A DNA stretch of 64,000 bases from Macrostomum lignano (GCA_002269645.1 NIVC01001149.1:186001-250000); one strand, 5' to 3'. Shown: positions 1 to 64,000, counted from the stretch's first letter. The notes: generated by a model from the sequence alone, not told the origin. Numbers and translations: made by a program.

Positions 1-714
1 TAGAGGGAATGGCGATGAGGAGGCCTCCCACACCCACTCAATTCGCGGTGCAGGAGGGTTTGGTAGTACAGGCTATAATTAAGTCTCAACTTGCTGTTGT
101 CTCCTTATTGTTTTTGCTCTCTTTTTCAATTATTGAAATGAAAATATACGCTTTTCCAATGTAAAAACTATATGAATACAGTCTTTTTCATAGAATCTTG
201 ATTTGTAACTCTACTAAAGGTAGTAGTGTAATCAGCTACATGTAGATTTTGAATAATTGACATATAAATAGGAATATGTATGTGCTTTGTAAAACTTGGG
301 TGTTGACTCATTTGGTAGTAGATGAGATTAGTAATTCTCACCTCTGTGTACATGTAGTATTGTACATGTAATTTTGGTGCGCGCGCGCTGGGGATGACAC
401 TGTAGATTAATGTAAGTGTACTATAGAATTGGGGATAGACAATTTGGGATATGGATTAATGTACATGGAATTAATGTACATATCCAATTTGAGATATTTA
501 GGGATTATTGAACATGGAATTAATGTACATATATGAGCACATGGATTATTACGACTACATATTGCCACATCACGCTTAGGATAGCGTTTTCGTATACTAC
601 TTACTTCATTTTCAGATAGTAGTATAATTTGCGTTTTTTGCGTCAAATCTGCCTAAAAATCAACACTTAACTGCACGATACGTAGTAGTCGTGATTCTGG
701 GTAGCAACAAGCTT

Positions 715-818
715 AGCCAATCAGAAAATTTGACGCTCATTTTAACAAATCGGCTCAGCCAATCAGAATCGACGTGTCCCATTATAACGAACTGCGGTCC
801 AGTTGGCGGCTATTTAAA
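715..818 (+). promoter_or_regulatory. Pol II promoter-like module: two CCAAT boxes plus a TATA-like motif
   Basis: AGCCAATCAGAA occurs at 715-726 and 757-768 (42 bp apart), followed by TATTTAAA at 811-818. No downstream gene could be identified, so it may belong to a decayed element. Confidence 0.3.
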
Positions 819-2599
819 CCGGTGTTTTTGCCCGCTCGGACGGCACCTCCCTTTCCGGGTGCTACCCCTGCAAACCTTTTATGCGACCGGGTGCCAACCT
901 GGCTCCACCGACCAGGAATTGACCGTCGTTTCTTGATCCCCGGATTGCGACTTCCCCCTATCATCATCAAGGACGAATCCCCCCGGTCATCAGCAGTGAA
1001 CATCAAAGTGAAGAGCATCACCTGCTAGCTATCAGCAAAGATTGTGACATCAGCATCATCCCGGGCCTACAGCTGCGAAGCACTAAGCCGATTCGGTCAC
1101 TGTGGATTACCTGGTCTCCGGCTGTTGAGTTTCTGATTGGTTGGGTGAGAGGCTACCTAGACTTGCTTGATTGGGTGATCCCTTTTCTGTCCCCTGTTGC
1201 AGTAGCTGAATTAGGCGCACACTTTTGCTCATTTTGTTCAGTAGTGCTGTTGCTGAGGCAGGAATCATTCAATAATACTGCTAGTAGTCTAAGACTCCAA
1301 TTCAGTCTGAAGTCTGAACTAAGGAGAAGGTTAAATCTAACAGATATTTTTATCGGTTTTATTTCTTTGTTCGCCGATGGCTCAGATGAGTAGCTAAGCT
1401 AGTAGGCGCCGGTCACAGTGGACCAATGGCAAGGCAGTTCTCAGTCGACCAATCTATCAAATCAGTGAGCAAAACTGCCAGAAGTGCAGAATCGGCGCCA
1501 GAGATGTACTTTGTGCACTCTAGGGTAGCCAAGCGGCTCGGGTAAATGAATCATGCGGTCTCTGAAGTTCGAGCTAGTCTATAATCAGCGCTATGAGAGG
1601 CTAGTTGGCGCGTTGAAGGCCAAAAGTACATATCTTCGTATTTAGCAATGTAATAGTACATGTAGCTACCCCATAGACTCGCCACCGCAAGAATCCCCTG
1701 CACAAGTCCCCTCTGTACCTGCATGGCCAATGCGATCTAGTCCCAGCAGTGTCCCTTATCATCGGCTATGACTTCGAGATTGACAGCAAAAAGACACTAG
1801 TTGGCAGGTAAGTGCAAAGCCCCTTCTAGTCGGAAGCCCGATTTCGAGAGTCCCGGTGTGGTGAGCCAGGGCGCACGGGCTGGTGGCAGCAAGTTAGTTG
1901 ATCTGCGGATTAGCTAATTTCTACTTTCAAAATTCTCCCTGCTCGTCTCTCGCTGTCCCTCTCTTAGCTATAGGACCTAGACTGCTCGCCACACGATCAA
2001 GCTACCATGGGGCTGACCATCTGACAGGAGTGGGGGGCCAGGTCTCTAATTGATTTATTTCTGAGACCTGAGGCCCGAAGGCTTCCCCACAAGGGGGCCG
2101 AAAGGTCGAAACCCATCAAGGGAAACAACGAACTTCGCATGCGCAGGTCTGTCAGAAAAGCCTAGTGTATCGCTGCACAAAAGAAAATGTAGAACTTTCT
2201 CACATTTCGTCGACGTGTGCTCGTCTTGATCTATACGATCCAATAATACTCGTAGATTGAGATACATTGCTATAGTGGGCATTAAAAGTTTATTTTATCT
2301 AACTTACGCGTTTACTGTGTACCTAAGTTGAAAAAACTGCGAAACTTTGTTTACTAAACAGGCTACTACACGTGCTAAGTTAATATATATAACTTGTGTT
2401 TAATTTAAGTTTAATTTGTGTTTAAATGCATCTGTTAAGTAAGTTAGTTTCTGTCTCATTGACTGTTATTTTAAGCTAACCATTTTGAATCTGCGTTTTT
2501 TGCATTAAATACATACAAGAAAGGACCAGCAGTTAACTTTTTCTGTTTCAACGAAAATTTGAGTTCAGTATGTATTTTTTTGTCTTCACGCTAATGGTT

Positions 2600-2750
2600 C
2601 TGCCAGACAGATGAGAGAAGAGAGAGATGAGAGAAGGGAGAAGATAAGAGGAAAGATAGGAGAAAGAGAGATAAAAGGAGAGAAGAGAGGAGATAAGAGG
2701 AGAGATGGGAGAAGAATGTAGAGGAGAGAAGAAAGAAGAGAGCTGAGCAG
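2600..2750 (+). repeat. GA-rich low-complexity tract
   Basis: Almost pure purine run (gagagaagagagagatgagagaaggg...). Confidence 0.7.
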
Positions 2751-3734
2751 AGACATACCTTGGGCGCGCCGCGCCGCGCCGCATTGCTATTGTGAAATTT
2801 TAATGGACCCCGAGGGCCGGATAGAGGCTGTAAAGCCTGCCGACCCCTGCTCTACTCGTAGGCCTAGACAGATTCTTCCATGGAGTTTAAATGGCAAATA
2901 TATTTTTGCTTTACCCCATGGCCAACCTGATCGCCAATCGGTTGATGGGTTTGAATCAATCAATAAGAATATCTTTCGATGCCTACCGCATTCATTTAAA
3001 TATGTCACATCCATCCAATTCGCGTCGCATTCCTTTAGACCCGCTGTTGATTTAAATGAACTGTAAATCGATGCAAACAAACAAATATAAAAAACCAAAT
3101 TACGATTAGAGCGACCGATCATTGCGCGCTGAATAAAAAGAATGACTGCACAAAATGCGGTTTTATTTTCACAGGGCCGTGAGACACAAGAGGCTGCGCG
3201 ATAACTATTTGCTGTTGCTGCTACTAATGTTAGTAGTAATATTACAAAATGATAACTAAACCATGTTTAAGTTAGCCGAATAAAACGCCGAGTGCACAGA
3301 AGAACTATAATATGAGATTATCAGCTAAACCCCATATGCAGACAGAAGATTGCAAACAGAAAAATGCTAAATTAATAATATATAATAACAGTAAGAATGA
3401 AATACGCATTGATAGCTACTATTAGTAGAGCGACGGGACAGAGCAGAACTATATTTGGGTTAACATAACAGAGAACAACACAAACAATGCACGCTATTAT
3501 TCATAATTATATTATAAAGTAGTTATAGACGCCCCCAGCTGCCAGACAGCGCTGCAGAGCCTGTTTTTTTCACCCTTAGTAATTAGCTGAATATGCATAG
3601 TAACAAATATAAAATTACAAGTACACTTACATATCATTTTGCAGTATTAGATTAAAATTTGAATTAAACAGCAAGAGCTTGCGAGGCAGAAATTTTACAA
3701 CTGCCAGCTCTCCTGCTGTCTATGAAAACTATCG

Positions 3735-5175
3735 GACATTATTTGAAACCCTCCGACATTATTTGAAACTCTCCGACATTCCTTGAAACTCCCCGACATT
3801 CCTTGAAACTCCCCGACATTCCTTGAAACTCTCCGACATTCCTTGAAACTCCCCGACATTCCTTGAAACTCCCCGACATTCCTTGAAACTCTCCGACATT
3901 CCTTGAAACTCTCCTACATTCCTTGAAACTCCCCGACATTATTTGAAACTCTCCTACATTCCTTGAAACTCCCCGACATTATTTGAAACTCTCCTACATT
4001 CCTTGAAACTCCCCGACATTATTTGAAACTCTCCTACATTCCTTGAAACTCCCCGACATTATTTGAAACTCTCCTACATTCCTTGAAACTCCCCGACATT
4101 ATTTGAAACTCTCCTACATTCCTTGAAACTCCCCGACATTATTTGAAACTCTCCTACATTCCTTGAAACTCCCCGACATTATTTGAAACTCTCCTACATT
4201 CCTTGAAACTCCCCGACATTATTTGAAACTCTCCGACATTCTTTAAAACTCCCCAACATTCTTTAAAACTCTCCGACATTCTTTAAAACTCCCCGACATT
4301 CTTTAAAACTCCCCGACATTCTTTAAAACTCTCCGACATTCTTTAAAACTCCCCGACATTCTTTAAAACTCCCCGACATTCTTTAAAACTCCCCGACATT
4401 CTTTAAAACTCCCCGACATTCTTTAAAACTCCCCGACATTCTTTAAAACTCTCCGACATTCTTTAAAACTCTCCGACATTCTTTAAAACTCTCCGACATT
4501 CTTTAAAACTCCCCGACATTCTTTAAAACTCTCCGACATTCTTTAAAACTCTCCGACATTCTTTAAAACTCCCCGACATTCTTTAAAACTCTCCGACATT
4601 CTTTAAAACTCCCCGACATTCTTTAAAACTCCCCGACATTCTTTAAAACTCCCCGACATTCTTTAAAACTCTCCGACATTCTTTAAAACTCTCCGACATT
4701 CTTTAAAACTCTCCGACATTCTTTAAAACTCCCCGACATTCTTTAAAACTCCCCGACATTCTTTAAAACTCCCCGACATTCTTTAAAACTCCCCGACATT
4801 CTTTAAAACTCTCCGACATTCTTTAAAACTCCCCGACATTCTTTAAAACTCCCCGACATTCTTTAAAACTCCCCGACATTCTTTAAAACTCTCCGACATT
4901 CTTTAAAACTCTCCGACATTCTTTAAAACTCTCCGAAATTCTTTAAAACTCTCCGACATTCTTTAAAACTCTCCGACATTCTTTAAAACTCTCCGACATT
5001 CTTTAAAACTCTCCGACATTCTTTAAAACTCTCCGACATTCTTTAAAACTCTCCGACATTCTTTAAAACTCCCCGACATTCTTTAAAACTCCCCGACATT
5101 CTTTAAAACTCTCCGACATTCTTTAAAACTCTCCGACATTCCTTGAAACTCTCCGACATCATTTGAAACTCTCCG
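3735..5175. repeat. 20-bp minisatellite array (ccgacattctttaaaactct and variants)
   Basis: About 70 head-to-tail units. A ccttgaaact variant block (~3780-4230) is followed by a ctttaaaact block (~4240-5130). Confidence 0.95.
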
Positions 5176-5337
5176 ACACTTTTTAAATTCCCTAACTGTA
5201 TTGGAAAGTCTCCGAAATTCATTGAAATAACTGGGAAACGGTGCGGTAACCAGTACACAGCTAATCCTAACCCCCAATCAAAAACCTATTAAGCAGTTTG
5301 CGGAAAGTCTCGCCGGCTCAACGCTATTCTCATCTCC

Positions 5338-7262
5338 TCAGGCCTTGCGCTTCTTGGCCGCGGGCTCGTCGCTGCCGTTGTTCCCGGCGGCGGCGACAGA
5401 CTTTGGCCGGCCTCGCCTGCCGGTGACCTCGTCGCCCATCTCCTTCTCGATGAGGGTGATCAGCGTGTTGCAACGGCGCTGCAGCTCCATGGCTGTGCGC
5501 GATTTTAGGAACCAATCAAACCTGAACTGCGGAGTCTGGCGGACGGCGTGGCGCAGCAGCTCGTAGGCGTTCTCGGTGTCCAGCCCCAGCTTGTGCAGGT
5601 AGCAGATGAGGAACCGGTCCTCCTCCTCTGTGAATGCCTTGCCCTGCGGGTGGGGTTTGGGTGATCGGGTTGGTTAAAGGGGAGGGGCTTTTGGCTGCAT
5701 AGGGGAGCTTTGTGCGTCTGCCTGTTTACACCTCTGCGCAGTGTGTAGCTTCTCAGTTTGGCTTGGCGTTTAAACTCAAGTTTGTTTGCCCGCCTGCCAT
5801 TCTGCTTGCTTGTGCGTTATAGTGTGTCTGTGTGTCTGTCTGTTTGTCTGTCTTCTTGTATCTGTGTGTCTGTCTGTCTGTCTGTCTGTCTTCTTGTATC
5901 TGTGTGTCTGTCTGTTTGTCTGTCTTCTTGTATCTGTGTGTCTGTCTGTCTGTCTGTCTGTCTTCTTGTATCTGTGTGTCTGTGTGTCTGTCTGTTTGTC
6001 TGTCTTCTTGTATCTGTGTGTCTGTCTGTCTGTCTGTCTGTCTTCTTGTATCTGTGCGTATGTCTGTCTGTCTGTCTGTCTTCTTGTATCTGTGTGTCTG
6101 TCTGTTTGTCTGTCTTCTTGTATCTGTGTGTCTGTCTGTCTGTCTGTCTGTCTTCTTGTATCTGTGTGTATGTCTGTCTGTCTGTCTGTCTTCTTGTATC
6201 TGTGTGTCTGTCTGTCTTCTTGTATCTCTGTGTCTGTCTGTCTGTCTGTCTGTCTTCTTGTATCTGTGTGTCTGTGTGTCTGTCTGCCTGTCTGTCTTCT
6301 TGTATCTGTGTGTCTGTGTGCCTGTCTGTCTTCTTGTATCTGTTTGTCTGTCTGCCTGTCTGTCTTCTTGTATCTGTGTGTCTGTGTGTCTGTCTGTTTG
6401 TCTGTCTTCTTGTATCTCTGTGTCTGTCTGTCTGTCTTCTTGTATCTGTGTGTATGTCTGTATGTCTGTCTTCTTGTATCTGTGTGTCTGTCTGTCTGTC
6501 TTCTTGTATCTGTGTGTCTGTCTGTCTTCTTGTATCTGTGTGTCTGTGTGTCTGTCTGCCTGTCTGTCTTCTTGTATCTGTGTGTCTGTCTGTCTTCTTG
6601 TATCTGTGTGTCTGTCTGTCTTCTTGTATCTGTGTGTCTGTCTGTCTTCTTGTATCTGTGTGTCTGTCTGTCTTCTTGTATCTGTGTGTCTGTGGGTCTG
6701 TCTGCCTGTCTGTCTTCTTGTATCTGTGTGTCTGTCTGTCTGTCTGTTTGTCTGTCTTCTTGTATCTGTGTGTCTGTCTGTCTGTCTTCTTGTATCTGTG
6801 TGTATGTCTGTATGTCTGTCTTCTTGTATCTGTGTGTCTGTCTGTCTGTCTTCTTGTATCTGTGTGTCTGTCTGTCTTCTTGTATCTGTGTGTCTGTCTG
6901 CCTGTCTGTCTTCTTGTATCTGTGTGTCTGTCTGTCTTCTTGTATCTGTGTGTCTGTCTGTCTTCTTGTATCTGTGTGTCTGTCTGTCTTCTTGTATCTG
7001 TGTGTCTGTCTGTCTTCTTGTATCTGTGTGTCTGTCTGTCTGTCTGTCTGTCTTCTTGTATCTGTGTGTCTGTCTGTCTGTCTGTCTGTCTTCTTGTATC
7101 TGTGTGTCTGTCTGTCTGTCTGTCTGTCTTCTTGTATCTGTGTGTCTGTCTGTCTGTCTGTCTTCTTGTATCTGTGTTTCTGTCTGTCTTCTTGTATCTG
7201 TGTGTCTGTCTGTCTGGTCTGTCTGTCTGTCGTGTGTGCGTCTGTCTGTCTGTCTGTCTGCC

Positions 7263-7301
<39 letters not shown>

Positions 7302-7378
7302 GTGCCTGTCTTCTTGTATCTCTGTGTCTGTCTGTCGTGTTTCTGTTCTGTCTGTCTGTCTGTCTGTCGTGTGTCTGT

Positions 7379-7437
<59 letters not shown>

Positions 7438-7584
7438 GTCTGTCTGTCTGTGTGCCTGTCTTCTTGTATCTCTGTGTCTGTCTGTCGTGTTTCTGTTCTG
7501 TCTGTCTGTCTGTCTGTGTGCCTGTCTTCTTGTATCTCTGTGTCTGTCTGTCGTGTGTCTGTTCTGTCTGTCTGTCTGTCTGCC

Positions 7585-7661
<77 letters not shown>

Positions 7662-7678
7662 GTCTGTCTGTCTGTCTA

Positions 7679-7712
<34 letters not shown>

Positions 7713-10700
7713 GTGTGTGTGTCTGTCTGTCTTCTTGTATCTGTGTGTGTGTCTGTATGCCTGTCGGTCTGTTGATCAGCTAAACCACCGCAACTTTACA
7801 CACACATCTACCCACCTTATTAGTTCCGTAGTGAATCTTGAGCTGGTGGAAAGGTGCCCGATAGCGGCCCATCTTGACGTCAAGCGAGCGCTTGATGGCC
7901 TGCCGGCGGGCCAGCTTGGCCTCGCCCCGCTGCATCTGGGCCAGAATTCGCTCATTGTCGGTGAGCTCGCCGTGCCGGCGCCAGAACACCTGGGCATATT
8001 CGCGCACCTCTTCGGGCGTTTTGCCTTCGATCTCTTGGCAGATTTTGTCAATCTGATCGCGACCGTGCTTCTCGTTGGCCTTGACGAACTGTTGGAAGTC
8101 GCGCCGGCTCCAGTTGGTGAAGCCCTGGCGGCAGTGGGATTGAGGATTGGCTGGCATTACATGGCAGGCGTGATGATGCCCTAAAGATCCAAGGGACCGA
8201 GTGAGACCCCTAAGACAGCGAGCGACGCAGGGGTCAGAAGACAAGGGACAGTGTCCCAGAGGACAGAAGAGGTCAACAGACACCTGGCTGGAGATTAGGA
8301 AGCCAAGAGATACTTATAAGGGTCAAGCTAAAGAGCCAGGGAAGGTCAACAGACACACCTGAAAACACAGAGACCCAGGGGAGATCAACAGACACCTCTG
8401 AAGACACATAGACTCATGGGTAGGTCAACAGACACCTCTGAAGACACAGAGACTCATGGGGAGGTCAACAGACACATCTGAAGACACAGAGACCCACGGG
8501 AGGTCAACAGACACCTCTGAAGACACAGGGACCCAGGGGAGGTCAACAGACACCTCTGAAGACACAGAGACCCACGGGAGGTCAACAGACATCTCTGAAG
8601 ACACAGAGCCAGGGGAGGTCAACAGACACCTCTGAAGACACAGAGACCCACTCGCAGGAACTCCAACCTGCCCATGAAAAATTACCTGCTCAAGCAGAGA
8701 CTCTTTCTCCTTCTGCTCAGCCTCAGTGAGCGGCTCGGCCTCATCAATCTTGGCCTGCTGCTCCTCCCGATCGGGTTCGCCCGGCGGCACTCGGTAGTTG
8801 ATGCTCTTGCTGTGAATGAAAATTGAGGATTGATGCGAACTTTTACTACGGGACAGTCATGGGACAGTCATGGGACACTCATAGGACATCATTTAACATA
8901 GGACAATCATAGGACAGTCATTAGACAGTCAGGGACAATTATGGGACACTCATAGGACACTCATAGGACAGTCATAGGAGAGTCATTAGACAGTCATTTA
9001 CAGTCATGGGACAGTCATAGGACAGTCATTAGACAGTCATTTAAAGTCATGGGACAGTCATAGGAGTCTTTAGAAAGTCATTTAAAGTCATGGGACAGTC
9101 ATAGGACAGTCACGTGACAATTATCGGACACTCATAGGACAGCCATAGGACAGTCACGTGACAATTATCGGACACTCATAGGACAGCCATAGGACAGTCA
9201 TTAGACAATCATTTAAAGTCATGGGACAGTCATAGGACAGTCATTTAAAGTCATGGGACAGTCATTTAAAGTCATGGGACAGTCATAGGACAGTCATTTA
9301 AAGTCATTAGACAGTCATTTAAAGTCACGGGACAGTCATTAGACAGTCATTTAAAGTCATTAGACAGTCATTTAAAGTCATTAGACAGTCATTTAAAGTC
9401 ATTAGACAGTCATTTAAAGTCATAGGACAGTCATTAGACAGTCATTTAAAGTCATAGGAGAGTCATTAGACAGTCATTTAATGTCATGGGACAGTCATAG
9501 GACAGTCATTAGACAGTCATTTAAAGTCATAGGAGAGTCATTAGACAGTCATTTAAAGTCATGGGACAGTCATAGGAGAGTCATTAGACAGTCATTTAAA
9601 GTCATGGAACAGTCATAGGAGTCATTAGACAGTCATTTAAAGTCATGGAACAATCATAGGAGTCATTAGACAGTCATTTAAAGTCATGGAACAGTCATAG
9701 GAGTCATTAGACAGTCATGGGACAGTCATAGGACAGTCATTTAAAGTCATGGGACAGTCATAGGACAGTCATTTAAAGTCATTAGACAGTCATTTAAAGT
9801 CACGGGACAGTCATTAGACAGTCATTTAAAGTCATTAGACAGTCATTTAAAGTCACGGGACAGTCATTAGACAGTCATTTAAAGTCATAGGACAGTCATT
9901 AGACAGTCATTTAAAGTCATGGGACAGTTATAGAACAGTCATTAGACAGTCATTTAAAGTCATAGGAGAGTCATTAGACAGTCATTTAAAGTCATGGGAC
10001 AGTCATAGGAGAGTCATTAGACAGTCATTTAAAGTCATGGGACAGTCATAGAACAGTCATTAGACAGTCATTTAAAGTCATAGGAGAGTCATTAGACAGT
10101 CATTTAAAGTCATGGGACAGTCATAGGAGAGTCATTAGACAGTCATTTAAAGTCATGGGACAGTCATAGGAGTCATTAGACAGTCATTTAAAGTCATGGA
10201 ACAGTCATAGGAGTCATTAGACAGTCATTTAAAGTCATGGGACAGTCATAGGACAGTCATTAGACGGTCATTTAAAGTCATGGAACAGTCATAGGACAGT
10301 CATTAGGCGGTCATTTAAAGTCATGGAACAGTCATAGGACAGTCATTAGGCGGTCATTTAAAGTCATGGGACAGTCATGGGACAGTCATAGGGCAGTCAT
10401 TAGACGGTCATTCAAAGTCATGGGACAGTCATAGGACAGTCATTAGACAGTCATTTAAAGTCACGGGACAGTCATAAGGACAGTCATGAGTCATAGGGCA
10501 GTCATGAGACAGTCATAGGACAGTCATGAGACAGTCATAGGACAGTCATGAGACAGTCATAGGACAGTCATGAGACAGTCATAGGACAGTCATGAGACAG
10601 TCATGAGAGTCATAGGACAGTCATGCGAGTCATGAGACAGTCATGGGACAGCCAGACACTCACCGAAATGCCAGCACCTCCTGTTCCAGCAGCTCAATAA

Positions 10701-13700
10701 GCCGGGAAGGAAAGAACTGGAAATCCTGCACAATGGGCTGCTTGGGCGGCCTGGGAGCCTTTGGCGCCTTGGGCTCGGCCTGGCGCAGAGCCTCCTTGAA
10801 GTAGGCGTCCACAGCGTAGTTGGCCTTGCGCTCTCGCTTGGGCGGCTCAATCCAGTTGGCGGCGATGTTGGCCTTGCGACCGCGGTAGTCCTCGCCTTCG
10901 AACATGTAGGTGCCGAACTGCTGATCAGCCTCGGTGTCCATGCTGAAGGTGCGCAGGCTGGACTCGCCCAGGTTGGCCAGCTGCTTGTTCAGCTCGTCCG
11001 TTTTCAACTGGCTGCGAGCCAGAATCTGGTCGATGTCCTCGTCGGTGATCTCGGAGTCCTTGGAGCGGAAGATGTGCTGAGCACCGTGGCGGATCATGGT
11101 GAGCACCTCGTCTTTGCCCAGCTGGTTGGCCTTCTGGTCCACCAGGCGGCCCTGCTGGATGACCAGGTTGTCTAAGCGCAGTTTCATTTCTGCGCGCCAG
11201 ATGATGCGCTCCTCGATGGTATGCTCCGTGACGAAGCGGAATACGCGCACCTGGGTGAGCAGAGATGGTCAGGTGAGTATGGAGAGTAGGGAGCAATTAT
11301 AATTTTACAGTTTAATTCATACCAATGAAGTATGAAAATGCGGATTTTCCCAGATCAGCCCAAGTCCCAATCTGATGAGGATGAGTTTACTTGCCTCGCA
11401 GGACAAAGACTACAAGCCTTATTGGCTGAGATAACTTGAGGTTCCCATCTCTTTTACGACTTTTACAGGTCAATCCGTATATAGATAAGCCGAGTCGGCA
11501 ACTTTTTTTACCTCAAGGGCTAGATAAAGAATCCAGCGAATGGTTGCCGGTGAGATGAGAGAGGGAAGAAGGAATAGAAGAGAGATTAGAGCAGACAGAA
11601 TTGAAACGTGACAGACGGGAGACAAGATGAGATATATGATAGAAGAGATGAGAAAGACGATATGAGAGATGAGAGAAGAGGAGAGAAAAGGTGAGATAGA
11701 TAAGAGGGGAGAGAGAAGAGGGAGAGGGAAAAGAGAAGAGAGAGGGCAGAGAGAAGAGGGAAAAGAGAAGAGAGGGCAGAGGGAAGAGGGAAAAGAGAAG
11801 AGAGAGGGCAGAGAGAAGAGGGAAAAGATAAGAGAGAGGGCAGAGAGAAGAGAGAAGAGGGAAAAGAGAAGAGAGAGGGCAGAGAGAAGAGGGAAAAGAG
11901 AAGAGAGGGCAGAGGGAAGAGGGAAAAGAGAAGAGAGAGGGCAGAGAGAAGAGGGAAAAGATAAGAGAGAGGGCAGAGAGAAGAGAGAAGAGGGAAAAGA
12001 GAAGAGAGAGGGCAGAGAGAAGAGGCAAAAGAGAAGAGAGAGGGCAGAGAGAAGAGAGAAGAGGGAAAAGAGAAGAGAGAGGGCAGAGGGAAGAGGGAAA
12101 AGAGAAGAGAGAGGGCAGAGGGAAGAGGGAAAAGAGAAGAGAGAGGGCAGAGGGAAGAGGGAAAAGAGAAGAGAGAGGGCAGAGGGAAGAGGGAAAAGAG
12201 AAGAGAGAGGGCAGAGAGAAGAGGGAAAAGATAAGAGAGAGGGCAGAGAGAAGAGAGAAGAGGGAAAAGAGAAGAGAGAGGGCAGAGAGAAGAGGCAAAA
12301 GAGAAGAGAGAGGGCAGAGAGAAGAGAGAAGAGGGAAAAGAGAAGAGAGAGGGCAGAGGGAAGAGGGAAAAGAGAAGAGAGAGGGCAGAGGGAAGAGGGA
12401 AAAGAGAAGAGAGAGGGCAGAGGGAAGAGGGAAAAGAGAAGAGAGAGGGCAGAGAGAAGAGGGAAAAGAGAAGAGAGAGGGCAGAGGGAAGAGGGAAAAG
12501 AGAAGAGAGAGGGCAGAGAGAAGAGGGAAAAGATAAGAGAGAGGGCAGAGAGAAGAGAGAAGAGGGAAAAGAGAAGAGAGAGGGCAGAGAGAAGAGGCAA
12601 AAGAGAAGAGAGAGGGCAGAGAGAAGAGAGAAGAGGGAAAAGAGAAGAGAGAGGGCAGAGGGAAGAGGGAAAAGAGAAGAGAGAGGGCAGAGGGAAGAGG
12701 GAAAAGAGAAGAGAGAGGGCAGAGGGAAGAGGGAAAAGAGAAGAGAGAGGGCAGAGAGAAGAGGGAAAAGATAAGAGAGAGGGCAGAGAGAAGAGAGAAG
12801 AGGGAAAAGAGAAGAGAGAGGGCAGAGAGAAGAGGGAAAAGATAAGAGAGAGGGCAGAGAGAAGAGAGAAGAGGGAAAAGATAAGAGAGAGGGCAGAGAG
12901 AAGAGAGAAGAGGGAAAAGAGAAGAGAGAGGGCAGAGGGAAGAGGGAAAAGAGAAGAGAGAGGGCAGAGAGAAGAGGGAAAAGAGAAGAGAGAGGGCAGA
13001 GGGAAGAGGGAAAAGAGAAGAGAGAGGGCAGAGGGAAGAGGGAAAAGAGAAGAGAGAGGGCAGAGGGATGAGGGAAAAGAGAAGAGAGAGGGCAGAGGGA
13101 TGAGGGAAAAGAGAAGAGAGAGGGCAGAGGGAAGAGGGAAAAGAGAAGAGAGAGGGCAGAGGGAAGAGGGAAAAGAGAAGAGAGAGGGCAGAGGGATGAG
13201 GGAAAAGAGAAGAGAGAGGGCAGAGGGATGAGGGAAAAGAGAAGAGAGAGGGCAGAGGGATGAGGGAAAAGAGAAGAGAGAGGGCAGAGGGAAGAGGGAA
13301 AAGAGAAGAGAGAGGGCAGAGGGAAGAGGGAAAAGAGAAGAGAGAGGGCAGAGAGAAGAGAGAAGAGGGAAAAGAGAAGAGAGAGGGCAGAGGGAAGAGG
13401 GAAAAGAGAAGAGAGGGCAGAGGGAAGAGGGAAAAGAGAAGAGAGGGCAGAGGGAAGAGGGAAAAGATAAAAGCGAGGGCAGAGGGAAGAGGGGAAAGAA
13501 GAGTTCCAAACGGACCTGATGGCCGGGGTTGGCCGATCCCAGAGACAGACAAGGCATAACAAAAACCCACCTGTTTCTTCTGTCCAATGCGGTGAGCCCG
13601 ATCCATGGCCTGCAGGTCCACCTGCGGATTCCAGTCGGAGTCGTACAGAATGACCACATCGGCGGTGGCCAAATTGATGCCGAGACCGCCAGCTCTGGTG

Positions 13701-15934
13701 GACAGCAGGAACAGGAATTTTTCCGAGTTGGGCGCGTTGAAAGCCTCGATAGACTCGTGCCGCTCCGAGTGAGGGGTCTGGCCATCCAGCCGGCAGTAGC
13801 GCAGGTTCCTGTAGTAGCAGTAGTCCTCCAGAATGTCCAGCATGCGGGTCATTTGGCTGAAGATCAGCACCCGGGAGCCTTGGTCGCGCAGCTTGGGCAG
13901 GAACTTGTCCAGCAGCACCATCTTGCCGCAGTTGTCGATCAGGTGCTCATCGGTGGTGTACGGCGGGCCGGGCTCCGCGCCATCGAACAGGTAGGGATGA
14001 TTGGCGCACTTCCGCAGCTGCATCAGGATGTTCAACAGGCGAGTCTTCTCAGTCTTTCCGGCGCCGTTCACCACGTCGATGTCCTTCATGAGCAGGCGGG
14101 TGTACATCTCCCTCTGCATGTGGCTCAGGCCGATGTAGATCTTCGTCTCCTTCTTGGGCAGCAGCGCCTTCTCTACGTCCGCTTTGACGCGGCGGAGCAG
14201 GAAGGGGCGAAGGATCTGGTGCAGGCGGCTGCGGGATTGTTGTTGCAATGCTTGGTATTGAGCCTCACAGCACAGCTTCTACTACACTCACTATCCGCCC
14301 CCATTAGCATCTACTACTCACTACTACACTCACTATCCGCCCCATAAGCATCTACTACACTCACTATCCGCCCCATCAGCATCTACCACACCCAATATCC
14401 GCCCCCATTAGCATCTACCACACTCAATATCCAGGATTATCCAGCCCCCATAAGCATCTAACACACCCAATATCCGCCCCATTAGCATCTACCACTCACT
14501 ACCCGCCCCCATTAGCATCTTCCACACTCACTATCCGCCCCTATTAGCATCTTCCACTCGATATCAGCCCCATTAGCATCTACCACACTCACTATCCGCC
14601 CCCATTAGCATCTACCACACTCAATATCCAGGATTATCCAGCCCCCATAAGCATCTAACACACCCAATATCCGCCCCATTAGCATCTACCACTCACTACC
14701 CGCCCCCATTAGCATCTTCCACACTCACTATCCGCCCCTATTAGCATCTTCCACTCGATATCAGCCCCATTAGCATCTTCCACTCGATATCAGCCCCATT
14801 AGCATCTTCCACTTAATATCCGCCCGATTAGCATCTACTACACTCAACAGCCAGCCCCATTAGCATCCACTATATCAATATCCACCCTATTAGCTACGGC
14901 CCCAGGCAAGCAGAGAGAGCCACTCACCGGATCAGATCCTGCTGCTGGTCAAGCGACTCTGGATTAAACCAGGAGTCGAACTCTTCGCTATTGCTGAACA
15001 CATCGGGCAGCAGGAAGTTCAGCAGAGCCCACAACTCGTGCAGATTGTTCTGCAGCGGAGTGCCAGTCAACAACAGCCGGTTGGACGACTTCAGCTCTCG
15101 GACAATCTCGGACAGTTTGCTCTTCTCATTCTTGATCCGATGCGCCTCGTCAATGATGAGATAGCGCCAGTTGAACTTCTTCAACAGCGCCTTCTCGCGG
15201 ATGATCATCTCGTAGGAGGTGACGAGCACGTCCCAGTCGCCGGGCAGGATGGTCTCCTTGATGAGGTTAGTCCTGGTCTCCTGGTCGCCAATCAGGCAGA
15301 CTGGCCGGAGGGACGGCACCCAGCGTTCGATCTCTTTCATCCAGTTCTGCAGGGTGGACTTGGGCGCGATGACCATGTGCGGGCCGGAGTGCTGCCTGTA
15401 GTGCTTCATGAAGCCAATCAGCGAGATGGTCTGCAGAGTCTTGCCCAGGCCCATCTCATCGGCCAGAATGCCGTTGATGCCGTTCTCGTACAGCGATATC
15501 ATCCAGTTCAGGCCGCGCACCTGGTAGTCGCGCATCTCGCCATTCTTTACATACCACGGGCTGGCGTCGAAGCGCGAGATCTCGCCAGGGTCGGCGCTCT
15601 CCGCCGCGGTCTGCGACAGCAGCTCGTCGTCTTCCTCCTTCTCTGTGCGCCTGTGCCGATGGTCGCCGTCCTTGGACAGCTGGCGTTTAACGCTGCTGCT
15701 GCCAGCCTCCGCTAGCTTCATCTTCAGCGGGCTGGTCACCTTGCGTGACCTGGCTGACGCGCCCTGGGCTGTGCCAGTCTCGATGAAGTGGCTGAACAGC
15801 TCAGTCTGCTTGATGAGATATTCGAATCGTTTAGTGCGGTCGTACTCCAGCTTGTTCTCGAATGCCGGGTCGCGATGGCCAGAGCCAGCATCAGGGATGG
15901 CTGGTTTCGCCTTCGGCCTGCCGTCAGGAGTCCA
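5338..15934 (-). CDS. ISWI: ISWI-family (SMARCA5/SMARCA1/SNF2H-like) ATP-dependent chromatin remodeller; 6 exons found, start exon missing
   Basis: Exons 15934-14928, 14228-13571, 11250-10664, 8809-8686, 8124-7816 and 5643-5338 have GT..AG ends and compatible phases (2991 nt, 997 codons including TGA). Motifs: [82 protein letters not shown], and SANT/SLIDE ([13 protein letters not shown]; FTEEEDRFL...[11 protein letters not shown]). Confidence 0.96.
5830..7770. repeat. Compound (TCTG)n/TCTTCTTGTATCTGTGTG microsatellite filling the last ISWI intron
   Basis: Direct reading of the sequence. It generates the spurious 650-800 aa CLSV-rich ORFs. Confidence 0.95.
8340..8650. repeat. ~39-bp minisatellite (gggaggtcaacagacacctctgaagacacagagaccca) in an ISWI intron
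   Basis: About 8 tandem imperfect units inside intron 8685-8125. Confidence 0.85.
8850..10645. repeat. 10/11-bp GACAGTCAT-based minisatellite in an ISWI intron
   Basis: Long mosaic of gacagtcatt/gacagtcata/ttaaagtcat units that fills intron 10663-8810. Confidence 0.95.
11610..13500. repeat. ~1.9-kb polypurine/polypyrimidine minisatellite (gagaagagggaaaagagaagagagagggca) in an ISWI intron
   Basis: The + strand is nearly pure A/G. It is the source of the FSLFPL- and REK-rich spurious ORFs. Confidence 0.95.
14270..14895. repeat. ~30-bp minisatellite (ccccattagcatctaccacactcactatccg) in an ISWI intron
   Basis: Tandem imperfect units inside intron 14927-14229. Confidence 0.9.
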
Positions 15935-16665
15935 CTGGGGTGGGGGAAACAGGTGAGTGGGATGGGGCAGCGCTGTCAGCAAGTTGAACTCAAATTTTGG
16001 GAATACGGTACAAGGGTCTATGAAAATTGGTTCAGCTGTGTCAGGGAAACCAATTTTTGGTCAAATGTTTGCACTTTTATGGAGGCTACTTTGAACTCTA
16101 TTAAATGTTTTTTGTCTTTAGGGAAGTTGAGATGCTAAGTCTACTATCCAAATAGGACTGTTGCTGCTATTGTTAATACACTAAAACTAGACTAAGCTTT
16201 TTCAAATACCAGTTTAAGCCATGTCATGATGGACATTAAAAATTTTATAAACAAACATAATCTAATACAAAGATGCAGGTTTCTTCCTACACAATTTTAA
16301 TATGTTGCCTATATTATAAATCATACAAACTTTTATTGCAGTCACATATGCTTTTAAAAACTATCAATATTCTTGTTGACTATAACAGGGGGTTAGACAA
16401 TATAGAATTTTTGAGATTTTTACTACAATATGACAACAATATGACATGAGATTTAATCGACATTTTGAGATATTTCATTTAAATAAGACAAAGGTAAAAA
16501 CTGAAAATAGCAGTTCTCTTTGTACAACTTTTTATATTTTTGAAAAACAAATGTAAACTTTGTGCACTTTTGTTGAAGATCAGAACCTTTAATTTGTAAA
16601 AAAAACATGATAATTTTTGGGTGCATCACTTTTCCAGACACAGTTCAATCCCTTATTAAGTAGGG

Positions 16666-16997
16666 GTCGGACGTGATTACGATCGTGATCACGATTTCGT
16701 GAATTCACGATCATTTTTTTCACGATCGTTATTTCCTTGAAACCTGTTCACGACAGTCGTGAATTTCTGCTTTATTAAATTTTATTAGAAGTATAACTTT
16801 TCTACTTGGTTTACCAAAATATGTGAAGACAAATGTGTAAAAAAGTAATAAATTTTAAATTTGTTGACTTGATGGCATTACCGAGTAGCTATTATCAATT
16901 TATAAATATTTCTTTTCTTGTTTTGTTATTTTCAACACTTGTAACTTACGAGCTCAAAATCCGTGTATGCAAATATAAATTCACGATCACGCCCGAC
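16666..16997. mobile_element. Possible MITE with short inverted ends and internal CACGAT/ATCGTG motifs
   Basis: gtcggacgtgat (16666-16677) matches the reverse complement of atcacgcccgac (16986-16997) at 11/12 positions. No clear TSD. Confidence 0.35.
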
Positions 16998-17154
16998 TTT
17001 AAAAATTTCACGAAATTTCATGCTCTACCAAAATTTTCTGCTCGTCCGATCTCTATTATTAAGGGCATTCAATTTTTGTTCAGGTGTGCACCCAGCATGA
17101 TCCAGACTATTGAATAAATATGTGGAAAAGTTGCGCGTCTTAGAAAAAGTAGAA

Positions 17155-17514
17155 TTAAGAAGGTGAGTGCTATCATTTTTTATGCGACATGTTTTGCCTC
17201 ATGTCAGGCATTGTCAGGCTCTTAAAATTAGTAACGATTTATTAGTTCATTTATATTTAACAATTAAGACTAAGAACAGGTTGATAAAAGTCAGAAATGT
17301 ATATAAATTAACAGTAGATTGTATAGTCCGACAGAGCGCTCACAGAGTTGCAATGAGGGGAGAGAGGGAGAGAGAGAGAGTGAGAGTGAGATGAGCACAA
17401 GTGTACACCTAGAATAATCTAAGCAGGGCACTGGCACTGTGATTGGCAAGTTGCTTATTTAGGATTGGTTTACAAAACATGTCGCATAAAAAATGATAGC
17501 GCTCACCTTCTTAA
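17155..17514. mobile_element. Non-autonomous TIR DNA transposon with TTAA target duplication (Kolobok-like ends)
   Basis: TTAA(17155-58)|GAAGGTGAGTGCTATCATTTTTTATGCGACATGTTTTG ... CAAAACATGTCGCATAAAAAATGATAGCGCTCACCTTC|TTAA(17511-14). The TIR is 38 bp with 1 mismatch. Confidence 0.85.
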
Positions 17515-20500
17515 TGATTAAATATGGTTTGTAAGGAAGGACAACAGCCAAAATTTCAAATCAATGTCACTATAGCTCTGTCAATATTAGTGTTAGTATA
17601 GTCAGTACCCCATAGAAGCAAAAAGTGCAGCCCATTTTGGAAAAGGAATTTTTGGCAAAAAATGCTTTGGCAAAAATGAATTTTTAGTTTAAATAGATGG
17701 ACATTTTTTGTGAAAGAAAGTGACCAGTTTGACAAAAAGATTGGCTATATTATTGGAAATATACCCCTTTGGTGATTGAAGCTTTATGAAATTATTCATT
17801 GCTGCAGATTATTTGCAGTTAGAAAATTAAAAAACTCATGGCATTGCTAATAGCTATGTTATGTACATGTAATCTATTGATAGGCTTATGCAATTGATAA
17901 ATTAAAGTATACAAATAATGATGTGGTTTTTCAGTTCCTAAAATAGTACTTTGAAATCCTATTATAATAGAATGGCACCTACTAAAAAACAACTGAATTA
18001 AACTGCAATAAAACAAAAAATTTCACAATAAAATATATCTTTATAAAGTTTTTGGCAGTTGTTATTGTTACGGTGACTGTAGAAATAACAAAATGGTTAC
18101 TTATACGGTTAATGCATAAGACACTATGCAGCCCTATGTTCTTTACCTAATGTAACCATATAAATAGCAGAACCATTACTTTTATGGTCACCATAAATAG
18201 GAACTAGGAAGCAAAATGGCTATTTTTACGGTCTTGTGGAAGAAATTTCTATTTTACAAGGTAATAGTCAACAATTACCTAAAGTAAGCTACCATGACAA
18301 GAGCCACTAGATTCTAGAAGTTACTATTGTATTAATTAATAAAACATTTCTTTATTTTTTAAATTTAACCATCATAGTATTTGCACAGTAAGTTTGTCAC
18401 TTCATTTAGATGGTATTTGTTTTAAGTGTTAACCGTAAAAATAACAGTCTTGCTATTTATACAGTCACCATAACAATAAGAACTACCAAAGTTTTTTTTG
18501 GTTTACTTTTTAACTTTCTTCTAAAACAACAAAACTCAAAAACAACAAAACAACAACAAAAGATTTGTTCCAAAGCTTGGAACAAATCTTTCGCATAAAT
18601 AGTAAGCTTTAGTCCTTTAGACAAAATGGTCATTGCGAAAGTATTTTTCGCCGTTATTGACTTTCGCCGAAGTAGGTTGAAATCGAATCAAGTAGGGGGG
18701 GGGGGGGCTATGGCTACTCATGTAGATCAGATGCAATTGCAATTATGTTATTATTATTACTATTAGAAGTCACATAAATGTTCTCTTGAAGTTCTATAAA
18801 AAAGCCCAGGATCTCACCTCATCATCCGACATGATTGCAGTAACTTCGCTTTCGGTTAAGATTTCGTAAATTCGCTTCTAGTCTGTGTTTTATAATAAGC
18901 GAATTAATTTAATTTGCGTCTTAGGCCGCTTCAAAAGATGCAAACTTTTGGCGAATTTATTAACTGTCATAAAAAACTAATTTAAATTTAACACAGGTAA
19001 CAAAATTATCATATAGAGTTTAAGTACGTACTACGGCTGCTCTATGTGTCTTAAAAATATATTTTGTTTATCGTTGCAATCGTAAATATAAAACCGTTGA
19101 TAATAAGACTTGCAAAATACGATGCGTGATCAAGGATATTATTAAAGAATTAAATAAGCCCAAATAAGTTCTTAGATTTGCTCAAATCCCGGAACAAATC
19201 GAATTTTTACGTTCTGTGTAAATTTAATCTTGCCTTTTAATCCTTTCCCAGAGGTCTAAATGAATAAAAGCCAAAAAACTGCACTCCTGGCTGGCCCTTT
19301 CCAGCTCTTCCACGCGTCCGACTCACTTGAGTCACTCACACTCGTCCATCGAATAATTATAAATTATAGACCTAACTGTCCGGTGTCCCCGCTGTGACAC
19401 ACCTCATCGAATATTGAAACTCTAAGTTAAAAACTCTTAAGGTTCATTTGTAAAAACATTAATTTAAAATATAAAAATATTTAATTTAATTTATATTTAA
19501 ATAAAAATATTTTAAAAAATTAAAAATATAAATACAAATAACTAATTTGTGAGTTTTAGTTTTAGTTTTAGTTTTCTGAAGCCTAGGCCTAATAATGTAA
19601 TATTAACTAGGCCTAATTAAGAATTAACTAGGCCTAGGCGGCCCAGGCCCTAGCCTAATGCAAAGTTCTTTGTTCACAATTCCATGTGATGCAGATGTAG
19701 ACCTAATGACAATGTGTGCCAAACTCAGAAACTGTTATTTGTCATTTTTTATAAATGCACTTTGACTAGCTAGACAGATTAGTTAGAATTAGAAACTGAA
19801 AATGACTTTGCTTAGCTGCATTCTAGGCCTATATTCATATTGTATTGTCAATATAATAGTCAATAGATTCTGAGACTTTAGACCTATTATTGATTAGACC
19901 TACATTTTCTAATAAATTTTGGATAAATTGGTTAAATTTGGTTAAATTTTGATTTGTTTGAAATAGCTTTATTTAATATTGAATAGAGTTTTAATTATAG
20001 ATAAGCCCTAGGCCTAAATATTAGGACTAGGCCCTGGCCTAGGCCTAGCTACATTTATAAGGTCAATAGTCATTACTATGCAATTGTATATTAGACCTTA
20101 GGATTAAGCTTATAGGCCCTATTATTAGTATTAGAATTAGATATAATTGAAAAATCATTTTTGCCAAAAAATATAAAAAAACAATATAATCAGCATTATG
20201 CAACCACTCTGATTTATACTAGCTAGGCCTATATAACGTATCTTTTGCCTAAAAGTAGACAATAATTATAACTAACCTGGCCCCCTATTAAAAAAATCTT
20301 TAAAAACATTTTTAACCCTAAAATTCCAATTTCCACAGCATATTTTTTGATAAATATACTTTTTCTTGTTCAATTTCAACAAAACAAAAGAATAGTTGGT
20401 TCTTTACTTCTTTTTTGAAGGGATAGTATTATATTTTGACTCCTTTTAATTTGGAACATAGTGAGATAAGGGCGGTTTAAGAAAAATATTTGGGAATTAG

Positions 20501-20799
20501 GTTAAATTTTAAATTTCAATTCTTCAAATTTCTTCGAAACCGTATGGCATTGAGTTTGCACAAATAAGCTGGAAAATTGAGTGGACGAATCCTATTTGAA
20601 ATTTCTCATAGATACTCCGACTACCAGGGTCCTCAATCTCGGGGGGAGGGTAGTTTTAGTCGTAGACAAGCGGTCTTTATTTGGCGCAAGCATTCAGATG
20701 CAGGTCCTCAGACACTGTAGATTCAATGTACCTCATACTTACTACTTATTACCAACGGGGGGCAGAGCACCGCGAATAGGCCGCGAGGCCCCTATCGCA

Positions 20800-22265
20800 A
20801 CCCCAAGCTAAACAGAGACAAAAAGGCATTAGCCTTGGGGCTGCGCCCACCCTCGCCGGCAGCAGAAGAGCTTGCGAGAGTGGCGTCTGCAATCTTCATC
20901 TGCCCAGAATCCTGAATGAATGCACATAGGTCATGGATCCGGTCCAGAGTGGTGAGCTCGTCAAGCCTTAGCGGGTGACCAAGGTGACGCCTCTGCGCCT
21001 TGTTGAAGTGCGGGCAGAAAGTGACGTGGTGTGTCTAGGTTTCCTCCTCTAAATCACAGAATGGGCAGATAGGGGAGCAGCCACTTTGCAGTGAAGTATG
21101 TCTCTGGAAGAAGCCATGGCCAGTAATTAACATGCACATCTCCCTCAAGTCAGTTTTACTTATGGAGATTAGATATTCGGATACTTTCCGGTTAATAGCA
21201 GGCATAGCTTTTCGTGCTTGCCAGTATTTGGAGCAGCTATCCCAGTGAGTCTGATGCTGGCGGTTCAGCCAATCTTGAATTGCACGGTTGATTGATGACT
21301 TCGGAGAAGGTAACTTGACTGAGCGTTGCGCTCCATCGGGGGTGCAACCCCACTTGGCAAGCTGATCCACAAGCTCGTTGCCGAGGATGTTGCTATGGCC
21401 TAGTGTCCAGATAACATTGATCCTGTTGAGAATCGCTAGGGTCTGCAAGCTTTTGAGGCAGTCTGAGACTGACTTGGTTGAGAGCTTGATAGAAGACAAG
21501 GCCTTAATAGCAGCCTAGCTGTTAGAGTAAAAATAAATGTCAAAGCTGCTGATGCCAGCTTTGTGCAAATGCTCAGTGCACTGGTTGATAGCTACAACTT
21601 CGGATTGAAAAACCGAGACATTCTCACCAAGATGAAGACTCTCTTGTAAGAATGCTTCACCCTTGTAGAAAATGGCAATGCCCGTACCAGCGAGACTGTC
21701 ACACAGGGATCCATCAGTGAAGCAGTGAATACCCTAGCTTCTCTGGTTGATGCCCACATCCAGCGGGTGACTCCCTCTCGGTGGAAGAGTACACTTGAAG
21801 CCCCTCCTGAGGATGAGAGTGGGGGATTTGCAGTCTACCTTGTCTAAATTGAGGTGGATGCATTGAAGATCGCAATGGATATAGTCCAGATGTGGGAAAA
21901 GAGTCTTCTCGGGCATGAAGCCCAAGGGCGTGTTAGCAATAAATTTATCACAGATGAGACACGTGGCGCCCTTCATCGCCTCGGCTCTAATGAACAAATG
22001 CAGCAGAGGCATGCTGAGGATGGTGTTGAGCCCCTCGTAAGGGGTGGATAGATATGTACCGGTGATGGCTCGGCAGATGTTACCCTGCAGCTGGTACAAC
22101 TGGTCCCACACAGTCTTCAACTCCAACGCACTGGACTAGATAACACACGTGTAGGTGATATTGGGCCGAACGATGCCGGTGTAAATCCATCTGACCGTCT
22201 TGGGAGAAAGACCCCAAGTAGGCCCGATGACTCTTCTCATCTGTGCAAAGCAGCGCCTGGCGCAA
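20800..22265 (-). mobile_element. 5'-truncated, decayed non-LTR retrotransposon (R1/LOA-group-like): RT C-terminus, RNase H and Cys motif
   Basis: Translates as [16 protein letters not shown]...QGNICRAITG, then RNase H motifs CFTDGS, VFQSE, YSNS*AAIKAL and [16 protein letters not shown], then [10 protein letters not shown]. It contains in-frame stops and frameshifts. Confidence 0.85.
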
Positions 22266-23853
22266 TGTACCTCATATGCTTGTTCTATTACTAACAGTAG
22301 AGTAGCGCTGCCACCACTATAATTTGCCTATTACGGAATGTTGAAGTCTTAGAGCTTGTTTTGAGATGAGATTGGGTTATTTTATGCCCCATAGGCAAAT
22401 GACTTAAGATAAGCTATGGCTCTTAATCCAGAACAAAGAAAACAAATTATAATTGCTGTTTATTTATTAATCGATAAACAAAGTTATTATAAACAAGTTA
22501 TTATTATTCACACTTGAGCAGCGACTAACAATTCAAATGACTGGGGAAGTGTAGCTCGTCTACAAATAGTAGGAAAATAAACGTCAACAAAAACATAAAA
22601 TAATTTTTTTAGCCAATGCGTTTAATAAAACACAAGACATCGTCAAGGCAAATTCAACTAACCTTAATTTTCAGCACCAATATATTTAAGCAAAACAAAC
22701 TGTATATTCCAAAGGCGGGTCAAAACAGTCTGGTAAAATTTCAAATGCCAAGTATATAATGAAGGGAGAGAGAGAGAAAAATAGGCTCTAAAAAATAGCC
22801 AATGTTCCCTAGCTCTAGTGTGCAGGTGTCGCTTTGTTTTTCCAATGTAGGAAACGCTCTGATCCTCAGAGCAGCGAAATTGGTAAACAACACTAGATTG
22901 GTCACTGTGCTAGCAAAAACACTAGAATGCAGAAAGAGGCAACAAAAAAATACCGCAGAAAATACATAGAAAAAAACAAAATAACCATAAGTTGGGTATA
23001 CAATGCTAGAAAATAGGGCGTAGAGAACAGAAAAAGGGCAGAAAACGTAATATTTGCATGCCAGGGGGTGGACAAATGGGGCCAGAAAGGGGGGCAAGCA
23101 TAATTTTAATGTCTAGATAATGTTATTGTTATTAAAATCAATTTTCAAAAAGTAATCAGTGGTGATACCATCTACCACTATAGGTCTGAACATTCAAATT
23201 AGATAATTGAAATTCTTTTTAGCCATTAAATATTTAGTTTAAACATATTACCTATGGCTATAGAAAATAAAATATTTATAGTTACAAGTGTCATATAGGG
23301 ATACTGGCACATTCAATTTAAATAGCCAATATTCATTTTAGACTAAAAAGCTGCAGGCTCATTTTCCCCTTTAACTTATCCAAATATTACTTTCAAAAAT
23401 ATATGCTAAAAAATCTACTTCGCATACTTTTTAAGAAAAAGATGGCTGCTATGGTACATATAGAAGATAAAAAGGAAATTATCAAAAAGATTAAAAAAGA
23501 AAAGCTTAGTCATCTAAAAAAGGTTGAAGAAGACCAAAACCAATAATGGCCTTATAGGAGAATATTCAATGAAGATCTAGCATGACTTCTAGATGCCTAT
23601 GAGACAAGTAAAGATTTTGTTTACTTGGTAGAGAGGATAGGAATCAAAAGAACTTTGGCATATTTTAATGCATTCTTTTGGTTTATAATTATTCTTTTTT
23701 ATTTCAATTTATAATCCCTATGTTAATTTCCATTTTAGCAATCATGGCCTGTTCAAAGGAAACAAAATTATTGAATTGGGCTTATTTATTTCACTAAAAA
23801 TCTGAATAAAATAGCCAACCTAAAGTTTCTCTCATGGCATATGGCAAAGACAA

Positions 23854-24292
23854 GATCCTTTATATCTACTTCAATTAATAATCATTCAAAATTAAATAAG
23901 ATAAATACATGTAAATGATTGTGAACCAAAGCTAAGGGGGTTTGGTATATTATATGATGCTATCTTGTTGACTATACTATACAATAGTTGACCATGTACC
24001 TTATACTATATAGCACTTTAGACTCAATTCCATACATTATCTGCAAAGTTCTGTAGAGAAATGACAAATAAATTAAAATACAATATGTCCTCACTACCTC
24101 CCCTAAGCTTTGGTTTATACTCATTTAAAATTAAATGGCAGATATATAAATTATTATAAACTGAAGGTAGTGTATATTTAGATAGGGATCAATTTTGGTT
24201 ATTTATATCAAACCCTTTAGCTTTGGTTTACAATCATTTATATATATTTCTCCTATTTAAATGATCATAAACTGAAGTAGATATATAGGATC
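23854..24292. mobile_element. Foldback/MITE-like element with ~100-bp imperfect inverted arms
   Basis: gatcctttatatctacttcaa...aaccaaagctaagggggtttgg (23854-23950) is mirrored by caaaccctttagctttggttt...tgaagtagatatataggatc (24205-24292). Confidence 0.7.
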
Positions 24293-24659
24293 CTCTTCAA
24301 AGAATACTTGCATAGTATGAACATCTCATTGTCTCTTTGTATCATTTTATTCTATATGAATTTGGCATTAAATTTTTTACAACAAAAAAAATAATATTCT
24401 AGTAACTTTGGATTTTTAGTTTGATACTAGCAATCTAGTGCAGCCCCCCTTCGGGGCACCCAATAAGTAAGGACCAACAATAGTTCATGGAAAACAATTA
24501 AAAAACCATATTTTCTTAAGAACCAATTCCTTCTTCACTTTTAAAAATAACCTTTTTTGTGTAAAATTGTCAGGGACAAAGATGTTTCCTATAAATCACT
24601 TTTCTCTAAAATTAACAAACAGACAACAAAATATAGCTCCCTCTAAATAGAAAATATTC

Positions 24660-25370
24660 CCAAGACAGCAAGCATCCCCCAGATAGCAAGCACCTTCCAA
24701 AAGTAAGCAACTGCAGATAGCAAGCATCCCCTAATGCTCATAGCATAGCATCAACCCAGATAGCATCATAGCAAGCATCTGCAGACAGCAAGCATCCCCC
24801 AGATAGCAAGCATCCCCCAGATAGCAAGCATCACCCCAGATAGCAAGCATCCCCCAGATAGCAAGCATCACCCCAGATAGCAAGCATCTGCAGGTAGCAA
24901 GCATTCCCCAGATATTGTTGAAGCATCCACCTAGATAGAAAGCATCCTGCAGATAGCAAGCATCCCCCAGATATTATAGAAGCATCCTGCAGATAGCAAG
25001 CACCCCCCAGATAGCAAGCATCCCCCAGATAGCAAGCATCACCCCAGATAGCAAGCATCCCCCAGATAGCAAGCATCCCCCAGATAGCAAGCATCACCCC
25101 AGATAGCAAGCATCCCCCAGATAGCAATCATCACCCCAGATAGCAAGCATCTGCAGGTAGCAAGCATTCCCCAGATATTGTTGAAGCATCCACCTAGATA
25201 GAAAGCATCCTGCAGATAGCAAGCATCCCCCAGATATTATAGAAGCATCCTGCAGATAGCAAGCACCCCCCAGATATTATAAAAGCAACCACCCAGATAG
25301 CAAGAATCCCTAAATAGCAAACATCCCTGGATAGAAAGAATCCCATACATGTAGCCAGTACCCCCCCCCC
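24660..25370. repeat. 18/19-bp minisatellite (cccccagatagcaagcat)
   Basis: Tandem imperfect units. Confidence 0.9.
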
Positions 25371-25534
25371 TCCCAAATAGCAAGTAGCAAGTGCAAATGT
25401 TACCTATTAATGCAGGATTAATGCCATAATCGCTTTCTCAGGTTGTGCAACAATCCACATCTCAGCAAGCGAAATAATCTCTTTTAGACAGCGCAATAAT
25501 CAGCTTCTCGGCTAGTGCAATAATCCTTTCTAAT

Positions 25535-25970
25535 CTAGTGCAATATTCCTTGGTTTATCAAGTGCAATAGCCCTTGGCTTAACAAGTGCAATAATTTTTA
25601 GTTTATCAAAGGCAGTAAGCCTTGGTTTATCAAGCGCAGTAATTCTTGGTTTATCAAGCGCAGTAATCCTTGGTTTATCAAGTGCAATAGTCTTTGGCTT
25701 ATCAAGTGCAATAATCCTTGGCTTATCAAGTGCAATAATCCATGGCTTATCAAGCGCAGTAATCCATGGCTTATCAAGCGCAGTAATCCTTGGTTTATCA
25801 AGTGCAATAATCCTTGGCTTATCAAGTGCAATAATCCTTGGCTTATCAAGTGCAATAATCCTTGGCTCATCAAGTGCAATAATCCTTGGCTTATCAAGTG
25901 CAATAATCCTTGGCTTATCAAGTGCAATAATCCTTGGCTTATCAAGTGCAATAATCCTTGGCTTATTTTC
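25535..25970. repeat. 24-bp minisatellite (ttatcaagtgcaataatccttggc)
   Basis: About 18 tandem units just upstream of the zinc-finger gene. Confidence 0.92.
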
Positions 25971-26121
25971 ATATTTTCGATACATATCGGCTTTATTTCT
26001 CTGGTTTCATACTATTGATATATACAGTATTGGCTGTATTCCCACAGTTATGTATTTTTCGATACATATCGGCTTTATTTCTCTAATTTCATTTTTGCCA
26101 CAATTCCTGCCGTCTCAACTG

Positions 26122-29100
26122 ATGAACGAGTCCATCATTGTGATTGACTCAGACGATGATGAACAGCAGCAGCAGCAGGAGCGGCGGCGGCAAAAACAAA
26201 GAGCTCTCGTCACGGCTTCAATTGGAGCAATGAAAGCCAGGTCAGCAGTTGCCATGCCTCAGCAGCCACAGCCTCCTCAGCAGCCTCATCAGCAGAACTA
26301 TGCCGGCAGTCTGCAAAGCGTCAAGCTTGGCGGCTTCGTGCCGCTCAACTGCACCGTGACAGGCGGCGGCGCTGGCACAGCAGCAGCAGCGGCTGCAGCG
26401 AGATCGCGCCGATTCAAGGAGACGCCGCGAGGACGAAAGTCCACAGGCGGCCTGTGCGTCAGCTCCGCCCTGCGGCTGGGCGGCTCGCCGTCTGGAGTGC
26501 AGAAGCAGCCGCAGCAACAGACGCAGCAGCAACAGCAGTTGTCTCCGATTGTCAAGCAGGCCCTCCTAACCAACGGCCGGGTCAGCCACTCCTACCCGCC
26601 GCCAGCCCCGGCAGCTACGAAGCCGCTGCCTCCAGCCGCAACCTACGACTCGGTGATCGAGAATGAGAACAACTACATTGACTACACAGAGTATTTCTAC
26701 TGCCGAGAGCTGGACCCGCTGGAGACTGTGGTCACCCCACCTGCCGCTGGTCCGTTTGCCTACAACTGCTGCGTCTGCTCCGCCCAGCTGCCTTGCAGCG
26801 ATGCGGCCGCCAAGCACATTCTTGAGCACCTGTTCAGCGCCAGGATTCACCGCGCCAACCTCACCGCGCACACGCGATGTCACCGCTGCCTGCGCAGCTT
26901 CCAAACCCCCGCCCGCATGCAGCGGCACCTCAGCCGCGCCCACCCCGACTGCCTGGACGAATCGGCGCTGGTCTGTCGAATCTGCGAGCTGCACTTCGAC
27001 ACGGACTCGAAGCTGGCCGACCACCTGGCTGGCACACATCCGCCCAGGGACATGCCCTACCGGTGCGAGCTGTGCGCCCACCGCAGCTCCAGCCACGCTG
27101 ATCTAATCCAGCATTTTTACTCCTTCCACGCCTGCAGCGGCGAGCTGCTCTGCTACTTCTGCTTGAAGGTTTTTCGGTTTCCAAATGGTTGGTGACTTTT
27201 GGTTGGCATTTTTTCTATCGATCTATAGAACTAATGCATTTTAGGATACTTCCTTTTTTAGCTTCTGTCTGTTATGATTTCCCTATGAACTTTACTGTAC
27301 AGGGGATATTTATCTCATGGTAGTATTCAGTTGGGATATTTATGCCACAGTAGTATTCTTATAGGATACATTTATCCCACAGTAGTATTCTTGTGAGATG
27401 CGTTTATCCCACAGTAGTATTCAGATAGGATATTTATCCCACAGTAGTATTCAGTTGGGATATTTATCTCACAGTAGTATTCAGTTGGGATATTTATCCC
27501 ACAGTAGTATTCAGTTGGGATATTTATCCCACAATAGTATTCAGTTGGGATATTTATCCCACAGTAGTATTCAGTTGGGATATTTATCCCACAGTAGTAT
27601 TCAGTTGGGATATTTATCCCACAGTAGTATTCAGTTGGGATATTTATCCCACAGTAGTATTCAGATAGGATATTTATCCCACAGTAGTATTCAGTTGGGA
27701 TATTTATCTCACAGTAGTATTCAGATAAGATATTTATCCCACAGTAGTATTCAGTTGGGATATTTATCCCACAGTAGTATTCAGTTGGGATATTTATCCC
27801 ACAGTAGTATTCAGTTGGGATATTTATCCCACAGTAGTATTCAGTTGGGATATTTATCCCACAGTAGTATTCAGTTGGGATATTTATCTCACAGTAGTAT
27901 TCAGTTGGGATATTTATCCCACATTAGTATTCAGTTGGGATATTTATCCCACAATAGTGTTCAGATAGGATATTTATCTCACAGTAGTATTCAGTTGGGA
28001 TATTTATCCCACAGTTGTATTCAGTTGGGATATTTATCCCACAGTTGTATTCAGTTGGGATATTTATCCCACAATAGTGTTCAGATAGGATATTTATCGT
28101 AATCTTTAAATCCCTCCGCAGGCACTGGCAGCTCCCCACCAGCGCAGTCTCTCAGCCCCTACTACTCTCACCTGCGAGCCCACCTGGCGGACAGTTGCTC
28201 AGATCCCCATGGCAACGCCAATTCAAACGGCTGCCCAAAGTGCAAGCTGCACTTTCTCAGCCGGCAAAGCCTGAAGCAGCACCTGGACTCGGCGCACATT
28301 GGCAAATGCTTCACCGTGGCAGAGGTGTCCCCAGTACCGTCTGGCGCGACTGCAGCGGCAGCCTCTGCAGCGGTGACTGCAGCCGCGGGCACCCGCAGTC
28401 TGAACGCTGCACCAGCCTCCAGGCTATGCGGCCTGGCCCAGCTGAAATTCAAAGTGAAGCGGCAGGAGACCTGCCTGGAATGCCTGCAGCCTATGAGCCT
28501 GCCCGGTGAGCTATCGAAGCCGAGCTTTGCTGCCTACTCATGTCATAAGTAGTATAAGTCTAGATGATAAAATTCTTAAAATAGTTTTTAAGGCAGATTT
28601 GTCCAGTGGTTGGAGCGTCAGACTCACGACTGAAAGGTCGGGGGTTCGATTCCCGATCCCACTAGAACAATATGTGTCCTTGACCAAGACCAAGACACTC
28701 TACATTGCTTCAGTTCACCCAGCTGTAAAATTGGTGCCAGCATTAGCTGAGGTGATTGAAGGTGTGTGTGGCGACCCCCAGTCCTTGGAATGAACAGCCG
28801 TACCTTGCAATAGCTGCGGCTGAGCTGTCGGTTGCACATCTGGCCCAATTCGGGCAGGTGTAATCTATTATTTTTTTCGGAAAGCTACAAGCTTTTAACC
28901 TACTTGAAGTAGTTAAATTTTCTAAAAAGCCATGGGCAACTAACTTTTATGCATTTTGTCTACTTGCAGTAGCATTATTGCTCAACAGAAAAGCTGGCTA
29001 ATTAACAGTATTTGAATTATAATTCTCAGGCCACTACCAGCGCCAGCACCTGTGCCCTGCATGCCGCTATGTTACCTGCTGCGGTGAGGCCTTCGCCAGG

Positions 29101-30723
29101 CACGAGCGCCGCCACCGCACTGCGGCATCGACTGCTGCTGCCACCTCGGCGGCTCCTGCTGCTCTGGGCGACATCGGCGTCGGCTCGGGCCTGAGCAATC
29201 CGGCGTTTGCGCTCTACTGCCTCTGCGGCTTCGCCACTGTGAATGGCGATGCCATGGCAATGTGAGGACATCTGCTGGGTCTGGGTACCCATAGGCAGCC
29301 TGGATACCCCTATGATTGACTAAATACCCCTATGGACATAATAAATACCCCTGTAGACACAATAAATACCCCTATAGACACAGTAACTTCCTATAGCCAC
29401 AAAAATACCCCAATAGATACAATAAATACCCCTATAGACACAATACATACCCTTATAGACACAATAGATACCCCTATAGACACAATAGATACCCCAATAG
29501 ACACAATCAATACCCTATATAGATACAATAAATACCCTTATAGACACAATAAATACCCCTATAGACACAGTAACTTCCTATAGCCACAAAAATACCCCAA
29601 TAGACACAATACACACCCTTATAGACACAATAAATACCCTTATAGACACAATAAATACCCCTATAGACACAATAAATACCCCTATAGACACAGTAACTTC
29701 CTATAGCCACAAAAATACCCCAATAGACACAATACATACCCTTATAGACACAATAGATACCCCTATAGACACAATAGATACCCCTATAGACACAATAGAT
29801 ACCCCTATAGACACAATAGATACCCCTATAGACACAATAAATACCCCTATAGACACAATAGATACCCCAATAGACACAATCAATACCCTATATAGATACA
29901 ATAAATACCCTTATAGACACAATAAATACCCCTATAGACACTATAAATACCCTCATAGACACAATAAATACCCATATAGACATAATATAAATACCCATGT
30001 AGACACAATAAATACCCATATAGACACAATAAATAATACCCATATAGACATAATAAATAATACCCATATAGACAATAAATAATACCCATATAGACATAGT
30101 AAATAATACCCATATAGACAATAAATAATACCCATATAGACAATAAATAATACCCATATAGACAATAAATAATACCCATATAGACAATAAATAATACCCA
30201 TATAGACATAATAAGTACCCCTGTAGACACAATAAATACTCTCACAGTGGCAATAAATAGTCTGATAGGCAGAATGACTGAATGCCACAGCAACTGCCTA
30301 TTGCACACCCCAATGTTCAACCCCAGTTACCTTAGCCATCGCTCATCATCACCAGCCTCCCAACGCACCCAACCCATCGGCAGGCACGCAGCCTCTGGCT
30401 GTCGCCTCTCTGTCGGAGTCAGCAGCAGTCGCAGCGGTGGCTCCGCCGCCTCTCGCTGGCAGCAGCCGGGGTCAACCGTGCGCCTCATTCGCCGTGTTCG
30501 CCACCGCCCCACCCGCCTGCTGCGCCATCGCCGCTCTCGCCAGCAGCGCCAGTGCAGCCAGAAGCGGCAGCAGCTGATGGCCGAATCGCTGGGTCTCGTT
30601 AGAGCAGCCGGCGCCGCTGCTGCTGCCGACTCAGTCGGGGAAGCCGCCGCTGACCTGACCGTACCCAGCGGGGTGCCTCTGCTGGAGTCAGTGGGACTGG
30701 CGAAGCGGGCTGTCTCTGCCTGA
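26122..30723 (+). CDS. ZNF280/POGZ-like multi-C2H2 zinc-finger protein, 4 exons
   Basis: Exons 26122-27187, 28122-28505, 29030-29261 and 30336 (or 30327)-30723 are phase-compatible. The motifs CRICELHFDTDSKLADHLAGTHPPRDMPYRCELCAHRSS...LLCYFCLK and CPACRYVTCCGEAFARH match the ZNF280/POGZ finger array as I recall it. The N-terminus is Gln/Ala-rich. Confidence 0.8.
27290..28100. repeat. 30-bp minisatellite (gggatatttatcccacagtagtattcagtt) in zinc-finger intron 1
   Basis: About 26 highly similar tandem units. Confidence 0.95.
28592..28877 (+). mobile_element. tRNA-derived SINE with a CORE-like central domain (family A, copy 1)
   Basis: The head has A-box (tgtccagtgg) and B-box (ggttcgattcc) motifs. 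The body tgtccttgaccaagacc...ttgcttcagttcacccagctgtaaaattgg is followed by a T-rich tail. A second copy lies at 59915-60207. Confidence 0.85.
29300..30240. repeat. 21-bp minisatellite (gacacaataaatacccctata) in zinc-finger intron 3
   Basis: Tandem imperfect units that fill intron 29262-30326. Confidence 0.93.
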
Positions 30724-30869
30724 GTTGACTGGCAGCCTGTGGCAACTGTTGTAAAGATATGATATATGATAGTTAGCATTTTTGTTTTGCTTCATTGTAA
30801 TAGCTTGGTGTTTGACTGTGTGGTTTGACAGGTTCCTATTAATAGTAATGACTCTGTCAATAAGTGTTT

Positions 30870-31850
30870 CATAATGTACTTGTCAGGTGTCATGATGTAA
30901 CTGTCAGGTGTCATTATGTACTTGTCAGGTGTCATTATGTACTTGTCAGGTGTCATGATGTAACTGTCAGGTGTCATTATGTACTTGTCAGGTGTCATGA
31001 TGTAACTGTCAGGTGTCATTATGTACTTGTCAGGTGTCATTATGTAACTGTCAGGTGTCATGATGTAACTGTCAGGTGTCATTATGTACTTGTCAGGTGC
31101 CATGATGTAACTGTCAGGTGTCATGATGTAGCTGTCAGGTGTCATTATGTACCTGTCAGGTGTCATGATGTAAATGTCAGGTGTCATGATGTAACTGTCA
31201 GGTGTCATTATATACTTGTCAGGTGTTTTTATGAAATTGTCAGGTGTCATTATGTAACTGTCAGGTGTCATGATGTAACTGTCAGGTGTCATTATGTAAC
31301 TGTCAGGTGTCATGGTGTAACTGTCAGGTGTCATTATGTACTTGTCAAGTGTCATGTACTTTTCAGGTGTCATTGTGTACTTGTTACGTGTCATTATGTA
31401 CTTGTCAGGTGTCATTATGTACTTGTCAGGTGTCATTGTGTACTTGTCAAGTGTCATTATGTACTTGTCAGGTGTCATTATGTAACTGTCAGGTGTCATG
31501 ATGTAACTGTCAGGTGTCATTATGTACTTGTCAGGTGTCATTATGTACTTGTCAAGTGTCATTATTTACTTGTCAGGTGTCATTATGTACTTGTCAAGTG
31601 TCATTATTTACTTGTCAGGTGTCATTATGTACTTGTCAGGTGTCATTATGTACCTGTCAGGTGTCAGTATGTACTTGTCAAGTGTCATTATTTACTTGTC
31701 AGGTGTCATTATGTACCTCTCAGGTGTCATTATGTACTTGTCAGGTGTCATTATGTACCTGTCAGGTGTCATTATGTACTTGTCAGGTGTCATTATGTAC
31801 CTGTCAGGTGTCATTATGTACTTGTCAAGTGTCATTTACTTGTCAGTTGA
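30870..31850. repeat. 21-bp minisatellite (gtcaggtgtcattatgtactt)
   Basis: About 46 tandem units just 3' of the zinc-finger stop codon. Confidence 0.95.
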
Positions 31851-32319
31851 CCTACCTGTCCGGTTAAACAGGTAGTTTTAGTCGGAGGACTTACTTTATA
31901 AAAGCTACATTGTCCAGATAAATTAATGCAACGCCTTAATACTGTACAAAACTAAGTTGAATTCAGTTTAGTGGAATGTTTCGCTGTATTTGCATATTTA
32001 TTGTTTGTATTACAACATTTTGAATTTTGATTGCCCTATTGAAGCTGCAACGAATGTACGGTACAAAAGCAGTCAATTCTGCTTAATCATGCCAAGTCCG
32101 CATTGGTATTAGTTTTATGGATTTGAAATTCTGTATTTATTCACTCTGTTAACCCTCCGTGCTTAATGGTGCCTTCTGGGGTCGATTTAAGAGCATAAAG
32201 AAAGTCCGACCGAGAACACAAATAGCTGTTTAAGGGCTTGCAAATTTTTTTGCGGAGAAGTCCCTGATAGGTTTAAATAGAGATGGAAACAAGCAGTTAT
32301 AAACACAATTATCAAGAGT

Positions 32320-32755
32320 GCTGTCTATGGCAGTGGGAGAATTATGGAGAGTGCTGTCTATGGCAGTGGGAGAATATGGAAAGTGCTGTCTATGGCAGTG
32401 GGAGAATTATGGAGAGTGCTGTCTATGGCAGTGGGAGAATGTGGAGAGTGCTGTCTATGGCAGCGGGAGAATATGGAGAGTGCTGTCTATCGCAGCGGGA
32501 GAATATGGAGAGTGCTGTCTGTGGCAGTGGGAGAATGTGGAGAGTGCTGTCTGTGGCAGTGGGAGAATGTAGAGAGTGCTGTCTATGGCAACGGGAGAAT
32601 GTGGAGAGTGCTGTCTGTGGCAGTGGGAGAATGTGGAGAGTGCTGTCTATGGCAGTGGGAGAATGTGGAGAGTGCTGTCTGTGGCAGTGGGAGAATGTGG
32701 AGAGTGCTGTCTATGGCAGTGGGAGAATGTAGAGAGTGCTGTCTATGGCAACGGT
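32320..32755. repeat. 32-bp minisatellite (ggagagtgctgtctatggcagtgggagaatgt)
   Basis: About 13 tandem units. Confidence 0.92.
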
Positions 32756-33779
32756 GAATACTTACTGAGATTTTCCGCTGGCAAAGCACAAGAAGGATAG
32801 GCAAGGGGTACAGGCTAAGTAAAGTACATGACAATATTTAATTTAATTCATTCTGCAATGTTGCTTTGACAAACAAAATCTCACCTATGCGCACTTGAGC
32901 ACAATGAATCAATTAAACTTGCAGTTTGTTTGAATAGTCCCTAATCTAACTGTACAATGTTAATATTATTTATACCTGTATCAGTTAAATGTTTTAGCAA
33001 TTATAAAGAATCTAGTTAATTGTTGAATAAGTCGTTAGCTTCAATTACCTGGCGCTGTTTTTTTTCTGCTTCGTTATATTTGGCACCGCTACTCGCTATA
33101 TCTATCTGTCTGCTTGTGTTTTGCTTCAATATTTGCCAAATTGACTATAAATAGTTGCTTGTAAAATTGTATGTTTCAATTTTCAAATAAACCTCGCTCC
33201 TTGTGTGGTATTGTTTGTACTTTTAAATCTGAATTTGACCGTCCACCTGAATTGCAAATGGTTATTGTTAAACTTTCAATTTAGTTTCAAAATGTACTTT
33301 AAAATGGTCTCATTGTTAAATACTAGCTCATATCTGGGACTATAGAGTTTCCTATTATGCACAATGTTCAATAATAGGGAACTTTGTCTTTGTAAGCCCA
33401 ACCATGCTTACTAGGTAACTTCGGTTTTAATCAGACCAGTTTGTACGAGTGCAAAGGTTCAGATAAACCTGTCACTGCTTCGTTTTGGTGTAGGCTTACA
33501 AGCTACTAGTAAATTTTATCTGTTAGCTAAACAAGCAATATATACATTTGGTACGATAAATGACAAGTAAAACTGTAAATTTTATACTAATCTTTTCGAT
33601 TTGGCATTATTCAGACAGATCCTGGCTAGTAATGTTACAGATAGCAGTTCAACAGCAGCATAAACATTTCATTTTAGTCGGGGCTGTAAGCTGGTACTAT
33701 TGCATTTTCTAAGTCATTGAAGCCTAGGAGTAAACAGTTGAATCCTTAGTGAGAGGAGGGTGGGGCGATCGAAGACTTG

Positions 33780-34135
33780 CTTTTCACTGTCTATGGTCTA
33801 AGTGTCACTGTCTATGGCCTCACTGTCTTTGGCCTAAATGCCACTGCCTATGACTCTATGGCCTAAATGCCACTGCCTATGACTCTATGGCCTAATTGTC
33901 ACTGTCTATGGTCTAAATGCCACTGTCTATGACTCTATGGCCTAATTGTCACTGTCTATGGTCTAAATGCCACTGTCTATGACTCTATGGCCTAATTGTC
34001 ACTGTCTGCGGTCTAAATGCCACTGTCTATGACCTAATTGTCACTGTCTATGGCCTAATTGTCACTGTCTATGGCCTAATTGTCACTGTCTATGACCTAA
34101 TTGTCACTGTCTATGGCCTAATTGTCACTGTCTAT
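33780..34135. repeat. 21-bp minisatellite (cactgtctatggcctaattgt)
   Basis: Tandem units that directly continue a MITE-arm-like sequence at 33725-33800. Confidence 0.9.
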
Positions 34136-35285
34136 TGTAATGCAGCCAATTTGAAAACTTGGGCGCACAGTTAATTTTTTTCACAGCTGTGCCAACCTGA
34201 AATGAAAAATCTAAACAGATCAGATAAACATGGAAATGGCGTCATCAATTCCGTAGCCATTATGGCCGTTGGTGCTCCAATTTCTCGACAGCGACTCTCC
34301 AGCCTCCGATCTACATGTAAGGCCATCCTGCTCAGCTGCACCATCCTCTCACCACTTCTCCACTTCAGCCTTCGACGCTCCACTTCTCGCAACATTCCTA
34401 AAGAAGCGATATTTCCTTCTATTGATCAGTTATTTGTTAATTCCTTTTTAATCCAGTCGTTAGTCCTCTTCTGTTTCCAGAAAATGCTCAGGCTTTCATC
34501 CTGTAGGCCTTCATCTCGAAAGCTATCAGTCGCTTTTCATCTTCTCCATTGTCCATCTCTTATTGTTGTCAGCAAATACATGTACAAGTAAAATATGCTG
34601 TAGAAAGGATTAACTGGGCGCAAATTCTTAAAATGGCTGCCCTACAGAACTTTTTGTCTTTGATGGCTTGATTCATTCAGATTCAACCACTGATAATTAA
34701 ACTGCTTGTTTATAGTAAAACTCGATCCATTGTTTAATAAAATGCTACTTTATATTATGTACGATCGTACACACAGCAGATACGTCTAGGGGCGAGCTCA
34801 CTTCTAAATTTAGATTCGCAAATTATGACTTAAAGTACCGGGTGCTACAATACACTATAGCTAGAATGTACCTTAGTATACGCTATACGCAAGCAGCTAT
34901 ATGAATACGAATACCTAGTCAATCTAATATTCTCTTAAAGGTAGAACCTCATTTTCTACACTGCTACACTACGGCAGACAGATGCCTTTTTGACACAAAC
35001 CAAGCAACTTCAGTCCGTAGTGCAAGCGCTACTCAAAACTATAATAAGCTCGTATTTTATACAGTTAAATGCATGTGCTGTAGGTTTTGCCAGACGGCTC
35101 TAAAATATATTTTGGAGTCAGGGACGCAAGGCACAGCAGGAAGCCAACTCGTTTGTCACGTGTGTGTATTAGCGATAAAGAGCTTACATTTATAAGTTAA
35201 TGGCAGCGAGAGATAAGCGAACCACACACGCCTTGACTAACTGAGAATCCTTGCAGAGTAACCTGAATTAACCCCCACAGACAGC

Positions 35286-38200
35286 ATGCTATTGTTGGAT
35301 TTCAGCGAACTGCTTGAGAAGAAGCTGAGCGGAGAGCGATGGAGTGAAGAGGACGTGAAGCTGCTTGTGCGGCTGGTGAGCTCAGGCCGGCTGTCCGGAC
35401 AGCAAATCGGAGCAGTGCTCATGCTCATCTTCACCAAAGGCATGGACGCGGAGGAGATTGTTCAACTCACCTCGGCCATGACTGCTTCGGGGGAGACTCT
35501 GTCCTGGCCTGACAGCCTGAGACCATTGGTGCGTTTTCTGTCTGATGTTCTGACCCTAAACTACTCGAGTGTATGCAAATCACTGCAATCCAAAAGCTCA
35601 ATTGCGCTTTCTGTTATTTATGGTAGCTACATGTACTCCTCATATTCATTCTTGTTCACCAAATGCGGAATACGCTTGTAAAACAAAACGATAGGACGAT
35701 TGTAAAATAGATATAAAATTAAAATTTTTCTTTTAAACTTAGGGGTTCCGTTCCGGTGATTTTGAATGGACATGAATTATGACTATAGAGTTACATTATT
35801 TTTACTCCGCTAACACGCTACCTGCCAATTTGAATGCCCCCGGCAGGTGGTGGACAAGCACAGCACCGGAGGCGTCGGCGACATGGTCAGCCCACCGATG
35901 GTGGCATCACTGACCGCCCTCGGCCTCAAGCTGCCGATGATCTCCGGCCGGTCGCTCGGCCATACTGGTGGCACCATCGACAAGATGGAGTCGATTCCCG
36001 GCTTCAACGCCAGCCTGACAGCCGAGCAGATGCGCGGCGCCGTCATGTCGGACGTTGGTGGCTTCATCGCCGGCCAGACCGAGGCGATGGTGCCCGCCGA
36101 CCGCGTGCTGTACGCGGCCAGGTCGGAGACCGCCACCATCCGGTCCGTGCCGCTCATCACCAGCTCAATCCTGAGCAAGAAGGCCGCCGAGGGCATCTCC
36201 GCCCTGGTGATGGACGTGAAGTTCGGCCGCGCCGCCTTCATGACCACTTTTGAGGAGGCTCGGATCCTGGCCGAGTCCATTGTGAGATCATATTTGCGTC
36301 AATCGTTACATGTAGTTTAGGTGAAACACGTACATGTACAATAATTGCACTGCGGATTTTGTCTCTTTCATTAGTAAGGCTGCACAAGGTCGTCAACGAT
36401 TCCTCCCAAAAGGTGTGCTTTTGAGCAACGATTTTGAGTCTGTTGAAGTTCTCGTCCATTTGCAGCCTGAACGACCGATGGAAACTAATATACTTGCCAA
36501 AAAGTTAGCCTCAAATCTTTTTAACAATACGATCGTTCGACATCCGTGACGGCGCAACAAAAATTGTCAGTGGACAGACTTCCTACCCTTTGGCAGTTCA
36601 CTTGTGAGCATGAACTGTTCTACACTGAAAGAACTCTCTCATCCAACTGCTTAAGGAGCAAACCGGACGCGGCTACGGCATGAAAGTGATAGTGTTCATC
36701 ACCGAGATGGAGCGGCCGCTCGCCCGCTGCATCGGCAACGCCGTCGAGGTGGCCGAAGCTCTGCAGGTGCTGAATGGAGGCGACGCGGCCTCGGCCGGCC
36801 TGCGCGAGCTGGTGGCGCGCCAAAGCGGCTGCCTGCTGCGCCTGACCGGCAAAGTCGCAACGGACGAGGCCGGTGCTGCGGCGGTGCGCAACTCTTGGAG
36901 CGACGGCTCGGCGCTGAAGGCGATGCGGCGCATCCTGGTGAACCAGGGCGTCTCCGAGGCGCTGGCCGACAAGCTGTGCGAGCGGGGCCAGTTCAGCGTG
37001 CAGGAGTACCTGAGCCGGATGGGCCGGGAGCCGCTGTCTGTTACTCAGCTGAGCAGTCCCGCTTCCGGTGAGTGCATTGTACTCAGGGGAGCTCAAATCC
37101 GCTAAGTCACTAAGTTTAGCAATTTGTCAAGAGTGATCCAGCTGCGCCTTGAGTAGTTCATCAACAGGTTGGTGATCAGGATAACCGTAAAATATATAGT
37201 AAAAGTACAACTTAAGGACTTTTGGACCATCATTGGCCTGGAGGTTTGTTGTGCGGTTTCACAGTCACGAAGGCCGGCCCCAAGGCGCAGAGAGTCTACA
37301 AAACATGCCTGATGATTAGAAAGTCAGAGCCGATGTACACCCTTAGTGAGCGTGTGTATGAACGCGTGCTTTGTACATTATGTGCTCATGGGGTGGCGGA
37401 ATGGACAGAATTGTCATGACCTATCGTTGTGGGACGATGTCGCCAAAAGGTGTAGCGCCACCTCAAATTTATAATGGGGCCCTTCCCCTCCCCAGTGATA
37501 GATCCTGGCTACACTCTTGATGCTAAAACGAGTCACTTCATGCTCATGCACGCTCAAGGCTCCTTCAAATGAATTTTAATCACCAAAGACATTGTTTACT
37601 AAGTTCACCCCAGGAGGCCCTACATATAGTTCGTAGGATTGCCTTCGAATGAAGCCTACTACAAGAGTTATAGGTGTTCACAAGGTGGACTTTAAAGGCA
37701 AATTAACTTGATACCACAAATGAAAGCAACATTCAGAACTCGAAGAGGCAAAAGCATTCATGCCTTATGACGGCACACGCTCACACAGGGTGAACAGCGG
37801 CATGGGAGGCCATGACTGTGAGTCGTCGTGATTCAGGAGTAAGACGCGTTTACCGCTGAGGCACTCTGCCTCATAACCACATGCTAGGATAAATGCTACA
37901 TGCTACGAATGCCCTTTGATTGCAGGTTTCGTGTCGGACATTGACGCCCTGTCTCTGGCCAAGATCTGCCATCAGCTCAGCAGGCCGGAGCGTCTCGGTG
38001 GCAAGCTGGATCATTCAACCGGACTCGAGCTGCTGGTTGTCAAGGGTGACGCTGTTAAACAGGGTACGTTTTTGTCTGAGCTAAACTGTAGTAGGAAGCT
38101 TCCAAATTTTAGACCGAGTCAGTGTAGGTAAAAATCAATTTCATTAAAGCCGCTGAATCAATTTACGAAGAATTTTTCTAATTTTTAAAAAAAATACTTT

Positions 38201-38674
38201 GGGAAGTGCGAGTAAATTTTGAAATCAAGAATGTACTTTCACAATCGAGAATGTACTTTCACAATCGAGAATATACTTTCACAATCGAGACTGTACTTTT
38301 TTCACAATCGAGAATGTACTTTCACAATCGATAATGTACTTTCACAATCGATAATGTACTTTTACATTCTAGAATGTACTTTCACAACAATAAATGTACC
38401 TTTAGAATCGTTAATTGTCTAAATCGTAAATCGAAAATCGTAAATAAATATATTTACTTTAACAATCAAGATGGTACTTCTGCACGTCTTGCACTTCCCT
38501 TTATGACCAAACTCAATGAACAATTTCCTTACTGCAGGCAGCCCGTGGGTGACGGTGTACCACAGTGACCCGCTGACTGAGCGTCAGAGACAGGGTATTG
38601 ACGCGTGCCTTCAGGTAACCAAGGAGCGGCCCCAGGTGCTGTCCCTAATCCGTGAGATCTTCCCACAGCATTGA
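35286..38674 (+). CDS. TYMP: Thymidine phosphorylase (pyrimidine-nucleoside phosphorylase family), 5 exons, 454 aa
   Basis: Exons 35286-35528, 35847-36281, 36656-37067, 37926-38063 and 38538-38674 total 1365 nt and are phase-compatible. Family motifs: [66 protein letters not shown]. Confidence 0.95.
38225..38395. repeat. 20-bp minisatellite (cacaatcgagaatgtacttt) in TYMP intron 4
   Basis: About 8 tandem units. Confidence 0.85.
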
Positions 38675-38867
38675 TCGGAAGACGCAGCTTATAATTAAAC
38701 GTCGATAAAGCGATAGTGAACTTTCATTTTAGCGATTACCATTATCTAATAAAAAATGCTGAATTCAAATTAAAGTAGCTAGTATCCAAGTATCCCTCTT
38801 TATTATATATGTATGTATTAGTACTACATACATATACTAATAGCATTTCCCAGCCAATGGAGCCCTA

Positions 38868-39265
38868 AGAAAAAGCAGTTCAAATCCTCAGTGGGAGAAT
38901 CAGGCTATTGAAGACTTGCTTCTTGCATTGTCCATGGCCCAAAAGGTGGTCTGTGGAGCGGCCTATATTCTGAGAACTTTTCCACAGCATATATTCAGCG
39001 ATTGAAATCCAGGCTGATGAAATTTTCAGAAAATGTTTTCGAAGCTCTCCTTGCTAAATCCTTTAACTGTTATATCTATTTTTGTCTGATGAGAGATCTG
39101 CTGGTTCCTATAGTTTCAAGTTTTTACGGCTATGGAAGAGATTAATTGCGTACCGAACTCTCAATTTCGCTGCTTCACAGACTCCCATTTAGGCCATAGA
39201 CAGGTAAAAGCAAGTCATCAATCGCTTGAGCCTCTCAGTAAAGATTCAACTGCTTGCTAATTATA
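38868..39265. mobile_element. Foldback/MITE-like element with ~70-bp imperfect inverted arms
   Basis: aagcagttcaaatcctcagt...gaagacttgcttcttgcattgtccatggcc is mirrored by ggccatagacaggtaaaagcaagtcatcaatcgc...gattcaactgctt. Related arms occur at 33725-33800 and 41815-41840. Confidence 0.65.
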
Positions 39266-39641
39266 GGCAACCACTAGTGCACGAGGCTTCTATAGCCACA
39301 CTGTCTCAATCAACGGATGGCACGCTAGGCGTGCCATGGCTTATCAAACTCGTCCCCACTGTCAATGAGCACTGTGTCAGCAAACGGCTAATTACATAAA
39401 CTTGCTAACTTGGCAGCTTCTTTTTCCATCAATCGATTGATTTTACGCAGCCCTATCCTGGAGACTGTCTATAGCCAATATCGACCCCTCTTGCTTTTCT
39501 TTTACAGTATTTTTTCAAAATAGAATGACTGACTCTCTGGAGTAAAACTTTACGATTTTATAACATATATTTTTGTGCCCTAGGCTACCTTATTACTGCT
39601 TTCAATACTGGTTCTAATCAAATCCTTCGAGACAAGTATAA

Positions 39642-41376
39642 ATGGCTAGCAATTTTCATGAGGATGCCGTTGACTTTCTTGACGACTCACCGGCTTTGAC
39701 CAGTGATAACAGCGCCAGCGAGTACGCAAGCATTGATGGCGAGGTGGATGAAGAAGATGGCCAGAGTGACGTGGAAGGCTCTCAGGTAGAAGAAGCTTTG
39801 ATTGAAAATGGATGGAATTTCGTTCAGGAGGGCGAAGACTCGCGTCTCCGGGATGCGCCAGAATTCCTCGGAGTGCCCGGTCTGAACCCGGATCTATTAG
39901 CCCAAGCGCCGGAAAACACAATGACTCGGATCGAATTCTTCCTCTAGCACTTTATTACCTCTGATCTGGTGTCTGCCATTCGATTTTGGACCAATGCTCG
40001 AGCTGATTTCGAGCTCCAAAACATTGCAACTGAGGCTGATGGACCTCTTCCCCCCTTAATATCATCTTGGAGACAATGCACCGAAAACGAAGTGAGGAAA
40101 TGTCTCGCCATTGTCCTGTACATGGGTCTAGTGAAGAAGCCCGAATTGCACATGTATTGGTCGACTGGCGATTTCTACGGTGGTGAATATTTTCAAAAAG
40201 AGCATTGCCTCGGAAGGGATCGGTTCATTCAGATCTTGTCATTCCTCCGATTCTACGACTGCACCGCAGTAAATAATCACCAGGATTCCCTGAAGAAAAT
40301 CAGGCCATTTTTAGACATTGCGCGATGGTATTTGCCAAGCCAACTACTGCCCGAATCAGGACGTTTCAGTAGATGAAGAGTTGGTCATGTACAAAGGCAG
40401 ACTCATTTTCCGACAGTTCATGCCCAACAAGCGCGCCAGGTTCGGCATAAAGGTCTACTGTCTCACAGAGGCTTCCACCGGATTTCTGTGGAACTTCCGT
40501 GTGCATGCTGTCAAGCAGGACAACGACAGGTTTGGAGAAGGAGTGAACTGCGGGAATTTATCTTTCAGTGAAAAGATTGTTGTCGAGCTAAGCAAGGACT
40601 TGCTGGGCTTGGACTACCGGATCTACTGTGACAGCTGGTTCACGTCGCTTCGCCTAGCTCAGTTTCTGCTCGAACGTAATACCATGCTGACAGGAACCGT
40701 GAGAGTCGACCGAGGCATCCCCAACGAGCTAAAGGTGCTGGCACTGCAACCCATAAGTCACTCTCACATGCGCCGAGACGATGTTCTTGCCGTCAAGCTC
40801 GTTGACAGAAAGGCCAGTGGTCGCAAAACTGTCTACCTTTTGGACACCCACGGCGTCGCTGGAAGCACGGAAGTGAGGCGAGTAATTCGAGGCGGCGTGG
40901 TGGAGACAGTTTTGAAGCCCAACTCATTGCTGCAGTACAACAAGAGTATGGGAGGCGTCGATCGCCTTGACGCAGCGCTACAACCCTACAGTGCAGGAAG
41001 AAGGACGCACAGGTGGCACCAGAAGCTCGGGTTTCATATTTTGCTTCAGTTGGTGCGCAATGCTTGGATTTGTTACTGCCATTCTGGCAACTGCATGAAG
41101 TTCTTAGACTTCTTGGAGGCCACGATCCGCCTTCTGATGGAGCAGACGGGTCGGGGAAAGCGGCAGAACACATCGAAGCGTCGAGCTGCCTCGCTGCATA
41201 CCCCATCCAAACTACCACCGACAGAGGCCAATATGAGACCGACTAAGCGGTGCAGAGTCTGCTATGGAAACGGCTCGGCCAAGCGAACTGTCTACGTGTG
41301 CGATGCTTGCCCTGGAGAGCCTGGACTTTGCGCAGCTCCTTGCTTTCAGAGCTGGCACACTGCCGCGGGGAACTGA
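39642..41376 (+). pseudogene. piggyBac-family (PGBD-like) transposase with one in-frame TAG and one frameshift
   Basis: Acidic N-terminus; catalytic-type motifs VSVDEE, YCDSWFTS and GGVDRLD; KRARFGIKVY; C-terminal Cys-rich domain RCRVC...CDAC...LC..PCFQSWH. Lesions are TAG at 39945-39947 and a +1 shift near 40326. TTAA/TIR ends were not found. Confidence 0.92.
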
Positions 41377-42766
41377 TTGTACAGTCGACTTACTGTTACT
41401 CTGTAATCATCTGAATTCCTGACATCCAAACCGATCCCCTTCTGCCGAATTATCTTGTGAATTTTCTATTGTTACAAGTCAGAGAGTAAGCTACTTCTCG
41501 CTTGTTTTATGTTGAAGTGCTAGTTAAATTAGCTAAGCTTCTTTACCTCCTTAGCTTGTTTCAATAGTTCGTACAAGTCCCAGTTCGTATAATTCCGAGT
41601 CCGTCGAAGTCCCATGTGTCTCAAAATCCCAGTTATTCGAATCCCAGTGCTTCAATTGTTATACTATTTTGCTAAACTATTTACTTAGAATTTCGAATTC
41701 TTAAAATAAAAAATTTCCTCTGACACTGAACATGGAATAACAAGAACAAAAAAGTCTTTCGATCTATGAGTGAGTTGTGGGGATGTAGAAAACTGAGAAG
41801 TCAGAAAAAAAGATTGTGCCATAGACACGTTAAGCAAGAAATATTTCTTTCTAGTATATAATATGGTACGCCCAGCATGCCATCCTTGAAGACGGGGTTG
41901 GGATTCATGCAAAAGATATTTTGTGATCTTATGATTTGATTAAAAATACTTTGAAGTGAAACAGTATCTAATGAATATTAAATTTAGAGTTGTTTATTGA
42001 TTTGCATAAAATGCATCTCATATTCATCAACTATAGCCATACTGTACCATTTAGCAAATACACAACACAAGACCAAATTAAAGCATACAGTTTGTTCGTC
42101 AAAAACGAATCAAGTAATGATTCAAATTCAAATTATAATATTCTCAGTTTTAACAAACATTGTTTATATTTTTTGGATTATAAATATACTTCATTAGTTT
42201 ACTGCGTAATAAATCGGTGTATAAGTAGAGTAGCTAGCAGTAGGCTAATATTAAAATCATAAATTCTGAGATTTAGTTGCTAGTTGACTTCGGTATTAAA
42301 GAAAAACTTGAATAGAAACGTCCAAACAAAAAGTGCCGTTAATTCTGGGGAAATTTCTGAATAAATGTTGTCGGAATAAAAGTAAAACGATAGGTAAAAT
42401 ATGGATAATTAGTATAATTTAGCGTTCGAATAAAAGTTGCTTTTAAAAAGCGAGATTAAATATTCAAAATTTTCGCAGATCTTGATTTTATAGATTTTGA
42501 TTAATTATTGAGTAGATTATATCTCAGATATATTAATGATTTCATAGTGAATGTGTGTTGATTAGCTAAAATGGAAAATCGACTCATCAGGCCTCCTGTG
42601 TGACCTTCTAACGAACCACAGATGAGGCCCCGAAATCACTACAAATTAAGCAATACACACCATAGGATTTCTAAGTTGAACCAGAAAATCTCTTGTCAGC
42701 ACATGGCTATCAGTTCAGATTCGGAGTCGATTGAAAATTTCATTCAGAACATGCAGCTAGCTTCAC

Positions 42767-45566
42767 TCAGCTAATTTCCAACATTAGACGAATACTTCTC
42801 AGCATTGGTCTACTGATCGTGAATCCCACATAGTCAGCTGCGTAAAGCCACTGCATATTTCTCGAACTGTTCCATCTGCTGCCGATCTCCGACAAGTTAA
42901 AGTAGCCGTTTGGATTGACGTAGGTGCAGCTGTCGTACCACCATCCAGCGTTACTATTCTGTCTTGAGCAGCGAGAATTCGACCCCGAGTCCATTGTTGA
43001 GAAGGTCAGATTGTTGTTGTAGGAGAATGCGTCCTTAGAGGTGTTGGAGCTGCCGGGCAGGTAACCGCTGACACTCAGCCTGTACCGCGTGCTGGCGCTG
43101 CCAACCGAGAAGTGAGAGTACTCGCACACGTACAGCTTGCCGTTCTGATGGTTGCGAGCTTCCATTCGAAACAGGCGCGGCGTTGCGCCACTCAGACTGT
43201 GGATCTTCTGCAGGCCTGCAGTTGTATTAGTTGGTGATGTTGCGGCCCGAAAAGCATCCGACATTATTTTTTTTTATTAGAGGCAGGGGGGTTGTGTGCA
43301 CCCTGGCGCACTTTAAGCGACATGGGCACACAACCGGCGAGAGGCATTACTGCCCATTCCGCCGACTCCCCTGAGCAGGCATACAAGCGCGTGGATACGT
43401 ACGAAGGCACGCACTCACACAGGAGTGTACAGCGGCCCTAATTTTATATTATCGTTAGGCATGTACACTTCACTGCGCCTTGGGGGTTGGCTCTCAAGGC
43501 CGTTAATTGGACGAGCAGAGCAAAGCCGAGATTCCAATTCAAGTGCAATGACTGCACTTGGAATCGAGCCTGGGTCGCTGGCACACCAGAGCAGCTGCGC
43601 TACCGCTGGGCTACGGCCCCCCTAAGCATCCGACATACTCGAAATACAAGACAATACATGTAGCTGTGTGCTGGGAGTTCCCCACTTTCTAAGCGATTCA
43701 CTTAGCTGTGAAGAGATTGACTAGCTACTTGATCCAACAATATTTTGCTAATAAAACTTTGAATCGACGTAAGAAATGGTCAGAAGACGTATGAGCATTA
43801 TGGAAAATCAAAGAGCTAAAATGGCAAAAGTCTTGCAATGTCATAAATGCCTTGCGTAAGAGGGCGAGCCTTTGTGTGAATATAATCCAAAGCATAAGAA
43901 ACTGTGGGACAGAATCAGCCAGCTGCTAGAAGTTGATGAAACAGTGAATTCCCACCTGTCTCAGTGGTGTTGGATAGTTGCCTGCAGCGTTAGCAGCAGC
44001 ACCTCCAATACTGTTTTGGTTGTACAGGACTTATTGCATATGCTTCCAACTTCTTGCTATTGATCTTGTGATGGAAACTGTTGGGTGACTACACTCCTAG
44101 CTCATAAAAAAAGTATTACAGAAGAATACAACTCCCTAAACTGAAGGACTCACTTGATGTTTTTCGATAGCATAACTAATTCAGAAGCTGAAAGGACCAA
44201 TTTGAATTTTGGATGCTTGATAAACTTGCAAACTTAAGGAGCGTTCACTGCGTCATCGAATAAAATGATCACACATTTTGTGCAAAATGACGACAGAATT
44301 TTTATGTCATGCGAGCAGGCAGAATAGTGAACTGCTGCTAAAAAGCGCTCAGAAATTATATACTAATAACGCATTCGCAAAAACCGAAACCGAAATTTCA
44401 AATTTCAAATTTCTTAATTTCAATGTCATAATATCATCAAACCTGAGTTCTCGGCACTGCAATGATGTAGTGCAGAGCAGCCGCAGCTGAGCTGATTTCC
44501 AGTCTGCCGACACCATCAGCGGACCGACCTCGAACCGAGCACTCAACGAAGAGCTCACCGATCTCTCAGCAGTCCACAGCCGCATGAAATCGACCGAGAG
44601 AGGCGACAAGTCGGCCAACTGAGTCCTCACATCATCGCGTGTGGCCTCATCTTGCAGTACCAGATCCAGCTTCAGGTAGTGCATGTCTCGGCTGTAGTCA
44701 TACCTGACTGACTCGCTGCTCAAGCTGGAGATGTTGTGGCACAGAAGAGGCTCGATGAGGAAGTGACCCTTCATGTCGAGTCTCTGGTGCACTCGGGCAG
44801 AGCAGTTCTCGAGATTGACGGTGCGGCTGAATTTCAGCTGTCGGCATGTCATCAGGGGTGAGAATCTTTGTGCGTTTATCTCTGAGTCGAGGAGGATGTC
44901 ATTCTGCAGCCGGAGGCGACTCTGAACATCGTGGCAGGAGCCGTTTGCAATGATTGAAGCTGTTAGCTTCACTTTTTCAAGAGCTTCTCGGGGTGAATTT
45001 CTAAGGCCAGCACTGTTCTTCTGACTGTGCGCGCATTGCATTGGAAGAATGTTTTCAATTAACCATGTCTTTGGAACTCGACTTGAATTGTCCTCCGAGC
45101 TGATGTTTTTCAATCTGAGAGTGGCGACTGGCTCATCCGGAGTCCACAGGACGCCCAAAGCCCGAATCTATGAGCGGGTGTCGGCTGAGACGCTGATGTT
45201 GGTCACCGTGGCGAAGCTCACAGACCTCGGTGACAGATGCCGCAGTTGACGCTGAGCCTCTGCGAGCATCCCAGCGTCCCGCATCAATACAGGAACGCTG
45301 AAGTACATCTGCTGGGTGATGAAGTCGAATCGGGGAACAATGCCTCTCAGGCTGTCCGTCACGCACATGAGTGGCTCGACTGCCAAGTGCGGACCGTCGC
45401 TCGCTCCCGTGTCGTGCACGAACAGCGCGCAGCCGTTCACGCTGAGCTGCGCCACGAAGCGGAGCCTTGGAGAGTCAGCGGGGGCGCACTGGGAGACCTG
45501 GCCGGCTGCCAGCGAGCAGAGCAGCAGAGCCAGCAAAGTTTTGAAAAGCAAATTTAGTTGCTCCAT
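42767..45566 (-). pseudogene. FReD-cluster paralogue 1 (signal peptide + tandem unknown domain + FReD), apparently disrupted
   Basis: One frame from 45566 to 44443 is homologous to paralogues 2 and 3 but has a TAG at 45170-45168. The donor is at 44442. The FReD C-terminal exon is 43215-42767 (FSTMD...GWWYDSCTYVNPNG). The exon for the first half of the FReD was not found. Confidence 0.7.
43265..43623 (-). mobile_element. tRNA-derived SINE (family B) with poly(A) tail and 13-bp TSD
   Basis: The minus strand begins GGGGGCCGTAGCCCAGCGG...GGCTCGATTCC (A and B boxes) and ends AATAAAAAAAAAATA. It is flanked by AAGCATCCGACAT at 43252-43264 and 43624-43636. Confidence 0.9.
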
Positions 45567-45974
45567 TATCTTTGTTTGTGAGAATTGAAGACTCTACAAT
45601 CTGCTTTGTGTTTAAAGATGTGTAGAATTTTACAAACGCGTTTTAAAATAGGTTGAATTGCACTTCATCTTTGCTGTTAGCATTCTTTTATTTATTATAG
45701 TCTGCAATTTAGAAATGCGAGACAAAGGGGAACACTATAGAAAGTTTTGAATAAATAAATGCTCTATAATTAGGAAGAGACGCTTTAAAAACATATCTAT
45801 TTTTAATCTGCAAGAGCTTCTAATTGCTTATTCAGATACAGGATGCTACTGCAGAATTTCAGCGCGATCAAGTTCAGGGGTTATTTTTATACTATCAAGT
45901 GAGCTTCGGAAGTCTCGAAAGTAAACCCTGGAGGCCGGGTCGAGCTATAGTTGATAAAAGGTGAAGGAGAACTC

Positions 45975-46175
45975 TGTTTACAGTGCTTACAGTGTTTACA
46001 GTGCTTACAGTGCTTCCAGTGCTTACAGTGCTTCCAGTGCTTACAGTGCTTCCAGTGCTTACAGTGCTTACAGTGCTTACAGTGCTTACAGTGCTTACAG
46101 TGCTTCCAGTGCTTACAGTGCTTACAGTGCTTACAGTGCTTACAGTGCTTACAGTGCTTACAGTGCTTACAGTGC
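45975..46175. repeat. 9-bp microsatellite (cagtgctta)n
   Basis: About 22 tandem units between FReD paralogues 1 and 2. Confidence 0.95.
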
Positions 46176-46888
46176 TAGCAGAGACTTTGAGGTTGCCCTT
46201 AGCTTCGCAATTCAACAACAGCTTCGAACCTAACTGCTACATGTACCTGCATGTACTGACAGTGACGTATATCAAACTACAATTCATTGTCAGAGGATAA
46301 AAACAAGGCTAAATATTGTAAAATTTATTTACTATATGGCTAACTAATTTTTTATGAGAACTTTGTTGACAAATTAACTCAGAATTATCTTTATTCAATT
46401 ATCGGACTTTCTAAATCCAATAGACTCAAAAGGCTACAGATCTTTATACTTAAAGACGCGATTCACAAAATCTATGTGATGCAACAGACATGGCTCTTAA
46501 TTGTCTCTCTGTGCTCAAGCAGACTTTATCAGACTGAGTCTTCTAAGCATTTGGACGAGTTTGACGCTTTTCAGATCGGTAATTGAAAAAGCCTCACTCA
46601 ATTGTTAGCACAGGACGCAGCAGTAGTGCAACTCGAGTATAGACATTATTCAATTTTATTTAATCAATTTCTATTTATCAAAAAAAGACTTTTAAAAGAC
46701 TTCTTAAAGTACAATGACCAATTAAATTTGCTATTTTGAATCAGGCAAAAAAGAGATGACGATTACTCAGTTAATCATAGAAAAATTTTGTATATTAACA
46801 ATGCAGATTAGATTAGATGCCTTCAGATTAAGAGATATTTAGACATTATTGCTGAGCATTTGTGAGAATTCATTTGTTTCTTTTCCTG

Positions 46889-48942
46889 TCAAATCTGGAG
46901 CAGCAGTAGTACTTGGCGAAGTGCCAGCCACCGGCGACGCGAAAACCAAGACATGTACGCATCGTCCGAAGTCTCACGGGTGGAAAAAATCCCGTTTGGG
47001 TTGAAGTGCATGCAGTTGTTGAACCACCAGCCACCTTTGCCGTAGCCGTCGGAGCACGACTCACTGCGCCTGTCGTTGTCTGCGTCCATGGTGGAAAACC
47101 GGGACCGATTGCTGTGCTCCATGGCGTCCCAGCTGACGGTGGACCTCTCCGGCAGCATCTCTCGGTACGTCATCCGGTACCTGGAGCTGGCGTCGCCCAC
47201 CTGGAATCCCGCGTACTCCGCATGCAACTCAGAGCCGTTCCACAGCCTCATCTCCACTCTGAGGGTGGCGCCACCTGTGCTTAGCAGACTAATTGCAGAT
47301 AGACCTGAAAGTGCAACAAAAGCTACTGGAACTACAGCTTAGGCCTTATACAATTTCAGGATGGATAAATTTACTAAAATAACAAAAAACGAACCAATCC
47401 AAAAGTCGGTGTCGTGGCCAAAGCCAGTCTCGTATTCCGCCCACGTTCGCTGGAAGCTGACGCTTCCACTCACCCTCTGCTGGATGGTCACGAACCATCT
47501 GCCGTCAGGTAAACTGCGAAACGTCTCGAAGGAAACAATTTTGGATCGCAATAGGCTGGGAATATTGCGGCAGGAGTTGTAGGTTGAGCAGGAAGGCGAA
47601 CTGCCAATCGTTTTCATTCTCCAAGACGAAAGATGCTTATGGGACATCAATAAGCACTGATTCGCCACCAGAGAGGATGTCCGCCATTTTAGATGTCGCC
47701 ACAAGTCAACAGGCTCCGACAGAGCAGAAAATCTAAAACAAGAGGCAATTTTCCTGTCATTCAATATGGACTAAAAAATTGCATTTAACTGCAGCGCCAA
47801 CCTGGCAGCGCCACACTGGTTTAAGGACGAGCAGTACAGCCGCAGCTGAGCGGACCTCCAGTTTGCCGACACCATTAGCGGACCGACCTCGAACCGGGCA
47901 CTCAACGAAGAGCTCACCGATCTCTCAGCAGTCCACAGCCGCATGAACTCCACTGAGAGAGGCGAAAAATCAGCCAGTTTAGTTCTCACAGTCTGAAGTG
48001 ATGCTTCATCCTGCACTAAAAGGTTCAGCTTGAGATAATATTTGCCGCGGCTGAAGTCATATCTGATTGACTCGCTGCTCAAGCTGGAGATGTTGTAGCA
48101 CAGCAGAGGCTCGATAAGGAAGTGGCCCTTGATGTCGAGTCTCTGGTGCACTCGAACAGAGCAGTTCTCCAGACTGATGGAACGAATGAATCTCAGTTGT
48201 CGACATGAAGGCAGGGGACAGTACCTTAATCTGTACTCACTGGGGTCAAAGAAGCTGTGATTTTGAGTCGATACTCGGTACTGGTAGGTCTGGTAGGTTC
48301 CGTTGAGAAAAAGCTTCGTCGATAAGCGAATTCGCTGAAGGGATTCGACCGATGATAGCTGCAGTTCTGATCTGAGCAGGATGGTTCAGGTTTGTTCGAA
48401 TCTTCACTATAATGATATGTAAATGAGCCAACTTAATTTTTCAAAACTTACGAGAGCTCATATGCACTTCTGTCCATATCTGTTTCGATTCTTAGATCTC
48501 CAACGGACTCATGTGGACTCCAGATAAAAGCAATAGAACGAACAGTGGAGTTAGCATCTGTGGAAGCATTGACTTCTGACACAGCCGCAAAGGTCACAGA
48601 CTTTGGTGATAGATGTTGCAGCTGACGCTGAGCTTCTGCCAGCATCCCATCATCCGTCATCAACACAGGAATGCTCACGTACATCTGCTGGGTGATTAGG
48701 TCCACTTTCGGACTCAGAGACTTTAAGCTTCGCGTCACGCACATGAGCGGCTCGACTGCCAAGTGCGGACCGTCGCTCGCTCCCGTGTCGTGCACGAACA
48801 GCGCGCAGCCGTTCACGCTGAGCTGCGCCACGAAGCGGAGCCGTAGAGAAGAGGCAGCGGGAGCGCACTGGGAGACCTGGCCGCTGACTCCCAGATAGAA
48901 GTACAGCAGTGACAGTGCTGCATTTTTGAGTGACATTTTCAT
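46889..48942 (-). CDS. FReD-cluster paralogue 2: secreted ~604-aa protein with two copies of an unrecognised domain and a fibrinogen C-terminal domain
   Basis: Exons 48942-48452, 48371-47802, 47732-47395 and 47304-46889 total 1815 nt with GT..AG ends and consistent phases. Signal peptide [21 protein letters not shown]. FReD motifs [21 protein letters not shown]...[14 protein letters not shown] and [13 protein letters not shown]. Confidence 0.85.
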
Positions 48943-50009
48943 TGAAGTGCCTTTCCTCAAGGTTTCTGTGCCTGCTATTCGAACATAGTTGTCTTCTAAA
49001 TTTACTAATAAATAATATCTTGCCGTTGAAATTTTTTAATTTATAGTGCTAATTATATACCAGCGAATGCCAGATCAAGATTGTGTTGTCAAGTCTTAGT
49101 CAAATAAGTTTTGCTGTTTTCGTAATTGCCTGATACACCTTCTTTCACGAGTAAAATTTAAGGGCAAATATACAAAAAAATGGACTGAAATTTGATATTT
49201 TCAGCCTTTTGCTTAGGTGAATTGGTTATTTGTGACTTGCCTTGTCTGTCACTGCTTGTTGCGCACGCGCGTCTTAGAGTCACATGATGTTTTCCAATTC
49301 GCAAGTTCATTTTGGTGCAAAGCTTCGTTCGTTTCAAATTTAGCGTCTAAAGCTGTAGCGGCTTCCTCACCGTATCTGATGTTTACTCGCGTGCTTCTCT
49401 TGCAAGTTGCAGAAAGCATCTGCACCGGCTATTTGTGGGCTTGAAGCCAGTTTTCCGCTCGAAGTGGGAATCATCGATTTCCAAAACTACTTCATATACA
49501 TGTACAAACGCATTTTTCTGGACTTGATGACCTTCTAATCAAAATTGCAAGTTTTATAAAGCTGTTTGTTTAACACAGTGGTTTTTTGAAAGTTCACGAT
49601 AGCAATCCGGCCCTCTTATTTGTGTCTTTTCTCCCCACTCCTCTCTCTTCTGTCATATGTCATCTCTTTCTTCTTCACTTTCCCCATTCTCTTCTCTTTT
49701 CTCGCTCATCTCGTGCGCAGCAATGAGCTGGATTTTTATCTGGCCCTTGAGATAAAAATTTTTGCCACTCCCTGGTTTAACGCATCCTTGCGTTGAAAAC
49801 CTAAACAAAGATACAAATAAACTTTTTAATGTAGTGAAAAACAGGAAACAGCTTAATCTTAATATTGCAGCTCTGTATTGAAAACGTTAAATCTGAGAAC
49901 AGCGATTAAACAATCGCTTCCTTTATTTTATTGCGTCAAGTTTGCGCGGAAGTTTAATCATATCGACATGTCCCGATTTGAACTTGTTCGTGTCGTGTTA
50001 AGCATCAGA

Positions 50010-52245
50010 TCATAACTGCACCATCAGCCGAACAAGCCGAATGGACATCCATCTGTCAGAGTGCCACAGCATGTACTTCAGGTTTATTGTCGGGCTGGTC
50101 GGGAACAGCCCATTTGGATTGAAATGGTAGCAGCTATTGAACCACCAGCCACCTCCGCCATATGCATTGGAGCAGGACTTCCTACGGTCTCTGTCATTGT
50201 CCACATTGATGGTAGAAAACTGCATGCCTTTGTGGTACTGCATTGCATCGTGTTTGGCGTTAGACTTGTCCCTCAGCATCTCACGGTACGTCATCCGATA
50301 CATGGAGCCGACGCCTTCAACTGTAAAGTTCGAGTACTCCGCGTACCACTCGGTGCCGTTCCACAGCTTCATCTCCACTCGAAGGGTGGCGCCGCCGTCG
50401 GTAAGCGAGGCAATTCTGTTCAGACCTGCAATGTCAATGAAGGGCGAATTCACGTTTGTTAATATTTGATTTGCTTTTTATGGGCTGGTGCGATTTGAAA
50501 TGTTTAATAGTATTTAGAAGTATTGAAAGCACTGACAATATTTGAACGCTGAATTTCGCGTGTAGTTTCATTTTTACACTGGTAGCCCCTGGGACTCTTG
50601 CCGCGGCTAAGCCAAGATAAGTCTGACAAAAGATTCTCAAAAGCAACTCAGATTTTATCATACAGAAACAATAAAGAAAAACTTTTTAATGTTGAGACAT
50701 CGTACCGATCCAGAAGTTGTTTTCATTCCCGAATCCGCGGATGTACGACGCCAGAGTGCGCCGAAAACTTTCCTCGGCCGAGACTCTCTGCTGTATAATG
50801 AAAAACCATCTGCCATCTGCGAGCCTTTTTAGCTTGCCAAAACTCAGGTCTCCACTCCGAGCAAGACTGCGAAGATAGGCGCAGCTTGCGGAGCGGCTGC
50901 AACTGATGGCGTCGGTGGAGCTTTCCGTCTTCCCAGAGGAGACGGTCGAGTCCGACTTGAAGAGGCAATCCGAATTAACAATTGACGTTGGATGCCAATT
51001 GATATGATACCAAAAAGCAAATGGATCTTTTGTCATTACATTGGACCTAAAATGTGTTGTAGTTTTATGGTTTTTTGTTTTAAAATACTAAAAAATCCGG
51101 ACATAATACTATAGAGGCAATAATTACTTCAGATTGGTGCACTGTTTTATACTCCTGCAGTACAGCCGCAGCTGAGCGAACTTCCAGTCTGCCGACACCA
51201 TCAGCGGACCGACCTCGAACCGAGAGCTCAACAAAGAGCTCACCGATCTCTCAACAGCCCACAGCCGCATAAACTCGACTGAGCGAGGCGACAATTCGGC
51301 CAGCTGTGTCCTCACGGCATCGAGTGTGGTCTCATCTTGCAGCACGAGATCCAGCTTCAGGTAGTGCATGTTTCTGCCGTAGTCATATTCAACTGGTCCG
51401 TATGTTGACTTATCGACGCTCCAGAGTAGAGGCTCAATATAATAGGCACCCCTAGAATCGAGTCGCTGAAATACTCGAACTTGACGGTTTCTGTGGTGCA
51501 TTAAATGTACAAATTTAATGTCTGAGCAAGTTTCCAATTCGTATCTGGCACTTAAGAGAGACAGTTCCGTGAATCCGCGGTTTCGCGCCACTGGGCGCAG
51601 AGTGACTTGTCGAAATTTGCGATTTGATAAAATGGTGGCCGTGAGTTGCACCTGGTCTAAGGCGTCGGTAGGCGACGTTTCTCGTCTAGAAATTGATTAG
51701 TTTAATATTGGTTTTGTCAAAAATTGCCTAAAATATTTTTCTACCAAAAAGGACTCTAAATACACTCACGTCATCATCATCAGAGCCGCTTCTGTGTTAT
51801 TTATTCCTATTTTTAGAACACCAGCCGAGTGATTTGAACTCCACTCGAACCCAATAACGCTAGACTTGGTTGCCAAAGCTCCTATATTAGTGACAGTAGC
51901 GAAGCGAACGGGCTTTAGAGAAACGTTTCGCAGCTGCAGCCCAGCTTGGGCAAGCATGTGGGTATCCCATAGAAGCACCGGGACTCGGATGTACAAAATC
52001 TGCGAAATCAGATCGAGTTTCAAAGGCTGCTTTTCGATGGCACCAGTGACGCACATGATAGGCTCGATCTCCAGTGCATGCTCTCCCGAGTCGTATACAA
52101 CCAGCGGACAGCCGCTCACGTTGAGCTGGGTCACAAAGCGCGGCTTGGATGAGGCAGTTGGAGCTCTCTGAGGAAGCTGAGCAGCTACCAGCGAGCAGAA
52201 AATTAGAAGCAGTGCAGCCACTGCCACTTGGGCTGCGGAACTCAT
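50010..52245 (-). CDS. FReD-cluster paralogue 3: secreted ~596-aa protein with the same architecture
   Basis: Exons 52245-51770, 51685-51128, 51046-50706 and 50425-50010 total 1791 nt with the same intron phases (2,2,1) as paralogue 2. Signal peptide MSSAAQVAVAALLLIFCSLVAA. FReD motifs FWIGL, FSTINVDND and GGWWFNSCYHFNPNG. Confidence 0.85.
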
Positions 52246-52399
52246 GTGTTTTAGTATTGCCGTTCAAGCGCAAGCAAAAATATCCCAGACGAAGTTTCTT
52301 GGCGACCTTTTACTTTTATAGCTATACCTTCCACCTCTGATGGCGTTATATTCGCTTTGCCGCAGCCAAGCATATCGATCGCATCTTGCTTGGGTTTGC

Positions 52400-53760
52400 C
52401 TGCACAATTTTTCTGTGCAGTTCTGATAGCCGCCTGGCATTAGGCGTGCTTGCAGTATGCTTGAACATCAATTCCTAGGCCAGCTGAACCGGTCTAGTTT
52501 TAACTGCTGGCCAGAATCTGATTGCCGTATCGCTTGTACGTTGACCATATAGTACTCGTAGCATGCCCTGGTACATGTGCTGTATTTTCTGCTTCCGTTC
52601 GTGCAGACCGCAAACAGCCACGCTTAGAAAACATCCGGGCGGGTTTTTGACCGTTCCCACGTCCGCCTGCTGCTGCAGATTTCGCGGCTTTGCGCCTGAC
52701 GGGTCCTCAGAGGGATCGCGACGCGCAGGGGTTCCTTTTTATTCGGCGTTTCGGCTCGGCAGATCTCCCACTCGCCCGTTTCCGCTTCTCCGGTTCTCAT
52801 GGGACCACGACGCAATTTGCTGGTAGTTACAGATTAGTTGGCAACATTAGGCGGTGAGTTCGTCGGCGTTGTTAATGGCGCTGCGAGCCGGAATCAAAGC
52901 ACGGTGCCGCGATGTGTCTCGGGTCGCTCAACTCCGCACAGCATTCGAAAGCTTTGAACAGTATCTTGAGAAGCTACCGCCCAGACTGGCGGTCGGCAGG
53001 TTGGATGTGAACTGCCTGGTCTTCGACGCTCGTCCTCTTCTAAGGTGGATTTGTACATTATTCGGCTTAGTGGGTTTGGCCAGAAGCTTTTGCTTTGGAT
53101 CTCTTAGCAGCCGTGGGAGTTTCCTCACGAGCAGAGGTCCCGCCGAGGGAGGAAACAGCCGCACCACGTTAACAGCCGAACCCTACGTTTCCAGCTGACG
53201 CGCGGAGCCCCCCCCCCTGTCGCATGTCATGACATGCCTGCAACCCTCCCAAAGTCGGTAGATGAGGCATCTTTCGCTCACCTCTGTGCTTCGGCTTTGC
53301 GCCGGCGGAAATCCTAGAAGCGGGCGATGCTATGAGCCTCTTTTTAGAGATGTAGCGCCCGCTACCGTGTTGTCCGACAAGGTTGTTGGTGTGAGGAGAG
53401 ACGGATGTTCCGGTGCTACAAATGTCCGGTTGAGCCGCGGTACCATCCTCGGTGGGGGTTCCAGCAACATCAAGCGAAGCGGCGTTTATACATTGTTACT
53501 CCATTTGTCGCTGCAAAGCAAATGGGGACTAAGGTGAGAAGCTGCTGGGCCATATTCCCAAACCCAACAGCAGCCAAAAGATAGCGACCGGGGGTGGCCC
53601 AAGCCTTTGCCAGCCCGACCGCCAGCAACAGAGAAACTCCCTGGCCAAAAGCCAAAGATCCATCATTGTGGTGCTGCACTGGGCCTTTAAGAGAGACAAG
53701 GAGGCTGTCTCTGGAGCCTGCGGATTGGCCGCATATCATGTTAAGAAGTCAGAGGGCAAA
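52400..53760 (-). mobile_element. Heavily decayed LINE remnant (RTE-like APE endonuclease and linker)
   Basis: Frame-broken fragments LTLVPICFAATN, NLVGQHGSGRY..KRLI..KPKHRG, LLVRKL and MYQGMLRVLYGQRTS resemble the APE domain and post-APE linker of RTE-clade ORFs. Confidence 0.55.
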
Positions 53761-54718
53761 ATCTGTTCCTCAAAGCCGTGGCCAGAGATACGCACAGGTT
53801 CACTTACAGGTAGAAGCCGAACCCAATACGGACAAGACAGAAGCCAAGGCCATGGATGGATTTCCGCCACCAGAGCCCAATCAGTCCAGCAGTCCTAGAG
53901 CTGCCCTGAACACATGCGGGACGGGAACCCCGGGTCGACTTGTGAGTCCCTGAGTAAGCTTGGAGTAAGTTCTCCTGCAATTCCTGCACCGGAATAGAGG
54001 GGTTTTAAGCCTGGTCTGTCCCATGCTAAACAGGCGTGCCCAGCCCTCCGTAAATGTGAGCGCGCTGTCAATACTTGGCAGAGCCGCACAGGCAAATGAC
54101 AGCAGTCAAAGTCAACAGAGCTCATCTTCACAAAGCTCGCATCAGTTTTTTAATCCACTTTTGCTTCCGTTCAATGCGGGCAGGGGTTTGCAAATTTTTA
54201 TGGATTCCGGACCCGCCTCCCAGCAGCACCTGGTCGGGGCTCCATCATTAATTGAATGCAGAATTCTCGTTCAGTGAGCAGAAGGCCAGGTGGGTGCATT
54301 ATTAATGTGATGGGGCAGCGCTTCTCTGCCTCGGGGACTGCTGCTGGTTGCCATGCTGTTGCTAGCGGGTCATTTGATGCGGGCAAGAGAGACAGGGAAA
54401 GTGGGAGGTGGGGAGGGAGATGGGGAGCGACCACTGGGTGGACAACTGTCTGCATAGCAAAGGGCTCGGCATGAGCGCACAGTGGCTCGGTACCTAAGCT
54501 CCATAACTGGGCACTGCGGGGCCGCCAAGTACAGTGGGGAAAGAGAGGCGAGGGGTGGTTTGTCAGGCGCTTGGCAACCAGCTTGTATTTATCAGCTCTG
54601 GGGCGGCAGAATCCCTTATTTCAGGAGCCCCATCAGGAGCTGAGCTCCATCGCGGATCATCTCGCATCAACAGAGCCGATCGCTGACTGTAAAATCTGCC
54701 CAGCAACTCCTGCCTGCA

Positions 54719-57700
54719 ATGAAGCTGAAAGCCAAGCGGTCCGAGCCGCTGCAGCTGCTTCTGTGCCAGCTGCTCACGGGTGAGTCTGAATGGAAATGGT
54801 GCCACCTTGATGGAGACTCACTCACTGCTCACTCACACTCCTTTCAGCTGTGGCCTCCGCCGTAGACCCCAGCGCCGTCACCAGAGGCTTCTACCATCGG
54901 GTGACCAGCGGCTTCATCGGCATCGGCAGCTACGTGAGCAGCGAGCTGCTCAACGAGACGGGTGTTCGATCAGATGTTCTCTGCCTGTGGAAGTGCTGGG
55001 CAACGTCATGCGTTGTCGCAGTCGTCAAGGAAGCCGCGATCCTCGAATGCCAGGTGCTCGTCATCAACAATGCGAGCGAGCCGGGCTTGAGCAGCAGCAG
55101 CTTTGTTGCCAGGGAGATTCGGCTTGAGGACGGCGTGCAGATCTGGAAGGCTGGCGACTTTGAGCAGCAGCTGCTCAGAGGCACCGACGCCGCGCGCCCA
55201 CTCGGTGAGTTTGTGAAATTGGCTGATGGAGTTCATGATTCAGCATTCATGCAAACGCACCCGCATCATCTGATGCTTACTCAAAGCTCAGTTTTGAAGA
55301 AAGCTGTTTCAGCCTTAATTCCTATCGAATCCAACCCCGAATATCCATCTCACAGCGTACCTGGATTCTAAGAACGTGACTCACAAGCGGGTCCACATTC
55401 CCAACAACTCGGTGAAGATTATCGCCGCCTTTCTTCAGCACCAGTCGGCTGTCTCATCGCTCGTTGGCTGCGTTGACAAGTGCAGCGAGGTGCCGGACTG
55501 TCGCGGGATTGTGTTCAACTCCAGCAACTGCTCTCTGCTCACCGACTACCCGCTGTGCCGCTGGTTCGAGCAGCCTCCGAACAGCTCTGAGCTGGCCGTC
55601 TATGTGAGTGTTGGGAAAGGAAGCTTTTTGGCGTCACGTCACTGCTGAGTAAAGCATGTCTGCATTGATGACGATCGAGTTCCGGATGTTCCGGGTTCGG
55701 TTTCTGTGCCAGCGAGCAGTTTCTCTGAGCAGCTCAGCGGCTCGCGCGCCACGACCCTTGGGCCTTGGTTCGATTCTGTGTGCGGCCGCATTAATTTGGC
55801 CTTGTTCTCAGAAATTAGCTGAGGGGTCTTTTCTCTGATTTCCACACATGCCGGCCGACACTTCACAGACACATGCCGGCCGACACTTCACAGACACATG
55901 CGTGCCGACACTTCACAGACACATGCCGGCCGACACTTCACAGACACATGCGTGCCGACACTTCACAGACACATGCCGGCCGACACTTCACAGACACATG
56001 CGTGCCGACACTTCACAGACACATGCCGGCCGACACTTCACAGACACATGCGTGCCGACACTTCACAGACACATGCCGGCCGACACTTCACAGACACATG
56101 CGTGCCGACACTTCACAGACACATGCCGGCCGACATTTCACAGACACATGCCGGCCGACATTTCACAGACACATGCGTGACAGTTAGAAATTTAACAAGC
56201 CGCTTTTCATCCTGGACGTGTGCACGCGTGTTTGAGTGGCGTTCCTGCGTACACCATCTCTCAGTTTGAATGAATGTACGAGCTAAGGAGTCAGCAGTGT
56301 AACTGTCATACCAAGGACGAATTCAGTAGGACGGGAAACCTCGTTTCTTGGAATAATTTTGAAGGCAGGTTTTTCAAAAAAATTCAGTGCGGAGACAGAA
56401 AGTTTTCATTTCTTAGCAAAAAAATTGTTATTGCTTTAGATAGGAGGCAGATCCAGTGTTCATCTTTTGATATGCTGTTATTGCTGTTTTGTTTTTTTGT
56501 TTTTTCGCAATGTTGTTGGGGCTTCTGTCTCGGGCAAACTCGGTTCACTAAAGTTGCAGGAACGCATTCCACAGCCGGCGTCCGGCCTCCGGCTCTCGAC
56601 AGAGGTCACTCAGGCTGGTCACGCCGAGTTGTCGCCGTACTCGGTTCAGGGCAGGGCAGCCTTGTTATTGCTGTCTTATTGCTCTATCGATATTCATAAA
56701 GCTTTTCGTTCAGAAAAATAGTTTTCTATGCCATTTTTCCACGTAAATTTGCACGTGTCTTGTGCCTAAAAACCATTAAAATGGCACAGCTCGGCTCTTT
56801 GGTTTTATTAGTGTATTTTGTTATTCTTATCTGACTGTTTAAATACGGAGTATGCTTAACAGAGATTATAAAATCGATTCAGAAAACCAAAAATTGGAGC
56901 TGTGCCAAGCATTTTTATGATTTTTAGGTACAGGAAATGCACATAGAATAAGAAGAGAGCATAGAATCCTATTTTTTTAACGAAAAGCTTCAGAATATCG
57001 ATAGAGCAACAAGAAAGACACAAAATATCAAAAGATGAACACTGGATCTGCCTCCTAACAAAAACGAAAACATTTTTTTCTGAAAAACCTGCTTTCAAAA
57101 ATTTTTCAGGAATCGAGGTTTCCCGTCCTTTTACTTGAGTCGTCCTGGAGTCATACATTTAGCTGCCTCAACGCTGCGGGACGTCCGATGCTACCGAAAG
57201 TGTTTGTTCAAGGATTCCACAAGTCTTATGCCAATAGTTATGTGAAAGTTGCTAGCAGTTATAAATGCTTTTGTTGCATGAGTTTAATTTAAACAAGGCT
57301 GTAAAAGTATTTTGATTGCTTTCTGGATCAACAGCTAACATCTCTGACAGTCCACATCGATTTCTATCACAAGAAAAATACTTTAAAGATTTCACGAAAC
57401 CGCAAACGCAGGAGTTCTACACTGTGGGCACTCAGCAGTGCTTCCAGACCGTCAACCTGCGAGTGTCGGACGCGCTGAGCTTCGACCGGCTCTGGGCCGA
57501 GTACAAGACCGGCTTCGGCACTTATCACGGCAACTACTTTACTGGTGAGTCACTTGGGGCTCTTTTACTTGAGTTTCTGGTCGTATGCGCACTGTGTTTT
57601 TCATAGTAGAAAGTAAGTATTATTTATTTTTTAACTTATTGAGATCATTGGTAAATTTTGAATACTTTCGGAATTCAGAAATGTGATATGTACTTGAAAA

Positions 57701-59437
57701 AACGTTTTTTTGAAAATTGAATTTATCTAATTTATAAGAAACTTTGAATTTTTTAGCAACTATTACATATTCTACTTCAGCACTCAAAGCTACTCGTAAA
57801 AGTACACTCCGCCAAGCTACTCTAAAAGTATTCTGCATGTTCAAATCTTTTAGATTTCTCTTCCCATATTCAGTGTTGGGCACCGTTAATGAAAATATTA
57901 ACTTCCGTTAATAGCAAAAGCGTTAGCGTTAAAACAAAAAAATCTTAACTTTTTAACTCCTAATTTCGTTAAGCTAACTGAAAGTTAACTGATAATCGTT
58001 AATCCGTTAAAGTTAACACAGAAAATACGGAAATCTTGCACGTTTTTTCCAAAACAGACTTCGTATTGCACGTCTTTGCTATTCCATCTTTTTAGCGAAA
58101 CACGGAGGTCATCTAAGCGATTTGAAAGCTAAAAAAGTAATATATAATCATTTTAAAAACTTGCATGCATAATACTACTAAAAGTAAAGCATATGGTAAA
58201 AAAGTAACTTATTTTATTTGAAACTTAAAAGCTAATAACGAGAAATTCATAATTAAATACGCATAGAAGGTTGTTTCAGTACCATTAGCAGGCGCAGCAG
58301 AAAGTTGCGAAAGATTGGGACAGAAGTGAATCAAAGCGATCGATGCTCACGCGCAAGAAATCAAGTTTCACACTATTTTAATTCATTATTTTAAAGTTTA
58401 TTTGTAAGAAGTTGTTAATTACATGTACGTCTGTATGATCATCGTCATAGATAAAGAGATTATATTTAGGCATATAGGTAAGCTCAAATACGTTCGTAAT
58501 GTTTAAACTTCTTGTAAGACTTCTATTTTTCGTTCCTTCTTTGCGTCTTTGGTCATTGACATAGACACTACCGTTAACGATGAATTTATCGTTAATTCAC
58601 AAATTTTTTAACGCTAATTCGTTAATCCGTTAGTTCAAAAAAATCTTAACGACAGTCCGTTAACGTTAATGAAAAATCTTAACGCTTATTAACGCTTACT
58701 AACGGATTAACGCTTATTAACGGACTGGTGCCCAACACTGCCCATATTAAAATAGGATATTGGAATATTAAAAGCTCTACTTATCTGATGAAGATGAGGC
58801 AAGCGATAACATGAAATATTCTCGTTTGTTAAAGACCAAATGTGTTTGCCTTGTGCAGCTCAAGTAGCTGTGTAAAAGCTTTGTAAAGTAAAAGATAAAT
58901 GGGGACAAACAAGTGTTGCTTATTAATTCTAATGGGAAATTCTAAAGTAAGCCATGTGAAATTTTCTCACAAACAGGCCTCGAGTGGCTGCACGCCCGGA
59001 CCAGCGCTCAGCCCAGCAGCAACCGGTTCCGCGTCGACCTGCTGTACTGGAACGACACCTTCATCTACGCCTACTACCTGAACGTGCTCATTCTTGCCGA
59101 GAGCACCAACTACACGGTGTCTGAATTCACGTTTGAGCCTGCTGGGGGTCTTCGCCAGAACTTGTTCGTCGGCAAGAACATCCAGTTTCAGACTCGAGAT
59201 CGTGGCTTGAGTACCTGCATTAATGGACAGAACTGTGCCCAAAGGTACCAGCCTCAGTGGCACAAATGCTGCCACAACTCCGGTCCATTCGGCAAGTACT
59301 TCAACTACCCGACAGCGCTGAATGTGCCAGCTGCAGACCGAGCCAAGGGCATCGTTTGGGCTTCAAATGCTCCAACAAACATCACTGACGGATGGTACTA
59401 CAGCTTCAAGCAGCTGGAGATTCTCATGCTGACCTGA
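54719..59437 (+). CDS. Secreted PAN/apple-like + divergent FReD protein, 5 exons, ~419 aa (terminal exon 5a isoform)
   Basis: Exons 54719-54779 (signal MKLKAKRSEPLQLLLCQLLTA), 54848-55204, 55356-55603, 57412-57544 and 58977-59437 total 1260 nt and are phase-compatible. PAN-like Cys patterns CLWKCWATSC and CVDKCSEVPDCRGIVFNSSNCSL. FReD SFDRLWAEYKTGFG...YFTGLEWLH. Confidence 0.8.
55845..56180. repeat. 25-bp minisatellite with 50-bp alternation (cacatgccggccgacacttcacaga / cacatgcgtgccgacacttcacaga)
   Basis: About 13 units in intron 3 of the PAN-FReD gene. Confidence 0.92.
56310..57155. mobile_element. Long-TIR foldback element in PAN-FReD intron 3
   Basis: ggacgggaaacctcg...taggaggcagatccagtgttcatcttttgatat...gctctatcgatattc is mirrored in reverse complement at ~56960-57155. 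The left arm carries an extra ~180-bp insert. Confidence 0.75.
57871..58740. mobile_element. Non-autonomous hAT-type transposon (870 bp)
   Basis: Perfect 14-bp TIR CAGTGTTGGGCACC...GGTGCCCAACACTG with an 8-bp TSD CCCATATT (57863-57870 and 58741-58748) and subterminal (C)GTTAA repeats. Confidence 0.93.
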
Positions 59438-59914
59438 GTTTTGTATTGGGTTCAATTGCTGATCATAGGGTTCTCTGACTTCAAATCTTATTGAACGAGA
59501 GTAAGCTCAAAGGACCAGTTTGGAAGGTGGTGCACATGTAGGATTCAATGGCAATTTCTGCAGTGTCAGCAGCGATCCTGGCTTTTTACTCGTATATCGA
59601 GCTGCTCGTCGATTCCTTGCCATTTAAATAATTTTCCAGAATTTTCAGTCGCAAACAAGGTTTTTTTGGTTTGCCTGAATCAAAAAGGATATCTGATAGC
59701 TTTCTGCTGTTTGTCCTCACGCTGCAACTGTACCAAGTTTTTCCTTAACTGTCATGTTTTAAGTTGTCCTTTTGCACTAAAGCAAGTTTGCACTCAAACA
59801 ATACTTCTTGCACTGGAAATTTGCGGCAGAATAACGCTAAAAAACATGAAAAAGCGAACGATCTTTTGTTCTTTAAAAGAGTTTTCCATCTAGATCCTGA
59901 AGCATGGAAACTTA

Positions 59915-60207
59915 TTTGGGTTGCGGCTCACGACCGGAAGGTCAGGGGTTCGAATCTAGACCCATTTAAAACATTTTAATGTCCTTGAGCAAGACACTTA
60001 ACTCTGCATTGCTTCAGTTCACCCAGCTGTAAAATGGGTGCCATGGCATTAGCTGGGGTAATTGAGGCTGTGTGTGGCGACCCCCCCCCCCCCAGTCCAT
60101 GGACTGAACAGCCGTACGCAGCCTTCAGATGCGCCGCGCAATAGCTGCGGCTGAGCTGTCGGTTGCACATCTGGCCCAATTGGGGCAGGTGTAATCAATT
60201 TTTTTTT
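59915..60207 (+). mobile_element. tRNA-derived SINE family A, copy 2 (5'-clipped)
   Basis: Shares the B-box, the tgtccttgagcaagacac...cacccagctgtaaaatgg core and the 3' gctgcggctgagctgtcggttgcacatctggcccaatt block with 28592-28877. Confidence 0.85.
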
Positions 60208-60388
60208 CAGCCGAATCGAAGCAGCTCTTAAGGCTATTGTCCCGTCAAATTACTATTTAGAACATGGAGATAAAAAATTTGCGATGTTTTTATATCTTCC
60301 TTTGCTGTCTGCTGGATGTGACAATTTTCCTGTAGCAAGTTAGCTCATTTATAAGCGAATTTCTTACCTGCAAATCTCGTAACGCCAG

Positions 60389-60852
60389 GCCTGGAGTGGC
60401 TGCACGCCCGGGCCAGCGCTCAGCCCAGCAGCAACCGGTTCCGCGTCGACCTGCTGTACTGGAACGACACCTTCATTTACGCCTACTACCTGAACGTGCT
60501 CATTCTGGCCGAGAGCACCAACTACACAATTTCTGATCACACCTACGCACCTGCTGGAGGCCTTAAAGACTGCCTGTTTGCGTGGGGGGAAGTGGGGAAG
60601 CAGTTTGTCACTCGAGATCGCGGATGGAGCGACTGCCCACACAACTGCGCAGTTGCATACGAGCAGCCTCAGTGGCACAATTGCTGCCACAACTCCGGTC
60701 CATTCGGCAGGTACTTCAACTACCCGACAGCCCTGAATGTACCAGCTGCAGACCGGGCCAAGGGCATCGTTTGGGCTTCAAATGCTCCAAATAACATCAC
60801 TGACGGGTTCTTCTACAGCTTCAAGCAGCTGGAGATTCTCATGCTCACCTGA
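60389..60852 (+). CDS. Duplicated terminal FReD exon (5b) of the PAN-FReD gene: alternative last exon or detached duplicate
   Basis: Open 464-nt exon with an AG acceptor at 60387-60388 in the same phase as 5a (G|GC CTG GAG TGG). It ends at the same LEILMLT* and has no lesions. Confidence 0.75.
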
Positions 60853-61374
60853 AATATTTCATATTTTTCATGTCGTTTTACTCGCCTTCAGTTGCTTTAA
60901 CCGCTAAATCAACAAGTGTGAGTCAGCTTCTCAAAAACATCTAGTTCTGTCTGACTCTGATGCAATTTTCGGACTCCAGTTTGCCCCCGAGTCCCTGTCC
61001 TCAATGACCTCCAATACCTAACCTAATGCTTGTACTCGTACCGCACCTGCCTCTTCTGTGTGTCAGTAAGGTCAGCCTGACAGCATCAAAAAATTAATTG
61101 ACTATTTGTTAGACTGTTGAAATTTTTAGGTGGCTTACTCGAAGTTTCCTCTGAAATATTAATTTATTGTACACGTTTCATGATGATGATTTCCTATGTA
61201 GCCATTTCCGCGCCAGTTAGCTACAGACATTTTCTTACCAACTTGTTCTTCTAATACCTCTCTCTCTGGAAAAAGCAGCATTTTCATGGACTCTGATGTG
61301 TTTTGAACACACAAACTCTAATCGTGCTTGCATTAATCATATTGAAGACGATCCCAACTGATTGATTGAGCTGG

Positions 61375-61580
61375 GGCTGGCGCCTCTGGTGCTGGCGCCT
61401 CTGGTGCTGGCGCCTCTGGTGCTGGCGCCTCTGGTGCTGGCGCCTCTGGTGCTGGCGCCTCTGGTGCTGGCGCCCCTGGTCCATATTCTTTTCCCACTGC
61501 TAGAATCAGTGCTAGTAGAGTCCCTAGATCAGTGCTAGTAGAGTCCCTAGATCAGTGCTAGTAGAGTCCCTAGATCAAGG
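61375..61580. repeat. Two short arrays: 15-bp (gctggcgcctctggt) x~7 and 23-bp (tagatcagtgctagtagagtccc) x~3
   Basis: Direct reading of the sequence. Confidence 0.85.
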
Positions 61581-61974
61581 CTAGAGGGACCTTACAAGTC
61601 CAAAAGAGTCTGCAGAGAGGATAGGATAAGACGCGAGAAGAGTGACAGTTACTGAGAAGCATCTAAGCATTTGCAACTACGCCTACGAATTCTCATTAGG
61701 CACGAGAGCCTATTGAGACAGTATTAGAAATACCCGCTACTCAGAATCCAAAGATAGGCGTAAATCTGACCAGTTGATACAGGCAGGCGCGAATAATGAG
61801 CGGCATTGATCTGTGAAATCTATTATTTTTGTCTATTTGCTTAAATGAGCTTCTTTATTAATTGCGTCGAGCGGTACATTTGGCTTATGCGCGCATTACA
61901 TGCAGTAGCATTTAGCCTAGGTACTGCCGAAGCTGTGCGGCCGTATCATCGGTTGCATGGGATATCATGGTCTC

Positions 61975-62560
61975 TTCACCCCCAGGACTCTTCATTGTGT
62001 CCCCAGGACTCTTCATTGTGTCCCCAGGACTCTTCATTGTGTCCCCAGGACTCTTCATTGTGTCCCCAGGACTCTTCATTGTGTCCCCAGGACTCTTCAT
62101 TGTGTCCCCAGGACTCTTCATTGTGTCCCCAGGACTCTTCATTGTGTCCCCAGGACTCTTCATTGTGTCCCCAGGGCTCTTCATTGTGTCCCCAGGGCTC
62201 TTCATTGTGTCCCCAGGACTCTTCATTGTGTCAGAGCTCTTTGTTTTCCCTCAGCCTTCCTCTTGGTTTCCCAGAGCTTTTCATTGTGCCCCCAAGACTC
62301 CTCAATTGGGCCTCAGAGCTGCTCAACGGTGTCTCAGAGCACATCAATGGTGTCTCAGAGCTCCTCATGGTGTTTCAAAGCTCCTCATGGTGTGTCAAAG
62401 CTCTTCCTGGTGTCTCAGAGCTCCTCAGTGGTGTCTCAGGGCTCCTCAGTGGAGGCTCAGGGCTCCTCAGTGGAGTCTCAGGGCTCCTCGGTGGTGTCTC
62501 AGAGCTCCTCAATGGTGTCTCTGAGCTCCTCAGTGGAGTCTCAGGGCTCCCAAATGGCGC
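61975..62560. repeat. Two adjacent 21-bp minisatellites (ccccaggactcttcattgtgt; ggtgtctcagagctcctcagt)
   Basis: Arrays at 61975-62230 and 62320-62560. Confidence 0.9.
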
Positions 62561-63815
62561 TTTAGAGCTTCACATGGCGTTTCAAAAATGTGGTAAAGTG
62601 GTTCCCACCACTTCGAGGAGCGGAATATCGTTTTAGAAAGAACCAAGCATGGCTCAAAAATACAGCTTGAGTTAAATGGTGGTTCAAAATTAAGACACAA
62701 GAATCGAGCTAACGTTCAGCATGGACAACTAAAGCCACGAATTTACTTTAGTAGTCCTTGACGTTTCAAGGGTAAACAAATGTTTAGTTTCAGAATAAGT
62801 CAAGACGTACGACTCGCAATGGTTAGAATAACACAGCCATTTTGTGTTTGTAACACTTATCTCATTGAATGCTTTCCATGTACCAATCCCAAAGCAAGGG
62901 AAGGTACAGTTTTGTTGAGGTTAAATCCAGATTTTAGAATATATTATTTTTGTTAGGTAAATTTGTACTTCAAAGATACGTTTTTAACAACAGGGGCAGC
63001 TAGTGAAAACTGAAGTTTTAGAAAGAGCAATAGAACAGCATAGGTATATAAGGGCTAAAATTGAGTTCTATTGGACGGTAATTCAGAGCCGGCAGTCAAA
63101 GTTAAATAAAACGACAACATCAAGGCCTAGCATAGTAACATGACCTGTAGCCCGTACAATAGCGTAGCACATAATGTGTTACCTGTACTCTACACAGCGA
63201 GGGTGCTCACAGCCGACATAAAAACAGCTTTAGCTGGGATGCCACAAAAACTATGAAGAACAAAGAAAGCAGAAGAAAATCGAGAGAAACATGGTTGATA
63301 AACAATTATGAATAAGTTGATATTAAACATACAACACGATTTTGGTAGGAAAGCAGGACCAGTTGTGGAATGATTGGCAGGCAGTCAGAGAAATAAGGAG
63401 AATATAGTACGTTATAATAGCCATCATGGAATGCTGCATTATGACCTTTTTAGTAGTTTCTACAGATATATATTCACGTTAACAGTTGCTGTCGCTCCAC
63501 TGATAGAATAAAAAAGGTTCGTGACCAACTTGCCGATTTGTATACTTATTCGAATATCGCTTGGATAGAAACAGATATGAAATTGGTAAGAATTTGCTAT
63601 ATTTGACCGATGATTTTATATGCGTCTACAAAAACAAGAAAGTGGGGCTTAAAAAACGGCATTTAACAGAAAATCAAAAGTAAAACTCTCGAGTCAGCAA
63701 TCATTGACAAAGTATTATTAAAAAGCTTTTCAGCCACATGCCCTGTTTTGTTAAAGTGACTGACTGCGGCTCGTGAGTACAGCATCATCATCCGTTCTAA
63801 ATGGACAACCCGACG

Positions 63816-64000
63816 TCACTTCTTTCGCTTGTTGACCGAGTTCATCACCCACTCCAGGCCCTGCTGAATGCCTTCGCCTTTGAGCGCTGAGCAGCCCTGG
63901 ATCTGCCAGGGCCGGTCGCGGATGGACACCAAGTTGAGGCCCTTGGAGATCTCGTCCGCCCTGCTGGCGCCCATGAGGTCCTGCTTGTTGGCAAAGATCA
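63816..64000 (-). CDS. ARL3: C-terminal exon of an ARF-like small GTPase, most similar to ARL3 (partial, runs off the window)
   Basis: [60 protein letters not shown] contains the G4 (NKQD) and G5 (CSA) motifs and an ARL3-type tail. Confidence 0.8.

Follow-up and report, generated by a model that had tools for sequence, protein, structure and literature searches.

What kind of proteins are encoded by the three adjacent FReD genes of the flatworm Macrostomum lignano, and what is the region that precedes the FReD? The genes occupy positions 42767 to 52245 of the 64,000-nucleotide stretch of genomic DNA analysed here in full (the window), and an earlier note on this stretch had presented them as a tandem family of secreted proteins with an N-terminal part that it could not assign. 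The answer that we favour, with a probability of roughly 60%, is that the products of genes B and C are secreted, modular and lectin-like, consist of a leader, two copies of a new alpha/beta module and a C-terminal fibrinogen-related domain (FReD), and would function in recognition or agglutination.

The arrangement of the locus is as the earlier note described it. The three paralogues lie head to tail, with all their elements located on the minus strand (Table 1), and the similarity between them is far above chance (tblastn E-values from 1e-25 to 1e-115, copy against copy). Genes B and C are intact, and each consists of four exons separated by GT-AG introns of 69-280 nt, with identical phases of 2/2/1. 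The start of exon 2 in gene B is most likely 48371 rather than 48173: the frame stays open as far as 48388, position 48371 offers an acceptor in the matching phase, ccatcctgctcag, and its use yields an 80-nt intron 1 and adds to the protein 66 amino acids homologous to a segment of A and C, with the score of module copy 1 against the module HMM (see below) rising from 123 to 137. We prefer this acceptor because the 80-nt intron resembles the neighbouring introns of 69-90 nt and because the 66 homologous residues are restored; the acceptor at 48173, with a protein of 538 aa, is rejected in view of the open frame and of the loss of these residues. The M. lignano protein P0001 (99% identical) is the only database model of gene C; it is truncated, with a frameshift in the region where exons 2 and 3 meet. 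The putative signal peptides of B and C were judged by eye and hydropathy only, the leader of B being only moderately hydrophobic. Only the N-terminal leader of C exceeds 1.6 in a 19-residue Kyte-Doolittle window (the maximum in B is 1.14), so that, beyond the leader, neither protein contains a hydrophobic segment of transmembrane grade, in agreement with the earlier claim.

Table 1. Positions of the three FReD genes and their parts in the window, counted from its first nucleotide
Feature	Position	Strand	Description
Gene C	52245-50010	(-)	start 52245, stop end 50010; four exons; 596 aa
Gene C exon 1	51770..52245	(-)	start codon, signal-peptide-like leader, module copy 1 core; GTGAGT donor, phase 2
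Gene C exon 2	51128..51685	(-)	copy 1 tail, then copy 2 core to Cys C4; symmetric phase 2-2 exon
Gene C exon 3	50706..51046	(-)	copy 2 tail (Cys C5), short linker, FReD N-terminal half
Gene C exon 4	50010..50425	(-)	FReD C-terminal half (NVDND motif, Cys543/Cys557), stop codon
Gene B	48942-46889	(-)	start 48942, stop end 46889; four exons; 604 aa with revised exon 2
Gene B exon 1	48452..48942	(-)	start codon, leader, module copy 1 core; GTAAGT donor, phase 2
Gene B exon 2	47802..48371	(-)	revised start (most likely) 48371; module copy 1 tail, then copy 2 core
Gene B exon 3	47395..47732	(-)	module copy 2 tail, linker, FReD N-terminal half
Gene B exon 4	46889..47304	(-)	FReD C-terminal half (DADND calcium-site motif, Cys pair flanking GGWWF), stop codon
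Gene A, pseudogene	45566-42767	(-)	start 45566, stop end 42767
Gene A leader and module copies 1 and 2	44443..45566	(-)	one continuous frame, broken by TAG at 45170-45168
Gene A exon 3 site	43216..44442	(-)	no FReD-coding similarity; tRNA-like, SINE-looking head near 43540-43620
Gene A exon 4 remnant	42767..43215	(-)	diverged FReD C-terminal half; Pfam Fibrinogen_C E 8.5e-19, 68.7 bits

The third paralogue is not intact. Gene A is a decayed copy, a pseudogene by virtue of the in-frame TAG and of the absence of exon 3, for which tblastn found no match anywhere between 44442 and 43216; the calcium motif in its exon 4 has decayed to DSGSN. Skipping of exon 3 does not rescue the gene, the join between exons 2 and 4 being out of frame. 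The stretch at the exon 3 site has no second copy within the window, and its tRNA-like part does not qualify as a tRNA gene, ARAGORN finding none. A close paralogue of A elsewhere in the genome (locus L003; 92.5% nucleotide identity in copy 1) is intact and contains exon 3.

The C-terminal FReD is readily recognised by Pfam as Fibrinogen_C (PF00147), with E-values of 2e-35 in B and 2e-32 in C, where the match spans aa 423-594; the respective scores, 123 and 113 bits, compare with a curated gathering cut-off of 22. The match starts at position 40-41 of the 221 positions of the profile, and upstream of it are two cysteines (SC..x..SC), the usual 'CDM' cysteine being absent. The best relatives among PDB sequences are fibrinogen alphaE C, angiopoietin-like 2 and 6, and ficolin-1 (E-values from 1e-26 to 1e-22), with which the motifs FSTxDxDxD and C...GGWW..C..N.NG align. 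In B these motifs take the form FSTMDADND and C...GGWWFNNC and in C the form FSTINVDND, in which Asn takes the place of the first Asp, and C...GGWWFNSC; both pairs align with 1fzd and ANGPTL2/6.

The N-terminal region is the less conventional part of these proteins. The earlier note divided it into ~350 unassignable residues and a Cys linker; the first description stands, with no match in Pfam, PDB sequences or PDB folds, and the division does not, as the linker and the ~350 residues together form two tandem copies of a single six-cysteine module. The module is ~150-175 residues long (copy 1 against copy 2 in BLASTP: E 7e-13, 29% identity), and its consensus reads G-C...E-P-L-x-C...S-V-x-F...L-R-L-x-C-x5-C...C. 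The module HMM recognises every copy in A, B and C, with E-values from 1e-33 to 1e-53, at aa 43-183 and 232-380 in B and, for copy 1, at aa 43-179 in C. We aligned 28 single copies from all paralogues, with a mean identity of 24%, and found that cysteines C1 and C2 are both present in 20 copies and both missing in the other 8, and that C3 and C4 behave likewise (24 and 4), with no discordant copy for either pair; C0 and C5 are both present in 17, both missing in 4 and discordant in 4. This pattern suggests that each copy could be braced by up to three disulfides, C1-C2, C3-C4 and, probably, C0-C5; copy 2 of C is without the C1-C2 pair. The pairing is read from cysteine co-occurrence only, and the fold itself is a prediction derived from 28 related sequences. 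The AlphaFold model of C aa 207-381 built on this alignment (pLDDT 93.3, pTM 0.85) is a compact, beta-rich alpha/beta domain with helices of 12-14 residues; a model of full-length C from an 8-sequence alignment (pLDDT 36) was discarded.

Several familiar elements that the earlier note reported as missing are missing indeed. Neither B nor C contains a run of five or more Gly-X-Y triplets that would indicate collagen; the modelled copy is globular, with no helix longer than 14 residues, which speaks against a coiled coil; and no Ig family is detected by Pfam in the full proteins or in the 28 copies, the alignments of the module with Fab structures in Foldseek (TM ~0.2) being noise. EGF and FN3 domains are likewise not found by Pfam in the full proteins.

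How widespread is the module? An exhaustive HMM search of 1.84 billion representative proteins, which is the basis of the present statement on distribution and employed a shallow profile, recovered it in only 13 clusters. Eleven of these, including every named one, are from M. lignano and the other two come from a transcript-like contig and a metagenome contig, so that the architecture is lineage-specific, as the earlier note had it; two scans of metagenome contigs revealed no relatives. With an iterated HMM, two copies were counted in A, B, C and eight paralogue clusters, one in P0019, and six in P0013, P0025 and P0026. In the six-copy proteins the terminal domain is not a FReD but Lectin_C, with E-values of 3e-9 and 1.5e-11. 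Use of the module is not confined to FReD proteins: it precedes a FReD in A, B, C, P0002-4, P0010-12 and P0017-19 and a C-type lectin head in P0013, P0014, P0025 and P0026. Moreover, it is used as an exon cassette bounded by phase-2 introns. In the six-copy C-type lectin gene, the introns after copies 2-6 are all in phase 2 and are located 6 residues past Cys C4; the first two introns of B and C share this phase, intron 2 being 4 residues past C4 and intron 1 occupying the aligned position in copy 1, where C4 is absent in both genes. A further sample yielded a 4.7-kb contig without introns that encodes a colinear orthologue of the six-copy protein (49% identity over 1449 aa), which speaks for transcription of the architecture.

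Such a build has a counterpart in the VIgL lectins of the snail Biomphalaria glabrata (FREPs, CREPs and GREPs), which are secreted, combine one or two N-terminal modules of the immunoglobulin superfamily with a FReD or C-type lectin head, and form multi-copy, lineage-specific gene families (PMC5433772). In the same manner, the flatworm module family stands in 1-2 copies before a FReD or in 6 copies before a C-type lectin domain, and because the module is shared by both types of heads, the flatworm proteins parallel the snail FREPs and CREPs, with a new stalk module. The likeness is one of build rather than of membership: in contrast to the snail lectins, the flatworm module lacks any Ig signature, its predicted form being a helix-containing alpha/beta domain, and no galectin-headed member was encountered among the flatworm proteins. 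Other FReD lectins, namely ficolins, tachylectin-5A and FIBCD1, bind acetylated ligands; ficolins oligomerise via a collagen-like region, FIBCD1 is anchored in the membrane and has a coiled coil, and tachylectin-5A has only a short Cys-containing N-terminus. With all of these, the flatworm proteins share a C-terminal FReD with a calcium-site motif and a Cys pair at the pocket (ficolin-1, -2 and -3 match at E-values from 1e-22 to 1e-20), but B and C have neither a collagen-like region nor a membrane anchor, a coiled coil or a short Cys N-terminus. The highest similarity of the flatworm FReD is to 1fzd (E 1.9e-26), followed by ANGPTL2 and ANGPTL6 (E 1e-23). Fibrinogen, angiopoietin-like proteins and tenascins, which are involved in clotting, signalling and matrix, possess N-terminal regions with coiled coils or EGF/FN3 domains, to which the flatworm N-terminus is unrelated.

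So what could these proteins do? The module might keep the C-terminal carbohydrate-binding head at a distance from an N-terminal contact, in the manner of a rigid extracellular spacer or a presentation scaffold, and may also supply a second binding surface or a surface for self-association. If the FReD head binds its ligand in the usual calcium-stabilised way, the proteins would act as soluble recognition or agglutinating lectins, and an immune role of the B/C locus is plausible, although the results lend no support to the earlier note's reading of an immune locus or of an N-terminus that acts as an effector or in oligomerisation. Features that run against the lectin reading are the Asp to Asn replacement in the calcium motif of C, the missing C1-C2 pair in its second module copy, and the lack of a coiled-coil or collagen element that would provide the multivalency on which most FReD lectins rely. 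The same architecture could instead belong to a structural or signalling component of the matrix, mucus, rhabdites, adhesive secretion, egg shell or seminal fluid, with the FReD employed in protein-protein interaction as it is in angiopoietins, tenascins and fibrinogen-like proteins. We regard such a non-immune role as somewhat unlikely, although it has several facts on its side. Angiopoietins and tenascins, along with fibrinogen alphaE C and angiopoietin-like 2/6, are found among the top sequence matches of the FReD beside the ficolins; the array in the window includes only two working copies and the close paralogue of A stands alone within +/-10 kb, and so there is no large immune-type expansion at the locus; and dN/dS values of 0.2-0.5 in both module copies and the FReD, obtained with the earlier B model on the segments common to both B models (the introns are unalignable), indicate purifying rather than diversifying selection. 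Against this, the fact that the module is also joined to a C-type lectin head suggests that carbohydrate recognition is what the proteins have in common, and B keeps both the calcium-site motif and the Cys pair adjoining the binding pocket of the FReD. The literature that we searched, including supplements, on Macrostomum fibrinogen-related and C-type lectin genes contained no paper describing this family and no report of expression, localisation, binding or challenge for any of its members.

The lectin-like reading includes a new module, and one may ask whether the novelty simply reflects the limits of the searches, the module being a highly diverged member of a described extracellular domain family. 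The fold search covered the PDB and a viral model library (BFVD), Foldseek prefilters can miss remote similarity, and one predicted viral structure does match: the only significant structural neighbour is A0A7S7YF07, an uncharacterised protein of Medusavirus stheno T3 from BFVD (Foldseek E 6.3e-5, probability 1.0, TM 0.58 over 172 columns), so that the module fold appears to occur outside flatworms. The two structures compared are both predicted, their sequences are 12% identical, and we detected no relationship between them at the sequence level. The possibility of a diverged known family nevertheless seems quite unlikely to us, given that Pfam yields no match in the N-terminal region, nor in a single one of the 28 copies when E-values up to 5 are allowed, that the best hit of a profile among PDB sequences has an E-value of only 0.4, that the search of PDB folds with a model of such high pLDDT returned no neighbour (best E 0.012, TM <= 0.23), and that the exhaustive HMM search retrieved only Macrostomum-type proteins. 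Judging from sequence comparison, the module is previously undescribed, and the architecture is one of known lectin heads on a new N-terminal module.

The modular reading further requires that module and FReD be parts of one transcript, and the splicing of the N-terminal exons to the FReD exons is supported by models of paralogues of B and C that join the two, the NCBI BOX15_Mlig gene models being derived from RNA-seq (PMC5730564). M. lignano does produce polycistronic precursors that are cut by trans-splicing (PMC5730564), but an artefactual merger of separate adjoining genes is extremely improbable, considering that this arrangement is repeated in three adjacent copies and again in at least eight paralogue clusters, RNA-seq-derived models among them, that intron 2 splits a module copy and exon 3 encodes, in a single frame, the end of the module together with the beginning of the FReD, that the introns of 69-280 nt have matching phases, and that neither a stop codon nor a start codon intervenes between the two parts.

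A broader and distinctly more doubtful proposition is that macrostomid flatworms have independently built modular soluble recognition lectins on a fold new to solved structures, in convergence with the VIgL immune system of snails. Non-self recognition in invertebrates is carried mainly by FReD and C-type lectins, and the part N-terminal to the lectin head sets valency, reach and partners, the known solutions being collagen stalks, coiled coils, Ig domains and membrane anchors. Should the proposition hold, a phase 2-2 exon cassette would have been used in one, two or six stacked copies beneath exchangeable FReD and C-type lectin heads, and a disulfide-braced, exon-shuffled stalk common to both would add a further solution, in a tractable, transgenic flatworm model. 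The stalk would also represent an extracellular domain family not recognised before, perhaps with a new fold, and would provide an entry point to the poorly known humoral immunity of flatworms; the presence of this fold in a giant virus as well would be a hint that it is older in origin or has spread horizontally. Even if the role turns out to be non-immune, in mucus, adhesion or reproduction, the unannotated domain merits a family entry. The present practical value is an improved annotation of the family proteins, whose database names go no further than 'Fibrinogen C-terminal domain-containing' or 'hypothetical', while the misleading automatic names EST3, PHM7_ext, SHR-BD and CAP10 are attached to some fragments.

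FReD proteins and C-type lectin-like proteins are of a known kind, and what appears from the sequence to be new in the proteins of genes A, B and C is an undescribed repeat module. Translation reading and exon assembly place these genes as head-to-tail paralogues on the minus strand of this eukaryotic window at 42.6-52.4 kb, with mutual tblastn matches at E 1e-25 to 1e-115, which confirms the three-copy arrangement of the earlier note; the two intact copies with four exons and identical intron phases that it described are B and C, in which every intron is GT-AG and the phases are 2, 2, 1. For exon 2 of B, an acceptor at 48173 was dropped, given that the frame stays open to 48388; the acceptor at 48371 is preceded by a good pyrimidine tract, defines an 80-nt intron (69-90 nt in neighbouring introns) and restores 66 residues that are alignable with the corresponding segment of A and C. 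Gene A is a decayed copy because it contains an internal TAG, exon 3 is undetectable by tblastn, exon 4 would not be read in frame if joined straight to exon 2, and an intact close paralogue elsewhere in the genome (locus L003, 92.5% nucleotide identity in the first block) possesses exon 3. The introns and flanks of A, B and C can no longer be aligned between copies, so that the duplications are old. The stretch that replaces exon 3 of A includes a SINE-like, tRNA-like head whose motifs look like boxes A and B; ARAGORN called no tRNA in it, and no second copy of it was found in the window. The A-B intergenic spacer holds one minisatellite array.

Coordinates of genes A, B and C and of other features in the window
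Feature	Position	Strand	Remarks
Gene C exons	52245-51770, 51685-51128, 51046-50706, 50425-50010	-	596 aa
Gene B exons	48942-48452, 48371-47802, 47732-47395, 47304-46889	-	604 aa
Gene A	45566-42767	-	first two coding blocks in a single continuous frame, broken by TAG at 45170-45168
Unit 2 core (A, B, C)	44471-44848, 47831-48207, 51153-51387	-	
tRNA-like head	~43540-43620	-	
Second FReD gene	57316-57603, 58974-59437, 60386-60852; also 55319-55645	+	
piggyBac-type transposase frames	39969-41376	+	
ISWI/SNF2-family chromatin-remodelling ATPase exons	~7780-15982	-	
Low-complexity minisatellite	11.5-13.8 kb		~2.3 kb, between ISWI/SNF2-family exons
Thymidine-phosphorylase-type-looking exons	35286-37105	+	translations only
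Glutamine-rich C2H2 zinc-finger protein-like ORF	26050-27195	+	translations only
Retroelement RNase H-like fragment	21035-21499	-	translations only
Minisatellite arrays	5.7-8.2, 25.5-26.0, 27.4-28.1, 30.8-31.9, 32.3-32.8, 45.9-46.3, 55.8-56.2, 61.9-62.6 kb		

The C-terminal FReD assigned previously is borne out by Pfam Fibrinogen_C matches in B (E 2e-35), C (2e-32) and the exon 4 remnant of A (8.5e-19). Among PDB sequences, the closest to the FReD of B is the fibrinogen alphaE C domain (1.9e-26), followed by angiopoietin-like 2 and 6, ficolin-1, angiopoietins and tenascins, and both the FSTxDxDxD calcium motif and the C...GGWW..C..N.NG stretch are alignable with these relatives; at the calcium motif, B retains DADND and C has NVDND. 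Apart from the leader, B and C contain no transmembrane-grade hydrophobic segment, nor any collagen-like run, in line with the original reading; the layout is a secreted-type leader, two module copies and a FReD head with no anchor. Over its N-terminal half, C shares 99% identity with a Macrostomum lignano UniRef protein, and the remaining matches of that search also come from M. lignano.

The two halves of the N-terminal region resemble each other (BLASTP E 7e-13, 29% identity), and an iterated HMM over the collected family proteins defines a unit of ~150 profile positions, or ~170 residues including the tail. There are two such units in A, B, C and the paralogue clusters P0002-4, P0010-12, P0017 and P0018, a single one in P0019, and six in P0013, P0025 and P0026. 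The earlier note had described ~350 aa followed by a "Cys linker"; the absence of a known family for the N-terminus stands, and the linker is no separate element, being the tail of the second unit. Across an alignment of 28 diverse copies (24% mean identity), only the E-P of an "EPLxC" motif is nearly invariant, and six Cys positions recur. The pattern of Cys co-occurrence argues for C1-C2 (both present in 20 copies, both absent in eight, never discordant) and C3-C4 disulfides (24, four and none, respectively) and makes a C0-C5 disulfide probable (both present in 17 copies, both absent in four, discordant in four). In unit 2 of gene C, C1 and C2 have been lost together. Four M. lignano fragments composed of the new module (P0007, P0009, P0027, P0029) carry ill-fitting UniRef auto-names, namely Telomere replication protein EST3, PHM7_ext, SHR-BD and CAP10.

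Could the module be a member of a described family? Pfam yields no family matching the N-terminal region of the full proteins and none for the 28 copies even at E <= 5, and a profile of the region finds nothing among PDB sequences (best E 0.4). AlphaFold, run on the 28-copy alignment, gives for unit 2 of gene C a high-confidence model with pLDDT 93.3 and pTM 0.85, with the predicted order b-b-b-b-b-a-b-b-b-b-a-a-b-b, and Foldseek finds no match to this model among 350,542 PDB chains (best E 0.012, TM <= 0.23). The N-terminus is thus outside known families by Pfam, PDB sequence and PDB fold, as previously supposed, and the model points to a possible new fold, a claim confined to comparison with solved structures. 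Among predicted viral structures, the single significant neighbour is an uncharacterised 417-aa protein of Medusavirus stheno T3 (E 6.3e-5, probability 1.0, TM 0.58 over 172 columns, 12% identity).

An exhaustive HMMER search of 1.84 billion representative proteins with the N-terminal-region profile (E <= 0.001) found 13 proteins. By source name the clusters are from M. lignano, except for P0015, on a 1.5-kb JGI metagenome contig in which an ORF for unit 1 precedes one for unit 2, and P0013, encoded by the only, uninterrupted ORF of a 4758-nt contig that was assembled from run SRR30276812. P0013 and the M. lignano six-unit protein P0025 are colinear in each of their units (49% identity over 1449 aa), so that P0013 is an orthologue belonging to another organism, presumably a related flatworm. 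The profile is shallow, built from close paralogues only, so that more distant relatives may have escaped; as far as sequence searches reach, the module appears restricted to Macrostomum-type flatworms, and within that reach the lineage-specific architecture proposed in the earlier note holds.

At their C-terminus the six-unit proteins carry a C-type lectin domain (Pfam Lectin_C E 3.4e-9 and 1.5e-11). When P0025 is mapped onto its genomic locus, the introns after units 2, 3, 4, 5 and 6 are all in phase 2, each six residues past Cys C4. Introns 1 and 2 of B and C are likewise in phase 2, intron 2 four residues past C4 of copy 2 and intron 1 at the aligned position in copy 1, where both genes have lost C3 and C4; the difference of two residues from the lectin gene does not exceed the uncertainty of the alignment. 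In B and C, exon 2 is therefore a symmetric 2-2 exon comprising the tail of unit n plus the core of unit n+1, as one would expect had the module spread through tandem exon duplication and been shuffled between a FReD gene and a C-type lectin gene.

Nei-Gojobori dN/dS between the paralogues lies in the range 0.20-0.48 for both units and for the FReD, and dS runs from ~0.5 to saturation; these values indicate that module and head both evolved as coding sequence under purifying selection. The unit 2 core retains 84-89% nucleotide identity among the three paralogues and unit 2 has the lowest dS (~0.5), whereas elsewhere in the genes dS approaches saturation; local gene conversion may be responsible, or additional nucleotide-level constraint, the two not being separable. 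Furthermore, RNA-seq assemblies underlie the NCBI BOX15_Mlig gene models (StringTie, TACO, TBONE, TransDecoder; PMC5730564), and in several of them (P0011, P0017-P0020) the units are joined to the FReD in one ORF, so that a failure of the N-terminal exons to be spliced to the FReD exons is not seen for the family as sampled by these models.

In functional terms, the module might serve outside the cell as a spacer or presentation scaffold braced by disulfides, and may in addition offer a surface for binding or self-association; the FReD head would contact the ligand in the calcium-stabilised manner of ficolin-type lectins, and the proteins would be soluble lectins for recognition or agglutination. 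The nearest analogue in function is the snail VIgL family: N-terminal Ig domains are common to its FREPs, CREPs and GREPs, and the lectin heads differ (PMC5433772), much as one flatworm module carries a FReD or a C-type lectin head; the flatworm proteins are not VIgL members because the defining Ig domains are absent. The array at the A-B-C locus is neither large nor obviously diversifying, a literature search found no paper mentioning genes A-C, and an immune role is no better supported than one in matrix, mucus, adhesion or reproduction. With function putative, the proteins represent a new family of extracellular domains, perhaps a new fold, and an elegant case of convergent architecture.

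On the plus strand, the window also carries another FReD gene, which is far more divergent. Its N-terminal FReD half is encoded by an exon that finishes with a GTGAGT donor, in phase 1 and at the intron position shared with B and C. After this exon the terminal exon is present twice (83.8% identity over 476 nt), and both copies possess an AG acceptor of their own; they might serve as alternative 3' exons altering the ligand-binding subdomain, or represent a stranded duplicate. An ORF with a PAN/apple domain (PAN_1 E 4.7e-5) lies 1.7 kb upstream. The piggyBac-type frames (DDE_Tnp_1_7 E 2e-37, plus a transposase zinc finger) are 1.4 kb from the 3' end of pseudogene A, and the element is probably decayed, since its coding region is split over two frames. 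Minisatellite arrays are unusually dense in the window and are open in several frames.
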